64,000 nucleotides of DNA. Source: a virus. Location of the stretch: positions 64,001 through 128,000 of the IMG/VR virus record IMGVR_UViG_3300042868_010004. One strand, given 5' to 3'. The notes beneath the pieces are model-generated. The model saw nothing but the letters and a program-made list of their open reading frames with translations. It did no database searches and was not told the origin of the DNA. Within the stretch, counting starts at the first letter, position 1, and the number at the start of each line of letters is the position of its first letter. The translations under genes were made by a program, and so were the position numbers. Positions 1-64,000 of this stretch are shown here, in pieces.

Positions 1-741
1 TATCCAACCGTAGATGAACAAATTCCGGGCTTTAACGTCCTTTCCTCTTCTTATAAACAATTCGTTTGGGACGATAGCGTTTCCGGCTCTACAGTTATTT
101 CCGGTGTATATCCAAGCGGAAATCAGACCTTGATTCAAAGGGGGCAGGATGGCCTCAAAGTTGATTATCAGAATGGTCGGATTTTAAGCACGGGCAATCT
201 CTCCTCTCCGTTATATTCGGGTGTTTTTTCACGAAAAGAATTTAATACCTATCTCACCAATGAGAGGGATCTGCCTTTGGTTTTCGAGAAAGTCATGGGC
301 AACAACCCGAATCTTGACGCCCCCGCAACGGGCATAGAACCGAATACCTATGCGGCTCCCTGCTGCATCATATCAATGTCGTCCTCTCAGAACGCCCCTT
401 TTGCTTTCGGTGGAATGGACCAAACAGATGTTACGGCTAGAGTTTTGATTGTATCAAAGGATATGTGGCAAATGGACGGGATACTTTCGATCTTCCGTGA
501 TTCAAATAACTTAAAAATTCCATTAATTCCAGCCTCTGGTCTTCCGTTGGATTTTTATGGAGACCTCAAGTTTAACTATAACTATCGGGAATTATTCAAT
601 CAATTTTGCGGAAATGGCTTTTATGTTGATAAAGTTATAGCCTCAAAAGTCTCCGAACGGACAAATAAAAATTCAACCTACTTCGTCTCCTCTTTGGAGT
701 TTCAATTAGCATCTTTCCGCTACCCCCGCTCAGACCTATAA
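1..741 (+). CDS. Virion tail completion/terminator-like protein (5' truncated)
   Basis: Frame is open from base 1 (YPTVDEQIPGFNVLSSSYKQFVWDDS...) to the stop at 739-741. Lies directly before the tube gene; function inferred from position. Confidence 0.5.
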   Translation, partial: YPTVDEQIPGFNVLSSSYKQFVWDDSVSGSTVISGVYPSGNQTLIQRGQDGLKVDYQNGRILSTGNLSSPLYSGVFSRKEFNTYLTNERDLPLVFEKVMGNNPNLDAPATGIEPNTYAAPCCIISMSSSQNAPFAFGGMDQTDVTARVLIVSKDMWQMDGILSIFRDSNNLKIPLIPASGLPLDFYGDLKFNYNYRELFNQFCGNGFYVDKVIASKVSERTNKNSTYFVSSLEFQLASFRYPRSDL

Positions 742-767
742 TTATTTTTCTCTTTCGTTCTGAGAAA

Positions 768-773
768 GTGTAA
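768..773 (+). promoter_or_regulatory. GTGTAA candidate phage late-promoter motif
   Basis: Same hexamer in intergenic DNA before late genes at 768, 2734, 6966, 8118, 10351, 18097, 20084, 22456, 55897, 58468 and (minus) 38352-38357. Confidence 0.55.
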
Positions 774-855
774 ACCCTCACTAGGCAATTAGTTTTTATT
801 CTGTCTGTTTCCCCATTTTTTAAACTCCGTCCAACAATAAGCCCAATCCAATCTT

Positions 856-1920
856 ATGTCATTCAATCGTAGAATTTCCCAAACTCAGGGTCTTTTCGTT
901 TCCCCCACTGGTGTCGCTGGTGTTACTGGTGTCGCTCAAATCTCCCGCGTTCAATCCGTGAATGATGGCTGGGAACTCAATCGTCAGAACGTCAATCAGT
1001 TCGGTCAACTTGCCGCTCTTTCCCGCGAGATTGTTGATGCCCCCACCGTCAATCTTTCCTTCTCTTATTATGTTACCGATGGTGCCGATGAAGAGCGTCT
1101 TGGTTTTGATATTGATGGCGTGAATGGCGCTCTTACTAATATTCTCAATAAGACCCAATCTGAGAAAAATTATTACATTCCCACCGTCCCCGAAGGCGAG
1201 GATCTTGCTGGTGAAGCTGTCGCGAGCATTGTTGATACCCGCGCTATCGGCAACGGTTTCGTATCTTCCTATTCTGTCGAAGGCTCTGTTGGTGGTTTCC
1301 TCACTGCGAATGTCTCTGTTGAAGCCTCTAATGCGGCCTATCACCTTGGCGGCTCTGGCAACCCCAATCCCGCGATTGATCCCCTTGATGGCGACGCCCT
1401 TTCCGGCACTTATACCCTTCCCGTTGGTGTGACTGGTGATGCAGGTCAGCCCATCGTTCTGAAACAAGGCGATCTCAGCCTAAATTTCGGTTCTATTGAT
1501 ACTATCGGTGCGACACTGACCGGTCTTGGTGCCGCCCACATTCAGTCATTCAATCTCAACATCCCGATGGGCCGCGAGCAGCTTCAGCGCCTTGGCAACC
1601 GTTATGCTTATGACCGTCCGCTGACCTTCCCAATTGATGTCACTCTGTCTGTCTCTGCCTTCGTCAATCAGTTGAATACCGGTTCCCTCGCCGAACTGTA
1701 TTGCGGTGACAACAAACATAATATTTCAATCGTTGCTAACAACTCCTGTATTGGTGGCGGGACCGCCGAGATGGTTTACACTCTGAAGGGTGCGACTCTG
1801 GATGCCAAATCCTTCACTTCCTCCATTGGCCCGGCTCAGACTGTCGATCTGACATTTACGGCCTCGGTTGGTGGTCCGAATGATGCAATTAATAACATTC
1901 TGTTCTCTGGCTCCGCCTAA
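856..1920 (+). CDS. Major tail tube protein
   Basis: 354 aa, G/S/T/V-rich beta-type sequence (RVQSVN...NRQNVNQFGQLA...PTVNLSFSYY). Own terminator; sits upstream of chaperones and tape measure. Confidence 0.75.
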   Translation: MSFNRRISQTQGLFVSPTGVAGVTGVAQISRVQSVNDGWELNRQNVNQFGQLAALSREIVDAPTVNLSFSYYVTDGADEERLGFDIDGVNGALTNILNKTQSEKNYYIPTVPEGEDLAGEAVASIVDTRAIGNGFVSSYSVEGSVGGFLTANVSVEASNAAYHLGGSGNPNPAIDPLDGDALSGTYTLPVGVTGDAGQPIVLKQGDLSLNFGSIDTIGATLTGLGAAHIQSFNLNIPMGREQLQRLGNRYAYDRPLTFPIDVTLSVSAFVNQLNTGSLAELYCGDNKHNISIVANNSCIGGGTAEMVYTLKGATLDAKSFTSSIGPAQTVDLTFTASVGGPNDAINNILFSGSA

Positions 1921-1943
1921 TAAGGAAAATAAAATTCATAATT

Positions 1944-1978
1944 AACCCATTCAGGTTTTTCTGAGTGGGTTTTTTATT
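1944..1978 (+). terminator. Rho-independent terminator
   Basis: AACCCATTCAG / CTGAGTGGGTT stem followed by a T tract, right after the tube gene. Confidence 0.85.
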
Positions 1979-2011
1979 GACTAAAAAGGAGGAAATTGTC
2001 ATAATCTTTAT

Positions 2012-2266
2012 ATGTCTAATGAATCCAAGCAGTCTATCATTCGTTTTTCCGCCGATGCCGCTAAAGATTATATCTGTCTGACTCTAGCGGATGGCCGGGT
2101 ATTTGAAGGTCGGAAGGCCATGAGGGACGTTCAGGTATCTTGGAAGCGGCACTTTGATTCCTATATGGGGTGGATTTCCGTAGAGGATAAAGTGTGGTTT
2201 GATGAAGGCCGGGCAGAACGACTTTACAACGAGCGGATGATTGCCAAGGGTGTCTTTACTTTTTGA
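2012..2266 (+). CDS. Hypothetical protein
   Basis: 84-aa ORF with ATG, preceded by a sigma70-like TTGACT-N17-CATAAT from 1977. Confidence 0.7.
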   Translation: MSNESKQSIIRFSADAAKDYICLTLADGRVFEGRKAMRDVQVSWKRHFDSYMGWISVEDKVWFDEGRAERLYNERMIAKGVFTF

Positions 2267-2443
2267 AACTTTGCTCTTGACTAATCCTTAAAGATTTTAA
2301 ATACTATCTTTGTTAGGCGCTTGGAGCCTAATTGTTCTTTGTCCGTAAAGTTGTTAGTAGAAAACGCTCAGAACTTTACCGCTAATAACGGTCATTTGAA
2401 AGCAACAAGCGCCCCAAAGGTCCAATCCCGATGGGGCTATTTT

Positions 2444-2713
2444 ATGAATCTTAATCGCTTCTCCATTCTAAACAGACTCAATCAGGAACAGATAAAGGAA
2501 TTATCCGAATCTTTCGGGTTTTCCTACTCTGAATTTCGTGAGGCCACAACCGGAAGGTATTTTAATGAAAAAATTTGCGATAAGATATGCAAGATGCTAG
2601 GCTATCGTCAGTGGTATCCGAAGTATTGGCCGAAGAATATGCCATATAACGGTTTAATGAATAAGGAAATGGGTAAAAAAATTCAAAAAAGAAAAGAAAA
2701 AGCAAAAAAGTAA
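2444..2713 (+). CDS. Small basic protein, possible HTH (Ner/Cro-like)
   Basis: ATG at 2444 preferred over TTG 2321. Helical LSESFGFSYSEFREATTG...KICKMLG pattern and Lys-rich tail; HTH call is tentative. Confidence 0.5.
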   Translation: MNLNRFSILNRLNQEQIKELSESFGFSYSEFREATTGRYFNEKICDKICKMLGYRQWYPKYWPKNMPYNGLMNKEMGKKIQKRKEKAKK

Positions 2714-2739
2714 TTCTAGAATATCGTTCTTTCGTGTAA

Positions 2740-3480
2740 AATATTGATAAGGTCCGATAAAAGCGTGAAAAAACGCTACAATTGCGCCAGCCTCTAACGG
2801 GATTTCCCACAATGCAGTTTGTGCCCGGACCAGCGCACTTTTGGTAAAACGGTTTACCGATGGGAGTAAGCAGCCTACTTAATTAAAGGGCGGACGTAAA
2901 AATCCGCGCAGGACCGAAGCAAATGTGGGCGAGACCGGTAGAGATTCAATCTCGCCGCCTTTTTCAGTGGCCCTTTGGGGTAATAGTCTCGCTTTTCGAA
3001 AGAAAGATTGGGCTGATGGGCGTAGTCCTAATTCACCACCCCGCTAGGGTGGATTGTGGACTTTTGGGACAGTAAAACAAAAGAGGTTCGTCGTTTGTGC
3101 TAACATGAATTAAAAAAAATGTATTTGTTGGCGAAAAAACCTGTTTTTGAGACAATCCGGCAAAGCCGGACAATCACCAAACGGGTAACTTCCAACAGTG
3201 GCAACTTTTTGAGTTAGCCCAATGAAGACCCAGAGCAAAACAAAACTTTTTCCGAGCAAAAAGATTTTCTTTTGATTTTCGCAAAGCCTCAAATTTCAAT
3301 CACCGCAAAAGTCTTTTCCAAAACCCGGCGAAACGAAAACGGCAAGCTCTGTCTAACGTTTAATCTTACCGAATTCGGTATCTTTAACGATCAATAAGAA
3401 AACGATTGTCGTTAAGAACGAATCAAAATCATTTGATAGTTTCTGCCGACCTATCGGTGTGTTTGACTATCATATTTCAA
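2740..3480 (+). ncRNA. Candidate large structured ncRNA or cruciform-rich control region
   Basis: No credible ORF, more than ten short and long-range helices, GTGTAA motif at 2734 just upstream. Confidence 0.5.
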
Positions 3481-3493
3481 CGATTGTATTTAG

Positions 3494-3543
3494 CCCCACA
3501 CCCCCCTACCCCCCCTCGCCCGTTTTGGCCCGCGCCGCCCGCC
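3494..3543 (-). other. G-tract cluster (G-quadruplex-capable; contains GGGTAGGG)
   Basis: Plus-strand C runs at 3494-97, 3501-06, 3509-15, 3519-21, 3529-31, 3538-40. Confidence 0.6.
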
Positions 3544-3554
3544 GAAATTCGCTC

Positions 3555-3583
3555 TTGACTTTTTTGCGAAAATCTTGAACAAT
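3555..3583 (+). promoter_or_regulatory. Sigma70-like promoter reading into the cassette array
   Basis: TTGACT-N17-AACAAT followed by ATG at 3593. Confidence 0.45.
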
Positions 3584-3592
3584 ACCCAAATC

Positions 3593-3847
3593 ATGACAAC
3601 CAATCCAAATTCTAATTCAGATCTAACGTCAAAGATGAGCGAGACGGATGATTGGCACTGGACGTGCGTAAGCACGGACTGTGACAAGCATACGGCTTCG
3701 CTCCATCGCTTTGTTAGGCTTCTTTTTTTTAATTTTTCTGATAAAACGGAAAAAATTAGCGAGGACCGTTCCGTTTCAATTCAGCTATCTGAGCAAGAAT
3801 ACCATCAAAGATTGGATGCACTGTCTCGCCTTCCTCCTGAACTTTAA
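3593..3847 (+). CDS. Possible ORF translated through attC1 (...LHRFVRLL...)
   Basis: ATG just after a sigma70-like promoter; overlaps the minus-strand gene by 92 nt. Confidence 0.3.
   Translation: MTTNPNSNSDLTSKMSETDDWHWTCVSTDCDKHTASLHRFVRLLFFNFSDKTEKISEDRSVSIQLSEQEYHQRLDALSRLPPEL
3621..3719 (-). repeat. attC site 1 (99 bp)
   Basis: Plus strand ATCTAAC...GATGAGCGA...TCGCTCCATC...GTTAGGC: R boxes, L boxes with one extra base, central CGTGC/GCACG hairpin. Confidence 0.8.
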
Positions 3848-4046
3848 TGGAAAACACAACGGTAAGAACCGAACCTTTCTTCGGCTGAATATTCTTTTCT
3901 TTTAATGTCTGCTCTATGGCAAGAATCGCACCATCAATTGAAAGATCATGTGGGGCGACGACTCTCCAAACCCCCTCGGTTACTGGGTCGATTAGCTCAA
4001 CCACATTTGGAGCCTTCTTTGTGAACTGAAACTTTAAGTTACTCAT
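3756..4046 (-). CDS. Cassette hypothetical protein (paralog A)
   Basis: 96 aa from MSNLKFQF; stop lies 36 nt before attC1. Confidence 0.65.
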   Translation of the reverse strand: MSNLKFQFTKKAPNVVELIDPVTEGVWRVVAPHDLSIDGAILAIEQTLKEKNIQPKKGSVLTVVFSIKVQEEGETVHPIFDGILAQIAELKRNGPR

Positions 4047-4061
4047 TTTTCTGATTTTTCT

Positions 4062-4337
4062 ATGATTACTAATACAAACAAAGTAAATTCCGACCAACAA
4101 CCCGACTACTCCGATAACCTAGTTGATACCGGAGTTAGAATGTGCCGGGACGACGAAAATAAATCCCTCACCGTATCCGTGGATGAATCCACTTTCACTA
4201 TTCCCTTTTCCTTTCTTGAATCTGTCGTAACAGGCTTAATTCTTCAGGGCTGGGCAGGCCGTGTGCTGCCACCTGATTATCTGGATCAACTTTTAATATC
4301 ACTACCGGCGGGAGGTAAGGATCTATTCCGTCCCTGA
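4062..4337 (+). CDS. Possible hypothetical protein, convergent with 4198-4485
   Basis: 91-aa ATG ORF with protein-like composition; 140-nt 3' overlap with the minus gene. Confidence 0.35.
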   Translation: MITNTNKVNSDQQPDYSDNLVDTGVRMCRDDENKSLTVSVDESTFTIPFSFLESVVTGLILQGWAGRVLPPDYLDQLLISLPAGGKDLFRP

Positions 4338-4485
4338 TGCGCTTGCTTCTGAAATCGACTACCGCTTTCTTAGCGGACTCAAAAGATAGTTCATGATCAG
4401 AGAATACCCAATATGTGATTTTTAGTCCGGGGTCACGGACACCGATCATGTGTTTTGGTGGAACCTCTTTGATGAAGTCGCTCAT
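4198..4485 (-). CDS. Cassette hypothetical protein (paralog B)
   Basis: 95 aa; shares a DP..W.V...H(D/E)LS...A..A pattern with 3756-4046. Confidence 0.65.
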   Translation of the reverse strand: MSDFIKEVPPKHMIGVRDPGLKITYWVFSDHELSFESAKKAVVDFRSKRIRDGIDPYLPPVVILKVDPDNQVAAHGLPSPEELSLLRQIQERKRE

Positions 4486-4562
4486 GGTAATAATTTTTTA
4501 ATTTATGAATAACGCTAACGAAAAACAAATCGGCGCGGAAGCGCCTTCTGATGGCTCGGTGT

Positions 4563-4660
4563 GCCTAACGCCCCAGCCTACCCATGACACTGATTGGCAC
4601 GAATCGTGCGCAGCACGAGGCGTGACAAGCAGGGGCATTGGGTGCGGCGCTTCGTTAGGC
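4563..4660 (-). repeat. attC site 2 (98 bp)
   Basis: GCCTAAC...GCCTACCCA...TGGGTGCGGC...GTTAGGC. Internal TGATTGGCAC, CGTGCG.AGCACG and GTGACAAGC are shared with attC1. Confidence 0.8.
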
Positions 4661-4706
4661 TCTTTTTTGGCTTCCGGATTCGTTTATCAAGTGCTGCACT
4701 GCCTTT

Positions 4707-5138
4707 TCAGACCTTTTTACTATTTCCGTCTTGTTCGGTGGTTTGTAAGTCTGAATCCGACCATTCATCATTTTCTCCTTTTGTGTCAGGCGTCGGCAAT
4801 ATGTCGGGGTAACTCTCAATCGGCCTTGGCGTGTATAAATAATCCGAATTCTCCGGGCAAGATAGCCTTTTATTCAAATTATACGTTACCGTTGCCATAT
4901 CCAAAGAACGAAAAAATGGATGCCAAGGCTTGGGGGCCTCTGCCATCAATCTCCCACCAAACTCCCACACAAGACAAACTGTGCCCGCAATCCCAGCATT
5001 TGCCGCGCAAATCTGTATAAAAATCTTGGTTTCAAGCATATCTTTCGCGGTGGCATTTTGTGCCCACCGTCCATTCAGAGGAACTATAATCATTTGCTGA
5101 CCACGAACATTCAAATGCGCTATATTGTAATTCTTCAT
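4707..5138 (-). CDS. Cassette hypothetical protein
   Basis: 143 aa with a (N/D)IAHL..GQQMIIVPL...GLAGTV..VW..GG...APxPWHPFF-type pattern recalled from uncharacterised bacterial proteins; ends 46 nt before attC2. Confidence 0.7.
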   Translation of the reverse strand: MKNYNIAHLNVRGQQMIIVPLNGRWAQNATAKDMLETKIFIQICAANAGIAGTVCLVWEFGGRLMAEAPKPWHPFFRSLDMATVTYNLNKRLSCPENSDYLYTPRPIESYPDILPTPDTKGENDEWSDSDLQTTEQDGNSKKV

Positions 5139-5205
5139 ATTGTAAGATAGATGAATAAAATTCAGTAAATTAGCAGGATTGCGTCCGAAACCAATAAAAC
5201 TCTGG

Positions 5206-6630
5206 CTATAATCTATCTAGATCAGCTAGAATCTCTCTTGGTGCCGCGCCATTCTCGGGTCCGACAATTCCGTTCTCCTCCAATAAATCCATGATCTGCG
5301 CCGCTCGATTATATCCAATCCTGAGGCGGCGCTGAAGAGTCGAGGTTGATGCCCGCTGAGTAGCCTTAAGAATATTCAGCGCCTTGTTGTATAATAAAAC
5401 ATCATCCAGATCTTCTCCTTCATCATCCACTTCGTCCAAATCATCTTCCTCGGAAGAGTCATCGAACTGTATAGCTCTATTTATTAAATCAGATTTGCTC
5501 TCGGTTTCTGAGCGGACGAGAACCCCCAGAACCATCGCAAGCAAATCATCTACATCGTGAATCTTCGAAACTTGGGAAGAAACCACAGCTTCGTCATCAA
5601 AAAGTCGCGCACTTAGCCGGGAATGAATCCCTTTCGGATGAAGTAGAAAAACATTCGCGGAGGAAGCCAATGCTTGGGCTGATTTCGTGAAAATTCCGGT
5701 GCTAATAACTGCGGCAAAATCAGCCTTCTCAAACTCTCTTCCCGCAATGATTTCTTGAACGGCTGAGTTCCCGACACTGTTAGCGTATCGTTTGCACTGA
5801 ACCACAAGTTTAACTCTCGGCGTCGTCGCAATAACATCAATTCCTTGATCCCCGCTCCCCGATGTGGTTCGTGTAGTCCAACCCGAGCGAGAAAGTTCGT
5901 TAGCGCATTCTCTCTCGAAACTGATGGGATCAAGCTCGGCCCATTCAAACTCCGCGCTTTCTGCCTTACCCCAGCATGACGAAGCAAAGTCAATAATGCG
6001 AAATACTCTATTGTATGTTGATTCTACACTTTTTACTGATCGCAGAGAATCAAATTCCTTACTGCTTCCACCTACTAAAAAATGAAGGATGAAATAATTA
6101 ATCTCTGCGTCCCATTCCTCTCGAATCTGTCTCCCATAATGATCAACGCGCAAAAGCTGGGATCTTCTTAGGCTCAGTGTGGGCAAATGATGAACCAACG
6201 GGGGCCTGATTAAATCAATGATTTTTAGTAACTCGATTTCGGTTCGCTCTTTTTCGGCTTTAGCTCTTTCAAGCAGTTCAATCTTTCTTTCCTTTTCTCT
6301 GCTCAATCTCAAAGACTCAAATTCGATTTTCTTCGCCTCTCGCCTGATAGTATCCAGAGACAATCCATCAAGGAAATGATTCAATTGCTCCGCCGTGAAT
6401 TTAAATTTTGTGAGATCTGCCAGCTCTCGGTTAGCTTCCTCAACAAAATACTCTAACGTTACACCGGGAAGGTCTCGGAATGCTTTTAACGAATCCCGCC
6501 ATACCATCTCTTGCTCCTTGGTGATTACTGTGACGACCGGGGCGGGCTTCTCACTCTTCTTGGTCTGACACTTATGACACGTTTGGGCGTCATCCCAGTT
6601 CTGAACGTTGCAGCATGGACAGTTCCACAT
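5206..6630 (-). CDS. RanBP2-type zinc finger / Mrr-like restriction endonuclease / FtsK gamma-domain fusion
   Basis: WNCPCCNVQN..TCHKC; FERECA..GSGDQGIDV..VQCKRY..VGNSAVQEI (Mrr_cat PD-(D/E)xK); ASTSTLQRRLRIGYNRAAQIMDLLEENGIVGP..PREIL (FtsK gamma wHTH). Confidence 0.85.
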   Translation of the reverse strand: MWNCPCCNVQNWDDAQTCHKCQTKKSEKPAPVVTVITKEQEMVWRDSLKAFRDLPGVTLEYFVEEANRELADLTKFKFTAEQLNHFLDGLSLDTIRREAKKIEFESLRLSREKERKIELLERAKAEKERTEIELLKIIDLIRPPLVHHLPTLSLRRSQLLRVDHYGRQIREEWDAEINYFILHFLVGGSSKEFDSLRSVKSVESTYNRVFRIIDFASSCWGKAESAEFEWAELDPISFERECANELSRSGWTTRTTSGSGDQGIDVIATTPRVKLVVQCKRYANSVGNSAVQEIIAGREFEKADFAAVISTGIFTKSAQALASSANVFLLHPKGIHSRLSARLFDDEAVVSSQVSKIHDVDDLLAMVLGVLVRSETESKSDLINRAIQFDDSSEEDDLDEVDDEGEDLDDVLLYNKALNILKATQRASTSTLQRRLRIGYNRAAQIMDLLEENGIVGPENGAAPREILADLDRL

Positions 6631-6706
6631 GGTGTTGAGCTAGGCAAAATGCCAATTTTTCGTAAAGCGAAAATCTATTTTTCTTTGGCTGCGGTGATGT
6701 GAGCGA

Positions 6707-6900
6707 GGCGAACGGTAGAATTAAAAAACCTTTGGCTGCGCACTTTTGCGCGGCAGCGCAATCTGGAATTAGATAGCTGGGCTTCGCCCGGCGTCGATTT
6801 CGTGTGTGGTGCCTAGCATGGGTCGTGCGTAGCACGACTGATGCGTAGCACGGTTGTTTGTGGTTTGTTGGCTCGAAAAACGACTTTGTGACCGTTCGGC
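6707..6900 (-). repeat. Long degenerate or composite attC-like site
   Basis: GGCGAACGGT ... ACCGTTCGGC termini, with GTCGTGC-GTA-GCACGAC hairpin at 6822-6838 partly duplicated at 6842-6852. Confidence 0.5.
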
Positions 6901-6980
6901 GCAAGCCGATTTAAGGGAACAATGTCGTGGATTGGGGGATCGTTTTTCTCTTTTTCCGAAGATCGGTGTAACCCAAGGAA

Positions 6981-7316
6981 ATGGATTCCAAGTATGAGCT
7001 AACTAGAGAAGATTTCGAAAATCATTTCGCTAGATTCTCAGAAGAGGAGCGAAAGCGTATAATTTCCTTTCTGGAAAAGACTCAATATACCCCACCACTT
7101 TCTTCATTCTTTCTTCGTCCGACATCAGCTCCTTGGTCCATTTTCCCTCTAGCTCTCTCGCGATTCTTTCACTATTTATTTTGGCATAAGCTGATTTCAA
7201 CCAATCTCCGAAATCGTCTAGACCAGTGGCAAAAGCGTAGATATGAGCGTATTCATGGTAAACCACCTGAAGGGGACAATTTCCTGAAGACTTTATTAGA
7301 GTGGGGCGCAGACTGA
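6981..7316 (+). CDS. Possible hypothetical protein antisense to the HExxH gene
   Basis: 111-aa ATG ORF with GTGTAA 9 nt upstream, the same spacing as at gene 18112. Confidence 0.45.
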   Translation: MDSKYELTREDFENHFARFSEEERKRIISFLEKTQYTPPLSSFFLRPTSAPWSIFPLALSRFFHYLFWHKLISTNLRNRLDQWQKRRYERIHGKPPEGDNFLKTLLEWGAD

Positions 7317-7485
7317 TTGTATCTCCGATTGCTCCCGCGATACTGACCGGCTGATTATCACTGGCGAAAACCTTAATACCTTCGGGATACTTTTGAAGTA
7401 TAGCCGATTGAACCTCGCCCGGCAACGTATCGAATAACTGGCGGGCCAGATTTTCTAGATTGGTGTATTCGTGAGGGGGCGGCAT
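7030..7485 (-). CDS. Cassette protein with HExxH zinc-metallopeptidase-like motif
   Basis: VVYHEYAHIY; begins 65 nt after minus-strand GTTAGGC at 7557-7551. Confidence 0.6.
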   Translation of the reverse strand: MPPPHEYTNLENLARQLFDTLPGEVQSAILQKYPEGIKVFASDNQPVSIAGAIGDTISLRPTLIKSSGNCPLQVVYHEYAHIYAFATGLDDFGDWLKSAYAKINSERIARELEGKWTKELMSDEERMKKVVGYIESFPERKLYAFAPLLRI

Positions 7486-7550
7486 GGTTTTTGGGGCGAG
7501 TGGCTGGCGCGGAGCATGCGAATAAGGAAATAGATTGGGTGGGTTGGTTT

Positions 7551-7577
7551 GCCTAACGCTCAAGGTGAGCGAGACGG
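7551..7577 (-). repeat. attC half-site (L'-R')
   Basis: GCCTAACGCTCAAGGTGAGCGAGACGG matches the attC1 arm ATCTAACGTCAAAGATGAGCGAGACGG. Confidence 0.7.
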
Positions 7578-7608
7578 GATAAGTCTTATTTTGTTTTTGT
7601 TTTGGTAT

Positions 7609-7716
7609 GCCTAACGCCCCCTATCAGCCATGCAGCCCCAATCTTTCGGTCCTATGAATAACTCCTCGCGAAAAATTGTAACGGCTATATGCATTGGCTG
7701 CATAGGTTTGTTAGGC
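7609..7716 (-). repeat. attC site 3 (108 bp)
   Basis: GCCTAAC GCC CCTATCAGCCA ... TGGCTGCATAGG TTT GTTAGGC, with the extra base on the same arm as attC1. Confidence 0.8.
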
Positions 7717-7854
7717 TCATTTTTTATTTTTCTTCTTTCTTTAGGACTACATCCAGTTCTAGCGGCTTTATTGGCGCTAGGGGGATCAGTAAGTGTGTCT
7801 GGCTTGACGTTTGTGGCGATTGGAATATGGGGGCCACCTGAATGGATGCTCTAG
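7630..7854 (+). CDS. Possible small membrane protein starting inside attC3
   Basis: 74 aa with two hydrophobic segments; ATG lies in the attC loop. Confidence 0.35.
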   Translation: MQPQSFGPMNNSSRKIVTAICIGCIGLLGSFFIFLLSLGLHPVLAALLALGGSVSVSGLTFVAIGIWGPPEWML

Positions 7855-7933
7855 GGAAAACGGTAAACCATGCCTGAATACTTCCAAAAGCCGTGGCAGA
7901 TAAGTAAATATAAAAAGTAATATGTTCGTCCAT
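7724..7933 (-). CDS. Cassette small protein with hydrophobic N-terminus
   Basis: 69-aa ATG ORF whose stop lies 7 nt before the attC3 R'' box. Confidence 0.5.
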   Translation of the reverse strand: MDEHITFYIYLSATAFGSIQAWFTVFPRASIQVAPIFQSPQTSSQTHLLIPLAPIKPLELDVVLKKEEK

Positions 7934-8066
7934 CTCTGTTCTCTCTGTATCTTTAACTGCATTGAAGCCATTCGCGCCAAAGTTCGCAATATGGCCTGCC
8001 CAGTTCCTCTGCCTTGGAAATTCAGTGATTCATCGTGTGTATCTATCAATAGATGTTCCGGCGTGT

Positions 8067-8088
8067 TCGCTCCAGCGCTTCGTTAGGT
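8067..8088 (-). repeat. attC half-site (R''-L'')
   Basis: TCGCTCCAGCGCTTCGTTAGGT matches the attC1 arm TCGCTCCATCGCTTTGTTAGGC. Confidence 0.7.
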
Positions 8089-8191
8089 TCCTGTAATTTC
8101 TCATTTTCTATTTTCCCGTGTAATCCCTTTTTAGGCAAAGGCAGGATTCAGAATTCAGTCAGTAATTGGTTTTTCGGCACACGGTAAAAAT

Positions 8192-8476
8192 ATGCAAGCA
8201 AAAGATTATCTAGGTCTACATACGACCAAAGAAGTAAAATACCTATACAAGCATTTCCTTGAGACTCTTGAGGAAATCCACCGGCAGCACGATTCCAGTT
8301 TGTTCAAACTGATGAACGGGCTACCAAAAGAGTATCAGTCTCAGGTCATTCAGGCCGCGTTTTTTGACGACGAGGGCTATCAGCACTTTCGTAAGCTCGT
8401 GCTCGACCACGGAAACGAATCCATCCGGGCGCTCCTTGATGAGATTGAGAAATATGAAATTGACTTCAAGCGATAG
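8192..8476 (+). CDS. Hypothetical late protein
   Basis: 94-aa helical ORF after GTGTAA at 8118. Confidence 0.75.
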   Translation: MQAKDYLGLHTTKEVKYLYKHFLETLEEIHRQHDSSLFKLMNGLPKEYQSQVIQAAFFDDEGYQHFRKLVLDHGNESIRALLDEIEKYEIDFKR

Positions 8477-8520
8477 GGCGGCTAAAATATAAACCACAAA
8501 TAATTTAAATTCCAACTAGC

Positions 8521-9300
8521 ATGTCCACTGATTTCATCAAAAACAAGAAACCCGAGTATTCCTTTACTTCCTACATAACAGGGAAAGTTACTAAAGAGGA
8601 GGTCCGACAGGAGAATGGCTCCGAAGTGATCGTCAAGAAAGAGGTCGAGGAGAAAATTCCCGTTTCAATCTATTTCTATAAGCCGACTCGGAGACAGCGC
8701 GAGGAAGCCGACTTGGTATATTCCAAAAAGATGTTCTCCCTGATGGAAGAGGGCATTATGACCAAGCAGCAGATTGCGAAAGTCTATAATAATGGTGGTG
8801 GCGACCTGAGTAAGCCGGAAGTCGATCTTTATGTTAAGCTCACGACTGAATTGTCCACCAAACTCCGCGATGCCGAATATCTCAATCGAAAAGACCCCTC
8901 GACTTGGACCGAAGAGGAGAAAATCAAGAATGTCTCCGTCATTACCGACATCTCTTTGATTAAGCGCGAACTGATTGAATTTGAAACCCAGCGCGCCGCC
9001 ATCTTTGAGCATTGCGCCGACCAGAAAGCCTTCTACCATGTCTTATCTTGGTATGTCGTGAATCTGACTTTCAAGCAGATTGGTGATAAGATTGAACCGC
9101 TATTTGTCGGGAAGACCTTTGAGGAAAAGCTGGATAATTATGATGAACTGATTGAAAAGGATGATGAATTAATTTCAAATATCCGCCACAAACTCAATTC
9201 TCTGGTCGCTTACTGGTATTCCGCCGGTCCGAAAGAAAAGAAGGATTGGTTGCCGATTGAGGAAGAGCTGGGTATTACCCCCGAGGCAGAAAAATCTTAA
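8521..9300 (+). CDS. Tail assembly chaperone-like protein
   Basis: Charged helical 259 aa lying between tube and tape measure genes. Confidence 0.5.
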   Translation: MSTDFIKNKKPEYSFTSYITGKVTKEEVRQENGSEVIVKKEVEEKIPVSIYFYKPTRRQREEADLVYSKKMFSLMEEGIMTKQQIAKVYNNGGGDLSKPEVDLYVKLTTELSTKLRDAEYLNRKDPSTWTEEEKIKNVSVITDISLIKRELIEFETQRAAIFEHCADQKAFYHVLSWYVVNLTFKQIGDKIEPLFVGKTFEEKLDNYDELIEKDDELISNIRHKLNSLVAYWYSAGPKEKKDWLPIEEELGITPEAEKS

Positions 9301-9327
9301 TTAAATCACAGATTAAGCCGGTCTCCT

Positions 9328-10326
9328 ATGTCTAAATTTGACGACCGCGAGCTAAAACGCCTCTTTGTCGAAATTACCAAGGGTTATACTGAGGTTCGTC
9401 GCGGCAAAGAGGTTTTCTATATCAAGCACTTCAATCAGGAAGACCAGTTTGAAATTGATGATTTTTATTTTCAGAAGCTAGAAAGCCTGAAAGATTCCGG
9501 TATTCCGACCGAGGAGCAAGTGCTTGAACAGTTGGCAAAAAAGAAAATCTGGACAACTCAGGATGAGGTTTGGTTAAGTCAGAAGGAATTAGAGATTAAC
9601 CAGTTGATTAAAACACGGGATAAACAAAGCTTGCCTTCCCAGATTGAGTATTTTGATGGGTTAATTCAGGCTGAACGGACGGAGTTATTCCGAAAGAAAT
9701 CGCAGCGGGCGGGCCTGATTGGGGATACGCGGGAGAGATTCGCCAATCAATCCGTGAACTCCTATTTCATCCTACAATCATTCTACAAAGATAAGGAATG
9801 CCGAAATTTATTAGTTTCCCCGGAAGAGTTTGAGGATATGGAGGATGACGCTCTTCTTAGTTTCAGTTTGCTCTATAGTAAGTCCATGCAGATGTATAAC
9901 AATGAGTCGATCAAAAAGGTCGCGGTCTGCTCATTCTTTCAAAATTTATTCTATCTGGCCGAAAATATTCATCAATTTTGGGGGAAGCCAATAAAGGATC
10001 TGACTATCTATCAGACTGAATTGTCGTCTTATGGCCGTTATTTCAAATCGGTCTTGCAGAACTCCGAACATGAGATACCGGAGGAGATTCGCTCAGACCC
10101 GGACAAGCTACTTGGATTCGCCAAAATGGACAATAAGATGAAGGAGAATTTGAGTAAGGGCAGCGGACAGAATGCATCGTTTACCGGCACAAAGGAAGAT
10201 GCGAAGAAGCTTGGTATTAAATTAACTAATGAATATAGTAAACATGCAAAGCGATTGGGCCGGAATCTGACTCGGGATGATATGTTTATGATTGATAAGG
10301 GCGAAGGACATAAGATTAAGGCTTGA
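9328..10326 (+). CDS. Tail assembly chaperone-like protein 2
   Basis: 332 aa, immediately before the tape measure gene. Confidence 0.5.
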   Translation: MSKFDDRELKRLFVEITKGYTEVRRGKEVFYIKHFNQEDQFEIDDFYFQKLESLKDSGIPTEEQVLEQLAKKKIWTTQDEVWLSQKELEINQLIKTRDKQSLPSQIEYFDGLIQAERTELFRKKSQRAGLIGDTRERFANQSVNSYFILQSFYKDKECRNLLVSPEEFEDMEDDALLSFSLLYSKSMQMYNNESIKKVAVCSFFQNLFYLAENIHQFWGKPIKDLTIYQTELSSYGRYFKSVLQNSEHEIPEEIRSDPDKLLGFAKMDNKMKENLSKGSGQNASFTGTKEDAKKLGIKLTNEYSKHAKRLGRNLTRDDMFMIDKGEGHKIKA

Positions 10327-10394
10327 GGTATTCTATTGGACCTATTTTGGGTGTAATCCTTTATATAGGTTTAAGGATTTAAGATTTTATCATC

Positions 10395-13300
10395 ATGGCT
10401 GACGCACCCTTTGTTTTCTCCTCAAGACTCAGCACCCGTTCTTGGGAGCGGGATGTTAACGCTGGTTTCCGTCGTGCGCAGGCCGGTATCAATCGGCAGA
10501 AGATTGGTTTTAATGTTGATCCCTCTGGTCTGAATAAACTTTCGGCCCCTCTTGGTAAACTCACGACTCAGGCCGGTGAGTTCAATCGCTCCCTTGAAGC
10601 GTCCAATGCCCGCGTTTTGGCCTTCGGTGCCTCCGTTGGTATTATCACGGCGCTTGGCCGTGGTTTTTCAGCCCTTGTTCGTGACGCCGTTGAAGTTCAG
10701 GCCGTCTTGGCTGATATTAATACGATCCTGAAGCAGAGCGCGGATGGTTTGTCCCAGTATGAGGCGCAGATTTTTAGTGTCGCTAGAAATACGGGTCGTT
10801 CTTTTAAAGAAACTGCTACCGCTGCCTTGGAGCTTTCCCGTCAAGGTCTATCGGCAGAGGAATCACTTGAACGACTGAATAATGCACTCATCCTGACTCG
10901 CCTTAGCGGTTTGTCTGCCGAGGATTCCGTTCAAAGCGTCACGGCGGCTATCAACTCTTTCTCGAAAGAAGTCTTAGACTCCTCCATTGTTGTTAATAAA
11001 TTCTCGACTGTCGCCGCGAAATTCTTCGTTTCAGAGAAGGACTTGGCCGAAGCCGTCCGTCGCGTGGGCTCCTCTGCTCAGGATGCCAATGTCAGCTTTG
11101 ATGAACTGATTGCCATCGTAACTGCCGCTCAACAGACTACGGCCCGTGGTGGCGCGGTTATCGGTAATTCATTTAAGACAATTTTCACCCGTCTGCAACG
11201 TTCAAGCACCCTGACGGAGTTGGAAAATTTAGGTGTCGCCGTAAGAGATTTAGAGGGAAATGTTCTCCCCGCTGTTGAAATTCTTAAATCTCTCGCCAGT
11301 CAGATTGACGGATTGAGTCAGCCCCAGCAGGCTTATATTTCCGAATTGACCGCTGGTGTCTTCCAAATCAATCAGTTGAAGGCTATTCTCGGTGACTTGT
11401 CTGGTGAATATTCTTTTTATAAAGCGGCCTTGGAGTCTTCGGTTGGCGCGACAAATGAGGCCATCAAACGTAATGAAGAGCTGAATAAAACTTACGCCGC
11501 TCAATTCAATGCAATTAAGCAGAGTATCACCCAGATTTCTTCTGTTTTGGGTCGCGACCTACTCGGTCCCCTTACTCAATCCTTAACCGCATTTTTTGAG
11601 TCCGCTCAGGATACTTTCGGAATTAAAGAGGGCGAAAAAGTCGGTAGTGAATTTGCTTCTGGTATTGTAAAAGGTATTGGCGGTGTAATCGGCGGGCCGG
11701 GCTTATTGGTTGCCAGCGCGGTCATCCTTGGCCTCTTTGTAAAACTCGGAAAATTTGCCCTTGGCGCGCTTAAAACCGTCTCTGACTTGGCTGGCGTTAT
11801 CGGAAAGAGAAAAGAAATTCAGGCGGAGGTTAATCGTTTGGTCGCCGAGGAACCCAAACTTCTCAGTCAGATTCTAACCGGGGCAAAATCCGTAGAGGAG
11901 GTTGAGAAGAGAATTCTTGCTTTAATCAGGCAGAAGATTATAGCGCAGGAACAATTTAATGCTGTTACTTTGGGCGTTGCGACTAGGGCCACCCCGAGGG
12001 TAGGCCAAGGCACCAATCTGGCTCAGGCGGGCTTAGGTTTCAGCGGAGGGGCTTTTACTAGTCGTCCAGTTGGTGGAACGGGCCGCGTTCCTAATTTTGC
12101 CGATCCAATTAAGGAAGCTTTTGATCGTGAGCGCGCAGCGGGCATTCCAGCCAATCAGATTTATGTGGATTCCGACCCACGAGTAAAGGGACCGGGTAAT
12201 CCTCTTGGTCTTCTAGTGGCGAATCGTCGGGACGAGCCATTAGGCGGTTTTCAAGGTGTCAATCGGGCAATTGCCTTGGGTCAAGATCCGAAGAAATCAG
12301 GAATGAGCGGATCGAATATTCCGAATTTTGCCGCGTTTGATAATCTTCAAATGGGTGGAAATTTTGCCCCATTTAACATCACGTCGGAACAGTCCAGACA
12401 ATTCCGCTCTCTTTTTGGTAAACTAACCAACAGCGTTTCCAAACTGAATCGTCAGCTATCTTTTGAATTAGGCGAGTCTATTCAAAAGTATGGTGAGAGC
12501 ATTAACCTCACAAAAGAATCACAGGAAAAGGTTCGCTCGGTTCTTAATCAGCAATTTAACCGGCTGGTCAGACTAGAAAATCAACCAAGAATTATTCGTT
12601 CTGGTGGTGGGCGTAGAGCTACACTGGAGGAATTTGAAGCCACGAGACAGCAGTTTGCGGGAGTATCTGGACTCGCAGGTCCGAATTTTACCGAAGGTTC
12701 AATCGGGGTGGGTAGAAATAGGGAGATTACAAAAGCTTTTGCTTCTAGATCTATTCAGGAACAGCGCGGGATTAATCTTCAGGCGGCTTCCGAAAGAGTC
12801 CAAAGCGGAAGAAATCTAACATCTTCCCAGTTAAAAGCCATTAGCACCGAATCTTTCATTCAGGCTTTACAAAGTCCTTCTCTCGCCGGTCTTTCCAAAA
12901 GAGAAATCGCAGTAAATCCCGAGGCTAGGAGAGAGTTGCGCCGCTTGGCAAAGGCATATCGTGATGAATTCGGCAAGGCTTTGGATTCGGCTCAAATTAG
13001 TTCCGCTGCTGACCGTGCTTTTACATTTTCAAATTTCAGTCTCGGTTCTGTCTTCGGAACGGAAAAGGGTGATGAGAAAAGATTCCGCCGTGAATTGGGT
13101 GTCAAGCCGGGGCAAAAACTTTCTTCTGAACAGCAAAATACATTCTTCAACCGTAGAATGCAGACTCAGCAACAAAGAAGCTCGAATGTAACAAATCGAG
13201 CTTTCCTTGGTTCAATTGCAGCGTCTTTTATCGCTCCCCAGTTTGCCGATAGTAGTCCGATCACAAGTGGGATTTTTGAGGGCGCGGGGGCGGGGTTGGC

Positions 13301-16300
13301 GGCGGGCGGCTTGGCAAGTATGGGGAATCCTTATATTGCTGCCGGTGCAGGTCTTGCAGGCGCGGGCATAGGCGCGACTAAAGCTATCAGTGGTGGAGAT
13401 GAAAGAGCCTTTAATAAAGCTGCCTCTGATTTCCAAAATCTAACTGCGAAAATTAACGAGAATAGAAACGGCGTTCAGCAATATATTGAAGCGCAGGCGA
13501 AACTTAATGATACGTTGAAAGAAGGTAAGGCTTCAACAGAGGATATTGAAAAACTAAATCAGAATCTCACCAACGTCTTCCGGACGATTGAAGATCAGGG
13601 TCTTCGTCGTGGCATTATTGCCGCCGCCGGAAATCTTGAACAGCTACAAAAAGTTTTTGCCGAATTTGAAAAGAATTCAATCTTCAAGGAAGCTGCTGAG
13701 TCAATCACCTTGCTTTCCACTTCCGCCAAGAATAATAAAACAGGGAGAAACGCCTTCGGTTTTGGTGGAGACTTCCTTACTCGCGATCTCTCTAAGATTG
13801 GAGAAAATCTTCTTACGGCAAATTCAGGCGACGAAAAGACTCGATCTGGCTTCCTGAGTCTGATCCAAGAGATTGATGAATTAGCTGCGTCAGGAAAATC
13901 TGAACAGGCGGCGGAAAAGCTAGCTAGAATTAATCCGGCCCTAGAAGGAATTGATAACTCATTTGATATTCGCACGATTACCGGCGCGGCTCTTGCATTC
14001 AACGATGTTTCTAAAGCCCTGAAATCCACACAGGAGGTCAACACGGAATACCTTGCCCAATTAGGAAAATACCAAAGGGAGTTCCTGAAACTATCTTCCG
14101 AATTAATCGAACAGCAACGCATCATCCAGCTTGAAGGCGAGTTACAAACCCGTCTGACCTTGGCTCGCGTGGGCGCAAATTTGGAGGATTCAACTTTTGG
14201 CACGACTGAGCGCTCGGCAATCGGGGCGCGATCCTCTTTCAGACAAGCCGAACTGGTGGGTCGTTTTAATGAACAGAGGTCCGAACTTGATTCCGGCCTG
14301 CGTGCCAATTTGCAGTCTTTCTTATCCGAGGTTCCGCAAACACTCTCCCGGCAATTTGCCAACCGCATCCAAAGTGGAAGTCCAAGACAGGTCTTGGATG
14401 AGATTCTTCAGGCGACAACCGGCTCGACAAGTGAACTTGGGAAGAAGCCGCAAGAGCAGATTGACAAATTAGAGCAGTTGCAAAAGACTTTTGACGGTCA
14501 ACTAACCGAACTCAACAAATCGACTCGCGAATCCCTTGAATTGGAGAGAATTTCAGCGGAGGCGGAAAAGCGTCGCGTTGACCGGCAGAATCGGATTGGT
14601 TTGCTTGGCGGAGCGAGTTTTAATCCGTTAGATTTTTCAGCAATACGGGCCGGTCGTGGGGCCGCAACTACCAGATTCCGTGGGGAGCAAATTCTTCGCG
14701 GGAATACCGCCGGACTGGATACCAATGCTATCCGCAATACAACGCAGTCTGCCCGTATCCTTGAAACGCAAGGCATTCTCTCTCGCTCTCAACTCTTACC
14801 CGGCCTTCCAACGAGTGACCGCGATATTGATACTGCCAGCAAGGCGTTTGAACAAAATCTTACCGACAATCTCAATCAGCTTGTCGCATCCTCTCTTCGC
14901 GGCCTCCTTTCGGATGAATCTCTTGGGCAGACTGGTTTGGTTTCGGGTCAGGATTTACGCGGGGGTCTGACTTCTCTACTCAGTCGTTCGGCGCGCGGTG
15001 GTCAAACCGACTTTTCTGGTGCCGCTAATTTTGTTCGCGCTCGCCTGCCCGATTTTGGTTCCGGCGGAGAACTTAAACGTCAATTGATTGAATTATTTGA
15101 GGAGGCGGCGAGAGATCAGGGGACATTGGGCGAGGCTGGGCGGGATCAAGCCAGAAGCCTCCTTCAGACGGATAAACAAAAAGAGGATTCCTTTATCCAG
15201 AGGCTTGTTTCGGGCTTCAAGGGTGAGGATATCGCTCGGAATACTTTTGATACGCAGGTCAGAATTGAAGAGCTAAAGAAAGTTTTTGAGGCTCAGGCGG
15301 CATTAACCGTAAAATCGGAAGCAGTATCCGCCAAACAAAGAGAACTGAATGAAATAAACGTTGCAAAAGCGGAAGCGCAGAGAGATATAGAGCGTCGCGT
15401 GGGCGGCAGCAGATTCGACTTTTCAAAAACTAGGGTTTTGACTGGCGGAAATACAATTCCGTTAGACGAACAACTAAAACTTGTCAGAGAAATTGTCTCT
15501 AAATTGGGACTTCCGGAATTTAAACCCGGTGATTCAACAACCCTGCCTGCTATCCGCAGCTTAACAAAAGGTATTGGTGAAAGTTCTACTTTGTCCGAGG
15601 CAAGGGATCGCATTTTGGGATCTCCCGAGTTGGAGCCAGCCGTTAGATTCATTTCCCAAGGGGCTAGAACCGACGAGGAAAGAGTCGCGGCGGTAGATAA
15701 ATTCCTTTTAGAGTTTTCTACCGCTGATGAAACCGTAAAAAATGCAAATTCTAGTCTCAGTCAGTTTAATACGCAAATTGGGGCCGTCACCACAGAGCTA
15801 AACAAATTGCGCGCAAGATTGGATATTGATACAAAAACATTTCAGGGGCAATTCGCCTCCCAACCACCTAATATTGTCAGTAATCGCCTATCTAACAGCG
15901 GCACCCTATCTGATACACAAAAAAGCGATTCCCGTAGGATTATTGGTGGATTTTCCGAAAATCTTCGAGGCGGAGCAAATGCGATTTCGGCTTTGCAATC
16001 TAATCGGGAGCAGCTTGGGAAGGTTAACGAAAGAATTCAAGGCGTGGTTCAGAGAACGGCTCAGTCTGGAACTCTTTCTCGTTCTGACGAGGCCCTTCTC
16101 GACGCTTTGCGACAGGATAGAAATGAATTGGCGGCAGTAATTAATGCACAGGAGGAATCTATAAAGAAAGGTGTTACCGAAATTGCAAATAAAACTGCCG
16201 AAGCAATGAAGGAGGCATTTGTTGACTTGCCGGACGCTCTGAATGCAACACTGACACAGAATTTGACTCTGGCTGGTCAGGTAATCCTCAGAGATGGAAA

Positions 16301-16451
16301 AGTAACAGCGGAAGAGGTTCAAGGCTTGAATGAGGCTTTCTTAAAATTCATTGAAGAGTATTACAGCAAAAAACTAAAAGAAAAAGCTGATGCTCAAACG
16401 AAAGAAAACGGCGGAATACCCACCCCTCCAACCCAGCGCCCAAAAGTCTAA
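10395..16451 (+). CDS. Tail tape measure protein (TP901-type core)
   Basis: 2018 aa; helical A/L/E-rich core (AELSRQGLSAEESL..NKFSTVAAKF..LAEAVRRVGSSA..GNSFKTIFTRL), Gly/Ala hydrophobic segments, repeated PNFA motifs. Confidence 0.92.
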   Translation: MADAPFVFSSRLSTRSWERDVNAGFRRAQAGINRQKIGFNVDPSGLNKLSAPLGKLTTQAGEFNRSLEASNARVLAFGASVGIITALGRGFSALVRDAVEVQAVLADINTILKQSADGLSQYEAQIFSVARNTGRSFKETATAALELSRQGLSAEESLERLNNALILTRLSGLSAEDSVQSVTAAINSFSKEVLDSSIVVNKFSTVAAKFFVSEKDLAEAVRRVGSSAQDANVSFDELIAIVTAAQQTTARGGAVIGNSFKTIFTRLQRSSTLTELENLGVAVRDLEGNVLPAVEILKSLASQIDGLSQPQQAYISELTAGVFQINQLKAILGDLSGEYSFYKAALESSVGATNEAIKRNEELNKTYAAQFNAIKQSITQISSVLGRDLLGPLTQSLTAFFESAQDTFGIKEGEKVGSEFASGIVKGIGGVIGGPGLLVASAVILGLFVKLGKFALGALKTVSDLAGVIGKRKEIQAEVNRLVAEEPKLLSQILTGAKSVEEVEKRILALIRQKIIAQEQFNAVTLGVATRATPRVGQGTNLAQAGLGFSGGAFTSRPVGGTGRVPNFADPIKEAFDRERAAGIPANQIYVDSDPRVKGPGNPLGLLVANRRDEPLGGFQGVNRAIALGQDPKKSGMSGSNIPNFAAFDNLQMGGNFAPFNITSEQSRQFRSLFGKLTNSVSKLNRQLSFELGESIQKYGESINLTKESQEKVRSVLNQQFNRLVRLENQPRIIRSGGGRRATLEEFEATRQQFAGVSGLAGPNFTEGSIGVGRNREITKAFASRSIQEQRGINLQAASERVQSGRNLTSSQLKAISTESFIQALQSPSLAGLSKREIAVNPEARRELRRLAKAYRDEFGKALDSAQISSAADRAFTFSNFSLGSVFGTEKGDEKRFRRELGVKPGQKLSSEQQNTFFNRRMQTQQQRSSNVTNRAFLGSIAASFIAPQFADSSPITSGIFEGAGAGLAAGGLASMGNPYIAAGAGLAGAGIGATKAISGGDERAFNKAASDFQNLTAKINENRNGVQQYIEAQAKLNDTLKEGKASTEDIEKLNQNLTNVFRTIEDQGLRRGIIAAAGNLEQLQKVFAEFEKNSIFKEAAESITLLSTSAKNNKTGRNAFGFGGDFLTRDLSKIGENLLTANSGDEKTRSGFLSLIQEIDELAASGKSEQAAEKLARINPALEGIDNSFDIRTITGAALAFNDVSKALKSTQEVNTEYLAQLGKYQREFLKLSSELIEQQRIIQLEGELQTRLTLARVGANLEDSTFGTTERSAIGARSSFRQAELVGRFNEQRSELDSGLRANLQSFLSEVPQTLSRQFANRIQSGSPRQVLDEILQATTGSTSELGKKPQEQIDKLEQLQKTFDGQLTELNKSTRESLELERISAEAEKRRVDRQNRIGLLGGASFNPLDFSAIRAGRGAATTRFRGEQILRGNTAGLDTNAIRNTTQSARILETQGILSRSQLLPGLPTSDRDIDTASKAFEQNLTDNLNQLVASSLRGLLSDESLGQTGLVSGQDLRGGLTSLLSRSARGGQTDFSGAANFVRARLPDFGSGGELKRQLIELFEEAARDQGTLGEAGRDQARSLLQTDKQKEDSFIQRLVSGFKGEDIARNTFDTQVRIEELKKVFEAQAALTVKSEAVSAKQRELNEINVAKAEAQRDIERRVGGSRFDFSKTRVLTGGNTIPLDEQLKLVREIVSKLGLPEFKPGDSTTLPAIRSLTKGIGESSTLSEARDRILGSPELEPAVRFISQGARTDEERVAAVDKFLLEFSTADETVKNANSSLSQFNTQIGAVTTELNKLRARLDIDTKTFQGQFASQPPNIVSNRLSNSGTLSDTQKSDSRRIIGGFSENLRGGANAISALQSNREQLGKVNERIQGVVQRTAQSGTLSRSDEALLDALRQDRNELAAVINAQEESIKKGVTEIANKTAEAMKEAFVDLPDALNATLTQNLTLAGQVILRDGKVTAEEVQGLNEAFLKFIEEYYSKKLKEKADAQTKENGGIPTPPTQRPKV

Positions 16452-16492
16452 CTTAGACTGAATCAATTCTAATTCCGAAATAGTCTTCATTT

Positions 16493-18094
16493 ATGCTAAA
16501 TTTTCAGAACGCCCAAGTCCTCGCCCTCTCTCAGGAATCACAATTCTTGGGGTCGGTCTTCCGTTATTCAGTTCGGAGGGATCTAACGGTTGAAGGCACG
16601 TTGAATAATCTGGCGAACTTTAGCGGTGTATCTGGTATTCAATCGGAGATTTCCGGCTTTTTTAATTCCGATGAAGATTACCAAGAAATTCTGATTAATG
16701 GGTATTCATTTGGCAGAGGTCGGATTAATTCTATAAGCACGCCAGAAGGAAATGACGTTCAGATTAAACCTTATACGGTCAATTTGACTTGCTGGCTGTC
16801 TGGTGATTATACAACCCTGTTCGGCCCATATTATTCCGGACTGGCGATTTCTGGCATTCCGCCTGCCGATTTCTCCCGCCTGCAATCAATTTCGGAAAAT
16901 TTTGACTATACCCGTTCGGATAACACTTTCGGGTATGAGCACTCGGTTGACTTGCAATTTGTTTCCGGTTTTAACGCTCCCCACCCCATTCAATCCGCGA
17001 AGGCGCTCGCCCGCGTGCTGATTGATTCTAATACTCCTTTTGGCTTTCTAGTCACGGGAAATACCGCAATCGGGCGGAAGTTATACAGGGAGTCCTACGA
17101 CCTGATTTCAAACCAATGCTCTTTCACAGAGTCATACACCCGACCAATCAACGATTCGGGTATTATCTTTACGGCGACAACTTCCTTCAGTCGGGATGAA
17201 GCCGGAATTTCGACCATTACAGAAGATGGCTCTTTTGAATTGGCGACCCCGATTGACAATTACATTGAATTCAATCTTCCCGCACAAGAATTAAATACTT
17301 TTCTTCTGTCTGCCTATGATCGAGCGGAGGAAATGTTTCAGAAATATTCTGGGGAGAATACATATCCGCTATACACTGGCTATACATCCTTATCCCGGAC
17401 TCTAATCCCCCATGAATCAGCGGGGTCTTACAATATAAGTTTTACTAATAGCCCGACTCAGGTTTCCGGCGTCTCTTGGGAATACACGACCGAGATTAAT
17501 AAGAATGGTCGCTTCTATAATGTCGGGGAGAATGGATCAATTGTCGGTCACGGGAATCCTAAGCAGGGCTACCCGAAGGCTCTGAATTTTTACGCCGGGG
17601 TTAAGGCGGATGCGCCCGACAGAGTTGAAAGTTTTTATACGGGAGAAGTTCAAACTGCATACCCACTCTATCGTTTTTCGGAACAAAAGACTCTCTCTGA
17701 ATTTAACGGGCAGATTAATTACTCGCTGGCATTCACGGACGATCCCTCCTATGGGGCGACCAATCCCGTGATTAAGACAGAGGAAATCTCAGTTGAGGAT
17801 AGTTTACCGGTTCGAAAAATTAATACATTCAATATTTTTAACGCGAAAGAGATTGTTCAACCCCTGAATAATTCTACTCTCGGCAATCGCGCGGTTTCAA
17901 TCAATCTGGTCGGGCAGCTCGGAACGAATCTTGATCAATTCAAAGAGTATGCCAAAGAAAAGGCAAATGAATTCATTCCGTCTGGCGACGACACATTTCT
18001 AAATGCCTTGTCTTATTCCTACAATCCGAACGAGAAAAATTTCAGTCTGTCTGCCAGTTGGACTTTCTTCCGGGATGCCCGGCAAGCCCCTTAA
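16493..18094 (+). CDS. Baseplate/distal tail structural protein
   Basis: 533 aa beta-rich ORF directly after the tape measure gene. Confidence 0.55.
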   Translation: MLNFQNAQVLALSQESQFLGSVFRYSVRRDLTVEGTLNNLANFSGVSGIQSEISGFFNSDEDYQEILINGYSFGRGRINSISTPEGNDVQIKPYTVNLTCWLSGDYTTLFGPYYSGLAISGIPPADFSRLQSISENFDYTRSDNTFGYEHSVDLQFVSGFNAPHPIQSAKALARVLIDSNTPFGFLVTGNTAIGRKLYRESYDLISNQCSFTESYTRPINDSGIIFTATTSFSRDEAGISTITEDGSFELATPIDNYIEFNLPAQELNTFLLSAYDRAEEMFQKYSGENTYPLYTGYTSLSRTLIPHESAGSYNISFTNSPTQVSGVSWEYTTEINKNGRFYNVGENGSIVGHGNPKQGYPKALNFYAGVKADAPDRVESFYTGEVQTAYPLYRFSEQKTLSEFNGQINYSLAFTDDPSYGATNPVIKTEEISVEDSLPVRKINTFNIFNAKEIVQPLNNSTLGNRAVSINLVGQLGTNLDQFKEYAKEKANEFIPSGDDTFLNALSYSYNPNEKNFSLSASWTFFRDARQAP

Positions 18095-18111
18095 TGGTGT
18101 AACTTCCCTAT

Positions 18112-20034
18112 ATGGCCCGCACCGAGATTAAATACAATGACTCATTTCCCTTCTCTGGCCAGCCTACGCCTTTCGTTGGCCGGGTAAAGAATAATATTGT
18201 TGCCGGAGAGAGATGGGGAGCGGAAGAAAATTGGACTTTGGCGGGGCAGTTAACGGGTTGCGATTTTGAAGATCTGACTGCGGCTCAACTCAATCTTATT
18301 AATTCTTTTGGTGAAGATTTTAAGAAATTAGAAATTTTTGAGCCAGATTTTTCAAAAGAAACCGTGATGGTTTCTGGACTGGAAGGTTTTCCATCTATTC
18401 TAAATGGTCTTTACACCAGGGTATCTTCTTTTAGATTCGAAAAAAATAACAACCCAAATACCGTAATTACACTAGAGTATGGGCCGCTTTGGACGATGGC
18501 CACTTTAGGGATGTTTGATATTGTCTATTACGAAGCAACGGCTATAAGTTCTTCTCCCGTGGGATTAACATATACCGGGGCTACTCTTCTATTGCCATTT
18601 GTAACAGCATATCAATCGTTTAACACAGTTACCAGTTTAGATTTTGTTAAAATTGATTCCATACAGTTCCAATCAAATAAATACGTTAAGATTCTACCTT
18701 ATACAATAAACCTGTCTTGCTATCCATCGGGTTACTTCACGGGGAATTTCGGCGTGCTTGACCCGACAAACCGTTGGGAATTAGTAGAGGGCCGCGACCG
18801 TTCTATCAATCTGACTCACACTCTGAGCGCGCGAGGATTCAACACTTCGGACAGTCAGACCGATGCCCTGCAAAATGCCAAGGATTGGGTTTTGGCGAGA
18901 ACCGGTTTTTCTGACTTTCCGACTCCCGAGTTCATAACAAAATATTCGGCAAGCGGTGTCTTACTGTCGCAAAATGAGACAATCAATCGACTGGAAGGCA
19001 TTTATGGAGTCACTGAAAGTTATGTATTAGATAGTCTGGACTCCTGTAATTACGGTTTCTTACGCTTTACGGTAGAAAATTCCGCCCCACAAGCAGGCTT
19101 CCAAACCGTTTCAATTAACGGATCAATTCAAGGGGGTTTGAATGAGGATTTCAGTCTTCTGAGAAATCGCTTGCAAGAATTTGATTTTTATTCGCAAGCC
19201 CTATACACTCTGGATAGTGGAATTAATCTCAATCCAACACCAATTAACAAGCAAGTTGTTGAGAACGAGTCGGCCCGCACTATTAATTTTTCTTATGCCT
19301 ATGATGACAATCAGAGAGCGGAGATTAATTATGATTATACACTGGTGATCAACTCTGGCGAATCAAACATTACGGTTGCCTTAAATGGGAATGTAAACGG
19401 AAGGGGCGAGCTGAAAAATCGGTATGAAAAGGCGGATTTGTATTTCAATACCTATCTAAAACCTTCAATCTTCGGTCTAGCTTACTCTGGTTACTCTGGC
19501 TATCTGGCGGAAAACGGCTATACGGGCACCCCCGTCTTGGACCACAATGAATTATCCTCTTCCGTCAGCAAGGACAAGTTCAATGGGGTCATCTCTTTTA
19601 ATTATGAATATTCGGACAAACCTACTCCGCCAAATACTGGTTTAGAATCATTTGATTTCTCTCTATCTTGGACCCCGCCAATTCGCCGCGTCTTAGCCGA
19701 GGAGTTAATCCATCAAAGCGGGTCGATCCTAAGTCCGAAATATGAGGTGACGGATTTAGGTTTTGTCAGCCGGGGTATTTTCAGCCTGAATGGTTCCGCC
19801 GTTCCGACTCGTGATTTTGCTATTACAAGCGGGGATGCCCTTCGGAGTGGGGTTGAAAATTCAATCCGGGCGATCTATTTCGGATATTTCACGGGCTTTT
19901 CTGGAGAATATCTGACGGAGTTCAGTATGGGGCAGACCAACCAAGGGTTGTATAACTTTAATATTGGGGCGACCTATGAGGGATTAGATGTGCTGAATGA
20001 CACAGGGAATTATACGGAGATTGTAAATTTATGA
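18112..20034 (+). CDS. Baseplate-type structural protein
   Basis: 640 aa, similar composition to the previous gene, GTGTAA at 18097. Confidence 0.55.
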   Translation: MARTEIKYNDSFPFSGQPTPFVGRVKNNIVAGERWGAEENWTLAGQLTGCDFEDLTAAQLNLINSFGEDFKKLEIFEPDFSKETVMVSGLEGFPSILNGLYTRVSSFRFEKNNNPNTVITLEYGPLWTMATLGMFDIVYYEATAISSSPVGLTYTGATLLLPFVTAYQSFNTVTSLDFVKIDSIQFQSNKYVKILPYTINLSCYPSGYFTGNFGVLDPTNRWELVEGRDRSINLTHTLSARGFNTSDSQTDALQNAKDWVLARTGFSDFPTPEFITKYSASGVLLSQNETINRLEGIYGVTESYVLDSLDSCNYGFLRFTVENSAPQAGFQTVSINGSIQGGLNEDFSLLRNRLQEFDFYSQALYTLDSGINLNPTPINKQVVENESARTINFSYAYDDNQRAEINYDYTLVINSGESNITVALNGNVNGRGELKNRYEKADLYFNTYLKPSIFGLAYSGYSGYLAENGYTGTPVLDHNELSSSVSKDKFNGVISFNYEYSDKPTPPNTGLESFDFSLSWTPPIRRVLAEELIHQSGSILSPKYEVTDLGFVSRGIFSLNGSAVPTRDFAITSGDALRSGVENSIRAIYFGYFTGFSGEYLTEFSMGQTNQGLYNFNIGATYEGLDVLNDTGNYTEIVNL

Positions 20035-20099
20035 GGCTATTAAGTTTCAGGTGTTTCCTGAGATTCTAAGGCTGACCGTTTTAGTGTAAACTTGTTTTT

Positions 20100-21215
20100 A
20101 TGGCAAATATTGTTTTCGCACCTCTTAATATTGGTGGGGCTGGTGGAATAGCGGGACCATTAGATGATAACGCTCAACTACCTTCCGAACAACTCCCTGA
20201 CGAAATCGACGCCCGTATCCAAGTCCTGAGCGGCACCGACGCCGCACTTGCCACAGAGCTTCTGGCCTTGGGCGAACTCGCCGCGCCTACAGATGGCGCA
20301 TGGATTCGCAAGGGCGATGGGGTGACGCCGGGCGGGGCTTTAGTGGGAAGGCCGGACCCGTCTTTTGCTTTTGATTACGCATACCGACGCGATGAGGCAA
20401 CGGCCGGTGATAATCTAGGCGGATCAGGCACGCCCGGATCAATTGGCAGCCTGCTACGTCCACAGCTTCGGATTGAGCGTGGCTCTGGTGGCGACAATTC
20501 GACTTCAGGAACGGGCAACGGTGGAAACCCCGGGACTATTTTGGCCGGGGTTAACCCCCTCGCGGTAATTGGTGGCAGCGGTGGCAATGCTTCCGGTAAT
20601 TTTAGCGGCGGAAACGGCGGCAACCTAACTACCAGCTCGGCCAATTTGGGGTATGTTCGAATTGTCACTGGCAACGGAGGAAACGCCGGAACTGGAGGCA
20701 ATGGCGGTAACGGCGGAGGCGGTGGGACCACAGTGGTCCCAATTAGCATTCGCGGGGGCAATGGCGGTAACGGCGGGACGGGAAGCGCTGGAGGCACGGG
20801 CGGTGCTATGAGAACCGCGTTAAGCTCAAATGGCGGTAACGGCGGTAATGGCGGTGCATCCGGTGAAACGGGCGGAGCCGGGGGTCTTGGCGGTTTCCTT
20901 TCGTTTAATGGAGGCAACGGAGCCACTGGGGCGGGCGGGGTGGCTGGCGGAAATGGCGGCGCGGCAGGGTCCATAAATTTGTCAGGCGCGAACGCTTCTG
21001 GCACGACGGCGGGGATGGATGGTGGTAGCATAGACCTAAGCGCCGGCCAGAACATCCTGACCATTCGCGGCACCGCCGGTCAGTTTGGCCACCGCGTCGC
21101 CGTGCCAGCTAACTCGGCGGCAGCGGGACTCGTCGGGCAGTGGGCGAGTGATGATAACTACATCTATTTCTACGGCGCAACCGGCTGGCGTCGAGTGGCG
21201 GGGGCGACCTTCTAA
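20100..21215 (+). CDS. Polyglycine (GGNGG-repeat) tail fibre/adhesin
   Basis: Many GGNGG/GGxGG units; C-terminal VPANSAAAGLVGQWASDDNYIYFY fibre-like motif. Confidence 0.65.
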   Translation: MANIVFAPLNIGGAGGIAGPLDDNAQLPSEQLPDEIDARIQVLSGTDAALATELLALGELAAPTDGAWIRKGDGVTPGGALVGRPDPSFAFDYAYRRDEATAGDNLGGSGTPGSIGSLLRPQLRIERGSGGDNSTSGTGNGGNPGTILAGVNPLAVIGGSGGNASGNFSGGNGGNLTTSSANLGYVRIVTGNGGNAGTGGNGGNGGGGGTTVVPISIRGGNGGNGGTGSAGGTGGAMRTALSSNGGNGGNGGASGETGGAGGLGGFLSFNGGNGATGAGGVAGGNGGAAGSINLSGANASGTTAGMDGGSIDLSAGQNILTIRGTAGQFGHRVAVPANSAAAGLVGQWASDDNYIYFYGATGWRRVAGATF

Positions 21216-21217
21216 CC

Positions 21218-22411
21218 ATGCGCTTTAACGCAGGCACAGTCGCAGACCCGGCCACGCGCCGAATCCGGTTCACCCAGCCGCTTTCGCTGACGAGCCTAAC
21301 CGCCGTTTTGGTTAACCGCGCAACGGGCGGGACGACGGAGAATGTTACTGATCGCGACGCGAATCTCCTTCGCACTACCGGCGGACGTGTGACGGATTAT
21401 CAGATGCGCCTTGAGTCATTTGGCGGCGTCGTGACCACGCCGGAGTGGGCAAGCAGCAACACCGACATAGCGACCGTCGATTCTGATGGCTACGTTTCCC
21501 ATGTTTCAAATGGCGACGTAACCATAACGGCATCGGCAGCAGGCCAGTCGGTGTCTGCCAGTTTAACTCTCAGCAGCACGACCGGCGCAACCACCGACGA
21601 CCTTATAAGCTATGTCTCCGGCTCTATGGCATTCAGCGTGTCGGACGCCGTTGACTCGCGCATCGCCGGAAGGTCGCCGAGCAACGCGCTGCGTATCTTC
21701 ACCACGCAGGACCACGTGGGCGGCGTCTATGTGCGCAATACGTCGTGTTGGGCGGCTGACTTGGACCTCACGCCGATTAGTCCTTGGAACAGTGTCGGAG
21801 CCAATACGCGGGCTGGAACACTCATCAGCCCGCGCCACGTCATTTTCGCCGCTCACTACCCGGCTGTTGCAGGCATGACGATTCGTTTCGTGCAGGCAGA
21901 TAACACGGTCGTTACTCGCACGGTTACTGCGGTTCGCACGCACCCCGATTACGTCCCCTACTTCCCCGACATTCAGGTTGGGGTGCTTAACTCCGACGTC
22001 CCGGCGGGAATCACGTTTGCGAAGGTGCTGCCCGTGTCGTGGGAGGACAAGATCGCGGCGCTTGGGTTTTCGCGCTCGCTCCCTGCGCTATGCCTCGATC
22101 AGGAGGAAAAGGCGCTAATTTCTGATTGGGGATACGGCGTCAGTCTGGCGAACTTCACATCACGCGGCTCATTGAACACCGCACAGCGCGCCCTTTTCTA
22201 CGAATCCAAGATCGGCGGCGACTCAGGCAACCCCGCGTTCCTGATCGTAAACGACCAACTGGTTTTGCTCACCGTCTGGACATACGGTGGCGCGGGCTCC
22301 GGCACGTTCACCACGCCGCAAATCGCCGCGATCAACGCCATGATGACCACTCTCGGCGGTGGATACCAACTCACCGAAATTGACTTATCTGGATTCCCTA
22401 CATACACCTAA
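21218..22411 (+). CDS. Ig-like (Big_2) plus trypsin-like serine protease virion protein
   Basis: WASSNTDIATVDSDGYV..GDVTITASA (Big_2); triad GTLISPRHVIFAAHY / PDIQVG / GGDSGNP. Confidence 0.8.
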   Translation: MRFNAGTVADPATRRIRFTQPLSLTSLTAVLVNRATGGTTENVTDRDANLLRTTGGRVTDYQMRLESFGGVVTTPEWASSNTDIATVDSDGYVSHVSNGDVTITASAAGQSVSASLTLSSTTGATTDDLISYVSGSMAFSVSDAVDSRIAGRSPSNALRIFTTQDHVGGVYVRNTSCWAADLDLTPISPWNSVGANTRAGTLISPRHVIFAAHYPAVAGMTIRFVQADNTVVTRTVTAVRTHPDYVPYFPDIQVGVLNSDVPAGITFAKVLPVSWEDKIAALGFSRSLPALCLDQEEKALISDWGYGVSLANFTSRGSLNTAQRALFYESKIGGDSGNPAFLIVNDQLVLLTVWTYGGAGSGTFTTPQIAAINAMMTTLGGGYQLTEIDLSGFPTYT

Positions 22412-22492
22412 AACGGATTTCCACTCGGTTCCGTATTCCATTAAAACCCAAAAAAGTGTAAACTCCTAACTAAGGTTTAAGGGGTTTTACTA

Positions 22493-24457
22493 ATGGCTTT
22501 TAACAATTTCGGCTACTTCTACGATTTTTTAGGTTTATCCGACCTAAAGGTAGTCTATGATTTCTCAGGTTCGTCCGGCGGGTTCATCCCCAGCGTCAGC
22601 CCGGCCCTGCCGATACATTCCGGGCAGTTAAATTCAGTCAATCTCCTGAATGATTCCGGCATTTTTGAATCTAATTCCTCCATTAGAATCTCTAATATTG
22701 ACTCCTCATTTAACACTCTTGGCACTCACATATTCTCCTACGAACGAACAGGCTTGGCATCCCCCTCCGGCCTTCTATTCTCCTGTCTTCAAACCGGCGC
22801 GCTGAACTCCGGCTATAACATCGGACTGACCGACTCAAACTTACTCTTTTTTGAATATATCGGGGCGAATGGTCCCACAGTAGTAAATTCCGACCTGATT
22901 CTCGCGGAGAAAAATGCCATCGCTGTCTTAATTGGGAACAATTCTGTCTCATTCAATCTATACAACTTTAATACTCGGGCTTTTGAAACGAATACAATAT
23001 CCATCATATCCAATCAGCTATTATTTTCGGATCGCTGGGAAATCCGAGGGCTAGGAAATACACTAGGGAATTACTTGTATTTCAACAAGAATGTCACCAC
23101 GAGCAATCTCACCCGTTTATTCTCCGGCTTGTATGCAACCCCGACAGGCTTTCCTGCGGTAAGTGGTTCAGAAATCTATACTGAGACTATCGGTTATACT
23201 CAGGTCGGCAGTTTCGGAGAAGACTCGTTCAATGTTCAATTCAGTGGCTTCGACTCCGAATTCTTCCAACTTCTCAACGGGCAATTTGGTGATCCGGTCA
23301 TTTGGGGAGAGGCGTCCGATTTATTCCTGTTTAGCGGCGGGTCGCCCTCTGGTGTCGATTCCTTCCCCTCTGGCATTTACGGAGCCTTCATAACGGGCGC
23401 AAGCGGCAATCTAACCGGCGATTTCGATCCCTTCTATTACGCAAGTTCTTTCAATTCATATATTTACTCGGGCGGGCAAAATTACCCATATAGCGGAGAC
23501 ATTTCGGGCATTTTCATAATGTTTGATTCTGAATTATCAACATGCCCCAAAAATCCGGTATTCGATCTCAATCTTCAGAATTTCACGGGTGACCCACTGA
23601 CCCTCACCCCGATAGTCATAGAGAAGACCGGCTTCTTCCAGATTTCTGCCCCATACTCCGGTTACATTGAAGACTCGGGCGTTCTGTCGTCCTATGGCAT
23701 GAGTCAAGTTTCCTACTTGTGGAGTCGTGGCGATGACCAGATCGGTCAGGATTCAACCGAGATTCTGACTTTTACCGGTGGCATACAAACACAAACACTT
23801 CGGAAGAATGCCGTCTTTGACCTTGTGAAAGGTGAATTTTCAGCGGGCGGATTCTACCCCTCGGGAAATTCAAATTTCTTTCTGAATGGTCTATTCCAAC
23901 TAGAGAGCGGGTATACAACCGGGGGCAATGTATTCGAACCGACTCAGACTAAGATTGCCGATTACTTCACTGATGGGCAATACTTTAATACGAATCAGTT
24001 CGCCCAGTCCGATGACTTTTCCGTCTATGATTTCGCCCAACAGCAGAATCGAGTGGTCATTCCGAGCGTATATTCTGGACAAACCCTAATTTCCGGGAAT
24101 ACATATAATTTCTCAAACAAATCCGTCTTCCTGAATGGCCAAAGATTGATTTCCGGTTCGGATTATACACTGAGTGGATTGAATTTTATTGGAAATTCTG
24201 GCATTACAGGTGTTGACGGTTTTCTGTATTTAGTTAATAATTATACCGGACAATACCAATACACGGGCGGATATAACTACACAGGATTGTCTTTACCCAA
24301 ATTCTCTCGCGGTTCCTCAATCTACTATCTGAACGGGGTCCGCATCAACCCAAGTCTCCGCATCGAACATTCCCGATATGATAAGATTGCCGGGGAATAC
24401 ATTTTTGATGACACCTCAGAATCTCTGTTAACCTCGTCCAGCTCCGTCCTATTATGA
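22493..24457 (+). CDS. Tail structural protein, N-terminal LamG/ConA-like region
   Basis: 654 aa S/G/F/N-rich beta protein after GTGTAA at 22456; fold call is tentative. Confidence 0.5.
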   Translation: MAFNNFGYFYDFLGLSDLKVVYDFSGSSGGFIPSVSPALPIHSGQLNSVNLLNDSGIFESNSSIRISNIDSSFNTLGTHIFSYERTGLASPSGLLFSCLQTGALNSGYNIGLTDSNLLFFEYIGANGPTVVNSDLILAEKNAIAVLIGNNSVSFNLYNFNTRAFETNTISIISNQLLFSDRWEIRGLGNTLGNYLYFNKNVTTSNLTRLFSGLYATPTGFPAVSGSEIYTETIGYTQVGSFGEDSFNVQFSGFDSEFFQLLNGQFGDPVIWGEASDLFLFSGGSPSGVDSFPSGIYGAFITGASGNLTGDFDPFYYASSFNSYIYSGGQNYPYSGDISGIFIMFDSELSTCPKNPVFDLNLQNFTGDPLTLTPIVIEKTGFFQISAPYSGYIEDSGVLSSYGMSQVSYLWSRGDDQIGQDSTEILTFTGGIQTQTLRKNAVFDLVKGEFSAGGFYPSGNSNFFLNGLFQLESGYTTGGNVFEPTQTKIADYFTDGQYFNTNQFAQSDDFSVYDFAQQQNRVVIPSVYSGQTLISGNTYNFSNKSVFLNGQRLISGSDYTLSGLNFIGNSGITGVDGFLYLVNNYTGQYQYTGGYNYTGLSLPKFSRGSSIYYLNGVRINPSLRIEHSRYDKIAGEYIFDDTSESLLTSSSSVLL

Positions 24458-26652
24458 GTATCCGCCATATTGAAAATGTTACCATTGACGGGGCGAATCG
24501 CGCCTTCGGCGGTTATATCTATTCGGTTGATTACGAGGCAAACTTCGCCGAACAGCCCTCCGTTCTGAAAATCTATATTGTGAATGAAACCGGCTCATAC
24601 AATATCTCAAAAGAAGACCTGACGACAATTGGTTCTCCTGTTCAAATCAAAATTGGAACAAAGATGACTCTTTTCATGTATCCCATGAGTTATTCTTATG
24701 AGGATTCGCCCGCCGGGAAACTTCTTCAAGTGGAATATCTGGATGAGTCAATCGTATTTCTAGACAAAGTAGTTGTGAAATTGTCCGAGCCTTCCCGATT
24801 GGTCGGCCAGAATATGGAGCCTTTAGTTGAATCCTATGAGAATACAATCGTTCTCGGCTCCGAAGATTATTCCGAGGTTGAATTGAGTGACACGGAGCGG
24901 GATTTGATTGCCCGTGGCTTCCCGTCTGCCAATCCAGATGTTTTCTTGGTCCACGCGCCAATCACCTATACATTCGGCGAACTGATTGCTCAAATTTCCG
25001 ACTTCATCAATGTCATACCGGTTTTGGATGGTCCGGGGGCAAAATACCGGAAAGATTTTACCGGAAGACTCCGAGAGGTTCTATCGGCATGGTGCAATGA
25101 TCTCGGCTTAGGCTTCTATTGGGAAAATCGCAAGCTGAATTTCATTGACCTGAGAAACCCAGCCAATCTTTCGGCGGTTAAGAGCCTTTCGGATTCGATC
25201 AAAGAACAGAATCGGGTTGTAAATTTTAATGAGTCCTTCTCTCTCCGAGATACTTTTACTCGGGCTATTCACGGAACTAATTATGAAAATGGTCGGACCG
25301 ATTTCATGACCACGATTGGCACGGGGCCGGATACGAATTATTACCTTCGGAATATCCGTATAACCTCCATTCCTTGGGAATCCCCAATAAACGGTTATCT
25401 TTCTGATTCGGGCGGGCGGGCCGCAAAAAGAATTAAAGCGGCAAAATATGGGCTGCCCTTTTTTATCGCAACTCAATTCATCGCGACAGATTTTATCGGA
25501 GAGGACATTCAAGATGTATTTGATGCCAGTAAGATTATCATGAAGAGGGTCGGGTCGGAAACTGACACCACTAAGCTCGCCGCTATCACGGAAAATACTG
25601 GAATAACGCCGGGTGATTTTGATTGGTTTGCTTATTCATTTGTTGCGGAATCAAATCTTCAAGACACCTTCACTGCATATAAAGCTTTGGCGGATTTTTA
25701 TGGGCGTTTTTATACCATTGCAATTCCGTCCGAGGAGCGCGGGAAGAAGTTGTTTGGAGATGATGTTCGGTGGTATCCTCAAAGAAAAGCGGTGAAAGAC
25801 ATTGCTCAAATCATGGCTGTCTTAGAGCCGGTCGCCGAAAAAATTGCCAACCTGCAAACACTAAGCCTTCAACAATTTCTTAATAATGGATTTGGCAACC
25901 CCGCCTTGTCTGATTCTCAGATTAAGGAATTGACGGCGAATAATAATTTAGGATCGGATGGTTATATTATTAAAGAGGTCGATCCCGTTTGGAATCCACC
26001 CAAGAGTGACGGAGTTGTGAATTTCGGTGATTATGTTATTATCGAGGGTGACTCTCAGCAGTCTGCTTTTTCCAAGGACAGTTTCACCGTATTTTATTTT
26101 GGACAAAGAAAAGGTGTGCCACAACCTCTTAACCCGGACAATATTCAAATTCCCTCGGTCGATCTCCTACTAATCACATCGACTAATCTCGATTTCATTC
26201 AGGCTGACAATCCTGACGTAACAGCCAAGTCATCAAAATTCCTATATCGTCCGCCGGAAACCGCAAATGTCAACTATTGTGACCTGAATCGCATTGATAT
26301 AACGGAGGAAATTATAGACCAGTTCGGTAGTTTTGATGAGGCCGTAACAAACGAAGCGGCGGGCATCCCCCAGCAGATCGAACCGTTCTTCTCCTCCGCT
26401 ATTACGGTTCCGAATATTGATTTGGCCGGGTCAGTCACTCCGACTTTAGGGACTGGCCTGCAAGGTTTCTCCATTTCCTATTCCGACAACGGAGTGAAAT
26501 CTACCTATACAATCGGAACGGAAAAAATGAGATTGAGAAATCCTGATGTTTTTTACAGATATGTCTATGACCCGAGAAAGAAAAAACAAGATATTGTCGC
26601 CGTCCCGACTATCTCAATAAAGAGTCGCCGGACATATAATACCCTCCGATAA
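24454..26652 (+). CDS. Baseplate hub-like structural protein
   Basis: 732 aa, ATGA overlap with the previous gene; function from context only. Confidence 0.5.
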   Translation: MSIRHIENVTIDGANRAFGGYIYSVDYEANFAEQPSVLKIYIVNETGSYNISKEDLTTIGSPVQIKIGTKMTLFMYPMSYSYEDSPAGKLLQVEYLDESIVFLDKVVVKLSEPSRLVGQNMEPLVESYENTIVLGSEDYSEVELSDTERDLIARGFPSANPDVFLVHAPITYTFGELIAQISDFINVIPVLDGPGAKYRKDFTGRLREVLSAWCNDLGLGFYWENRKLNFIDLRNPANLSAVKSLSDSIKEQNRVVNFNESFSLRDTFTRAIHGTNYENGRTDFMTTIGTGPDTNYYLRNIRITSIPWESPINGYLSDSGGRAAKRIKAAKYGLPFFIATQFIATDFIGEDIQDVFDASKIIMKRVGSETDTTKLAAITENTGITPGDFDWFAYSFVAESNLQDTFTAYKALADFYGRFYTIAIPSEERGKKLFGDDVRWYPQRKAVKDIAQIMAVLEPVAEKIANLQTLSLQQFLNNGFGNPALSDSQIKELTANNNLGSDGYIIKEVDPVWNPPKSDGVVNFGDYVIIEGDSQQSAFSKDSFTVFYFGQRKGVPQPLNPDNIQIPSVDLLLITSTNLDFIQADNPDVTAKSSKFLYRPPETANVNYCDLNRIDITEEIIDQFGSFDEAVTNEAAGIPQQIEPFFSSAITVPNIDLAGSVTPTLGTGLQGFSISYSDNGVKSTYTIGTEKMRLRNPDVFYRYVYDPRKKKQDIVAVPTISIKSRRTYNTLR

Positions 26653-26662
26653 AAGGTTTGTC

Positions 26663-27736
26663 ATGATTTTCAACGCCCCTCGCCGCATCTCAATCAGCTC
26701 TCAACCGGAAAAATTTTCCTATGAGGTCGGCATTTCCGCGCTTAATCAGTCGGGCAGGCTCATTCTTGGGTTTTCCGGAGAGAGCGGAAATTTCCTGAAC
26801 TACACCCTGCAATCAGGCCGCGTTTTTGACTTCGATGGGGATTTCGTTTATTCCTACGGGACAGCGAGTTCAATCGCAATTAGCGCGAATGTAGAAGACG
26901 ATCAGCAATCATATTTCATCAACGGCTTGCCGATTAAACTCTCGCAAACCCTGAATACGGGTGCGGGTCAAATTGATGCATTTTATGTTCAACCTCTAAA
27001 TATCAGTCCGAATATCACTTTTTCTTTCTTCGGGGAAAAGCCCGCATACAGTCTCGGTCAGATAAATTTCAGTGAATTAGACCCAACTGGCACCGGTTAT
27101 ATCATAAATACCGATCCGACCCGTTATTTCCAATTTGGTTCCGGTCTATCCGCGACTACCGACTTCTCTTATGTCTCCGGCTTTACTGGAGTATTGAATC
27201 CCGGACAGTCTGGGGCCATACTTATCAAGAAGAATTTCATCCCGTCATCCTCCGAAGATTTCTCTGATTCGGCCTTTGCTATACCGGTCCAACTTTATAC
27301 AAATTTTGGAGAATTTTCGGTCGATCTCTCCGGTCAGAACAATTTCTCCCCGTCTCAAAATCTGACCACGGATTTCTCTACCACTGTCTCCGGCTCGGGC
27401 AATTTCAATAATTTCTTCAATTGGCAAAATCTCAGAGGACTATCTAGTTTCACCGCTTCCGGACTGCCTTTGACTTTCACTCTTTCAAGAATTTCAGGCG
27501 CAGGAATTTTCACTGGTATTTGGAATTTGCAGACCGGAACGCAGACCTTTCCCTATGTCTACTCGGATGTTCCTTACAATGCGGGCATTCAGGCATACTC
27601 GGGCGACTTGAATACATTCGGGGCGAGCGGCATCTCAGTGAATATCCAGAGATTAACACCCTCCGGGCAGCAGGTTTTGGAATTCGACATTTACGGATAT
27701 TCCCAAAATATAACTATTTCTTATACGGGTAACTAA
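26663..27736 (+). CDS. Tail structural protein
   Basis: 357 aa S/G/F-rich ORF in the tail operon. Confidence 0.5.
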   Translation: MIFNAPRRISISSQPEKFSYEVGISALNQSGRLILGFSGESGNFLNYTLQSGRVFDFDGDFVYSYGTASSIAISANVEDDQQSYFINGLPIKLSQTLNTGAGQIDAFYVQPLNISPNITFSFFGEKPAYSLGQINFSELDPTGTGYIINTDPTRYFQFGSGLSATTDFSYVSGFTGVLNPGQSGAILIKKNFIPSSSEDFSDSAFAIPVQLYTNFGEFSVDLSGQNNFSPSQNLTTDFSTTVSGSGNFNNFFNWQNLRGLSSFTASGLPLTFTLSRISGAGIFTGIWNLQTGTQTFPYVYSDVPYNAGIQAYSGDLNTFGASGISVNIQRLTPSGQQVLEFDIYGYSQNITISYTGN

Positions 27737-27751
27737 AAACGGATTGACTTT

Positions 27752-28225
27752 ATGGCTATTCTATTTGGAAGTAAAGGTTTAGGTGACTTCCCAACCTTCA
27801 TTAAGGCGGGGGAAAGTCAGTCATGCCCATTCACCGTCTCCGTCAATTCAACCACGGGAGCAATAGTTATTGGATACGGCCTCGTCAACGGAGTGATTCC
27901 GTCCGGACTAACAGGCTTAAACGTTGCGGAAACCGGAACATTTTTTTTGGTTTTGACCGTAACTCTTGGGTCCGGAGCTGTAACCGGTGCCGTTTTCTCT
28001 GTTGAATCATCAATACCAAATGTTTATTCCGCAACACAGGGATCTCCCCCTTTGCAGGTCAAAATAACAACGCACGCCATTGTTGATAGGTCTGTTAAGA
28101 AAATTATAGGATGTAATAATATAAGCTTAAACGCTATTGAGTTATTCAGAACGGACAAACCCGATCCAACCGTGATTGGAATAACCCCTTATAATTCTTG
28201 GTATGGATATGAAATAATTTCATGA
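27752..28225 (+). CDS. Tail-tip accessory protein
   Basis: 157 aa, abuts the Ser/Thr-rich gene. Confidence 0.5.
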   Translation: MAILFGSKGLGDFPTFIKAGESQSCPFTVSVNSTTGAIVIGYGLVNGVIPSGLTGLNVAETGTFFLVLTVTLGSGAVTGAVFSVESSIPNVYSATQGSPPLQVKITTHAIVDRSVKKIIGCNNISLNAIELFRTDKPDPTVIGITPYNSWYGYEIIS

Positions 28226-28226
28226 A

Positions 28227-30074
28227 ATGATTTATTATTCAACAAGATCGCGACCAGTTGATACTTTTGGGGATGGGTTTACCTCTCAAGAAACAAATCT
28301 TATATTGGGCGGAGCATTAACGGCGGAAACTACTTTTACTCCGTTTTCTGTTATTGCATCATCAACAGCCGATTTTGCTCCGGGGAATGAATGGTGGTCT
28401 TCTGATACAAGATCAACTCTTAAATTAAGTGACGGGGAGAATTCAACAAGATATTTTCTGATTAGAAATTCATCTTCAGCTACATCGCAGTATACCTTTA
28501 CAAATACTGCTGATTTTTTTTCGGCAAATGAGGAGAGTGGTAATAGTGCTTCATATACTTTGTCTCGGTTATTTTTTACCTCTTATACGATTAGAAGTTT
28601 TAGTAACGGACAAAGTTTTTCAAGTATAGGTGAAACCCAAAGTTTTTTTAGTAGCACTGGTTACACTAGTAGCTCTTTCTTTTTTTCGCAAACGGATACA
28701 GATGCATCTACTAGCACATCCGAATCTTCCTCCTTTTCCACGGGGATTTCTAATTCTAGTTCTAGTTCGTCGCAGCAAACAAACAGTGGCTTTACTTCGG
28801 CAAATAATGTAATCACTTACGGCTCCTCTACTATTCTATCTACTGTTGATGTATATAACTATTGCTTGACGACGAGTGAAACCTACGCGACAAATTACGT
28901 GGGCAATTCCACTACAACATTTTCAACGACGCTTACTAGAACAACTACTTACGAAACAGAATCCACTCAAAATATAAAAGGTTTGGCTACGGCAACCGCA
29001 TTAGGATTTGCTGTTATTTTAGAGCCTATTTATGAGGCGGAAAACTTTATAAATAAATATTACGGAGGAGGGCGGAATATAATAGGTTATTATAATTATT
29101 CAATAAGCAAAACAGAAACAGTCACAAGCGGGCCTTTTCTTTTGACGGGAAGTTTATTTACAAAAAAGTCTTTTGAAGCAAGTCAATTCTTCCCTAGGAT
29201 CACTGTTGAAGCGGTCCCGGCCAGCACATATACTTTAACGAGTTCATTTATTAATACCTCTAAAGTAACGGAAACCGCTACAAATAGCTCCGCTTCCTTT
29301 ATTTTTAGTGAGGGTCTTTTGATTACAACTAGGACGCAGGCTTTTATTTACGATCAGACCTCTGAATCCACTTTTACGCTCACTAATCCAAATTCTGATT
29401 TTTCGACATATCAAGAGTGGATAAATTTTATACAAAAAACAACCAGAAGAATAATTTGTAAAACTACTGGCGATGTAACGGCAGAAAATATAATATCCCA
29501 TCTTTTTACAAGTTATACGTCATATTCTAGGCGTAATTTAATCAATTTTACCAAACCCAGAGACACCACTTTCGTTGATGGGTTTGGGATTTCGATTACT
29601 AGAAATTATTCTCGCAAATATGAGTTTGTAACCAGAACCGATATTAATTATTTTGCTGGACTAGGAAGTCAGTTATCAGGAACCTCTTTTTCTATTTCTT
29701 ACGGGAATACCTATACTTCTGATACCGGTGCGGGAGCCTTTACCTCTCAATTATCTACTAGAGTGCTTGATATTGATTTTGAATCAATTTTCTTTGGCGG
29801 GAAACTACCTACCTCAACCGATGGGCCGTCTAGCGTTTTTGGGGAAAATATGGCATGCCAGATAACTTATCTGGACGACAGTGGCGGCAGCACATTGGTT
29901 CCGGCTGGATTTTATACAGAAATAAGCGAAAATATTTCGAACAAGCAAATTGCAATTGATATTATTGGCTCTCTTGGGCTGAATCTGATTACCTATTTAC
30001 AATCTACGGCTGGTTTACCCCCAATTATAGAAAGTTCTATTTTATACGACGGGGGAGAATCTTTTAGTCCTTAG
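28227..30074 (+). CDS. Ser/Thr-rich tail-tip or fibre protein
   Basis: 615 aa with long S/T tracts (TSTSESSSFST, TTTFSTTLTRTTT); visibly AT-richer DNA. Confidence 0.7.
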   Translation: MIYYSTRSRPVDTFGDGFTSQETNLILGGALTAETTFTPFSVIASSTADFAPGNEWWSSDTRSTLKLSDGENSTRYFLIRNSSSATSQYTFTNTADFFSANEESGNSASYTLSRLFFTSYTIRSFSNGQSFSSIGETQSFFSSTGYTSSSFFFSQTDTDASTSTSESSSFSTGISNSSSSSSQQTNSGFTSANNVITYGSSTILSTVDVYNYCLTTSETYATNYVGNSTTTFSTTLTRTTTYETESTQNIKGLATATALGFAVILEPIYEAENFINKYYGGGRNIIGYYNYSISKTETVTSGPFLLTGSLFTKKSFEASQFFPRITVEAVPASTYTLTSSFINTSKVTETATNSSASFIFSEGLLITTRTQAFIYDQTSESTFTLTNPNSDFSTYQEWINFIQKTTRRIICKTTGDVTAENIISHLFTSYTSYSRRNLINFTKPRDTTFVDGFGISITRNYSRKYEFVTRTDINYFAGLGSQLSGTSFSISYGNTYTSDTGAGAFTSQLSTRVLDIDFESIFFGGKLPTSTDGPSSVFGENMACQITYLDDSGGSTLVPAGFYTEISENISNKQIAIDIIGSLGLNLITYLQSTAGLPPIIESSILYDGGESFSP

Positions 30075-31108
30075 TTTCCAAGCCATTTTACCACGCGAGT
30101 TCGTGGATGGCCCCTATATTCCCCTTCTTTTTCGTGATAGGAAATTATATGCTGATATTCATTTTTTTCAGCTCCCTTTTTCCGTGTGGCGATAACATGG
30201 TCGCATAAACAATGGGGAACGGTGTTCATTTTTATTCCATTTGGATGAAAGTAATTCCACATCATGTATAAATCTTCTGTTCCCTTGCCTTCGTATCCAT
30301 CAAAAATAGCATAAGAAAGAGCGGTTCTTCCCATCAAAAGGCATCCACAACCATGCCAGTCAACAGGGACGCAGCTCGTGCCGAGCCCTATTGCTGGATA
30401 TGCACTCGACATCCATCCTCTGCGTCTCCATCCGTATTTCGCAATAACCTCCCAAATATTACCGTCAGGAGGGCATTCTTTAATTTTTTTTCTAGTGTTT
30501 TCCCATTTATCCAACTGTTCCTTGGAAGGCTCTTTTTTTTCTTTACTTAGAGCCGCCATCTCTTCCTCGTCTTTTTTAATCTCCTCTTTTAGATCTTCTG
30601 GTAACTTTCTTTCGCTGGGTAAAAAATCTTCCGCAATTTGATTTTGATAAGTTCCGAATCCGCCCAAAAACTCCGTATTCGGATATGGACAACTAGAAAC
30701 CTGATAATACCCACCATCAAACTCCAACGTATTCAACATACAGCGAAGCGCGTTCGGGGGCGGTAGCGTATCGCTGTCCAAGCTCCAGCAAAAATCCGCG
30801 TTCAGTCGTCTTGCTTCTGTAAAAGCCGCGTCTCTTAATTTAGAAATTGTTAATTGGGCCGTTTCCTTATAGTTTTTCGCTGTCTCGTCTTCAGTTAGAA
30901 CATTTAGGTGGATAACTTCTGAAAAAAGGGTTTTCCAATAGGAGACAGCAGATAGGCATTCCGATGAGTTATCCCCCGAGATAACAACAAACTCCTCCAC
31001 CATCCCCCTATCTTTTAAAAGACTTATATTGGAATGAACTCTTCTTGCCAGCGTTTTCATCGCGTAGCAATAGTTTTTTGTCGCGCAAACCGTAATGACT
31101 AATTTCAA
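30071..31108 (-). CDS. GT-A fold glycosyltransferase-like protein
   Basis: WSLDSDTLPPPNAL DxD motif; HGCGCLLM and late His motif. Confidence 0.7.
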   Translation of the reverse strand: MKLVITVCATKNYCYAMKTLARRVHSNISLLKDRGMVEEFVVISGDNSSECLSAVSYWKTLFSEVIHLNVLTEDETAKNYKETAQLTISKLRDAAFTEARRLNADFCWSLDSDTLPPPNALRCMLNTLEFDGGYYQVSSCPYPNTEFLGGFGTYQNQIAEDFLPSERKLPEDLKEEIKKDEEEMAALSKEKKEPSKEQLDKWENTRKKIKECPPDGNIWEVIAKYGWRRRGWMSSAYPAIGLGTSCVPVDWHGCGCLLMGRTALSYAIFDGYEGKGTEDLYMMWNYFHPNGIKMNTVPHCLCDHVIATRKKGAEKNEYQHIISYHEKEGEYRGHPRTRVVKWLGN

Positions 31109-31117
31109 AAGGATGAG

Positions 31118-31960
31118 TTAGAGGTTGTTAATCTTGCCAAGCAGGATGTAAATATCCTTTGCCGGGATATCTTTATAAGTCTTCCATTCGAGATAATCCG
31201 AGGATAGACTTTCTTTACATTCCGAGGCAATTTCTGTCAGTTTGAGCCAAGTCAATCCCTTTTGCTTGGCTTTGGAAATCAGGGAGTCGATTGGTTTTGT
31301 GCCGAGAACCGCATTTGAATTTTCATCGGACTTTGGGGCCGTGTGTTTTGCTTCTTTAACTTCCTCGTAACCAAGAACTTGTATTTGCAAGAAATTCTTT
31401 ACACTTCTGATGAAACTGCGATTCTCGGCGAATGCGGTCAGGTAATAAACATCGAAGATGGGCTTTGCATTATTGGTTGTGGCATCGCCCAATCCAGTGA
31501 ATACCACCTCCCGATTTTCTGTCTCATAATTAGGAATCCAAGTGATCTTACAAGCTACGGAGACCTCCCCGTGTGAACCAATAGACGGTTGTGAATACTC
31601 AACTTTGGAAAAGCCACGGAGGGCTGCAATGTATTTAATACCGGAAAGTAGAAGGAGGAGGTGTTTGTCTTCAACTTCATCAACCGTAACCTCCACAATC
31701 GGTTTGCCGGTCAGCTCTTGAATTTCCTTTTCTTTCTGGCTATTCAAAACAAAATGCTTTTTCGGAATCATTGCCTTCCAATCAACTCGACCATCCTCCG
31801 TGAAGATGTAATTCACCCCATGAATGAGGCCGTATTCATTCCGCGTAATGAGTTTAGGTGGAATGTTTGTCGCGGGCGGGCTAACCTCCGCAAACATTTC
31901 AAGCTGAGTAGAGGCCGCGTCTTGCGGGGTTGCGTCTGAATTTTTCTTAGGGCGTCCCAT
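31118..31960 (-). CDS. Hypothetical protein, possible Rad52-like ssDNA annealase
   Basis: VACKITW...TGLGDA...AFAENRSFIRSVKNFLQI..GYEE resembles annealase cores; weak. Confidence 0.4.
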   Translation of the reverse strand: MGRPKKNSDATPQDAASTQLEMFAEVSPPATNIPPKLITRNEYGLIHGVNYIFTEDGRVDWKAMIPKKHFVLNSQKEKEIQELTGKPIVEVTVDEVEDKHLLLLLSGIKYIAALRGFSKVEYSQPSIGSHGEVSVACKITWIPNYETENREVVFTGLGDATTNNAKPIFDVYYLTAFAENRSFIRSVKNFLQIQVLGYEEVKEAKHTAPKSDENSNAVLGTKPIDSLISKAKQKGLTWLKLTEIASECKESLSSDYLEWKTYKDIPAKDIYILLGKINNL

Positions 31961-31995
31961 AATGATGAATTATATTTGAGTTTGAATTGGTTTGA

Positions 31996-33168
31996 TTAGT
32001 CCGTCTTCCGTTGAAGAATACAAAAATACCCGCTATCCTTCCAGAAGTCTTCTGAATCAATCACCGCGCCCTCATTTTGAATGAATGACTGAGTGGGTTG
32101 ATTGGCTTTCCAGTGGGCATGAGAAAGGAAGATTTTTCCATCTGACAAGAGGTATTTATTTGTCTTGAACTTTAAACCGTCATAATTTGTCTTTTCTCCG
32201 GTCTTGTCAAGCGGATTTTCTGTAGGTTTGATAGATTCGACCAAGGCGACATCCAGCATACGGAAACGGATTTCGTCCAGTTCTGAACCATCTGCGCGGC
32301 AGAAGAAAATAGTTTTAACCCCGGAATGCTTGAGTTTTTTACAATAATCAATACTAGTCTGGCTCGTGACTTCAAAATTCAGAACCGGAATGCGGCCACG
32401 GGCTCGTTTTAGGAGATCAATGGAAATTTCTTGATTGGCTACAACCGTATATTTCCGCGTAGAAAGCAGTTGGGCCAAAGCATTCTCATCATGTAAGTAA
32501 TCCATTCGAAGGCTGAAAACATGCTCGGGGAAGATTTGAGGATTAATGATTGAGTCCGGTATTACTTCGATTACCGAATTTTGAAACAATTCTCCCATAT
32601 ATTTTGTTTCAAAAGAGGCCCGGCGACTGACAAGATTCAGTAAGACCGTATCAACAATCTCTTCTGGTTTGATCGTATTGATATTTTTATTTCGTTCAAC
32701 CGCTTGGTAGGTCGGGTGGGGTGCCGTCCCACAAATATTGACCGAGAAATAATTCAGTCCATTGGTCTGACAACTTGTTGAGCCATAAAGCGTTACCGCA
32801 TCTTTTTTATATTTCGCAGCAAGTATTGAATACAGATGATCCCCGGACAAAAGCATCCGGCAACGGGAGATTAGGTAGTCGGCCTTCCCCGGTCTCAGCC
32901 CAAGGAGATGTGCCGAACAAGCATTTAATCGGGAACAGGGTTTATCGGAGATTTGAACGAGAATGAATTGATTGCCAAGTTCTTTTTTTAGTTCATCGAC
33001 AACAATCGCCCAATAATCATAGGTCTTACTCGGAGCCTTTTCATTCGGCGAGGTATTGATCAGGATGGTTTTTCCCAAGTCGAAGTCAACGGGGACGAAA
33101 TCCTCCATGATGTAAGGTTCGGAATGCCGTAAGCCGGTGGAAAGAGAATACAGATCGGTAAGTTTCAT
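31996..33168 (-). CDS. GT9 (heptosyltransferase-like) glycosyltransferase
   Basis: SKTYDYWAIVV..LVQI..LLSGDH....AA....AVTLYG pattern. Confidence 0.6.
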   Translation of the reverse strand: MKLTDLYSLSTGLRHSEPYIMEDFVPVDFDLGKTILINTSPNEKAPSKTYDYWAIVVDELKKELGNQFILVQISDKPCSRLNACSAHLLGLRPGKADYLISRCRMLLSGDHLYSILAAKYKKDAVTLYGSTSCQTNGLNYFSVNICGTAPHPTYQAVERNKNINTIKPEEIVDTVLLNLVSRRASFETKYMGELFQNSVIEVIPDSIINPQIFPEHVFSLRMDYLHDENALAQLLSTRKYTVVANQEISIDLLKRARGRIPVLNFEVTSQTSIDYCKKLKHSGVKTIFFCRADGSELDEIRFRMLDVALVESIKPTENPLDKTGEKTNYDGLKFKTNKYLLSDGKIFLSHAHWKANQPTQSFIQNEGAVIDSEDFWKDSGYFCILQRKTD

Positions 33169-33182
33169 ACGGATTTTTGTTT

Positions 33183-35057
33183 TTAAAGTTTGGTTTGAAA
33201 GGCCACGACGCTTGATTCCGATTTAAATGTCTTTTTCGGTATGATTACTACGTCAACCACTCCATCAATCTCTCCGTGCCCGGTCATAACCGCTTCATTT
33301 TCAAAAATCGGGGCATAAGGAATAATGCAATCAATATACGGATTGCCTTCTAGTATCTCGCTAAACTGAGGATTGGCCGCGAAGTAAATTTTATGGTCCG
33401 GGTAAGTCTGGCGGGCAGATTCCAAAAGAGAGGTCGAGAGATATAACTCTTGTTCATCACCGTTAGAGACAAAAAGAACGGTCTTACAATTTTGGTCAAA
33501 TAATTCAGTCAATTCCGTTTTCTTATTCCGTTCATTATCATCTAAGGCAACTTTGATAAAGTATTTGTAAACATCTTCTCGGGAAATGCCTTGACTCAGC
33601 GCTGTCATCCAGTGCTTTCGCCCGTCCCCATTCGGGGGCTCGGGCTGGAAGAGAACGTTGTCATACAGCAGGGTCAGGAATTCATCCGGGGATTCAACCT
33701 CGGGCATAGGATAGTCTGGATTCTTTCGTTTGGGCGTTAGATCGAAGTCGTAATTAATCTCGGGAAGATTGTCTAGGATTTCGACCCATTTTTTACCCAT
33801 TACCTCGGGAGAGAAGGTATTAAGGGCAAAAGAACGCCCGCTATCCCCAATGATTTTTCGCTTGTCGGAATCCATTAAATGGATCTTTTTCAGGAATTTG
33901 AAGACCGAATATGGATTGGGGACGGCCCGATTGAATTGCGTTTGATGTTGAACCGTGTATGAACAATCAATTTCAGTCACAAAGGGTTCGTCCGTAAAGG
34001 TCTTCCCGAATGAGTAGGAGACGGTTCCAAGGGGTAGCCCGGCATACAGGGCCTCAATGATTGGCATTTCGCACCCGCCCGCATTAGCAAGGTGGCAATA
34101 ACAATCCATGATATTGTAAATTTCATTCAACTGGGATTCGGAAACCCCATGATAGACATTGGTTGTGATTTGACTTTTCTCATACCCGCAAAATGGGCAG
34201 TTCTGATCCTGACCGACATACGGCTTGATCTCATATTCGTTGCATTGACGGCAAATATACGTGGTTAAGACATCCTCTGTTTGAACCCCGCAATCCTTCA
34301 TCAGCTTAGGGATATTCCATCCTTCTGAAAAGTTCGTGTGAAGAAGTAGTTTTGCCTTTACGTTCGGGAATTCTTTTCGGAATTGAGCAAAGCCCTGCAA
34401 GAGCGGTTTGATTTCTTTCCGGGGCTGCGAACGGAAGACGAAGCCGGTGATGAAGGTATCGGAGTCAATACAGAACTTCTTTCGTAGGTTCAACTTGTCT
34501 TCTTTTGGTAACGGGAAGAAATATTCGTTCTCAATGATGGCGGGCATTGTCCGGACGTGATTCAGTCCGATTTTCTGAAATTCCTCCTCCGCGAATTTTG
34601 CCCAAACGGTCATATTCGGTGACTTCTTCGCCATTTCGATCTGTTCGTCGGCCAGAGGGAGAGAGTCAATCGTGATATGCGGAATGACGTTAATTTTGTT
34701 CCACCAAGACTTTTTCAGATAGGGGAAGGCCCAAGAGTCGTTGGAAAGAATGAATATGTCGGGCTTTGTCTTTTGAATGAACTCGTCAATTTTCAGAGAG
34801 CCATAAGAAGCGTCTCTGAGGGCTGTGGGATCAGATTGCAGAGCGGCGAGTTGATTCCGGTCATCAGGGGTCGCCCCATAACATTCAATGGGAAGTTTTT
34901 TATTTTCGGGGGCAGACCAAGAAAGGCCGGTTGCAAAATATTTTAAGTCATACTTACCTGTCTTGTATAGATATTTCAGGAGGGCTTTCCCGTTTCTGCC
35001 TAGCCCGGTATTTGAAGTTGGGAAATCGGTTGAAATTGCAACTACTTTTTTGCGCAT
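33183..35057 (-). CDS. Multidomain GT4-type glycosyltransferase
   Basis: TGLGRNG N-terminus, FRSQPRKEI, GGCEMPIIEAL; internal CRQC..CPFC zinc motif. Start placed at MRKKVV. Confidence 0.8.
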   Translation of the reverse strand: MRKKVVAISTDFPTSNTGLGRNGKALLKYLYKTGKYDLKYFATGLSWSAPENKKLPIECYGATPDDRNQLAALQSDPTALRDASYGSLKIDEFIQKTKPDIFILSNDSWAFPYLKKSWWNKINVIPHITIDSLPLADEQIEMAKKSPNMTVWAKFAEEEFQKIGLNHVRTMPAIIENEYFFPLPKEDKLNLRKKFCIDSDTFITGFVFRSQPRKEIKPLLQGFAQFRKEFPNVKAKLLLHTNFSEGWNIPKLMKDCGVQTEDVLTTYICRQCNEYEIKPYVGQDQNCPFCGYEKSQITTNVYHGVSESQLNEIYNIMDCYCHLANAGGCEMPIIEALYAGLPLGTVSYSFGKTFTDEPFVTEIDCSYTVQHQTQFNRAVPNPYSVFKFLKKIHLMDSDKRKIIGDSGRSFALNTFSPEVMGKKWVEILDNLPEINYDFDLTPKRKNPDYPMPEVESPDEFLTLLYDNVLFQPEPPNGDGRKHWMTALSQGISREDVYKYFIKVALDDNERNKKTELTELFDQNCKTVLFVSNGDEQELYLSTSLLESARQTYPDHKIYFAANPQFSEILEGNPYIDCIIPYAPIFENEAVMTGHGEIDGVVDVVIIPKKTFKSESSVVAFQTKL

Positions 35058-35115
35058 GCAGATTATGAAAAACAAGAATACATAAGTCAAGACGGAAGTT
35101 TATCATTCAAATCCG

Positions 35116-35151
35116 AAAAAAGAAAACCCGCCTGTTTTAAGGGCGGGCTTT
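35116..35151 (-). terminator. Rho-independent terminator after SSB-like gene
   Basis: CCCGCC / GGCGGG stem followed on the minus strand by TTTTCTTTTTT. Confidence 0.8.
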
Positions 35152-35175
35152 GCAAGTTGTTGATTACGAATCAGA

Positions 35176-35841
35176 TCAGAAAGGGATCTCGGAACTGTCT
35201 TCCTGATCATCAACGGGTTGCGTCTTGGGCTTAGTGGTTTTCTTACCAGTGGGCGCGGGGGTAGGGTCAGCCTTCTTCGCGGGGACCGTGGTCTTACCGG
35301 AGAACTTCTCTTTGATAGCTTTCACGTAGAATTCATCAAGTTCGATAGAATCACGCTTAATTACCTTACCTCGGCTATCCTTAATTTCCTCTTCCTTGGG
35401 GAGTTCGTCTTTGGTGAACTTCCACTTTACAAGTTCGTCATTTTGCCAAACGGAAATTTGTGGGTAACGAGCATTGTTCTTGGCGGGATTCGGCTTGGTA
35501 AGATAGATGGTGAACTTCAGATTCTCATAAGATTCTAGACCGAGAAGGGAATTGAATACGGATCGAGTGAGAATCGAAAAGCTCAAATCTAGAACATATT
35601 TTTCGTCCCCGTCAATCAGGGAGACCTTTACGGTGGGATACTTTTCACCCTTCCATTCGCGTTCGCCCGTATCAACTTTATCAAGAGCGCCGGAAAATTC
35701 CTTACTCTTCTGCACCACTTGGTATTCACCGTCAATCTTCTGCTTGAAAGAAAAATAAGGTTCGCACTGAACGTCATTTTCCTTGTGAACTGGTTTTACG
35801 AAGAAAACCTTGCCATTATATTCATTAGTAGAGCCAATCAT
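35176..35841 (-). CDS. Single-stranded DNA-binding protein-like
   Basis: Beta-rich N-terminus, P/K/T linker, acidic tail DDQEDSSEIPF. Confidence 0.65.
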   Translation of the reverse strand: MIGSTNEYNGKVFFVKPVHKENDVQCEPYFSFKQKIDGEYQVVQKSKEFSGALDKVDTGEREWKGEKYPTVKVSLIDGDEKYVLDLSFSILTRSVFNSLLGLESYENLKFTIYLTKPNPAKNNARYPQISVWQNDELVKWKFTKDELPKEEEIKDSRGKVIKRDSIELDEFYVKAIKEKFSGKTTVPAKKADPTPAPTGKKTTKPKTQPVDDQEDSSEIPF

Positions 35842-35969
35842 GATATTTTATTTTATTGTTGTTGTTTATATTTACTGTTTCTGACATTAGATTCGTTAGG
35901 ATTCCCGCACGATTCTAAAATTGATATTCTGAATTTATCGGAAATTGTCAAGAAGAAAAATTCATTCGA

Positions 35970-37352
35970 GTGAACTACCACGCCCTAAAGGGCTGTGGCT
36001 TCCTGTTTCATAGGGTTTGACTTATTACTTTCAAACATATAGTTTGAAAAAACAGCGGTCAACTCCTCCACAGGCAGACTTCTAAGTTCCGTAGAAGTTA
36101 ATTTTGGATTATATAACCCAAAACATAATATTGTTTTTGCTGATTTAATATCTCTATCTTCGGAAAAATCACCATCAACAAACATCCGTTCGGATAGGTT
36201 TATTTTTATGTTTTTCCCGCTAATTGGAGATATTTTTGTTGTTAGAAGCCAACGATTTATCATAATGGAAGTTTCCAAGTTTTTTAACTTAGTCTTTATT
36301 CTCCCCATGACTGAATGCTGAACTTGTTTTCCGAAAAGACCGGAATGCCAACCTTTTAAATTTTCATCCTGAAAGACAACGGTTTCGTATGATTTTAATT
36401 TGCTTATGAATTTATTAGCAGCGTCATTTTTCTTATTAATTAGTTTTACATGTGATTTTTGTATTTTCTTGATCTGTTTAACATAATTTTTACTTCCCTT
36501 TTTGCGCTTTGATAACTTTCTCTGTTTTCTCTTATGGTATATCGTTGGCGGAAAACTCCAATTAAATTTCTCACCGTTGGACAAAACAATATTATCTTTT
36601 ATTCCAAAATCCAATCCAATTTTACCGCTTTTAGCAATCTTCTCTTTATTTTGATAGCAGCAAATTTTAATATAATATCCGGTAGAATCTCTAAATAAAA
36701 CAGCACTTGCGCAATCTTTTCCGTCTAACTGAGTCAACCCAGAGATTTTCAGCTTTCCGATTCCCTGAATCCTCATATAGTTCTTTCCAGAAATTTTATG
36801 AGTTGATCCAAATTGTTTCAACGGAATGGAATTAACTTCCTGTGAAAAATCTAACCCGCCAACTTTTAACCCCGCTTTTTTAGCTTTTGAAAGGTTTACA
36901 ATATTTTGTTGACCTCTCTCAATTAAAGATTGAATAATTTGAGAACCAAGCGTTAAAGTTCTCTCTTCTTTTATATCACATTTTCCAGTTTCCTTATTAA
37001 AAACATGAACAATAACTTTTCGCTCTTTAGAATCTCTTGTGAAAAAACTTTGGTCGTTCAACATATCATTATACAACCATTTCGCTTGAACAAAAGAATT
37101 TTCTAATTTCTCCTTAACCTCCCTGCTTAAATGTGAATAATCTACCTTGACAGTGAAAACCTTCAAAGACATAGCAGATCTCTTAGCTTTATTCAAAGCC
37201 ATAGTCTGTTTTATCTTTGCTGATTTTGATAACATAATTTACTTAGTAGAATCTTCCCAACATATAAATACAGGTTTTTATGATAAAAGTGAAAACCATT
37301 TTAAAATTTATTGCGATAATTCATCCCCTAGCTAAAGCACGAGGCTTTCTTA
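35970..37352 (-). mobile_element. IS200/IS605-family TnpB-only element 1
   Basis: Right-end hairpin CCAC.GCCCTAAAGGGC.GTGG ending TCAC on the minus strand; left-end hairpin at 37321-37350; no tnpA. Confidence 0.8.
35985..37235 (-). CDS. tnpB: TnpB RNA-guided endonuclease (zinc finger lost)
   Basis: RuvC motifs IGLDFGIKD, VFQDENL, DRDIKSA; no Cys in the expected ribbon. Confidence 0.88.
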   Translation of the reverse strand: MLSKSAKIKQTMALNKAKRSAMSLKVFTVKVDYSHLSREVKEKLENSFVQAKWLYNDMLNDQSFFTRDSKERKVIVHVFNKETGKCDIKEERTLTLGSQIIQSLIERGQQNIVNLSKAKKAGLKVGGLDFSQEVNSIPLKQFGSTHKISGKNYMRIQGIGKLKISGLTQLDGKDCASAVLFRDSTGYYIKICCYQNKEKIAKSGKIGLDFGIKDNIVLSNGEKFNWSFPPTIYHKRKQRKLSKRKKGSKNYVKQIKKIQKSHVKLINKKNDAANKFISKLKSYETVVFQDENLKGWHSGLFGKQVQHSVMGRIKTKLKNLETSIMINRWLLTTKISPISGKNIKINLSERMFVDGDFSEDRDIKSAKTILCFGLYNPKLTSTELRSLPVEELTAVFSNYMFESNKSNPMKQEATAL

Positions 37353-37374
37353 TCGTCATATCGTAAACTCAGCC

Positions 37375-37815
37375 TCAGAGTATTTCATAATTGTTGCCCG
37401 ACCCGGCAATTACATCAACCGAGGCATAGGCATCTGAAATGACAAAGGTGGATTGATAATCAAAAGTCACGCCCGCGCCCGATAGCGTGATTGCATTCCC
37501 CGTAGATTGCCCGGCGATGTCTTTCACTTTGAAAATCTTAGCATCACCCGAGGGAATAGGGAAGGATAGTGTTTTGGCTGAACCTGAAGTATTCACCGCA
37601 AGATAGTAATCGGAATAGGAGACGGAATAGGAAGATTCGTTAATGACTTTTCGATTAATTGACTCGCTAAGAATAAAGATATTTTCAAAAGTTTTTTCAC
37701 CCTCGACTGTCTGATCTCCGGTCAGAAGAACAAACTGCCCATCAACTACATCAAGGATATAACCTGAGAATTGCAGGAGATTTATTTGTTCAAGACGAAT
37801 GGGCGAATAGGGCAT
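37375..37815 (-). CDS. Structural/fibre-like protein
   Basis: LTGDQTVEGEKTF and SDYYLAVNTSG..TLSFP motifs typical of fibre modules. Confidence 0.5.
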   Translation of the reverse strand: MPYSPIRLEQINLLQFSGYILDVVDGQFVLLTGDQTVEGEKTFENIFILSESINRKVINESSYSVSYSDYYLAVNTSGSAKTLSFPIPSGDAKIFKVKDIAGQSTGNAITLSGAGVTFDYQSTFVISDAYASVDVIAGSGNNYEIL

Positions 37816-37922
37816 ACGAAAAACGGATTAAAGAACTTTTGATTTTATCCGATGTTTTTGTCTGAATGAATGGGTTTCCTATCGGGAGGATTATTTTTAA
37901 TTTTTATCATGATGATTAATGG

Positions 37923-38327
37923 TTAGTTTGGCATTCTAAATGTCTTGTCAATATGCTCTCGAACCTTCTTCTGGGCGGCAATCTTGGGGCGGGGATCGTC
38001 AGGATGGTTGATTCCCCGGCGTTTCTTGGAATACTCGTCAAAGAATTTTATCTTAACGGGGTCCATGCCGAGTTTCTGTTCCCGCTTGGCCGACATTTCG
38101 GCGGAACAGTCGGAGATGTCGCCGATTTTGACTTTTTTATTCTCAAATTGGTTGACGAACTGACTCTGGGAGAATGGGTCGGCCTTGGTATTTGAGGAAG
38201 TATAAGGAATGTTGAATACCCGATTCCATTTCAGACCATCTGAATCAAAATAAACATGCGGGTCGTTGGCGTTCTGAGAAACGTCAATAATTTCGCCGGT
38301 TTCCGGATGTTGGTAGGTATATATCAT
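37923..38327 (-). CDS. Hypothetical protein (FmdB-like N-terminus without Cys)
   Basis: MIYTYQHPETGEIIDV; GTGTAA 24 nt upstream. Confidence 0.6.
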   Translation of the reverse strand: MIYTYQHPETGEIIDVSQNANDPHVYFDSDGLKWNRVFNIPYTSSNTKADPFSQSQFVNQFENKKVKIGDISDCSAEMSAKREQKLGMDPVKIKFFDEYSKKRRGINHPDDPRPKIAAQKKVREHIDKTFRMPN

Positions 38328-38361
38328 GTGCCTTATTCCTGAATAAAGAGATTACACGGAA

Positions 38362-38754
38362 TCAATCCGAGATAGAATTAGAAGAAGTAATTTTACTCAG
38401 TTCTCGACTCTTTAGGCTAATATCCAAATTAATTTGTTTGATAGTCTCCATGATTTTATTTTTATTTTGAATAGCGTTTTGCCAAAGCCTCTCAGATGCA
38501 AACATTCTTTTGATTTGTAGAATTCTCCCCGGCCAAATTTTGTTAGTTTCACCAAATATTCCATCAGAAATAGGTTGAATCTCGTTCCTTTGGATCTTAT
38601 TATTTAGACTTACTTCTGATTGATAGCAAGAAAACAACTCGTTTTCACTTTCCGAAAGACTTAAAAACATTAATCTTAGTCCGGGTAATTTAGATTCAAG
38701 AAAAGAGATTTCATCCTTTAATTCATTGACTTTTTTGATTACAGAATTTTGCAT
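38362..38754 (-). CDS. Hypothetical coiled-coil protein
   Basis: 130-aa ORF overlapping the end of the upstream GT. Confidence 0.5.
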   Translation of the reverse strand: MQNSVIKKVNELKDEISFLESKLPGLRLMFLSLSESENELFSCYQSEVSLNNKIQRNEIQPISDGIFGETNKIWPGRILQIKRMFASERLWQNAIQNKNKIMETIKQINLDISLKSRELSKITSSNSISD

Positions 38755-39830
38755 AAAATTGCATCAACGGTCTTTTTCCATGTAAAATCAGTTTGAATTT
38801 TTAACCCGGCCTCATTGATTTTATTTTTCAGTCTTTTTTCTAGCGCGCGGTCCATGGCAGAAGAGAACGAATTTGAGTCCCATGAAAAAAAATTTCCCTG
38901 ATTCCATCCCGAGCCTTTAACGAAAAATTTATTGTCATAACAGGGGACTTTACCGTCCGGTTCAATCAAATCCGCCCCGCCGACAGAAGCCCATTCCTTC
39001 AATCCCATGGTGTTTGGCCCGACCATATACTTTCCTAATCCGAGACAATGAAACGACGGCAAACTCCATCCCTCATTCGCCCCGCCATCCAAGACGATAT
39101 TGCAGCAGTTGAAGGCTTCGTTCAGTTGAGTCTGATTCGCTAGATATGGATAGATCGTAACATTAAAATACTTCTTCCCGCCCATGAACTTGTCGATCAG
39201 CCCGGCGTTCTCTTCCGGCTTGAGATGGACATTATGAACATGGAGATGCAGACGATGTTTTGGGTTATTACCGAACTTCTCAAGCCAGAGGGGTATTACT
39301 TTATGGTGCCACTTCCGGGCTTCAAGTTTTCCGCAAATCAGCCAGACGGTGACATCATCGGGCAGATACTTTTTATTGGTTGTATAGAAGTGTATGGGGT
39401 CGAATCCGAGGGGAATGTTATGAACCGGGACTTCGACCCCGTAATTCAAAAAAGTCTGGCGGGTTTCTTCATTTGTAACAAAGATTTGATCTTGATTGTT
39501 CAGAATATTGACTTCGTTCGGGGTTAATTCGTCTAGTTCATGGAAGGTCAGCAAGTTTTGGCGCTCGCCCACGGATTGTTCCGCCGACTGAATGTGCCAG
39601 AGTTTGAGCGTGGGATTCTTCCGTGAGTAGGAGGATAGGAATGAATTCGCCTTGGAGGTTAGTAGAGCCTTATCTTCCTCTTTTGCTTTCGAGAAGGATT
39701 GGAAATCCATTTGTCCGATTGGACAGAAATCAAAGGGCTGTCCGCGCCGGATTAGTTCTTGGGCGATGTTGAAGCCGACTGACCCAAAGGACACGGAATT
39801 TTGGGGCGCGTTGAAGTTGATTTTTTGCAT
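38739..39830 (-). CDS. GT4-type glycosyltransferase
   Basis: IPLGFDP, GKLEARKW, NEGWSLP, FTWKKTV. Confidence 0.75.
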   Translation of the reverse strand: MQKINFNAPQNSVSFGSVGFNIAQELIRRGQPFDFCPIGQMDFQSFSKAKEEDKALLTSKANSFLSSYSRKNPTLKLWHIQSAEQSVGERQNLLTFHELDELTPNEVNILNNQDQIFVTNEETRQTFLNYGVEVPVHNIPLGFDPIHFYTTNKKYLPDDVTVWLICGKLEARKWHHKVIPLWLEKFGNNPKHRLHLHVHNVHLKPEENAGLIDKFMGGKKYFNVTIYPYLANQTQLNEAFNCCNIVLDGGANEGWSLPSFHCLGLGKYMVGPNTMGLKEWASVGGADLIEPDGKVPCYDNKFFVKGSGWNQGNFFSWDSNSFSSAMDRALEKRLKNKINEAGLKIQTDFTWKKTVDAILCKIL

Positions 39831-39841
39831 ATATAGATTGT

Positions 39842-40270
39842 TTATCGTTTTTTGTAAAAATTCTCTTTGGCAACCCTAATTCTCTCTAAAAGCTCTGGAT
39901 TTTCCATATTGTTTCCAATAATTTCCGCTAGCTGTTCTTCTGGCTCCATATAATCATGCCAAATATTCCCCGCACACCAATTAGAAATTACTAGACCAAG
40001 ATCTTTATAATTATCTCCAACACAAAGAACGTCGCCTTCGTAAATTTCTTTTCCATTCTTATCTTTTGATCCGGTGAATTGTTGGATAACTAGCTTGTCT
40101 GGCATCACCAATTCATTGAATGAATTTCGGACTAGACAGCCCTGTTCCAGCAGATTCCGAAAATAATTGGTTGATTGGTGGGTCGGAGTTAGTGGGTGGA
40201 TATCATTAGAGGTAACCCATTCTTTATTTTCCGTATCCCATACTCGAAATTTGATTTGTCTGTTTGTCAT
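39842..40270 (-). CDS. YopX family protein
   Basis: RQIKFRVWD...QFTGSKDKNGKEIYEGDV...IIGN..ENPELL. Confidence 0.85.
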   Translation of the reverse strand: MTNRQIKFRVWDTENKEWVTSNDIHPLTPTHQSTNYFRNLLEQGCLVRNSFNELVMPDKLVIQQFTGSKDKNGKEIYEGDVLCVGDNYKDLGLVISNWCAGNIWHDYMEPEEQLAEIIGNNMENPELLERIRVAKENFYKKR

Positions 40271-40273
40271 AAA

Positions 40274-40888
40274 TTAAAATTTCCGCCCGACTAATTCCTT
40301 CCCAACCTTCTCCCGGATTTTCTTCTGAATAGTCCGTGCAGAAACAATACAGCCCTGTTTTGACGTTCCTTCCGACTCGGCAATAGCCTTCCATTTCCCG
40401 AGCGCCGAATTGTCCCCATGGTCGAGAAACCGCTTGCGGAAAACCCTTTGTTTTCTAGGAGTCATGGTTCGAACCACCTGCTGTATGACCGCGATGCCGT
40501 CTCTGGCCTCCAACTCCGAATGCAGGCTCGGCATCTTGGCGGGCAGAATGTCGAAATTAATTTCATCCCATGATTCATTCTTGGCGAATTTGTTCTTATC
40601 TTTAATAATTTGTAAACACCTGTTCCGTGTGACCGATCCGAGGAAGGTTCCGAATGCGCCTCTCGCTGGATCGTAACCTAGTGCCGCTGAGTAGACCGTA
40701 TAGGGCTTTTCGTCCAAGCTTTCTTGGTAGGAAAAATGCGGGGAGTTTAAATAGGGCTTGGTGCAGGTATGGTAAATGCCGGAATGGCGACTCATTAGTT
40801 CGGTAACAGCCAAGCTATCGGCCTCCTCTTTGACTTTTCGGACCAATTCTAAATCGGGAACGGAGGAGAGGGACGGGGGCGTATACAT
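40274..40888 (-). CDS. Phage RNA polymerase sigma factor (ECF/late type)
   Basis: DLELVRKVK..AVTELMSRHSGIY; YDPARGAFGTFL (region 2); C-terminal HTH. Confidence 0.8.
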   Translation of the reverse strand: MYTPPSLSSVPDLELVRKVKEEADSLAVTELMSRHSGIYHTCTKPYLNSPHFSYQESLDEKPYTVYSAALGYDPARGAFGTFLGSVTRNRCLQIIKDKNKFAKNESWDEINFDILPAKMPSLHSELEARDGIAVIQQVVRTMTPRKQRVFRKRFLDHGDNSALGKWKAIAESEGTSKQGCIVSARTIQKKIREKVGKELVGRKF

Positions 40889-40891
40889 ACC

Positions 40892-41278
40892 TTAAAGAAT
40901 TCTCATTTTCTTGATAAGAGGTAGCAAATAAGAAAAACTTGAATCAAAAAATACTAGAGAGTCATTACCCCTTTCGATAAAGGGGATCAAAGAAGAACCG
41001 AAAATTTCCGGATTACCCAAATCCTCGCTGTATAAAACGTAAATCTGGTCCTCAAAAATTGATACAAATGCGGTCTTTTTGCATTTTTTGAGCTGTTTGA
41101 TGGCATTCTCTACAATGTTTTTAGCCGCTTTTTTGTTATCGTCAAAGTCCTGATTCCCAGCATAGTCAAAAGTATAAGCCAAGGCTGCTGCTGCCTCGTT
41201 ATTTTCCCAGCTAAAACCAATAGGAAAGAAGGTGATTCGACCTAATTTGCTATTGAGTGATATTTGCTGGTAGCTCAT
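40892..41278 (-). CDS. Hypothetical protein
   Basis: 128-aa ORF after TTGACT..TATAAC on the minus strand. Confidence 0.6.
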   Translation of the reverse strand: MSYQQISLNSKLGRITFFPIGFSWENNEAAAALAYTFDYAGNQDFDDNKKAAKNIVENAIKQLKKCKKTAFVSIFEDQIYVLYSEDLGNPEIFGSSLIPFIERGNDSLVFFDSSFSYLLPLIKKMRIL

Positions 41279-41314
41279 ACGTTCTGTCCCACGTTATATT
41301 TTAACCGAAAAAAG

Positions 41315-42607
41315 TCAAGTCTTAATTTTGACTTCTGGCTTATATCCATACTTAGTGATAAATTCCTGTTCCATGATTAGCCGGACTCGGCCCGCATGTT
41401 GCTTTTTACAAATTACTGCATCATGAATAGGGATCGCCGTAATATCTTCGCTTAAAAGCCTAAAGAAAACTCCATCAAACATAAGGTCGGCTTCCATACT
41501 TTGAAGTTTAATTGAAAATTTGCTATTGCTGATATGTTTTTCGCTTTCAATGATTTCGTGAAGATGGGGGAAAAGTTGTTTGAACATTACCAGTTTGGAA
41601 GAGTCATTCTGCCTTGGGTAATCGTAAAAGATTTGCGCAATACAACCGATTTTAAATTTTTGATATTTTTCATCCGTTGATATATCCGATTTAATCTTAT
41701 CTGCTAAAAATTTGTAAAAGCCCTCATCAAGTGCCGCGTGGTATTCTTTTTTTTCTTTTTCAAAGCCGGGCTCATAAAACGACATACAGAGCCAAGGGTG
41801 ACAGGCGGAAAAATCAACCTCTGTTGTCGGCTCTCCATCAATCAGGATGGCCGAACGGGACTCTCTCGGCATACAAGTCAGACTGTGGAATCGCCGCCCG
41901 CTCTTTTTGTCTTCCTTGAAGAAAATATTGCCGGACTCAATCTCGGTCAGGTGGGCATAAGCCGCAAAGAAGTCATTTCCGCCAAATTTTTTCGCTAATT
42001 CCTCGGGGCTATCCGAAAGAGTGACGGATTTCAGGTTTCGGTAAACCGCCTGATTGAATAAATTCTTATCCTGACTCAAAAATATCTCCGTCTCTTTATT
42101 GTTCACCCGACCAATCAGCTTTCCAGTGTATTTAACTCTCCATTTTTCGGGGCTCTCTTCGGCTTTTTGGGTCAGGCGGTAGGCCAGAGTCTTTCCTTCG
42201 GAAATAGAGTAGATGTTGTCACACTCGATCAGCCCAAGAGACAAAAGATCCCCAATCACTAAATCGGTGTCGCGCGAGCCAAACAGAATTTCTAAATTTT
42301 TTCTGCTAAATCCGACCCACTTCTGATTTCTTTCCCATAAATCCGCTTCATACCGCATTAAGTTGTATCGGTTTAGAATTTCCTTTAAGAATACCAGAGA
42401 TTTGATTTTTACCAAATCGGATTCCGGTCCTTCTGTCAGACGAATTAAATTTTCTTCCGAAAGCAAAACAACAATAGAATTATCTGAGTTCAATCTATGA
42501 TCAAGACATAATCCATCAATGATAGGAGAGTAGAAGAGGTTAGGTATGTTAGAACCCTTAAGAAGATATGTATGATGCTTAGAAAGAGACATGGATGAAA
42601 CAAACAA
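41315..42607 (-). CDS. Minimal family-A (PolA/T7-like palm) polymerase-like protein
   Basis: GRRFH, EVDFSACHP (motif A), LQSMEA, IPIHDAVI (motif C); no exonuclease motifs. Confidence 0.65.
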   Translation of the reverse strand: MFVSSMSLSKHHTYLLKGSNIPNLFYSPIIDGLCLDHRLNSDNSIVVLLSEENLIRLTEGPESDLVKIKSLVFLKEILNRYNLMRYEADLWERNQKWVGFSRKNLEILFGSRDTDLVIGDLLSLGLIECDNIYSISEGKTLAYRLTQKAEESPEKWRVKYTGKLIGRVNNKETEIFLSQDKNLFNQAVYRNLKSVTLSDSPEELAKKFGGNDFFAAYAHLTEIESGNIFFKEDKKSGRRFHSLTCMPRESRSAILIDGEPTTEVDFSACHPWLCMSFYEPGFEKEKKEYHAALDEGFYKFLADKIKSDISTDEKYQKFKIGCIAQIFYDYPRQNDSSKLVMFKQLFPHLHEIIESEKHISNSKFSIKLQSMEADLMFDGVFFRLLSEDITAIPIHDAVICKKQHAGRVRLIMEQEFITKYGYKPEVKIKT

Positions 42608-42759
42608 ACCAATAGCTATCCTACGGATATACCAGCCTATAAGAACTGTAATTTTCCGATTTACCTAGGTAGTGTTTTTGAAATTTGAGCCAAAAGTCAA
42701 GGTTTTTAACTAAAATTCAGGCTTGACTCAATCCGAAAACTATCAAATAATGCCTTAAC

Positions 42760-42972
42760 TTGACAACTCCGACCCCAATCCAGCTCCGAACAACTTCCGG
42801 CGGAAAAGTCCTCTTTTATGGCCTGAGTCGGAATAAGGGCGTGGTCTGGATTCTTTGGGAGGGTCGGTCAACTCACATTCTGATTTCAGATTTGGACTCT
42901 GAATCTCAGGCCCGAGTTCAGGCAATCCTAGTTCAGACCTTAGCGGCGGAGCGGGCAGGCAAACCGAATTAA
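42760..42972 (+). CDS. Small early hypothetical protein
   Basis: Follows TTGACT-N17-AATAAT at 42724; TTG start. Confidence 0.5.
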   Translation: MTTPTPIQLRTTSGGKVLFYGLSRNKGVVWILWEGRSTHILISDLDSESQARVQAILVQTLAAERAGKPN

Positions 42973-42982
42973 ATAAAAAAAT

Positions 42983-43183
42983 ATGAAAATTACGATAAAC
43001 CAACAAAGGCGTTCTCGTTGTCCAAGTGCAAGCGCAGATATTAGTTTTGGATCTATTAGAGAGATGGAAGATTTTTTGGCCGCTTTGAGCGAAATTAAAG
43101 AGCGGGCGGAACGGCATCCAGCCAATCCAAAAGAAATTTCTTGGCCAATCAATTCGGTTATTTCGAATTATTTTGAGAAATGA
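42983..43183 (+). CDS. Hypothetical protein
   Basis: 66 aa, ATGA-coupled to the next gene. Confidence 0.6.
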   Translation: MKITINQQRRSRCPSASADISFGSIREMEDFLAALSEIKERAERHPANPKEISWPINSVISNYFEK

Positions 43184-43395
43184 AATTATTCGGTCAACCA
43201 CCCCGCGATCCAGCGCGGATTGATGAAATACTAGCGGACTTAGGGAAGATCTGGAAGAAATACCCAGATTTTCGTTTCTACCAACTATTGAATCTGTTCG
43301 AAATGGAATACGCGAAAAGAGATAAGTTCTATGTAGAGGATTCGGATTTGCAGATTGGGATTGACAAATTTAAGAAATTAAGAGGAATTAACTAA
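43180..43395 (+). CDS. RDPxRI..IWKKYPD-family phage protein
   Basis: RDPARIDEILADLGKIWKKYPDFRFYQLL. Confidence 0.7.
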   Translation: MKLFGQPPRDPARIDEILADLGKIWKKYPDFRFYQLLNLFEMEYAKRDKFYVEDSDLQIGIDKFKKLRGIN

Positions 43396-43396
43396 A

Positions 43397-43591
43397 ATGA
43401 TGCAACAAAATTCAATTACAATTGACGGTTTTATTGAAAATCTAGACTCATTGACCATCGGAAAGCAGGAGTTATCCGACTTTCTGTATTTCTCCATCGG
43501 AGGCCGAACGGCGAAATACGATATTCTATCTCAGACGGAGAACCGTGATGGCAATTTAGATCTAAAAGTTAAATTTATTGGGTATGAATAA
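43397..43591 (+). CDS. Hypothetical protein
   Basis: 64-aa ORF in a tight operon. Confidence 0.6.
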   Translation: MMQQNSITIDGFIENLDSLTIGKQELSDFLYFSIGGRTAKYDILSQTENRDGNLDLKVKFIGYE

Positions 43592-43599
43592 ATTCCAAA

Positions 43600-44004
43600 A
43601 TGGCAATTAAAATTATAGAGACCGGCGGATTCAGAGGTAGGACAAAAGTGTATCGAGGTGCGGAGGCACAAGGTATTGTTAATAAAGCGTTAGGCATTAG
43701 TTTTACTAATTATGATAATACGATTATGAATAAAAACTGGTTTAAATGCAAAGACACTCGTCCCTTTATCGACATCGCGCTTTTCTCCGCTGATTTCTGG
43801 GGTCATTCATACTGGTCTCATGACGAGACTGCAAATGAATTACATTATATCTTGCATTTCGTAGATGACGACATTCTGCCGGAAGAACTCTGTAAAGTCG
43901 GCCCGGACGAGGCTCTGGAATTATTCCGGCTGATCGAGAAATACGGATACGATAAAGAGAATTATCTCGCGGTTCAGAACTGGGCGGCAGAACGGAGTTA
44001 TTGA
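43600..44004 (+). CDS. Hypothetical protein
   Basis: 134-aa ORF in a tight operon. Confidence 0.65.
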   Translation: MAIKIIETGGFRGRTKVYRGAEAQGIVNKALGISFTNYDNTIMNKNWFKCKDTRPFIDIALFSADFWGHSYWSHDETANELHYILHFVDDDILPEELCKVGPDEALELFRLIEKYGYDKENYLAVQNWAAERSY

Positions 44005-44060
44005 TTTCTCCCTTTACTTTCCGTCTTGACAAGAAGTATAAAGAATTTTAATCTCAGCCC

Positions 44061-44306
44061 ATGCTCGACCTCCTAAAGGAAAAAGAAGAAAGATCGGTCC
44101 AGATTAATCGGATTCTGACCCGCTTGTTTGAAATTTGGAAAAAATACCCGAATCTAAAATTCAACCAACTGATTTATTATATTAATTCAGCGGGCGAAAT
44201 TGGAGAACAGGATTTTTTCTTTATCACTGATGAGGAATTTGAAGAGGATATGGAGCGAGCGACAAGCGCGGGTGGGCAACTTACACGCGGGGAGGATTCG
44301 GAATGA
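44061..44306 (+). CDS. Paralog of 43180-43395
   Basis: INRILTRLFEIWKKYPNLKFNQLI; TTGACA promoter at 44027. Confidence 0.7.
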   Translation: MLDLLKEKEERSVQINRILTRLFEIWKKYPNLKFNQLIYYINSAGEIGEQDFFFITDEEFEEDMERATSAGGQLTRGEDSE

Positions 44307-45169
44307 AGACTTATCGAGCCTTTGGCTGGGAAGGGCAGACGGGGCAAATACAGAGAATCCGACAAGGCTTTAATGAATTGGGCTGGACGGAGACAGGGAT
44401 TGAACCGGATTTCATTTACTCGAATGATGTGGGAAGCCATCCGGAAGCGATCAAGGCGAAAAAACAATGGCCGAAAGCCAAGCTGATTCTGAATGTTTTG
44501 GATATACCGGAGTTTTTGTTGCCTCATGGATATAATTTGGATGCCGCTCGGGAGCTTCTGGGTTATGCGGATGTTGTAACCTCTATTTCCAAACATACAC
44601 AGGGGCAGGTTAAGAAATTTTTCGGGTTGGATAGTTCGATCATTTATCAACCCAGTATGATTAGTGGGCCATGCGCTTCCGATAAAGTCTTGCGTTATCT
44701 CAGTGTTGGGAGGCGTTATGATCCCAATAAATTGTATTCCGTTGTTCAGCAAGTATTTGCGAATGGGCTGAATCCAGAGGAGCTAGTTGAAATCGGCCCG
44801 GATCATGGCTCAATTGGAAAGTATGTTGGGGTGATTTCAGAGGCTGAACTTTCCGAGTATTATTGCGGGGCCGACTTTTCTTTTTCTTTGGGTCGGGAAG
44901 AAGGATTAAACCTCCCCGTTTGCGAGGCGGCAATCTGTGGCTGCATTCCGGTAATTAATGCCCAACTCACTACGCGAGAAGAACTTCTACCACGAGAAGT
45001 CTTTCCGGAGTATAATTATACGGAGACAACCAAGGAAAGCCTGATTAAGTTCGTCAGAGAGGTCGATGTCATCCATCTTAGTGAAAAGCTAGTTGACTAT
45101 TTTGATTCAGAACACAAGAATAAATTCACCCCTGTTGGTGTCGCTTCCAAAATCCTTTCCGCTATTTAA
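44303..45169 (+). CDS. GT4-type glycosyltransferase
   Basis: EEGLNLPVCEAAICGC (E-x7-E motif). Confidence 0.7.
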   Translation: MKTYRAFGWEGQTGQIQRIRQGFNELGWTETGIEPDFIYSNDVGSHPEAIKAKKQWPKAKLILNVLDIPEFLLPHGYNLDAARELLGYADVVTSISKHTQGQVKKFFGLDSSIIYQPSMISGPCASDKVLRYLSVGRRYDPNKLYSVVQQVFANGLNPEELVEIGPDHGSIGKYVGVISEAELSEYYCGADFSFSLGREEGLNLPVCEAAICGCIPVINAQLTTREELLPREVFPEYNYTETTKESLIKFVREVDVIHLSEKLVDYFDSEHKNKFTPVGVASKILSAI

Positions 45170-45175
45170 TTCCGC

Positions 45176-45550
45176 ATGCAAACCGTTGAATTGACCGTCC
45201 CGACCTCATTCGCCTACGACTATCTTTCAATATTGCAGATAAAGTGGTATCAGAGCAAGGATGATAAGGCTTTAGAGAATTTTGATAGGTGTTATCTTGA
45301 ATTAATCTCTAAACTTGGAGAGGTTTTGGCAAAGGATGTCTATTGGTCGCCAGAATATGAGGAGTTGTTTCGGGAAAACTTAAAAATTTTTCAATTAGTG
45401 GATGAATTAAAGAAGAATCCTGAGATTTTGGCAATTACTGTCGATCAACATAACTGGAATCGGGCGCAAATTAAGAAGAGAATTCAAGAAAAGTTTTTTG
45501 GTGGCGGGGCAGTCGAGCAAAAGTTTGGTTACGCGGAGGAAATTAAATAA
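45176..45550 (+). CDS. Hypothetical protein of the glycan cluster
   Basis: 124 aa, coupled to the PLP enzyme gene. Confidence 0.65.
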   Translation: MQTVELTVPTSFAYDYLSILQIKWYQSKDDKALENFDRCYLELISKLGEVLAKDVYWSPEYEELFRENLKIFQLVDELKKNPEILAITVDQHNWNRAQIKKRIQEKFFGGGAVEQKFGYAEEIK

Positions 45551-46806
45551 TGAGTCAGAAGAAATATAATTGGCCGCTCGGGCACTCCAGTATGACCTTC
45601 CTTGACAAGCTCAAGATTGGAAAATTCCTGCTAACCAATGATAAATGGACGGTCGGGCCGGAGATTGAAAAATATGAGAAGAAATGGTCGGAATACACGG
45701 GCTGCAAGTATGTCGTCATGGTTCACTCTGGAAGCGCCGCTAACGAGATGATCGCCCTGCGCCGCCGCGACCAATTAATCAAGCAGGGTAAATGGATTCC
45801 GGGGCAGAATAAGGTTTTATTTAATGTTGTGAATTGGATTAGCTCGGTCTCGGTTTTTTCTAACCTGTCCTTCAAGCCGGTTTTTGTTGATGTTGACTTA
45901 TCAAATCTTAATCCATCCGTTGAACAAATTGAAAGTAAGCTGAAGGCCGATCCGGAGATTAAAACCGTTTTTTACACCACTCTTCTCGGTCAATCTTGTG
46001 ATTTGGAGAAACTTATTTATGTTTGCTCTATTTATGGCGCGGAACTTTTTCTAGATAATTGCGAGTCATCTTTTTCGTGGGAAATCTTTAATAAGGCTGA
46101 TCCGTTTTGCCATCAGAAGGTGCATTTTTGTAACCTAACTCTTTCATCTACAAGTATTTACGCCAGTCATTATACTAGCGGGTTGCAGGAAGGCGGATTG
46201 CTTTTCGCGCAAGACGAGGAGACTTATGAATGGCTGAAAATGATGCGCAATCATGGTATGACTCGTGGGATGCCAGATAAATACCGCAATCCATTAGTCG
46301 ATCCGTCATTCGATTTCAACGTGATGGGTTCAAATTATCGGACGACGAATCTGATTGCTTATATGCATTCACTGGATTTTGACCGTTCGCTTAAATGGTC
46401 GGAAGAAAATCGCCGGAATATTGCGGGATATTTTTATTCAAATATCAATCCGGTTAAATGGGACCGGATGCAGCCAATTATTACAAACAAGTTTGACCGA
46501 CCGATTTTTAATCATTCAGCCCGCAGTGGCCACATTCCACTTGCTCTCCCAATTATCAAGCACCCCGATTATCAAGACGGTGAACTAATCGGGAAAGTTA
46601 AAGGTTATCTGTCGGCGGTTGGAGTCGGTTATCGCGGACTCGTCGGATCGAACCTGCTTTACCATACAGCATTTCAGGGACTCGGCAACCCAAAAGATTA
46701 CCCGAACGCAGATTATTTGCATCATAATTCGATTTATATTGGGCTCCACGCTGGGGTTGATTCAAAAATGGCCGTGAGTCTGGCAAAAGAACTTTCAAAA
46801 CTCTAA
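45550..46806 (+). CDS. DegT/DnrJ-fold PLP enzyme, ColD-like 3-dehydratase
   Basis: HSGSAAN, LDNCES, SIYASHYTSGLQEGG with His at the usual Schiff-base Lys position. Confidence 0.8.
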   Translation: MSQKKYNWPLGHSSMTFLDKLKIGKFLLTNDKWTVGPEIEKYEKKWSEYTGCKYVVMVHSGSAANEMIALRRRDQLIKQGKWIPGQNKVLFNVVNWISSVSVFSNLSFKPVFVDVDLSNLNPSVEQIESKLKADPEIKTVFYTTLLGQSCDLEKLIYVCSIYGAELFLDNCESSFSWEIFNKADPFCHQKVHFCNLTLSSTSIYASHYTSGLQEGGLLFAQDEETYEWLKMMRNHGMTRGMPDKYRNPLVDPSFDFNVMGSNYRTTNLIAYMHSLDFDRSLKWSEENRRNIAGYFYSNINPVKWDRMQPIITNKFDRPIFNHSARSGHIPLALPIIKHPDYQDGELIGKVKGYLSAVGVGYRGLVGSNLLYHTAFQGLGNPKDYPNADYLHHNSIYIGLHAGVDSKMAVSLAKELSKL

Positions 46807-46808
46807 AA

Positions 46809-47402
46809 ATGCATCTACAAGATATCATTCAAAAACTAAACCCCAAGAACATTTGGGAAATCGGCGTCGGGAATCCGGATATTTGCCGGGCAAGACCCTA
46901 TCTGAACGGGCCGATTCAGTTAAAGTTATTTGAGGTTAATCCCAAGACATACAACGATTTAGTATCTGCTTACGGGCATTATCCGAATATTCGGATTAGT
47001 AATTTTGGTCTGTATGACAAAAACGGCACCATTGAATTTCTGGAAGATGGCGATTCAACCTGTTCTTCGGAGGTGGCCGCGCCGACTTTTGTTCTCGGAA
47101 CTCCGAAGATGGGTTCGGAATGGGTCGCAGCCAAGCCCCGAGTTCAAATGCAGGTCCGAGATATGGCCGAGGTCGATCCGGGCGATATTGATGTCGCGCT
47201 GATTGACACGGAAGGTTGCGAATGGAAGATTATCTCTCGGATGGTTAGCCGACCGAGATTTATGAGTATCGAAAGCCACAATGAATGGTATCGCACGCCG
47301 AATTATGAGAAATTGCTTGACTGGTTGCAGGAAAATAATTACAAGTTAATCCATACTGATGTTACCGACAGTTGGTATTTGCGTGGCGACATTAAACTTT
47401 AA
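46809..47402 (+). CDS. FkbM-type methyltransferase
   Basis: WEIGVG, FEVNP, LIDTEGCEW. Confidence 0.75.
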   Translation: MHLQDIIQKLNPKNIWEIGVGNPDICRARPYLNGPIQLKLFEVNPKTYNDLVSAYGHYPNIRISNFGLYDKNGTIEFLEDGDSTCSSEVAAPTFVLGTPKMGSEWVAAKPRVQMQVRDMAEVDPGDIDVALIDTEGCEWKIISRMVSRPRFMSIESHNEWYRTPNYEKLLDWLQENNYKLIHTDVTDSWYLRGDIKL

Positions 47403-47405
47403 CCA

Positions 47406-47759
47406 ATGATTACCCTTAAATCAACTTTTGCTCCCATGAAATTCGCCGATACAGTGCGAAATTATTTTGATGGACACGGAGAGCGATTTGATTTTCTGGA
47501 CCGTTCCGGCCATATTCACGGTGAATATCGAAAAGGTTGTCCTGTCTCTCCGGCCCCTGATGACGCAATTGGCGCTGTAAAAATTGGAGAAAGTTGGTTT
47601 TGGGTTATCAGGGGAGCGGAGAAAGAAATGCGCGATCTACATAATTCGGCACATCGTCTAGCCATTTCCCTTTCCGCCATTGTAGATTGTGGAGGAATCG
47701 GCCCGGAAGATATGTATGATGAAGCGCGGGACGCTTTGAAGCAATATAACAATCTCTAA
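47406..47759 (+). CDS. Hypothetical protein
   Basis: 117-aa ORF in operon. Confidence 0.6.
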   Translation: MITLKSTFAPMKFADTVRNYFDGHGERFDFLDRSGHIHGEYRKGCPVSPAPDDAIGAVKIGESWFWVIRGAEKEMRDLHNSAHRLAISLSAIVDCGGIGPEDMYDEARDALKQYNNL

Positions 47760-47762
47760 TTT

Positions 47763-48299
47763 ATGGACATTAAAACAAAACTCCGAACAGAAACTTCTGC
47801 CCGTGACGAAGTATTTAAAACCGCGCTGACTTACCTAAAGGGTGAGCCCGCAAGTTTCATTGAAGTGGGCTGTCTCCGCGATTTGAAAGGCCGCGCGGGC
47901 GATGGTTGGTCAACCCTTCATTGGGCGGACTATGTAGAACGGAATGGTGGCGAGCTGACCGTTGTTGATATTACGCAGGAATCTCTTGATTTGTGCAAGG
48001 GTCTGGTTGATAATTTCAACATTGAGGCGAATTTTATTTGTGATAAGGGTGAGAATCAGGTCGATTCAACCTATGATTTTGTCTATCTTGATGGTGGGGT
48101 TTGCCCGCACGAGGCACTGACTCAATTTGAAAAATGCAATACAGAAACTCAGGTCATTCTGATGGATGATTTTCATACTAAGGGAGTGATTGTCGATGAA
48201 AAATATCCGGATAAACTCCTTTTCCGGTTCTCTAATGGGCACAAGATGGCTTTGTATGGTAAGGGCGTGAAGGCGGGGGAGAAGTTTATTCAAGTCTGA
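47763..48299 (+). CDS. Class I SAM-dependent methyltransferase
   Basis: FIEVGCLR..GWST, DFVYLDG, ILMDD. Confidence 0.7.
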   Translation: MDIKTKLRTETSARDEVFKTALTYLKGEPASFIEVGCLRDLKGRAGDGWSTLHWADYVERNGGELTVVDITQESLDLCKGLVDNFNIEANFICDKGENQVDSTYDFVYLDGGVCPHEALTQFEKCNTETQVILMDDFHTKGVIVDEKYPDKLLFRFSNGHKMALYGKGVKAGEKFIQV

Positions 48300-48301
48300 A
48301 A

Positions 48302-49177
48302 ATGTCAAAGTTCGATAAGTCGTTCAAGGTATGGGGTATACGTCAAGGTCTCATCGGAGACATGGTGATGGCCGAACCCCTTCTAACCCTTCTTGAAAAA
48401 TTATATCCGGGTAGTTTTAAGTATTGGCATATTGCTAAAAAGTGCAAGCAGGCCGAATTACTTTTTCACCATCATCCATTAATTGACCAGATCGTAATTT
48501 CAGACTGTGAGGAGGGGCAAGGGCCGAAAGATTTGGAGATAATGAAGACTTGTCAGGTTGTGTTAAATACCACGCCGAATCACAAAGATGATTTATTTCC
48601 AAATTTTAGAAATATCTATGAGGAGACGGCCCACATGGGCGGATTTAGTTCAGAACAGTATAATCTTTTGACCGAAGAGGAAAAAGTCCCAAAACTGTAT
48701 AAATGGTTTGAAACAGAAAACCTTGGAGAAAAAACGCTATCCTTTTGGCCGGTAGCAGGTTATGCAAAATGGCACTCACGGAATCCGACAAAGGAGTGGT
48801 ATGAGAAATTACTTCCGATGCTTTATGCAGAAGGATTTACGGTCTATCAGTGCGGGCATCCTAACGACTATACTTTTGCGCCGCACTCCCAACACATAGA
48901 TTGTCGTCAGTTTTCGTTTTTCGATCAGATTAAAAAATCCCTTGGTTGCTCAATTGCGCTTGCAACCGACTCCGGAAGCTCTTTAGTTCTGGGGGCTTAC
49001 CGAGCCCGGCAGGTAAGTTTGCTGACAAACCATTGGAACTCCCCAAAACACGTTCGTAATTTTTACGCATTCGGAACAAATAATCCGAATAACTATTCCT
49101 TTTTTGGTATGAACCATTGCGATAACATCCCACAAAAAGAAGTGCTTGACAAAATCCTCCAAAAATGCTCTGTTTGA
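48302..49177 (+). CDS. GT9 (heptosyltransferase-like) glycosyltransferase
   Basis: GLIGDMVM, ALATDSGSSLVLGAY. Confidence 0.75.
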   Translation: MSKFDKSFKVWGIRQGLIGDMVMAEPLLTLLEKLYPGSFKYWHIAKKCKQAELLFHHHPLIDQIVISDCEEGQGPKDLEIMKTCQVVLNTTPNHKDDLFPNFRNIYEETAHMGGFSSEQYNLLTEEEKVPKLYKWFETENLGEKTLSFWPVAGYAKWHSRNPTKEWYEKLLPMLYAEGFTVYQCGHPNDYTFAPHSQHIDCRQFSFFDQIKKSLGCSIALATDSGSSLVLGAYRARQVSLLTNHWNSPKHVRNFYAFGTNNPNNYSFFGMNHCDNIPQKEVLDKILQKCSV

Positions 49178-49181
49178 CCGT

Positions 49182-49565
49182 ATGAATCGTCAAATTAAAT
49201 TCCGTGCTTGGGATACATTGAATAAATGTTGGTTGAAATCCGGTGAATATGGTATCTATAATGGCGACGGCGGGCTATGGTGTGGGAAGCATAACATGGT
49301 TATTCTACAACAGAGTAGTGAATATACGGACAAAAACGGAAAAGAAATTTATGAAGGGGATATTATTCAATATTCTTTTTATGGGGATGTCGGATACGAT
49401 CCTGAGCCCCCTCTTGTAATCAGATACGCAGAAGGTTATTCTAATTGGGCTTTAATGCCCTTTAAGTTGGATGGCGAACGTTGGGATTTTTATGGTGGTT
49501 GGCCACATGAAGAAATAACCATTATCGGCAACATCTTTGAAAATCCAGAACTTCTTAAATTTTAA
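49182..49565 (+). CDS. YopX family protein (second copy)
   Basis: RQIKFRAWD..DKNGKEIYEGDI..IIGNIFENPELL. Confidence 0.85.
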   Translation: MNRQIKFRAWDTLNKCWLKSGEYGIYNGDGGLWCGKHNMVILQQSSEYTDKNGKEIYEGDIIQYSFYGDVGYDPEPPLVIRYAEGYSNWALMPFKLDGERWDFYGGWPHEEITIIGNIFENPELLKF

Positions 49566-49567
49566 TC

Positions 49568-50470
49568 ATGACAAATCGATCTTCAAAAAAGCCTTCCGTT
49601 CTAATCCTCGGTGGTGGCGCACTCGGCAAAGTCTTCGCAAAAGTATTCAATACCGGAGAGTTTGACCTAGCGGTTGCCAAACGGAAGAAATTCAGCGCAG
49701 AGGATGCCGGAAAGGGCTATCTAGCATATGAGTTCGACGCAGTGAATTGCCCGCCATACGTCGCCAAAGACTTTGATTATATAGTGAATTGTATTGGGGT
49801 AACACCTCAAAAAATTGACGAGACATGCACGCATTCCAAGCTGAATGCACTCTTGGTCAACTCCGCCTTTCCTTACCAACTGGCCAAGAATTGCCCAAAC
49901 AGCCGGATTATTCATATCTCGACTTCCCATGTCTTCGCCTTAGCTGGTGGTAACAAGACGGAGAATGATTGGCCGCAACCTTTGACGACCTATGAGAAGA
50001 CAAAGTTTGCCGGAGAGGTCTGGGCCGAGAACGTGATGAATCTCCGCTGCTCCGTCGTGGGGCCGGGCGGCGGGCTATTTGAGTGGTTCAAGACGGAGAG
50101 AAAACAGAAGGGTCGGGTTGAAGGTTATACGAATCATATGTGGAATGGCTTAACATCATTGAAATTGGCGGAAATCTGCCGAGGTATCATCCGAGATGAG
50201 CTATTTTGCGGAGGTATCCAGCACATTGTCCCTAACGGGAAGGTCAGTAAGCATCAGCTCTTATGGGAATTGAATCAGTATCCTTGGGGTGAATCTGACA
50301 AGGCGGCGGAGATAGTGGAAGCAAAGGCTGATTGCGGCTTGGATAGAACCCTTGGAACCGTCCGACTGATTGAAAATATGGCGCTTTGGCGTGGGGCGGG
50401 CAGCTTGGCTCCATTGGATATTCGGACGCAAATTAGAGAGATGGCGATTTGGGTGGAGGAGAACAAATAA
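49568..50470 (+). CDS. NDP-4-keto-sugar reductase (RmlD-like SDR)
   Basis: LILGGGALG, IVNCIG, IHISTSHVF, YEKTK (YxxxK). Confidence 0.8.
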   Translation: MTNRSSKKPSVLILGGGALGKVFAKVFNTGEFDLAVAKRKKFSAEDAGKGYLAYEFDAVNCPPYVAKDFDYIVNCIGVTPQKIDETCTHSKLNALLVNSAFPYQLAKNCPNSRIIHISTSHVFALAGGNKTENDWPQPLTTYEKTKFAGEVWAENVMNLRCSVVGPGGGLFEWFKTERKQKGRVEGYTNHMWNGLTSLKLAEICRGIIRDELFCGGIQHIVPNGKVSKHQLLWELNQYPWGESDKAAEIVEAKADCGLDRTLGTVRLIENMALWRGAGSLAPLDIRTQIREMAIWVEENK

Positions 50471-50473
50471 CTT

Positions 50474-50815
50474 ATGAATAACGATATTCAATTTGGTTGC
50501 CTGAATGTTGATACTGGTGAATTCCGAAAGGGCCATATTGATAAATCCGGCAATCAACAGTTTAAAAGATTGCCTTGGTATAAGCGATTATTTTTCCGAG
50601 AGCCGAGTCAGACGGAGTTGGTCGGGACTACGACCCTTTCGGTTGGTTTTATTTGGACGAGAGATACGGATTTGAAGGATGTAAAGGCGGCTCTTTATAG
50701 AAAATTCAATCCGTATGCCGGAAAGACTCAGAAAATTTGGGCCAAACAAAATGGAAATACAGTGTTTTTTGATCCTTTTATATATGACGAAAATAAGCAA
50801 TTAGTTATAAATTAA
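50474..50815 (+). CDS. Hypothetical protein
   Basis: 113-aa ORF in operon. Confidence 0.6.
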   Translation: MNNDIQFGCLNVDTGEFRKGHIDKSGNQQFKRLPWYKRLFFREPSQTELVGTTTLSVGFIWTRDTDLKDVKAALYRKFNPYAGKTQKIWAKQNGNTVFFDPFIYDENKQLVIN

Positions 50816-50824
50816 GACAATTTT

Positions 50825-51622
50825 ATGAGTTATAAGATCGGCGTCCTCCTTTGCAGTTATTCACTCCCAGAATATATTCACGACTGCCTCCGCCCGTGGA
50901 TTGAAGCCCGGCAAGCCAAACTCGGAGGTCATGAATTTATCATTTCGGCAATTTCCGTCCCATTCAAAGAATATAAGGATAAGGCAGAGGAGGATACGGA
51001 AAGCCCAAAAATTTTACAGGAATACAAAGAGAAAGGCTTGATTGACTATCTGTTCACGGAGCCGAAGTGGGAGGAAGAGAAAGTTGTCCGGAATACTGCG
51101 CTCAATCCGCTGCTGGAAATTGAGAATTGTGACTTCTGTTGGCTGGTCGATTGTGATGAATTTTACCAACTCGTTGAGATTGAACGGATTATGAAATTCG
51201 TAGAGCGGAATCCGCTGACTTGTTGGTTCAGAGGTAACCTTAAGAACTACGTATTCTCGAATAAGGAATTTCTGGCTTTACCTTTTAATCCCGCTCGGAT
51301 TTACCGGACGAAGTATCAGAATTATAAGTTGTATGGATTTCGCTACGATAATGAGATGATCTATCACGGGACTATCACCAGAGATATCAAAGACCATGAG
51401 CAGATGCCGAGTCTGACTATTCCGAAGACCGTAGCCTTCACGCGGCACTACACATGGTTTTCGGATGCGAATAGCAAAAAAAAGTGTGAATATCAAAAGG
51501 GGAGATTTTCTCTTGAACTGTGTTCTTTCCTATGGAATCACAATGAAGATAAATTAGAGTTCAACCCATTGTATTTTAGTAAGTTCGGGAAACCTATCCC
51601 GGAAGTCTGCCGAGAGGATTGA
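50825..51622 (+). CDS. GT2-like glycosyltransferase
   Basis: VRNTAL, WLVDCDEFY DxD motif, HYTW. Confidence 0.7.
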   Translation: MSYKIGVLLCSYSLPEYIHDCLRPWIEARQAKLGGHEFIISAISVPFKEYKDKAEEDTESPKILQEYKEKGLIDYLFTEPKWEEEKVVRNTALNPLLEIENCDFCWLVDCDEFYQLVEIERIMKFVERNPLTCWFRGNLKNYVFSNKEFLALPFNPARIYRTKYQNYKLYGFRYDNEMIYHGTITRDIKDHEQMPSLTIPKTVAFTRHYTWFSDANSKKKCEYQKGRFSLELCSFLWNHNEDKLEFNPLYFSKFGKPIPEVCRED

Positions 51623-51774
51623 CAAGACAAGGAAAGGCTTTACACTAGACTCCGAATTAGGGAATCAAAAAGGCGGAAATTCCGTTTTTCGGTTCCTTGG
51701 CTTCTGTCGTTTTTGTAAACCTGTTTTCCCTAATTTTTAGTTTTTTAAACCAGTAAATAAGTAAATATTTTATC
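51619..51774 (+). promoter_or_regulatory. Sigma70-like promoter and structured nrdJ leader
   Basis: TTGACA-N16-TACACT; AATTAGGGAA (51655) pairs with TTCCCTAATT (51726), followed by a T tract. Confidence 0.5.
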
Positions 51775-54700
51775 ATGAGTCTTCAAGCATTGTCTGATTA
51801 CGTCGTTTATTCCAAGTATAGTCATTATCTTCCTGAGAAGAAGCGGCGCGAAACATGGGAGGAAATTACGGATCGAGTGTTCGGAATGCATTCTGTAAAA
51901 TACAAGAAGGAACTTGAAGAGAGTAAAGAGTTTGTAGATATGTTTGAGTCTGCTAAAAATGCGGTGAAAAAAAAACGAGTTTTGGGTTCCCAGCGCGCGC
52001 TTCAGTTTGCTAGTCCAGACCCCAAATTTGGTATCCTAAATAAGAACGAAAAGATCTTTAATTGCACGTCTACTCTTGTAGATCGCCCTCGTGCCTTTCA
52101 AGAAATTGGGTATGTTCTTTTGAATGGTTGTGGCGCTGGTTATAGTGTGCAATATCATCATATTGAGAAACTTCCAAATATTAAAAAACCGACCAAGGGC
52201 AAAAAAACATATCGGCCAGTCGATCAGATCGAAGGATGGTCGGAGTGCTGGGGTGTTCTAATTAATTCATTTTTTGAAAACGGTATTTATCCTGAGTATG
52301 AGGGATACGAGATTGAATTTGATTTAAGTGAAATTCGTCCCGCTGGTGCTCTTATTGCTGGTCAATTTAAAGCCCCCGGCCCACAACCCTTAGAAAAATC
52401 TCTAAACAAGATTCGCTCCTTGATTAATTCGGTTCTTGATAGCGGACAGAACCGCTTATCCTCATTAAATGTTCATGATACTATCTGTCATATTGCAGAT
52501 GCGATCATCAGCGGGGGTGTGAGGCGCAGCGCCCTGATCTGTCTTTTCTCGTTGACTGACAAGGAGATGCGCGAGTGCAAAACAGGAAATTGGTTTGAAG
52601 AAAACGCTCAAAGAGGTCGTGCAAATAATTCCGTTGTATTAGAGCGCGGTAAGGTAACAAAGGAACAGTTTGATGAAATTTTTGAGAATATAAAAAGCCA
52701 CGGTGAGCCAGGTTTTTATTTTGTGGATGACGGAGCAATACATCAATCAACAAACCCATGTATGAGATTGGACGCCAAGCTCTTGACAAAAAATGGAATT
52801 AGAGAATTGAAAGATATTTTGGAGGGTGATTACATTTGGTCTTCCGAGGGTTGGACAAAGGTTACAAAAAAATGGAAAACTGGAACTAAAGATGTTTATC
52901 GCTACAAGACAACTTTCGGCTCAATTGAGCTAACAGAAAATCATCTTGTTTTGAGTGAGGGTGATTTGATTGAAGTAGGGCAAGCTGAGTCTCTGGATAT
53001 TTTGAGAGGACCATTTGAAACAGATGTAAAATTAGATAATCAATCAATCATGGATGGGCTTGTTTTGGGTGACGGAACCTACCATAAAGCTTCTAAAACT
53101 TTAATGCTTTTAATCGGAAAGGACGACAAGGACTATTTTGACTCTGAGATAGCTAGCCTGATTATTAATCGCGCGGACTCAATTCAGGACTATGGATGGA
53201 GAGTTAAGACGACCATAACTTCTGACGAGTTATGCTATACCTACAACCGTTCTGTTCCGAATCGTTTCTTATGCGCAAAAAATGAAAAAGTTTGTTCTTT
53301 TTTAAGGGGGCTTTACTCGGCCAACGGAAGCATTTGCGGGAATCGAGTGACCTTAAAAACGACATCTAAAAAATTAGTGGACGATGTTCAATTGATGCTT
53401 TCTTCAATTGGAATTGCCTCTTACTATACAACCAATAAACCATCATTGGTTAGTTTTAGTAACGGGGACTATCTCTGCAAGGAAAGTTTTGACATTAATA
53501 TCTCCAAAGATATTCATAAGTTTTATCAAAAAATTGGATTTTTACAAAAATATAAAAACGAAAAACTTGAAAAAGTAATAAATGAAAGACAGTATACAAC
53601 CAAAAATGAAAGATCCAAAGATATTATCGGGGCTGATTTCGTTTGTCATGAAGATGTGTATGATATTACGGTAGATAATGAAAGTCATACCTTTTGGTGT
53701 AATGGTTTTAACATACATAACTGCTGCGAAATTGGGTTTTGGCCCATCTCAGAAAGCGGACAGTCTGGATTCGGCTTTTGCAACCTATGCGAGATCAACG
53801 GGTTAGAATGCAAGACTAAAGAAGAATTTTTTGAGTTATGCCAGCACGCCGCCTTTATTGGGACTCTTCAGGCGGGCTATAACTCTACCCCTTATCTTGG
53901 CAAAGCTACGGAAGATATTCTTCGCAAAGAAGCACTCCTCGGCGTTTCGGTTACTGGATGGATGGACTCACCGAATACTCTGTTCAACGAGGAAAACCTT
54001 AAAGCTGGCGTTGAAATCGTAAAACAAACAAACGAAAAAGTCGCCAAAATTATTGGTGTAAATCCCGCCGCTAGAACTACCTGCACAAAACCCTCCGGAA
54101 CAGCGTCCTCCGTTCTTATGACCGGATCTGGTATTCACGCGCAGCATTCTCGAAAATTTCTTCGCCGCGCTCAGGTGAACAAAAAAGAATTTGCCGGTAA
54201 GATCATGAAGAGGAAGAATAAGTGCGCGGTTGTTGAATCCGTTTATTCCACAAACAAGACCGATAACGTTATTTCTTTTCCATGTGAGGTAAATTCCGAG
54301 GCTATTGTAAAGGGTGATTTGTCAGCCATTGGTTTTCTTGAAAAGGTTAAACTAGCTTATCAAAGCTGGGTTCTACCGGGAACTTATGCCGACAGGGGTC
54401 TGAATAAAGCTGTGACCCATAATATATCTGTAACTGTTAATGTGGGTGATGATGAATGGGATGGCGCAAGGGATTATATTTTTGAAAACAGAGGTTACTT
54501 TTCCGGAATCTCTCTCCTTTCTCGGCAGGGCGATTTGATTTATGATCAGGCTCCGTTTGCCGAAGTCTTAGATCCTAAAGAACTCGTTGAAAAATATGGG
54601 GATGCTGTTCCTTTGGCGTCGGGATTGATTGTTGATGGATTGCATTCGTTTGATAATCTTTGGGTTGCCTGCGAGACGGCATTAGGGGTTCGAAAAATTG

Positions 54701-55083
54701 ACGAGAAGCCCGATCCCGTTGAGCCCAAGAAGCCGCGCAAATCTCGCGGAATGAAAGAAAAGGAATACACCTCCGCCTTAGCCAATTATGCGATAGAACT
54801 TAATCTTTATTATCAAGCCAAGGGTGAATACGAAACGATTGAGCATAAAAAAGATTGGGTTCGTCGGGCAAAACAGTTTACTGAAAGATATTTTAATAAC
54901 GATATGGTTAAAATGACTTACTGCCTAAAACATGTAAGTTTGTGGAAAGATTGGTTGGATATTAAACGAGAGTGGAAAGATATTGATTGGGCAAATATTA
55001 AGGAAAACGATCAAGAATATGTTGATGCCGATACAATGGCGGGGGCAAGTTGCTCTGGTGGGGCTTGTGAAATTTTAAAGTAA
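51775..55083 (+). CDS. nrdJ: Class II (AdoCbl-dependent) ribonucleotide reductase with intein
   Basis: SQRALQF, IFNC, GGVRRSALI, spliced TNPCCEI, CTKPSGT, C-terminal CSGGACE. Confidence 0.92.
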   Translation: MSLQALSDYVVYSKYSHYLPEKKRRETWEEITDRVFGMHSVKYKKELEESKEFVDMFESAKNAVKKKRVLGSQRALQFASPDPKFGILNKNEKIFNCTSTLVDRPRAFQEIGYVLLNGCGAGYSVQYHHIEKLPNIKKPTKGKKTYRPVDQIEGWSECWGVLINSFFENGIYPEYEGYEIEFDLSEIRPAGALIAGQFKAPGPQPLEKSLNKIRSLINSVLDSGQNRLSSLNVHDTICHIADAIISGGVRRSALICLFSLTDKEMRECKTGNWFEENAQRGRANNSVVLERGKVTKEQFDEIFENIKSHGEPGFYFVDDGAIHQSTNPCMRLDAKLLTKNGIRELKDILEGDYIWSSEGWTKVTKKWKTGTKDVYRYKTTFGSIELTENHLVLSEGDLIEVGQAESLDILRGPFETDVKLDNQSIMDGLVLGDGTYHKASKTLMLLIGKDDKDYFDSEIASLIINRADSIQDYGWRVKTTITSDELCYTYNRSVPNRFLCAKNEKVCSFLRGLYSANGSICGNRVTLKTTSKKLVDDVQLMLSSIGIASYYTTNKPSLVSFSNGDYLCKESFDINISKDIHKFYQKIGFLQKYKNEKLEKVINERQYTTKNERSKDIIGADFVCHEDVYDITVDNESHTFWCNGFNIHNCCEIGFWPISESGQSGFGFCNLCEINGLECKTKEEFFELCQHAAFIGTLQAGYNSTPYLGKATEDILRKEALLGVSVTGWMDSPNTLFNEENLKAGVEIVKQTNEKVAKIIGVNPAARTTCTKPSGTASSVLMTGSGIHAQHSRKFLRRAQVNKKEFAGKIMKRKNKCAVVESVYSTNKTDNVISFPCEVNSEAIVKGDLSAIGFLEKVKLAYQSWVLPGTYADRGLNKAVTHNISVTVNVGDDEWDGARDYIFENRGYFSGISLLSRQGDLIYDQAPFAEVLDPKELVEKYGDAVPLASGLIVDGLHSFDNLWVACETALGVRKIDEKPDPVEPKKPRKSRGMKEKEYTSALANYAIELNLYYQAKGEYETIEHKKDWVRRAKQFTERYFNNDMVKMTYCLKHVSLWKDWLDIKREWKDIDWANIKENDQEYVDADTMAGASCSGGACEILK
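52759..53721 (+). mobile_element. LAGLIDADG intein (321 aa)
   Basis: Starts C(MRLDAKLLT), ends FNIHN before Cys; blocks DGLVLGDG and FLRGLYSANG. Confidence 0.92.
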
Positions 55084-55277
55084 TGTCGATCTCCTGTATC
55101 TGCCATAATATCCCCTTAGAGGAAGCCATTCAAAAAGCCCCCTCTTTGGGCGACTTGCAGGCGGCGGGTATTTGCGCCACCAAATGCAAATTATGCGTTC
55201 CGTTCTTGGAAGACCTATTCCGACAGAAAAGCAAAGGCAGACAGACACATAAACAAGAAGAACTTAACCATGCCTAA
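55083..55277 (+). CDS. BFD-like [2Fe-2S] ferredoxin
   Basis: CICHN...KCKLC (CxC..CxxC), 64 aa. Confidence 0.75.
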   Translation: MSISCICHNIPLEEAIQKAPSLGDLQAAGICATKCKLCVPFLEDLFRQKSKGRQTHKQEELNHA

Positions 55278-55863
55278 ATCTGTAAAATCCGTCGCGACTA
55301 AAACCGGAGATACCGGAACAACCTCCCTGCTATATGGCGAGCGAGTTCTGAAATCAGACAGTCGGATTGAACTAGTCGGTCAGATTGATGAGCTTTCCGC
55401 CTTCCTCGGACTGGCCAAGGCTGAATTAACCGAGTATTTAGCCCGAAATTCAATCTATCTCAGCGTTGAGTCCTGTCCTGTCGCCTACGATGTGATTGAA
55501 ACCTTGAAAGAGGTCCAACTGAAATTCATCGAAATCATGGGTGAAATCGCAACGGAAGATGATAAGAAAAGCCGGTATGAGAAAGGCTTCGGAATCTTTG
55601 ATCTGCCCGACTTGGAAAAACTCGACCGAAGAATCCATACGTTAGAGACCGAATACGATCTCACCCCGACCGATTGGGTTCTGTATGGCTGTAATAAGAA
55701 TGCCGCCGCCTTGGATGTCGCTTCAAAAGTCTGCCGGAGGGTTGAGCGAGTCTTCTGGATGAAAAGCATACATGGGACAACAATCCGGCCCGTTATTTTA
55801 AAATATATCAACCGGCTGAGTGATTATCTTTATCTTTGCGCCAGATTCTTTGAGAAGAAATAA
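55270..55863 (+). CDS. pduO: ATP:cob(I)alamin adenosyltransferase (PduO type)
   Basis: TKTGDTGTTSL..KSDSRIELVGQIDELS..VCRRVER..YINRLSDYLY. Confidence 0.9.
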   Translation: MPKSVKSVATKTGDTGTTSLLYGERVLKSDSRIELVGQIDELSAFLGLAKAELTEYLARNSIYLSVESCPVAYDVIETLKEVQLKFIEIMGEIATEDDKKSRYEKGFGIFDLPDLEKLDRRIHTLETEYDLTPTDWVLYGCNKNAAALDVASKVCRRVERVFWMKSIHGTTIRPVILKYINRLSDYLYLCARFFEKK

Positions 55864-55941
55864 CGGAGAAAGGCGCTTCTAGGACGGATGCTATTAGTGT
55901 AAACTTAGATAAGCAAAAACCGCATAGCCTTTCTCCGCTTT

Positions 55942-56643
55942 ATGAAATCGACCGCCACCGTAATTTATCTAAATAAATCCCTTCACTCCAAGGTCAAACA
56001 GGCAGCGAATGAAAAATTTGATAAACCGAGCTATGTCAAGTCTTTATGGATTACCAGAGAGTATAAGAAGCGCGGCGGTAAAGTCAGATATGAGGGCGGG
56101 AAGCCATCCAAGGAATCAATTAAGAAGGCGGTTGCGTCCGAAGGTATCCAGACTTGCGGTTGTCACGTTACGGCCAGTCTGACTTGGGATCAGTATGAGA
56201 CGGAGGAAATCAATGCGAGTCTGGATGAAGAGTTCAGTCCAGTAGAGGGCGAGACCGATAAAGAAGTTTTGTTCGCGGCTCGGTTTTGGGAAGATAATAA
56301 GGAGGATATTTGCAAAGACGAAGAGGGTTTAATTACAGAGTTGGATCGCTCCTCAATGTTTGAAGCCGAAGAATATCTTGCTCTAGCCGAGAAAGAGAGA
56401 AAAACCCTAAACAAACCCTTCCGCACTCCGGGAGAAAGTAAGAAATTCGGCGTTTGGGTTAAAAACGAAAAGGGGAACGTTGTCCTCGTCCGCTTTGGGG
56501 ATAGTGAGCTATCCATAAAAAGGACAAATCCTGAGCGCAGAAAATCCTTTATGGCCCGTCATGGTTGTGATAACCCCGGTCCACGGTGGTCCGCAAAATT
56601 TTGGGCGTGCTGGAGCTGGCGTACTAATACAAAACTACCTTAA
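55942..56643 (+). CDS. Conserved viral hypothetical late protein
   Basis: YVKSLWITREYKKRGG and VRFGD..RRKSFMARHGC..FWACW modules; GTGTAA at 55897. Confidence 0.7.
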   Translation: MKSTATVIYLNKSLHSKVKQAANEKFDKPSYVKSLWITREYKKRGGKVRYEGGKPSKESIKKAVASEGIQTCGCHVTASLTWDQYETEEINASLDEEFSPVEGETDKEVLFAARFWEDNKEDICKDEEGLITELDRSSMFEAEEYLALAEKERKTLNKPFRTPGESKKFGVWVKNEKGNVVLVRFGDSELSIKRTNPERRKSFMARHGCDNPGPRWSAKFWACWSWRTNTKLP

Positions 56644-56677
56644 ACGTTAGCTCTCATAGTTCTATACTATTTTCATC

Positions 56678-57097
56678 ATGACAAATAATCCCGACCACTC
56701 TCACACATTCAATCCAAACGCGATTGATGTAAAACTAGCCGAAATCCTTCTGCTGCAAAGACTTGACAAAGAGGATCGAGATCGTTGGCGCGCTGAATTC
56801 AACGCAAAGATAGATGGGGTTGACGAAAGACTGAAGAGGGTTGAACAACAATGCCTCCTCACAAACGGAAAAATCATAAAACATACCGGCCAAATTGACG
56901 CCTTGGAAAAAATTAACGAGTTGGAGGAGGCAAGACAGGAAGAGATTGAATCTATCATTTCCACCAAGAAGTTTATCAATAAATGGCTTATCAATAAATG
57001 GTTCATCGTCTTCCTGATTGTCTTGGGCGCGGGAATCCTGAAGGTTATTTCCTCCCCTTGGCTTCAAGGAATACTTCGCCCGCTATCGGGAATTTAA
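56678..57097 (+). CDS. Coiled-coil protein with C-terminal membrane segment (holin/XhlA-like)
   Basis: TNGKI..LE coiled coil, then WFIVFLIVLGAGIL. Confidence 0.5.
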   Translation: MTNNPDHSHTFNPNAIDVKLAEILLLQRLDKEDRDRWRAEFNAKIDGVDERLKRVEQQCLLTNGKIIKHTGQIDALEKINELEEARQEEIESIISTKKFINKWLINKWFIVFLIVLGAGILKVISSPWLQGILRPLSGI

Positions 57098-57133
57098 GGA
57101 AGACTGACAGAAAACGATTATTTTTTTGGATTT

Positions 57134-57167
57134 AACCCCGCCCGGCTTTTAAACTTGGCGGGTTTTT
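57134..57167 (+). terminator. Rho-independent terminator
   Basis: CCCGCC / GGCGGG stem plus TTTTT. Confidence 0.8.
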
Positions 57168-57204
57168 CATTTTTCGGAGGTGAGGCAGGATTCCGCCTTG
57201 ACAA

Positions 57205-58454
57205 GTGAACTACCTTGCCCTAAAGGGCCGTGACTTCCTGCTTCATAGACCCACTAACGCGAGTCTCCACAGGCTTAACTTTCCGACATTCCATCGGTAG
57301 TGAGGTTTTGCCCGAAAGCAAACCAAATTTTTTAATATTTATGGCCGCGTTTAAATCACGGTCATGCTTGGTCCCGCAAACGCAGGTCCAGTGTCTATCG
57401 GCTAGGGTTAAGCCATGATTAATTTCGCCACAGCTTGAACAAGTTTTAGAACTGGGTTCAAATCGGCCAATTTTAATCAGATTAATCCCTTTCCATTCAC
57501 ACTTGTATTTCAAAACTTCGTAAAACCGACCGATAGCGACATCTGACATTGCTCTGGCCAATTTCCGATTTTTCATAATGCCCTTTACATTCAAATCCTC
57601 AATACAAATCGTGTCCACTTGGTTATCGTTGACGATTTTTGCCGTGACTTGATGAATGTAATTATTCCGCTGGTTTGTTACTTTTTCATATTGTTTAGCT
57701 AGTTTGATTCGCGATTTGTCTCTGTTCTTGCTGTCCTTTTTCTTTCTTGAGTGCGAGCGGCTGAGTTTTCTTAGTTTTTTGAGTGATTTTTTAAGAAATT
57801 TATTATTTTCAAAGGTCTGCCCATTTGAAATTGTGAGAAAAGTTTTAATCCCGGTATCAATCCCGATGGCGCCGTTTTCGGTTATCGGTTTGAGTTCTGA
57901 TTTGCTATCGGGAGTTTCTACTAAAATTGACGCAAAATATTTGCCAGAAGGAACTTGGGAAATTGTGACCGTTTTGATATTTCCCTCAAAAGTTCTATGA
58001 AAATTGGCTTTAATTTTATTTTCTTTTGTAAATTTCGGTATTTGCAAGTATCCGGTTCCAAAATCGGCCTTGGCGTTTTGCGGGCACTGAAAGGAGTGGC
58101 TATTAAGTTTTTTGCTTTTAAATTTTGGGAAACCTTTCTTTTCTTTGAAAAATCTCTGAAAGGCATTATCCAAGTTCCTTGCCGCCATCTGCAAACACTG
58201 AGAATTTACTTCATTCAACCAAGAAAACTCTTGACTTGCCTTCAGTAAAGTGACACGATTCATTACATCAAAACAACTCAACTTTTCCCTCTTCTCATAT
58301 GCCTTTATCTTCTCTGCCAACCCCCAATTATACATCCAGCGAGCGCAACCAAAATGCTTTGCCAAAAGCACCTTTTGCTCTTGATTTGGGTAAATTTGGT
58401 ATTTAAACGCTTTTAACATCTTCCTATTTATGATTACATATTTTTCTTACAGAA
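57205..58454 (-). mobile_element. IS200/IS605-family TnpB-only element 2
   Basis: Right end GTGAACTACC..GCCCTAAAGGGC resembles element 1. No left-end hairpin seen, so the left boundary is inferred. Confidence 0.65.
57220..58419 (-). CDS. tnpB: TnpB RNA-guided endonuclease
   Basis: KAFKYQIYPN..FGCARW HTH; GIDTGI, IEDL, CSSC..CVC, DRDLNAA. Confidence 0.95.
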   Translation of the reverse strand: MLKAFKYQIYPNQEQKVLLAKHFGCARWMYNWGLAEKIKAYEKREKLSCFDVMNRVTLLKASQEFSWLNEVNSQCLQMAARNLDNAFQRFFKEKKGFPKFKSKKLNSHSFQCPQNAKADFGTGYLQIPKFTKENKIKANFHRTFEGNIKTVTISQVPSGKYFASILVETPDSKSELKPITENGAIGIDTGIKTFLTISNGQTFENNKFLKKSLKKLRKLSRSHSRKKKDSKNRDKSRIKLAKQYEKVTNQRNNYIHQVTAKIVNDNQVDTICIEDLNVKGIMKNRKLARAMSDVAIGRFYEVLKYKCEWKGINLIKIGRFEPSSKTCSSCGEINHGLTLADRHWTCVCGTKHDRDLNAAINIKKFGLLSGKTSLPMECRKVKPVETRVSGSMKQEVTAL

Positions 58455-58505
58455 GTGAAAACAACTGTGTAAAATTTTTTATTTTACTTGCGACCCTTTA
58501 TCCCC

Positions 58506-58808
58506 ATGGCTAAAATTACGAAAATCATTGAAAGCGGGGGATTCTGTCCATTCCAATTAGAAGCGCAAACGGAAGATGGTCGGATGATTTATCTCCGTTA
58601 TCGTGGCGGGCTTCTCCGCTGGGGTTTCGTCGGGAAGGACAGACTTACCCCGGACGAATACGAATTTTCAGCTCAGATAGGGGGCCAGTATGACGGCTCG
58701 GCAGACGATAAGGAATTTAAGGCCGCGCTGAAAGATAGTTTGGAATTCCCTGAGGGTTTTTCTTTTGAAGAGGATTTTCAGGCAGAACAAAAAGATGACC
58801 GAGAATAA
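58506..58808 (+). CDS. Hypothetical protein
   Basis: CPFQLEAQTEDGRMIYLRYRGG; ATG 58506 preferred. Confidence 0.7.
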   Translation: MAKITKIIESGGFCPFQLEAQTEDGRMIYLRYRGGLLRWGFVGKDRLTPDEYEFSAQIGGQYDGSADDKEFKAALKDSLEFPEGFSFEEDFQAEQKDDRE

Positions 58809-58811
58809 TTT

Positions 58812-59033
58812 ATGAAAGCCTACAAAATTGAATTAATCATAGTCGATCATGACGAAATCGGAGACCGAGAGGAAATCATCGGACCGATTGAAAACGCGAA
58901 CTATCCCAACGATTGCATCAACCCGCATGTCTTGTCTTTCCGTGAAGCCGACATTGGAGAGTGGTACGATGATCACCCTCTGAATGGTTCGGAAAACTAT
59001 GAAGCCTCTGTTGCAAAATATTTCCCTGAATGA
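58812..59033 (+). CDS. Hypothetical protein
   Basis: 73-aa acidic ORF. Confidence 0.7.
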   Translation: MKAYKIELIIVDHDEIGDREEIIGPIENANYPNDCINPHVLSFREADIGEWYDDHPLNGSENYEASVAKYFPE

Positions 59034-59524
59034 GCAAACCCCTAGTTCCAACTTTCAAGAAAACTCCAGAGCACGATCTTGTCTATACTCCGGATGACTT
59101 AGCCGAGAAGATCGTCCGGCATTTCAACCCGCGAGGTAGAATTTTAGAACCCTGCCGAGGCGGCGGGGCTTTCACGCGGGCGATGCCGAATGCAGATTGG
59201 TGCGAGATACAGGAGGGTCGAGATTTCCTAAGTTGTTCTGGCTTATGGGATTGGGCGATTACTAATCCGCCGTGGTCACAGCTAAGACCCTTTCTGAAAA
59301 AGTCAATGGAAGTTGCCGATAATGTCGTTTTCCTCTGTCTGATTAATGCGTTTTTCATGCGGGCAAGAATCCGTGATATGGAGCAAGCAGGTTTCGGCTT
59401 CCGCGAGATTGTTTTTCTGGACACCCCGAAAGCTCCATGGCCCCAGACCGGCTTCCAACTGGGCGCAATTTTCATTCAGAGGGGCGCGACTGGACCGGTT
59501 AAATTTAGCAAGTTGGCTGATTAA
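59030..59524 (+). CDS. Small amino (N6A/N4C) DNA methyltransferase
   Basis: VYTP, ILEPCRGGGAF, ITNPPW. Confidence 0.8.
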   Translation: MSKPLVPTFKKTPEHDLVYTPDDLAEKIVRHFNPRGRILEPCRGGGAFTRAMPNADWCEIQEGRDFLSCSGLWDWAITNPPWSQLRPFLKKSMEVADNVVFLCLINAFFMRARIRDMEQAGFGFREIVFLDTPKAPWPQTGFQLGAIFIQRGATGPVKFSKLAD

Positions 59525-59527
59525 TTT

Positions 59528-59773
59528 ATGAAAGATAAGACAAAAACAATTCAGCAACACGAATGGCTCAACCAAGCGATTCAATACGGCCTTTCCGTCG
59601 AGCCTTTCGTTCCGGCCCGTCTGCCCTTGGTCGATCAAATACTGAAATTGCATTCAAAATGGGAGAAGAACGGCGGAGATAAACAAACCGGCCTTCTTAT
59701 CCTCCGTCAGGCAATCGGGGTGACCGAAATGTATAATACTCCAATTTACACGGTCGGGCAGAAGAAAAAGTAA
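59528..59773 (+). CDS. Hypothetical protein
   Basis: 81-aa ORF. Confidence 0.6.
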   Translation: MKDKTKTIQQHEWLNQAIQYGLSVEPFVPARLPLVDQILKLHSKWEKNGGDKQTGLLILRQAIGVTEMYNTPIYTVGQKKK

Positions 59774-59809
59774 TTGACAAGAATAGAGAAAGGTTTATAA
59801 GATAGAATT

Positions 59810-60643
59810 ATGCCCAAACTAGAAATACCGAAAGAAATTCTTTCCGAAATGTCCAAAGATTATAATAATGGTCTCTCTGTAGAGAAGCTGGTTTCTAAAT
59901 ACGAAAATAAATATACCGAATGGCAAATTCGTCGTCGCTTAGTTGAAAATGGAACTCCCATGCGCCATAGGGCGGCTCTTTCTAGAAAATATGACTTAGA
60001 TCAGCCCTTCTTTAATGTGATTGATACAGAGGAAAAGGCTTATTGGTTGGGGATGATGTTCGCCGATGGATCAATTTACTCCTCAAAAAAGGGAAAAATG
60101 TTTCATTTAACTTTGCAAGGAAGAGACTTGCACCATGTTAAAAAGTTTAAAAAAGCCCTAAAAGCAGAAGCGCCCGTTCACCATCAGAAAAAGAAAAATC
60201 ATTATGGTCTTTTTATTTGGAGCGGGTTACTTTACGACTCTTTGGAGCGAGCTGGATGCATAAGACAAAAAGGGGCCTATATTAGGCTTCCTAAAGAAGA
60301 TATTCTTCCCAAAAGTCTTGTCCGCCATTTTGTTCGCGGTTATTTTGATGGGAACGGATGTTTTTCTTGGAGTAGGTCAAATTTTAGGGTCGCTATCAGA
60401 ATAGTTTCCAATACTGATTTTGTTGCAGATCTAAAAGAGATTTTTACTTCTGAGGTAGGCGTCAAACATTACTACCATAAAGAGCCAGTAGAATATCAAG
60501 ATTATCCCGGCAGATACTATACAAATCTTGATTTCGGAACATATGAAGGGGCGCTTGGCCTATATCATTATATGTATGACAATGCGACTGTTTTCTTGGA
60601 GAGAAAGAAAGAAAAGTTTAACAAATTTATCAAAGAGTCATGA
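59810..60643 (+). CDS. Free-standing LAGLIDADG homing endonuclease
   Basis: FFNVIDTEEKAYWLGMMFADGSI and HFVRGYFDGNG. Confidence 0.88.
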   Translation: MPKLEIPKEILSEMSKDYNNGLSVEKLVSKYENKYTEWQIRRRLVENGTPMRHRAALSRKYDLDQPFFNVIDTEEKAYWLGMMFADGSIYSSKKGKMFHLTLQGRDLHHVKKFKKALKAEAPVHHQKKKNHYGLFIWSGLLYDSLERAGCIRQKGAYIRLPKEDILPKSLVRHFVRGYFDGNGCFSWSRSNFRVAIRIVSNTDFVADLKEIFTSEVGVKHYYHKEPVEYQDYPGRYYTNLDFGTYEGALGLYHYMYDNATVFLERKKEKFNKFIKES

Positions 60644-61686
60644 GTAAAATAATTATTTCAGCGGCAAATGGGCAAGACGGGTCAAATATGGTAGACTATC
60701 TACTTTCCTCAACGGATGACGAGGTGATAGGAACTATCCGTAGAACAAGTCAACCAATTTTAGAAAACCTAAAAGAAGCTATTGGTCATCCGCGCTTTCG
60801 TTTAGAGATGATGGATCTAAATGACGCCCATTCAATTGACGAATTAATCGCTAAGGAAAAACCTGATTATTTTATCAATTTCGGCGCGTCTGCTTTTGTT
60901 CCTGATTCTTGGAATTCGCCCGCAGCTTGCATGGAGACAAATGCAATTGCATTAATTCATATTTTAGAATCAGTTCGGAAACATAATCCTAAGTGCCGGG
61001 TATATTCGGCTGGCTCTTCAGAGCAGTGGGGGGATGTAAAGTATAGCCCGCAAGACGAAAAACATCCAATGTCTCCTCGTTCTATCTATGGCGTTTCAAA
61101 ATGTGCCGCATCCCTTATTTGTAAAATTTACCGTGAGTCGTATAATCTATTTGTAATTCATGGCATTCTGACAAATCACGAGGGTTTGCGCCGGCAGTAT
61201 CACTATGTTTCACGGAAGATTACTTCTAATGTAGCCCGAATTTATCATAAGGCTCAGAAAGATCAAAATTTCGAACCCTTGATTCTTGGTCAGTTAGATG
61301 CCAAGCGAGACTGGTCGGATTCGAGAGATTTTATGCGAGGGGTCTGGTCCATGATTAATCAGAGTGAGCCGAACGAATACATTCTTTCTTCCAACGAAAC
61401 CCACTCGGTAAGAGAGTTTTGTGAAATTAGCTTTCGGGAAGCTGGTTTTAGTGACTGCTGGTGGGAGGGAGAGGGCGTAAATGAGAAATATTTTTGGAAA
61501 AATCCTCAAGGAGAGAAGGTCGTTTTAGTCTCCGTTTCGGAAAAGTTTTATCGCCCGGCTGATGTCATGTTGCTCCAAGGGGATTCAACCTTAGCTCGAA
61601 AAAATCTTGGTTGGATTCCAGAAATTACATTTAATCAAATGGTTAAAGATATGGTGATGCATGATATTGAGCTATACAAAAGTTGA
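60640..61686 (+). CDS. gmd: GDP-mannose 4,6-dehydratase
   Basis: GQDGS, AGSSEQWG, PRSIYGVSK, NHEG, RKIT, KRDW. Confidence 0.9.
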   Translation: MSKIIISAANGQDGSNMVDYLLSSTDDEVIGTIRRTSQPILENLKEAIGHPRFRLEMMDLNDAHSIDELIAKEKPDYFINFGASAFVPDSWNSPAACMETNAIALIHILESVRKHNPKCRVYSAGSSEQWGDVKYSPQDEKHPMSPRSIYGVSKCAASLICKIYRESYNLFVIHGILTNHEGLRRQYHYVSRKITSNVARIYHKAQKDQNFEPLILGQLDAKRDWSDSRDFMRGVWSMINQSEPNEYILSSNETHSVREFCEISFREAGFSDCWWEGEGVNEKYFWKNPQGEKVVLVSVSEKFYRPADVMLLQGDSTLARKNLGWIPEITFNQMVKDMVMHDIELYKS

Positions 61687-61730
61687 TTCTGCCTTGACAA
61701 CTTAACCAAAACCAAAGACAATCTTAACTT

Positions 61731-62483
61731 ATGGCCGACCAAAAACTCACACCAGAAATCGAATCCGTCCTCCGCGCCGCCCGAATTGAGGGGAACAAAC
61801 TTCATCTGGTTGGGCAGCTTAGTCCGAAGGAATATAAGGCAGTCAAAGAATTTTTATTGTTGGTCGGGGCTGTTTGGGATAAGAAGCAGAAGTGCCACGT
61901 TTTTTCGGGAGACCCTGCCAAGCTCATGTTTGCGATGGAGGAAGGCGAGGCGAAAGACATAAAGAAGAAAAGGCAGGCGTTTTACACCCCGCTTGATTTA
62001 GTTGAAGAGGTGGTTCGAATCGCAGATGTAAAGGGGAAGGATATTTTGGAGCCGAGTTGTGGGGATGGGCGGTTTATTCGGGAATGTTTTAAGCAAGGGG
62101 CGGTAGGAATTGATGTGGTTGAAATTTGTGAAGAAGAGGCGGAGAAGGTAGCGACAGAGTTTTTTGGTCGAATTGCTATCCACGTTGGGGATTTTCTTGA
62201 GTTTAATCCCATTACAGATGACAATTTCCTTCCGGAATATGATATTCTGATCGGAAACCCCCCGTATTCCCGGACCGACTGGCTGAAACATACCCTACAC
62301 GCTTTTAAATTTGTCAAGCCGGGTGGCAAGTTGGTGTTCATCCTGCCAAACTCCATCCATTCAAACAAGAAATTTCAGGATTTTGTGCTGGACAAGAAGT
62401 GGGAATACAGAGAGATTCCGGCTGGAGCCTTCAAAAGCGAAGGAACAAATATCGCCACAAACATTGTAACAATTTATAAATGA
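61731..62483 (+). CDS. Amino (N6A-type) DNA methyltransferase
   Basis: FYTP, ILEPSCGDG, IGNPPY. Confidence 0.85.
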   Translation: MADQKLTPEIESVLRAARIEGNKLHLVGQLSPKEYKAVKEFLLLVGAVWDKKQKCHVFSGDPAKLMFAMEEGEAKDIKKKRQAFYTPLDLVEEVVRIADVKGKDILEPSCGDGRFIRECFKQGAVGIDVVEICEEEAEKVATEFFGRIAIHVGDFLEFNPITDDNFLPEYDILIGNPPYSRTDWLKHTLHAFKFVKPGGKLVFILPNSIHSNKKFQDFVLDKKWEYREIPAGAFKSEGTNIATNIVTIYK

Positions 62484-63121
62484 TGCAAACCAAATTAATT
62501 TCCGTAACCCAACCTTTGATTGATGGCGTTAAAACTGCCGAAGAACTAATTTCATACTGCGCGCGAGTCAGCAATCCTTCAAACCAGTTAAACGTCGAGA
62601 CCGGCGCGAAACTTATCAATTATTGCATCAGAAATAAACATTGGTCGGTCTTTGAGCAAGCCTCCTTCTGCGTCGAAATCAAGACCTCTCGCGCAATCGC
62701 CGCACAAATTCTCCGACACAAGACATTTACATTTCAAGAGTTCAGTCAGAGATACGCAGCCGTAACCAAACTTCACCCCTTAGAATGGCGTATGCAGGGG
62801 AAAACCAATCGACAGGTCGGAGATGAAGAGGTCAATTTGGAAATTGATTTGCTTGACAAGATTGATGCCCTGCAAGACCGGGCAATTGACTTATACGACG
62901 AATTGATTCAAAAGGGGATTGCCAAAGAGTGCGCCCGAATGATTCTTCCGCTAAATACCGAGACAACGATCTATATGAACGGGACCATCCGTAGCTGGAT
63001 TCATTATTTTGAAGTTCGTTGTGATACCCATACACAAAAAGAACATCGGGATATCGCCTTATCTGTTCGTGAAATTTTCAAGAAGCAGTTCCCCGTAATT
63101 TCAGAAGCCTTAAGTTATTAA
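62480..63121 (+). CDS. thyX: Flavin-dependent thymidylate synthase
   Basis: YCARVSN, HWSVFE, QILRHKTFTFQEFSQRY, AKECARMILP. Confidence 0.95.
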   Translation: MMQTKLISVTQPLIDGVKTAEELISYCARVSNPSNQLNVETGAKLINYCIRNKHWSVFEQASFCVEIKTSRAIAAQILRHKTFTFQEFSQRYAAVTKLHPLEWRMQGKTNRQVGDEEVNLEIDLLDKIDALQDRAIDLYDELIQKGIAKECARMILPLNTETTIYMNGTIRSWIHYFEVRCDTHTQKEHRDIALSVREIFKKQFPVISEALSY

Positions 63122-63649
63122 ATGAATAAATATTATCTTTATTTTCGTTACCTCTTTCGCCATAAATTTTATGTAGCGCGTGAGTGTTTTAAGTTCGGCC
63201 TTTATTGGCGCGGTCTTAAACATGATTGGTCCAAATTCCTACCATGCGAACTGTTCCCTTACGTGGAATCCTTTTATGGAATTGGAACTTATTCGGACTC
63301 CTATGAACAAGCCTATATTAGATATTTGTCGCGTGAACACTCCTATACTTTGCCTTTTGAGAAAACCAAGGCCGGGGTTAAAGTAGCATTTAATCGGGCT
63401 TGGTTACACCATCAACATTTGAATTCCCACCACTGGCAACATTGGATTCTTCGAGAGGATTCCGGGGATACAAAGATTCTCGAAATGTCAATAAATGACG
63501 CCAAGGAAATGTATTGTGATTGGGTCGGGGCTGGGCTCGCAATCACCGGGAAGTTGGATATAGAGACTTGGTATGGGAAGAATAAAGAGAAGATCCTGCT
63601 TCATCCGAACACACGTAAATTCGTAGAGCAATTAATCTATAAAAACTAA
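63122..63649 (+). CDS. His-rich HD-like protein (DUF5662-type)
   Basis: RHK, HDWSK, AWLHHQHLNSHHW, EMYCDW. Confidence 0.7.
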   Translation: MNKYYLYFRYLFRHKFYVARECFKFGLYWRGLKHDWSKFLPCELFPYVESFYGIGTYSDSYEQAYIRYLSREHSYTLPFEKTKAGVKVAFNRAWLHHQHLNSHHWQHWILREDSGDTKILEMSINDAKEMYCDWVGAGLAITGKLDIETWYGKNKEKILLHPNTRKFVEQLIYKN

Positions 63650-63650
63650 T

Positions 63651-63938
63651 ATGATCGGTGGAACAATCATTCAGACGGAAGAAATACCTAAGTCCGGAAA
63701 GCTCCGGCTGGACATCGTAACGGATCAATACAAAGACAAGCACTCCGTCTTTGTTGAATTGAACGATGCCGCCCGCTGCATTCAGGAAGATGACTCTGCC
63801 TTCTGGCACGAAGATCGAGACGGCGGTACTGTCTTTTGGTCGCCCAAACTTCGGACGTTCCATGACTATCCACTGAAGAAGATCGGGAAGAGCTTTCAGA
63901 CGGAGAAGGCGGATAAGAAGGAGCTGGTCGGAAAATGA
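63651..63938 (+). CDS. Hypothetical protein
   Basis: 95-aa ORF. Confidence 0.65.
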   Translation: MIGGTIIQTEEIPKSGKLRLDIVTDQYKDKHSVFVELNDAARCIQEDDSAFWHEDRDGGTVFWSPKLRTFHDYPLKKIGKSFQTEKADKKELVGK

Positions 63939-64000
63939 AACTCTACGTAGTCCGAAACAAACAGGGAAAGTTTTTCCGAGCGGTCGGAATGGGCGGATAT
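63935..64000 (+). CDS. Hypothetical protein (3' truncated)
   Basis: ATGA overlap with the previous gene; MKLYVVRNKQGKFF runs off the window. Confidence 0.5.
   Translation, partial: MKLYVVRNKQGKFFRAVGMGGY

Follow-up and report, generated by a model that had tools for sequence, protein, structure and literature searches.

A candidate late-transcribed structured RNA carried together with the gene of a small HTH-like protein within a lake phage tail module

The window analysed here is a stretch of 64,000 nt, corresponding to bases 64001-128000 of a complete 191,122-bp IMG/VR lake-phage record with direct terminal repeats. For positions 2734-3480 of this window, the original prediction had proposed a late-expressed structured non-coding RNA of about 740 nt. 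Gene order read around the locus places the interval within the tail module (Table 1), where approximately 5.9 kb of accessory DNA separates the 84-aa gene, located after the tube protein gene, from the 94-aa gene. In distant relatives, the distance from an 81-aa gene to the 94-aa gene is only 136 nt (L009) or about 470 nt (L008), and the accessory DNA is therefore considered to occupy an insertion hot spot. Directly 3' of the tube gene, a strong intrinsic terminator-like hairpin (1944-1971; 12 pairs and a T-run) is immediately followed by the promoter of the 84-aa gene. The plus strand has three sigma70-like promoters of the type TTGACT-17-nAnAAT (1977-2005, 2277-2305 and 3555-3583). The last of these is directed at a plus-strand ORF of 84 aa (3593-3847), with which both the first attC site and a minus-strand cassette gene overlap.

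Table 1. Features at and around the gene-free stretch; positions are those of the window unless a contig is named.
Feature	Position	Strand	Remarks
Hcp-like tube protein gene	856-1920		Tail module
84-aa gene	2012-2266		Tail module, after the tube gene
Sigma70-like promoter, TTGACT-17-AATACT	2277-2305	+	Upstream of the 89-aa gene; consensus match only, 9/12
89-aa basic protein gene	2444-2713	+	C..C..LGY..WYPKYWPK motif, Lys-rich tail
Late-type promoter motif, TTCTA-N15-GTGTAA	2714-2739	+	Points into ORF-free DNA
Conserved 5' RNA domain (candidate)	2748-2866	+	H1 2751-2788, H2 2798-2827, H3 2843-2858; RAUGG end
H1 inner hairpin	2762-2777	+	Within H1
Hairpin GCGGA-8-UCCGC	2890-2907	+	Positional analogue of the H4 CCGCG/CCGUG hairpin in L010/L025
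Long imperfect hairpin domain, 131 nt	3095-3225	+	Includes UCCGGC-aaa-GCCGGA, 3156-3170
Segment common to L006/L007	3314-3480	.	About 85% identity; palindrome 3367-80 and other inverted repeats
Canonical attC sites (RYYYAAC...GTTRRRY, paired arms)	3621-3719, 4563-4660, 7609-7716	.	Adjoining integron-type cassette array
94-aa gene	from ~8190		Then 259-aa and 332-aa genes
Tape measure protein gene	10395-16451		Tail module
Copies of the late-type motif	748-773, 2714-2739, 6946-6971, 8098-8123, 10331-10356, 20064-20089, 22436-22461, 55877-55902		
Family B elements	L015 1380-2000; L016 3060-3700; L022 935-1560; L023 1220-1870		About 650 nt, ORF-free

The absence of coding capacity was examined across the locus. 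Between 2714 and 3574, no ORF exceeds 60 aa and only short, unconvincing ORFs are present, in agreement with the prediction of ORF-free DNA after the GTGTAA at 2734-2739. The segment 2883-3356 is the largest stretch lacking a stop-to-stop frame of at least 70 aa in the entire 191,122-bp genome. Alternative genetic codes fail to account for the gap, as the flanking tail genes are normal in code 11, and no conserved ORF was detected in any relative of either family A or family B, the two groups of elements described below. A group I or group II intron was considered and rejected: no Rfam intron model matched in the whole window or across 2300-4600, and where relatives lack the insert, the flanking 84-aa and 94-aa genes are two separate, intact genes.

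Searches for known RNAs and for similar DNA gave few matches. At gathering scores, none of the 4227 models of Rfam 15, including GOLLD, ROOL, OLE and raiA, matched anywhere in the window. A permissive Rfam search across 2300-4600 returned three chance matches only (E = 4-9). Among related contigs, L010, L015 and L016 gave nothing at E up to 1, and L006 gave chance matches only. A tRNA/tmRNA search found none, and BLASTN against GenBank phages produced no match. Exact-pattern scans, with four patterns in IMG/VR and one in the JGI metagenomes, recovered the L010 contig and chance matches only, while protein-guided scans of metagenome, viral and GTDB genome contigs yielded nothing beyond L010. 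The tube-protein relatives L002-L005, L008 and L009 contain neither similar DNA nor an insert.

The start of the gene-free stretch is marked by a bipartite motif, TTCY[AC]-N15-GTGTAA, present in 17 copies in the genome against 0.45 expected (maximum of 3 in 200 shuffles). Fourteen of the 17 copies lie on the plus strand, and eight of the 17 are listed in Table 1. Apart from the copy at 2714-2739, 13 of 16 are found within 115 nt upstream of an ORF of at least 94 aa, and the ORFs behind them include those for the tube protein, the 94-aa protein, the tape measure and further tail proteins. Because the motif precedes structural genes, we infer that it is the late promoter of this phage. The motif is also retained at equivalent places in the kin loci L006, L008 and L009. 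The copy under study begins one base past the upstream gene's stop codon and, alone among the plus-strand copies, is not followed by a sizeable ORF, the nearest being a 50-aa frame 183 nt away. Downstream of its GTGTAA, the sequence is unlike that of the other late sites.

Immediately upstream of this motif lies the gene for the 89-aa basic protein, which had no Pfam match and no PHROG match. Its AlphaFold (AF2) model has a pLDDT of 77.5. The best fold matches of the model are almost all XRE/Cro/HipB/CI domains with Z ≤4.5, and the Foldseek matches have E above 1, a weak indication that the protein may adopt an XRE/Cro-type helix-turn-helix (HTH) fold. Homologs (L010:4001-4207, P0122, P0123, P0125, P0126 and P0127) were identified in six other contig lineages, namely L010, L025, L015, L016-19, L022 and L023/24; L025 was found by a profile search with the 89-aa protein. 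One further candidate, P0124 (438 aa), was discarded as a weak repeat-like match in an unrelated genome, and no homolog was found in the GTDB genomes. In all seven lineages, the protein gene is followed by 650-1500 nt without a called gene. L010 is a 78-kb phage contig unrelated to the window phage, and its homolog is 53% identical to the 89-aa protein. There, the module is located between minus-strand genes encoding a DprA-like protein, a transposase and an endonuclease (3400-3909, 5994-7229 and 7230-8141); the neighbourhood of the module therefore varies from phage to phage.

Comparison of the DNA downstream of the protein gene revealed a conserved block at the 5' end of the gene-free stretch. 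The DNA after the L010 homolog gene is 88% identical to window positions 2747-2788 over 42 nt, whereas the adjacent proteins are only 53% identical. A nhmmer profile of L010 and L025, built without the window, matches 2743-2845 at E = 3.3e-19. These three metagenomic sequences (window, L010 and L025) constitute family A as defined in this analysis. In their alignment, 94.9% of cells pair, compared with 27-40% when the partners are slid, and the three unpaired cells of L010 correspond to gap placement by MAFFT. Changes on both sides were observed in 10 of 26 pairs; slid controls gave 1-2 and shuffled ones 3.6 ± 1.5 (0/500 reached 10). The sequence of hairpin H3 is wholly different from one genome to the next, yet all three form its six pairs. 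Several conserved pairs are G-U, which become A-C on the other strand, so that the structure would form from the plus strand only. The hallmarks of the family A 5' domain, comprising the order H1-H2-H3, a UAAGS start, and ACUUUU and RAUGG linkers, are all present in the window. A covariance model of the domain (R1) scores the window at 139 bits, a circular value as the window is in the training set; a search of the genome with R1 yielded this one copy only, and neither family B nor L006 gave a match.

The upstream regions of these elements are also comparable. Sigma70-type promoters in L010 (TTGATT-18-TATACT) and L025 (TTGACA-18-TATCAT) end 4 nt before the conserved UAAGG/UAAGC. The start of the RNA thus falls at one position, preceded by a sigma70-type promoter in L010 and L025 and by the late-type motif in the window phage.

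Hairpins and complementary segments had been listed in the original prediction as signs of structure. All six hairpins (2762-77, 2843-58, 2890-2907, 3036-52, 3156-70 and 3434-72), the perfect 14-bp palindrome at 3367-80 and three long-range complements are indeed located as described, although each is about as frequent as chance predicts. Our own estimate gives roughly 4 chance occurrences per 64 kb for a perfect 14-bp palindrome, and likewise about 4 for complementary 8-mers lying within 750 nt. Covariation with the relatives confirmed the hairpins at 2762-77 and 2843-58, while the proposed CCCACA/TGTGGG pairing (2806/2924) clashes with the covariation-supported local hairpin H2. The folding energy of the full 747 nt gave z = -1.97 for the plus strand and z = -4.3 for the minus strand (20 shuffles each). 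Plus-strand sub-ranges were similar (2745-3320, z = -1.66; 2734-3125, z = -1.48), and local 200-nt z-scores in the interval are no better than those of flanking coding DNA. On folding energy alone, the interval would not have withstood the comparison with shuffled sequence by which the original prediction was to be refuted. Only 3095-3225 stands out in its fold (z = -3.26).

These ordinary z-scores and chance-level counts of hairpins and palindromes are what non-functional intergenic DNA would be expected to show, with the promoter motif and the hairpins coincidental. Such a coincidence is highly improbable in our estimation, as a 26-nt motif expected 0.45 times per genome is situated exactly at the start of a conserved, compensating block. 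The conserved element could instead act as DNA, giving the HTH protein an operator or a site for recombination or replication, with no functional RNA; a cruciform or origin had been named in the earlier work as an alternative, and palindromes are present. The weak XRE/Cro-type fold of the partner would fit such a site, since folds of this type normally bind DNA, as would the movement of the module between phages as a unit. The stems, however, are maintained by compensatory substitutions as well as by G-U pairs, a pairing available on the plus strand alone, and H3 pairs despite completely different sequences in three genomes. Furthermore, the upstream promoters stand at a fixed distance, a terminator-like hairpin lies 630 nt downstream in the relatives, and no iterons, direct-repeat families or skew inflection were found. 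A site acting as DNA is accordingly regarded as quite improbable.

The extent of the proposed RNA was assessed with the sister phage L006, to which L007 is identical at this locus. Its tube protein is 98% identical to that of the window phage, and the two genomes match over window positions 1-1936 at 96% and 3314-8331 at 99.5% (BLAST, alignment). L006 has unrelated DNA where the window has 1937-3313, which defines mosaic breakpoints at 1937 and 3313. The partner gene, the promoter and the 5' domain are together missing from L006/L007, and since the sister phage is without both, the protein gene and the RNA appear to travel as one module. Within the common segment to the right of 3313, identity falls to about 85% over 3314-3470, and substitutions in L006 degrade the 3367-80 palindrome, break a stem at 3383-3416 and cost the 3434-72 stem one pair, in each case without compensation. 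The right-hand third of the interval therefore has a different history, and its inverted repeats are under no visible selection. The segment 3314-3480 is probably outside the functional RNA.

Two further observations concern the sister phages. At 7403-8050 in L006, and likewise in L007, an unrelated ORF-free stretch of about 650 nt replaces the protein gene and the RNA. It has no Rfam match, a fold z of -1.6 for its first 278 nt and a weak similarity to window 3105-3340 (z = 2.9), and could represent either a diverged allele or a further RNA gene. A third sister contig (JGI sample 3300059473), with a tube protein identical to P0001 and 98% identical to that of the window, has no cassette array, and its 81-aa and 94-aa genes are separated by 964 nt of gene-free DNA, which suggests that the ORF-free DNA predates the array.

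Between the 5' domain and the breakpoint, comparative evidence is sparse. Beyond approximately 2866, no homology of the window to L010 or L025 was detectable, and a covariance model (R2) of the ~160-nt multi-branch central domain of L010/L025, run with filters off over 2200-4200, reached E = 0.14 at best, in an unrelated location. The body of the window element beyond ~2870 is thus lineage-specific, as judged from these searches. For the hairpin at 2890-2907, we infer a homology of position with H4, with ~25 extra nt preceding the window hairpin. The 131-nt hairpin domain at 3095-3225 has an MFE of -37.1 kcal/mol, with 1 of 200 shuffles as good, and its local alignment scores z = 5.4 against the L010 central domain (0/300) and z = 1.2 against L025; it is possibly part of the RNA starting near 2748. 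No convincing plus-strand terminator was found in the window. Of the candidates, the AU-rich hairpin at 3236-3274 (-5.7 kcal/mol, z = +0.8) is weak, and the 3367-3380 palindrome followed by UCUUU is weak to moderate (-8.3 kcal/mol, z = -1.9). From these positions, the 3' end of the RNA could lie between ~3230 and ~3390.

The relatives are better defined in this respect. L010 and L025 share 84% identity over 645 nt, with 169 predicted pairs of which 9 are compensatory, and their elements end in a short hairpin with 2 compensatory changes, followed by UUUUCUCU. This terminator-like end indicates a putative transcript of ~630 nt. The two sequences are ~75% identical in the 5' 150 nt and ~95% identical in the body.

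A shorter functional unit must be considered in light of these data. The functional part would then be limited to ~120-170 nt (2748-2910), which might serve as a leader or a small RNA, or be the target, as RNA or as DNA, of the HTH protein encoded upstream. The other ~400-550 nt would be what is left, after decay or replacement, of a former RNA of ~630 nt, or mere spacer produced by recombination beside the cassette array. The loss of homology to L010/L025 at ~2866 is compatible with this, as are the mosaic breakpoints and the different evolution of the 5' 150 nt and the body in L010/L025, which suggests separable domains. The 2870-3313 segment, moreover, has neither a terminator nor comparative support, with the exception of one weak local similarity. 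On the other hand, every other lineage retains at least 650 nt of ORF-free DNA, nowhere else does this tightly packed genome have so long a stretch without ORFs, and 3095-3225 both folds unusually well and locally resembles L010. No terminator follows H3 or H4 either. Overall, the short element appears unlikely. The longer RNA is preferred, yet not as the ~740-nt unit originally drawn: its portion from 3314 onward is common to a sister phage without the promoter, partner gene or 5' domain, and 2870-3313 is poorly supported by comparison. The core of the original prediction, a late-expressed, structured RNA between tail genes, is supported by the promoter motif and the covarying 5' domain.

The gene-free stretch abuts an integron-type cassette array with canonical attC sites from 3621 onward, identified with a pattern of our own rather than the IntegronFinder model. 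The strict pattern also matches 32694-32783 (90 nt, -26 kcal/mol), far from the array, which may be a chance occurrence. Given this proximity, the stretch could represent one or more ORF-less cassettes or the leader of the array, especially as cassette content varies between sister phages and a weak attC-like long hairpin is present at 3098-3219. However, no canonical R''/R' pair was found in 2267-3620, and each box of the 3098-3219 hairpin (TGCTAAC...GTTAGCC) misses the consensus at two positions, so that it was rejected as an attC. The L006 breakpoint at 3313 does not coincide with any attC-like site. Additionally, the protein-plus-RNA module occurs at six other loci (L010, L025, L016, L022, L023 and L015) with no canonical attC nearby. 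A cassette origin is considered very unlikely. A separate candidate attC at 2312-2332 (GTTAGGC...GCCTAAT) was rejected as a simple terminator-like hairpin after the 84-aa gene.

The remaining lineages with the partner protein carry a second type of element, designated family B (L015, L016, L022 and L023; Table 1). Its alignment comprises 107 predicted pairs with 96% of cells paired, and 38 pairs are compensatory, against 3-7 in slid controls. Family B is thus a candidate for a new large RNA in its own right. Covariation support appears good overall, being moderate for the 5' domain of the window and strong for family B. Families A and B have no detectable RNA similarity, and the family B profile misses the window; the link between them consequently rests on the protein and on synteny.

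Taken together, these results point, with some reserve, to a probable plus-strand non-coding RNA gene extending from ~2748 to ~3230-3390, late-transcribed and carried with the HTH-like protein gene. Weighing against it are the small size of family A, with three metagenomic sequences, the restriction of similarity with L010/L025 to the 5' ~120 nt, the unremarkable plus-strand folding energy beside a better minus-strand fold of the 747 nt, the weakness of the terminator candidates, the dissimilarity of the sequence after GTGTAA to that at other late sites, and the missing RNA similarity between families A and B. In this proposal, the RNA would be transcribed from the phage's own late-type promoter, and a discrete transcript would be made from ~2748 onward. 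Its first ~120 nt would fold as H1-H3, defining the previously undescribed family A. The RNA gene would be inherited together with the XRE-like HTH protein gene, and in the window phage the sigma70-type promoter would have been exchanged for the late type. The RNA may act in its folded form, bound by the HTH protein or regulated with it. That one protein family is always the partner suggests an RNA-protein complex or a regulator and its RNA; the antisense targets of the RNA in the phage genome are all at chance level. A broader proposal, for which we see the case as evenly balanced, is that the window belongs to an undescribed class of structured phage RNAs (~0.55-0.7 kb in better-sampled relatives) with at least two families, A and B, each located directly downstream of an XRE-like 'WYPKYWPK' protein. 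The class would form a portable ribonucleoprotein or regulator-plus-RNA module under the phages' own promoters, here a late one.

To our knowledge, large structured non-coding RNAs are rare, and the phage examples, GOLLD and ROOL, have no known function. A further class, seen only in phage-like metagenomic contigs, would widen the catalogue of large phage RNAs, and its constant protein partner offers an experimental handle on structure, on binding and on any influence over infection. In addition, a clean late-promoter consensus for a phage emerges from this case, and the same RNA start is seen behind a host-type promoter in two phages but behind a phage late promoter in the third.

Several known systems resemble the proposed module in part. 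ORF-less integron cassettes and CALIN arrays share the presence of gene-free DNA beside attC-bounded cassettes and the variability between sister phages, but here the segment ends show no canonical attC and the module is found elsewhere without attC. The P4 CI RNA, the P1/P7 c4 RNA and the N15 CA RNA are phage RNAs located beside small HTH regulators; they are shorter than 200 nt and act by antisense pairing. They likewise place a small HTH regulator and a non-coding RNA side by side, whereas the present RNA has no above-chance antisense target, a late-type promoter and a position in the tail module. The OLE RNA, large (~600 nt) and structured, functions with the dedicated, co-encoded partners OapA/B/C, which are membrane or KH-like proteins; it is encoded on the chromosome of extremophilic Firmicutes. 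OLE is the nearest precedent for a pair consisting of a large RNA and a small protein gene, although the OLE model of Rfam does not match here and the partner is XRE-like HTH, with RNA binding putative.

GOLLD (RF01998) and ROOL (RF03087), large ornate RNAs found in phages and prophages, are similar in being ORF-free, several hundred nt long, phage-borne and multi-hairpin, with function unassigned and no tie to an adjacent coding frame, and the size class of the relatives (630-700 nt) is comparable. No tRNAs neighbour the window element, and neither covariance model matches at the site (E up to 10) or in the relatives (E up to 1). GOLLD and ROOL are phage-associated and form RNA-only assemblies (PMC12286853). 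As described, those assemblies are protein-free, whereas a dedicated small protein gene is always adjacent in the elements presented here. With none of the 4227 Rfam models matching, the window element would probably represent a new RNA family, within a kind, the large structured phage RNAs, that is already known.

Follow-up and report, generated by a model that had tools for sequence, protein, structure and literature searches.

A probable integron cassette array with three intact attC sites and no integrase in the tail operon of a 191-kb lake phage

IntI recombines attC sites as the folded bottom strand, cutting at the G|TT of the R' box, and a CALIN is defined as at least two attC sites lying within 4 kb of each other with no intI nearby. 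Bacterial CALINs and SALINs are prone to decay and are thought to result from loss of the integrase or from IntI insertion at GWT (Cury et al., 2016, PMC4889954; Loot et al., 2023, bioRxiv 10.1101/2022.09.11.507474); IntI does insert cassettes at GWT sites outside integrons (Loot et al., 2023). A survey by Qi, Rajabal, Ghaly, Tetu and Gillings identified 17 CALINs among 10,705 phage genomes, and attC sites of virulent phages recombined with IntI1 (Qi et al., 2023, Front Microbiol, PMC9892861). Since phage CALINs were published in that work, the locus described here cannot be called an undescribed system, as the first-pass annotation of this DNA had proposed; the array is a rare kind of phage cargo, already described in 2023.

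The array lies in a window of 64,000 nt (the whole stretch of DNA that was analysed) taken from the 191-kb genome of a lake phage, which is complete, with direct terminal repeats, and belongs to a phage that is probably virulent. We conclude, with a probability of about 0.85, that positions 3621-8088 constitute a CALIN, which makes up the right-hand part of an accessory island of 6.27 kb flanked by the tube gene and the conserved tail gene that follows it. The gaps between its attC sites are 843 and 2948 bp, in a genome without intI, as in a CALIN. The locus leaves the known picture of integrons unchanged. It adds a clean case, from a complete genome, of a large environmental phage carrying integron cassettes but no integrase, and lends support to the idea that phages help to move cassettes among bacteria.

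Like the phage CALINs of Qi et al. (2023), the array has two or more attC sites in one orientation within 3-4 kb, lacks an integrase, is carried by a large, probably virulent phage, has multi-ORF intervals between its sites, and holds cargo mostly of unknown function with restriction/modification-type genes present; an R-box-like inverted repeat is located nearby (2312-2332), as is also the case for the TJE1 array. Unlike them, it belongs to an uncultured lake phage and is lodged in a tail operon, with the tube gene on one side and the following tail gene on the other; two of its sites are halved, and T-runs make its sites terminator-like on the opposite strand. With bacterial CALINs and SALINs it shares attC-bounded cassettes away from any intI, but its carrier is viral and its upstream end shows no clean G|TT signature. 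Chromosomal integrons of Beta- and Gammaproteobacteria (intI loci L086-L165) served as the bacterial comparison arrays. These have the same R boxes (GCCTAAC / GTTAGGC), the same spacer and bulge geometry and a similar L-box consensus, with arms identical at up to 36/50 positions. The top strand of the phage array is the minus strand, and its genes are on that strand, each ORF just upstream of its own site as in the bacterial integrons. The phage differs from them in having no intI in its genome and no promoter-like site at the array head, and the GC content of its sites is 0.49-0.63 versus roughly 0.6-0.75 in most of those arrays.

The sites were evaluated with R1, a surrogate covariance model trained on 30 attC sites from the array side of intI at 20 bacterial genome loci; R1 is not the attc_4 model of IntegronFinder, and its E-values are rough. 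Standard pairs account for 95% of the R1 pairs, and covariation is 0.43 versus 0.125 in shuffles. Held-out arrays and about 1.6 Mb of DNA without integrons served to validate the model. At 46 held-out intI loci it produced 88 matches, which scored 22.8-60.7 bits and lay without exception on the side and strand of the array, and in about 530 kb of unrelated loci it exceeded 20 bits only at three true cassette sites (loci L023 and L067). When the window was scanned with filters off, exactly three sites were returned, at 31-35.5 bits, the next best match reaching 9.8 bits; these scores fall in the lower third of the range of real sites, and all three sites passed the covariance-model test in this surrogate form. 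R1 found no site in the phage's remaining 128.7 kb, nor in 57 related phages, of which about 960 kb were scanned, and no Rfam family fits the three sites. A match of 6 bits at 3351-3467 was ruled out as an attC, having no attC-like fold. A strict R-box/L-box regular expression recovered attC2, attC3 and one probable chance match elsewhere in the genome (0.4 expected in shuffles), attC1 being over its R-box mismatch limit.

Table 1. Features of the array, its cassettes and the flanking tail genes
Feature	Coordinates	Strand	Remarks
Left anchor, tail tube-like gene, 354 aa	856..1920	+	Conserved in 57 relatives
attC1, last array site on top (minus) strand	3621..3719	-	R1 35.5 bits, E 5e-7, full length 1-78
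Cassette ORF, 96 aa, second gene of two-gene attC1 cassette	3756..4046	-	No Pfam, PHROGs, NCBIfam or PADLOC family
Cassette ORF, 95 aa, rare conserved family	4198..4485	-	7 homologue clusters among 1.84 billion representatives
attC2	4563..4660	-	R1 31.5 bits on minus versus 12.5 on plus
Cassette ORF, 143 aa	4707..5138	-	Ends 46 nt before attC2
Nuclease cassette ORF, 474 aa	5206..6630	-	N-terminal Cys-rich motif, Mrr-type nuclease domain, FtsK gamma domain
Possible remnant, central hairpin of attC1/2-type site, not attC	6806..6853		13-nt palindromic tip 6824-6836
Cassette ORF, 151 aa, HEYAH (HExxH-like) motif, orphan	7030..7485	-	Two homologues only, at 99% and 57% identity
Half-site, L'-R' arm only, attC1-like	7551..7577	-	84% identity to attC1 arm over 25 nt
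attC3	7609..7716	-	R1 31.0 bits on minus versus 9.6 on plus
Small-ORF region of attC3 cassette	7724..8049	-	Overlapping candidates 7724-7933 (69 aa), 7786-8049 (87 aa)
Half-site, R''-L'' arm only, canonical bulge spacing	8066..8088	-	79% identity to attC1 arm over 34 nt
Right anchor	8192..16451	+	Conserved genes 8192, 8521, 9328, then tape measure gene 10395-16451

The three co-oriented attC-like sites of the first-pass annotation are imperfect palindromes, exact in their coordinates and all on the minus strand (Table 1), and they are genuine, structurally intact integron-type attC sites. Their ends fit RYYYAAC...GTTRRRY, with R'' pairing with R': on the minus strand attC2 and attC3 each have GCCTAAC...GTTAGGC, and attC1 has R'' GCCTAAC and R' GTTAGAT, the sole R' with a divergent outer part among the array sites. 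The geometry common to the three sites consists of a 7-nt R box, a 5-nt spacer, 3 bp, a bulge at 16, 6 bp and a bulge at 23, the spacer being unequal between the arms in the R1 alignments (5 nt on the R'' arm, 6 nt on the R' arm). L'' and L' form nine L-box pairs plus zero to two more, with one non-standard pair, in attC2; in attC3 all modelled pairs are standard. Extrahelical bases at fixed spacing on the R''-L'' arm set the strand choice of attC sites. As first claimed, the extra bases of the L boxes are on the same arm: they occur on the R''-L'' arm only, at top-strand positions 16 and 23 in 3/3 sites, which are also the bulge positions of the 30 reference sites. The first bulge is a G on the top strand (C on the bottom), a variant present in several reference sites. 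Minus-strand scores exceeded plus-strand scores by about 19-21 bits for attC2 and attC3, and attC1 gave no plus-strand match.

The total length of attC sites ranges from about 57 to 141 nt, the central hairpin being variable; the sites here measure 99, 98 and 108 nt, and their central stems fold. Single-stranded folds of the three sites on the plus strand were better than those of shuffles, with z values of -3.5 to -5.4, the latter belonging to attC1. The bottom strand is the more stable one for attC1 and attC2, like real attC sites, and the two strands of attC3 are about equal. Internal sequence is indeed common to attC1 and attC2 (70% over 57 nt), including the central hairpin, in which an A-T to C-G double change is found in the stem. 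The minus-strand ORFs were also correctly described as ending close to the complete sites, with stops 36, 46 and 7 nt before attC1, attC2 and attC3, respectively.

The half-sites reported at 7551 and 8067 proved to be real, each matching a different arm of attC1. At the former the partner arm is absent nearby and R1 does not find it; the latter, which has no partner arm within 150 nt, is the right edge of the array and its head. The degenerate attC proposed at 6707-6900 did not hold up, with an R1 score of 4 bits and a fold no better than shuffles (z -0.2 to -1.8). Only the 13-nt hairpin tip is common with attC1 and attC2, so that the region is at best a remnant.

The array is embedded in the tail module as had been stated, with conserved phage tail genes on both sides. 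In this genome 6.27 kb (island 1921-8191) separate the tube gene from the next tail gene; from the tube gene to the homologue of gene 8192 the distance is 107-165 bp in 13 colinear relatives, and homologues of the right-anchor genes come directly after the tube gene in relatives. None of the 57 related phages carries any of the island genes, and the cassette array is absent from all 57. Its position inside a conserved structural operon gives exact "empty-site" comparators in relatives. The narrower claim, that the array parts the tail tube from chaperone genes, was retained with changes: a tape measure gene was added on the right (gene 10395, 2018 aa; PHROG E 3e-40), the tube is assigned by neighbours only, and the label "chaperone" (8192-10326) by position alone. 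Gene 856 looks like a tail tube protein on the basis of language-model and predicted-structure neighbours, its Atlas neighbours carrying Phage_tube_2 or Phi812_tail_tube (score 0.96-0.98). Sequence searches of Pfam, PHROGs and PDB gave no match for this gene, nor did Pfam and PDB sequence searches for the genes flanking the array, and AF2 gave no usable model of this protein (pLDDT 29). A terminator hairpin is present at 1944-1971, 3' of this gene.

The cassettes would derive from the bacterial integron pool, and might have entered the phage in either of two ways: by illegitimate recombination or, while an integron-bearing host was being infected, by IntI inserting them at a secondary site. 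At its right edge the array stops at the outer end of an R'' box and not at the IntI cut point, which is at odds with a clean IntI-mediated insertion. Cassette genes have a GC content equal to the phage mean and a GC3 of 0.41-0.47 versus 0.455 +/- 0.07 for the phage; this composition is the phage's own, hence a bacterial origin is not visible in it. Among the arrays fetched and the databases searched there was no bacterial array whose sites are of the same subtype, the central motifs of attC1 and attC2 are absent from all fetched bacterial arrays, and the similarity of the arms to real attC sites is generic. Likewise, the array has no match in the INPHARED phage collection, exact-pattern scans of IMG/VR with the shared central motif and with the shared attC2/attC3 ends returned no match, and attC2 gave only insignificant partial matches in PLSDB plasmids (E 0.09 or worse). 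As the phage lacks a recombinase, cassettes could be excised or exchanged only by a host IntI working on the plus (bottom) strand in its folded form. An array deprived of IntI would decay, and the two half-sites and the remnant would be accounted for in this way. As to the first-pass proposal that the phage captures and shuffles cassettes, the 57 relatives without the array, the two halved sites and the one remnant make a decaying relic and an active platform about equally likely.

A reading that departs from the one above only by denying present IntI activity is that the array was captured once by illegitimate recombination and is inert, its hairpins persisting only as plus-strand terminators or insulators and its cargo being ordinary morons. 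We regard this as a serious contender, somewhat short of even odds. The decay seen in the two half-sites and the remnant, the lack of a phage recombinase, the wholly phage-like composition and an array edge off the IntI cut point all speak for it, as do signals on the plus strand. A run of 6-8 T follows each plus-strand hairpin within 2-3 nt; its counterpart on the top strand, an A-run of 6-8 just before R'', is found in 3/3 phage sites versus 4% of 147 bacterial attC. A phage-type promoter motif at 3551-3583, 38 nt from attC1, is directed straight into that site. The promoter-like motif of this genome occurs on the plus strand only; no phage-type promoter was found on the minus strand of the array, and the 100 nt upstream of the array head (8089-8191) contain no promoter-like site on that strand. 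On the favoured reading too, and judging by the T-runs, the sites probably stop plus-strand transcription as well, which would otherwise run antisense into the cassettes, and these runs suggest how a phage can tolerate, or use, such hairpins. Against inertness, the three sites retain every paired position and both bulges at canonical spacing, even though long imperfect palindromes are prone to deletion, and IntI1 was able to recombine such phage attC in the work of Qi et al. (2023, PMC9892861).

It is unlikely that the array is a working exchange point, at which SOS-induced host IntI would excise and insert cassettes at the attC sites while an integron-bearing lake bacterium is infected, the T-runs would have been adapted as terminators shielding antisense cargo, and the halved arms, with a whole cassette between them, would reflect a recombination route different from canonical R-box exchange. 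If this were true, the phage would draw accessory genes from the host cassette library and return them.

The statement that no integrase is in view extends to the whole 191-kb genome. Six-frame searches detected no IntI, Phage_integrase, SAM-like N-terminal domain, Resolvase or Y1_Tnp, and TIGR02249, PF00589 and PF13495 gave no match in any of the six frames of the complete genome. Most phage genes have no family assignment, and a recombinase for these sites might be encoded in a form that the searches could not recognise; we consider this very improbable, since the sites agree in detail with an IntI-type model, the six-frame searches yielded no tyrosine, serine or HUH family member, and nothing recombinase-like adjoins the array.

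Like intrinsic terminators, REP and MITE elements, the sites are imperfect palindromes of ~100 bp that form a plus-strand hairpin followed by a T-run. Their stems are far longer than those of intrinsic terminators and, unlike elements of any of these kinds, they occur in three copies only, at the ends of opposite-strand genes, with a strand-specific match to the attC model. That they are phage-native or MITE-like palindromic repeats resembling R boxes by chance is hardly credible. Terminal inverted repeats of about 27 nt, conservation running a few bases past the boxes on both sides, and half-sites readable as the ends of a larger cargo-bearing element would suit such repeats, but all three copies lie within 4.1 kb of a 191-kb genome, their flanks show no target-site duplications, and no relative carries them. 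Furthermore, a model built only from bacterial attC sites gives them 31-35 bits with a strong strand preference and matching bulges, which an R-box coincidence does not predict. Hardly more credible is a chimera in which the assembler placed a piece of a bacterial integron in the phage contig: breaks and false joins at attC repeats are common in metagenome assemblies, but here phage tail genes lie on both sides within one contig with direct terminal repeats, cassette GC and GC3 equal the phage mean, the plus-strand-only promoter-like motif stands 38 nt from attC1, and 4 contigs are on record for the nuclease's protein cluster.

The cassette genes are arranged in three units, namely an attC3 unit with a small ORF, a 3-kb attC2 unit and a two-gene attC1 unit. 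The attC2 unit, with three genes and relics of lost sites, is atypical in size and gene number. Going by sequence, the defence-related cargo looks limited to one gene, that of the Mrr-like nuclease, the others being orphans. Apart from the nuclease, the island and cassette proteins have no paralogue in the phage, and the fetched loci (about 1.5 Mb, the intI loci among them) contain no relative. The best homologue of the 95-aa protein has 84% identity and the rest 32-55%, and those looked up are all on short metagenome contigs. Structural neighbours of the 143-aa protein in the Atlas are small bacterial hypothetical proteins (TM 0.63-0.65), which constitute a lead only. The 151-aa protein has only 2 homologues among 5.8 billion clusters, with 99% and 57% identity, and for the small ORFs at 7724-7933 and 7786-8049 no homologues or families were found. 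The domains of the nuclease are matched by Pfam Mrr_cat (E 2.6e-22) and FtsK_gamma (E 4.8e-25), and its nuclease domain is matched in PADLOC by ZorD and PDC-S02. Its homologues reach 62% identity, and the gene has no relative in IMG/VR. A metagenome scan with the nuclease-family alignment returned general Mrr homologues only, two of them true cassettes that were used as controls; the presence of Mrr-type nucleases as true cassettes in L023 and L067 provides a precedent for this cargo. The FtsK gamma domain reads the polarity motifs of the host chromosome (KOPS), and its fusion to an Mrr-type domain makes this an unusual nuclease, of interest in its own right.

A covariance model of attC sites (R1), a surrogate for the published models, gave exactly three significant matches in the 64-kb window when run with filters off, all of them on the minus strand and precisely where the first-pass annotation had placed its complete sites attC1, attC2 and attC3. 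Their scores of 35.5, 31.5 and 31.0 bits (rough E-values of 5e-7 to 7e-6) fall in the lower third of those of real sites, and the next best match in the window reached 9.8 bits. Plus-strand scores were 12.5 bits for site 2 and 9.6 bits for site 3, with no match tabled for site 1; the other 128.7 kb of the phage genome yielded no match up to an E-value of 10. [quoted passage not shown]

The collection of training sites for R1 started from IntI1 of plasmid R100, aligned with relatives of 74–84% identity. With this IntI alignment, 80 intI loci were fetched from bacterial genomes, chiefly of Betaproteobacteria and with many freshwater MAGs among them, and 30 sites from the array side of intI at 20 loci formed the training set, the R-box and L-box pairs being written as structure. 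Standard pairs occupied 95.4% of the alignment cells, both-side changes were present in 11 of the 18 pairs, and covariation was 0.43 vs. 0.125 in shuffles. On 46 intI loci outside the training set (611 kb), 88 sites were found at 22.8–60.7 bits, on the array side and strand throughout except at one acidobacterial locus of the inverted-integrase type. When approximately 530 kb of unrelated metagenome loci and four phage relatives were searched, scores above 20 bits occurred at three places only, in the metagenome loci L023 and L067; these are real cassettes, since an Mrr-nuclease gene directly precedes or follows each match in the same orientation. In another metagenome locus, from a 330-kb contig (L008; 36% GC in the fetched part), two attC-like sites of ~128 nt with common internal sequence (7274–7402 and 10128–10255; 16–18 bits) each directly follow an ORF and lie near an Mrr homologue, and this locus may hold another divergent cassette array.

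The three sites are imperfect palindromes with ends of the GCCTAAC and GTTAGGC types. As plus-strand ssDNA, they fold at -26, -32.4 and -19.9 kcal/mol (z of -5.4, -4.8 and -3.5 vs. shuffles). In the R1 alignments all three share one layout, in which the first arm consists of R'' (7 nt), a 5-nt spacer, three pairs, a bulged base, six pairs and a second bulged base, and the other arm of six pairs, three pairs, a 6-nt spacer and R'; this box, spacer and bulge layout is identical to that of the bacterial reference sites. The bottom strand (plus here) is the more stable one in attC1 and attC2, as in the reference sites, whereas the two strands of attC3 are about equal. The internal sequence reported to be common to sites 1 and 2 was located in their central hairpin. 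For attC1, attC2 and attC3, the distance from the end of the preceding minus-strand ORF is 36, 46 and 7 nt, respectively, within the 7–46 nt first described, which gives the canonical order of gene and then attC on one strand, not the reverse. A degenerate fourth site proposed at 6707–6900 was rejected: it scored 4 bits with R1 and folded no better than shuffles, and its sole retained part is a 13-nt palindromic tip that is also present in sites 1 and 2.

Coordinates of the array, its surroundings and the comparison sites (window numbering unless a metagenome locus is named)
Feature	Coordinates	Strand	Basis
Gene of 354-aa protein (tube-like, lead only)	856–1920		language-model features, predicted structure
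Island	1921–8191
Array	3621–8088	minus
attC1	3621–3719	minus	R1
attC2	4563–4660	minus	R1
attC3	7609–7716	minus	R1
Half-site arm, left	7553–7577		identity to attC1
Half-site arm, right	8066–8099		identity to attC1
Gene of 474-aa protein	5206–6630	minus	Mrr_cat, FtsK_gamma
Tape measure gene (2018 aa)	10395–16451		PHROG, E 3e-40
T-runs of 6–8, 2–3 nt past hairpins	3720–3731, 4661–4668, 7717–7732	plus	sequence
Promoter-like sites, TTGACT-N17	1977, 2273–2305, 3551–3583, 8460–8488	plus	motif
L023, true cassette sites with Mrr-type nuclease homologue	793–880, 1825–1912	that of the gene	R1, within 39–54 bits
L067, true cassette site with Mrr-type nuclease homologue	47–116	that of the gene	R1, within 39–54 bits

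Both half-sites of the first-pass annotation were recovered, the left arm (25 nt) being 84% identical to one arm of attC1 and the right arm (34 nt) 79% identical to the other. They represent opposite arms of ~27 nt each, and the 488 bp between them comprise a small ORF, all of attC3 and a further 31 nt. The arms are incompletely complementary (GCTG vs. CACC, and A.C mismatched in the outer R pair), which tentatively favors two separate decayed sites over one split site. On the right, the array terminates at the outer end of an R'' box and not at an IntI cut point. At the left edge, attC1 is the only site with a divergent outer part of R' (GTTAGAT). Such a sequence is what a G|TT crossover with foreign DNA would leave, and it is compatible with, although it proves nothing about, insertion by IntI at a GWT site, a reaction described by Loot et al. 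(10.1101/2022.09.11.507474).

No integrase had been seen near the array, and a six-frame search with TIGR02249 extended the absence of IntI to the whole phage genome. At permissive thresholds, six frames of the whole genome likewise gave no match to Phage_integrase, the SAM-like N-terminal domain, Resolvase or Y1_Tnp, whereas matches were obtained in the control genomes. The array could still be active at the present day through a host IntI. Among 10,705 phage genomes screened by Qi et al. (2023; PMC9892861), there were three complete integrons, one In0 and 17 CALINs, some in virulent phages, and of the six phage attC sites assayed, IntI1 recombined five with attI1. By the definition used in that study (two or more sites with bit scores of at least 20, each no more than 3 kb from another), the stretch would be called a CALIN. 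The earlier suggestion of an undescribed system thus falls to these published phage CALINs, and the array is a sound further example of them.

The source record is a single virus genome of 191,122 bp with direct terminal repeats, rated complete, and the window covers its positions 64001–128000. The 354-aa protein had no match in Pfam, PHROGs or PDB sequence searches and its AF2 model was unusable (pLDDT 29); its nearest neighbors by language-model features and predicted structure were the tail-tube clusters Phage_tube_2 and Phi812_tail_tube (scores 0.96–0.98, TM 0.73–0.85), so that a tube-like identity is predicted as a lead only. Its homologs in 57 IMG/VR relatives share 25–40% identity, nearly all 33–40%. 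Among the colinear relatives, 13 have the homolog of gene 8192 at a distance of 107–165 bp past the tube gene, and next come the homologs of 8521, 9328 and the tape measure gene. Six further colinear relatives had no detected gene-8192 homolog, the next gene found being that of 8521, and a few others had the tape measure gene immediately after the tube gene or yielded no downstream gene. The same gap in this phage measures 6271 bp and contains two small plus-strand genes, a gene-free stretch and the minus-strand array. The claim that the array lies inside the tail module held for this phage, where it separates the tube-like gene from the next tail genes. In the relatives, R1 had no match, and none of the 57 carried an island gene. 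In 26 relatives, the tape-measure operon lies upstream of the tube gene in inverted orientation; with colinearity in others, this marks the junction after the tube gene as a rearrangement point. One relative (L200) carries a different 423-aa gene at the post-tube position, indicating that the position accepts insertions.

Against an assembly chimera, the cassette genes (GC 0.43–0.46, GC3 0.41–0.47) match the phage mean GC3 of 0.455 ± 0.073. Also against a chimera, the promoter-like motif GCTCTTGACT, a longer form of the TTGACT-N17 sites with five to six copies in the genome, all on the plus strand, has a copy at 3551, 38 nt from attC1. Given this composition and the nearby copy, composition provides no pointer to the donor.

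Integron cassettes usually carry orphan cargo. The 474-aa protein combines a Cys-rich N-terminus with Mrr_cat (E 2.6e-22) and FtsK_gamma (E 4.8e-25) domains; the nuclease domain resembles those of defence proteins, and the gamma domain reaches at most 78% identity with FtsK from bacteria of the Burkholderiales type. That the protein may be a nuclease directed to the polarity motifs of the host chromosome is a testable idea. A 151-aa protein with an HEYAH motif had two homologs among 5.8 billion clusters, and a 95-aa protein had seven homolog clusters among 1.84 billion, those looked up all being on short metagenome contigs. For the remaining cassette proteins, neither a relative among the fetched loci nor a family in any of four HMM libraries was found. 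A plus-strand ORF at 7630–7854 (74 aa, two hydrophobic helices), a candidate among three, starts within attC3 and overlaps minus-strand small ORFs.

Top-strand A-runs of 8, 6 and 6 are located 2–3 nt before R'' in the three phage sites, whereas an A-run of at least five within 15 nt of R'' was present in 4% of 147 bacterial attC sites. Viewed on the plus strand, each GC-closed hairpin with its T-run looks like a terminator for the tail-operon direction, and we infer from this arrangement that the attC hairpins may have an insulating role. The promoter-like site at 3555–3583 is directed straight at attC1, and the motif copy at 3551 could give a hairpin transcript of ~130 nt. At 2312–2332, the start of a 130-aa ORF, a short hairpin (GTTAGGC, 7 nt, GCCTAAT) has the R-box sequence in inverted order; a similar terminator, with GTTRRRY inverted, was noted next to the phage TJE1 CALIN (Qi et al., 2023; PMC9892861). 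A C-rich tract at 3490–3545 (G-rich on the minus strand), unusual in a genome of 43% GC, has the gene-free stretch on one side and the promoter-like site by attC1 on the other.
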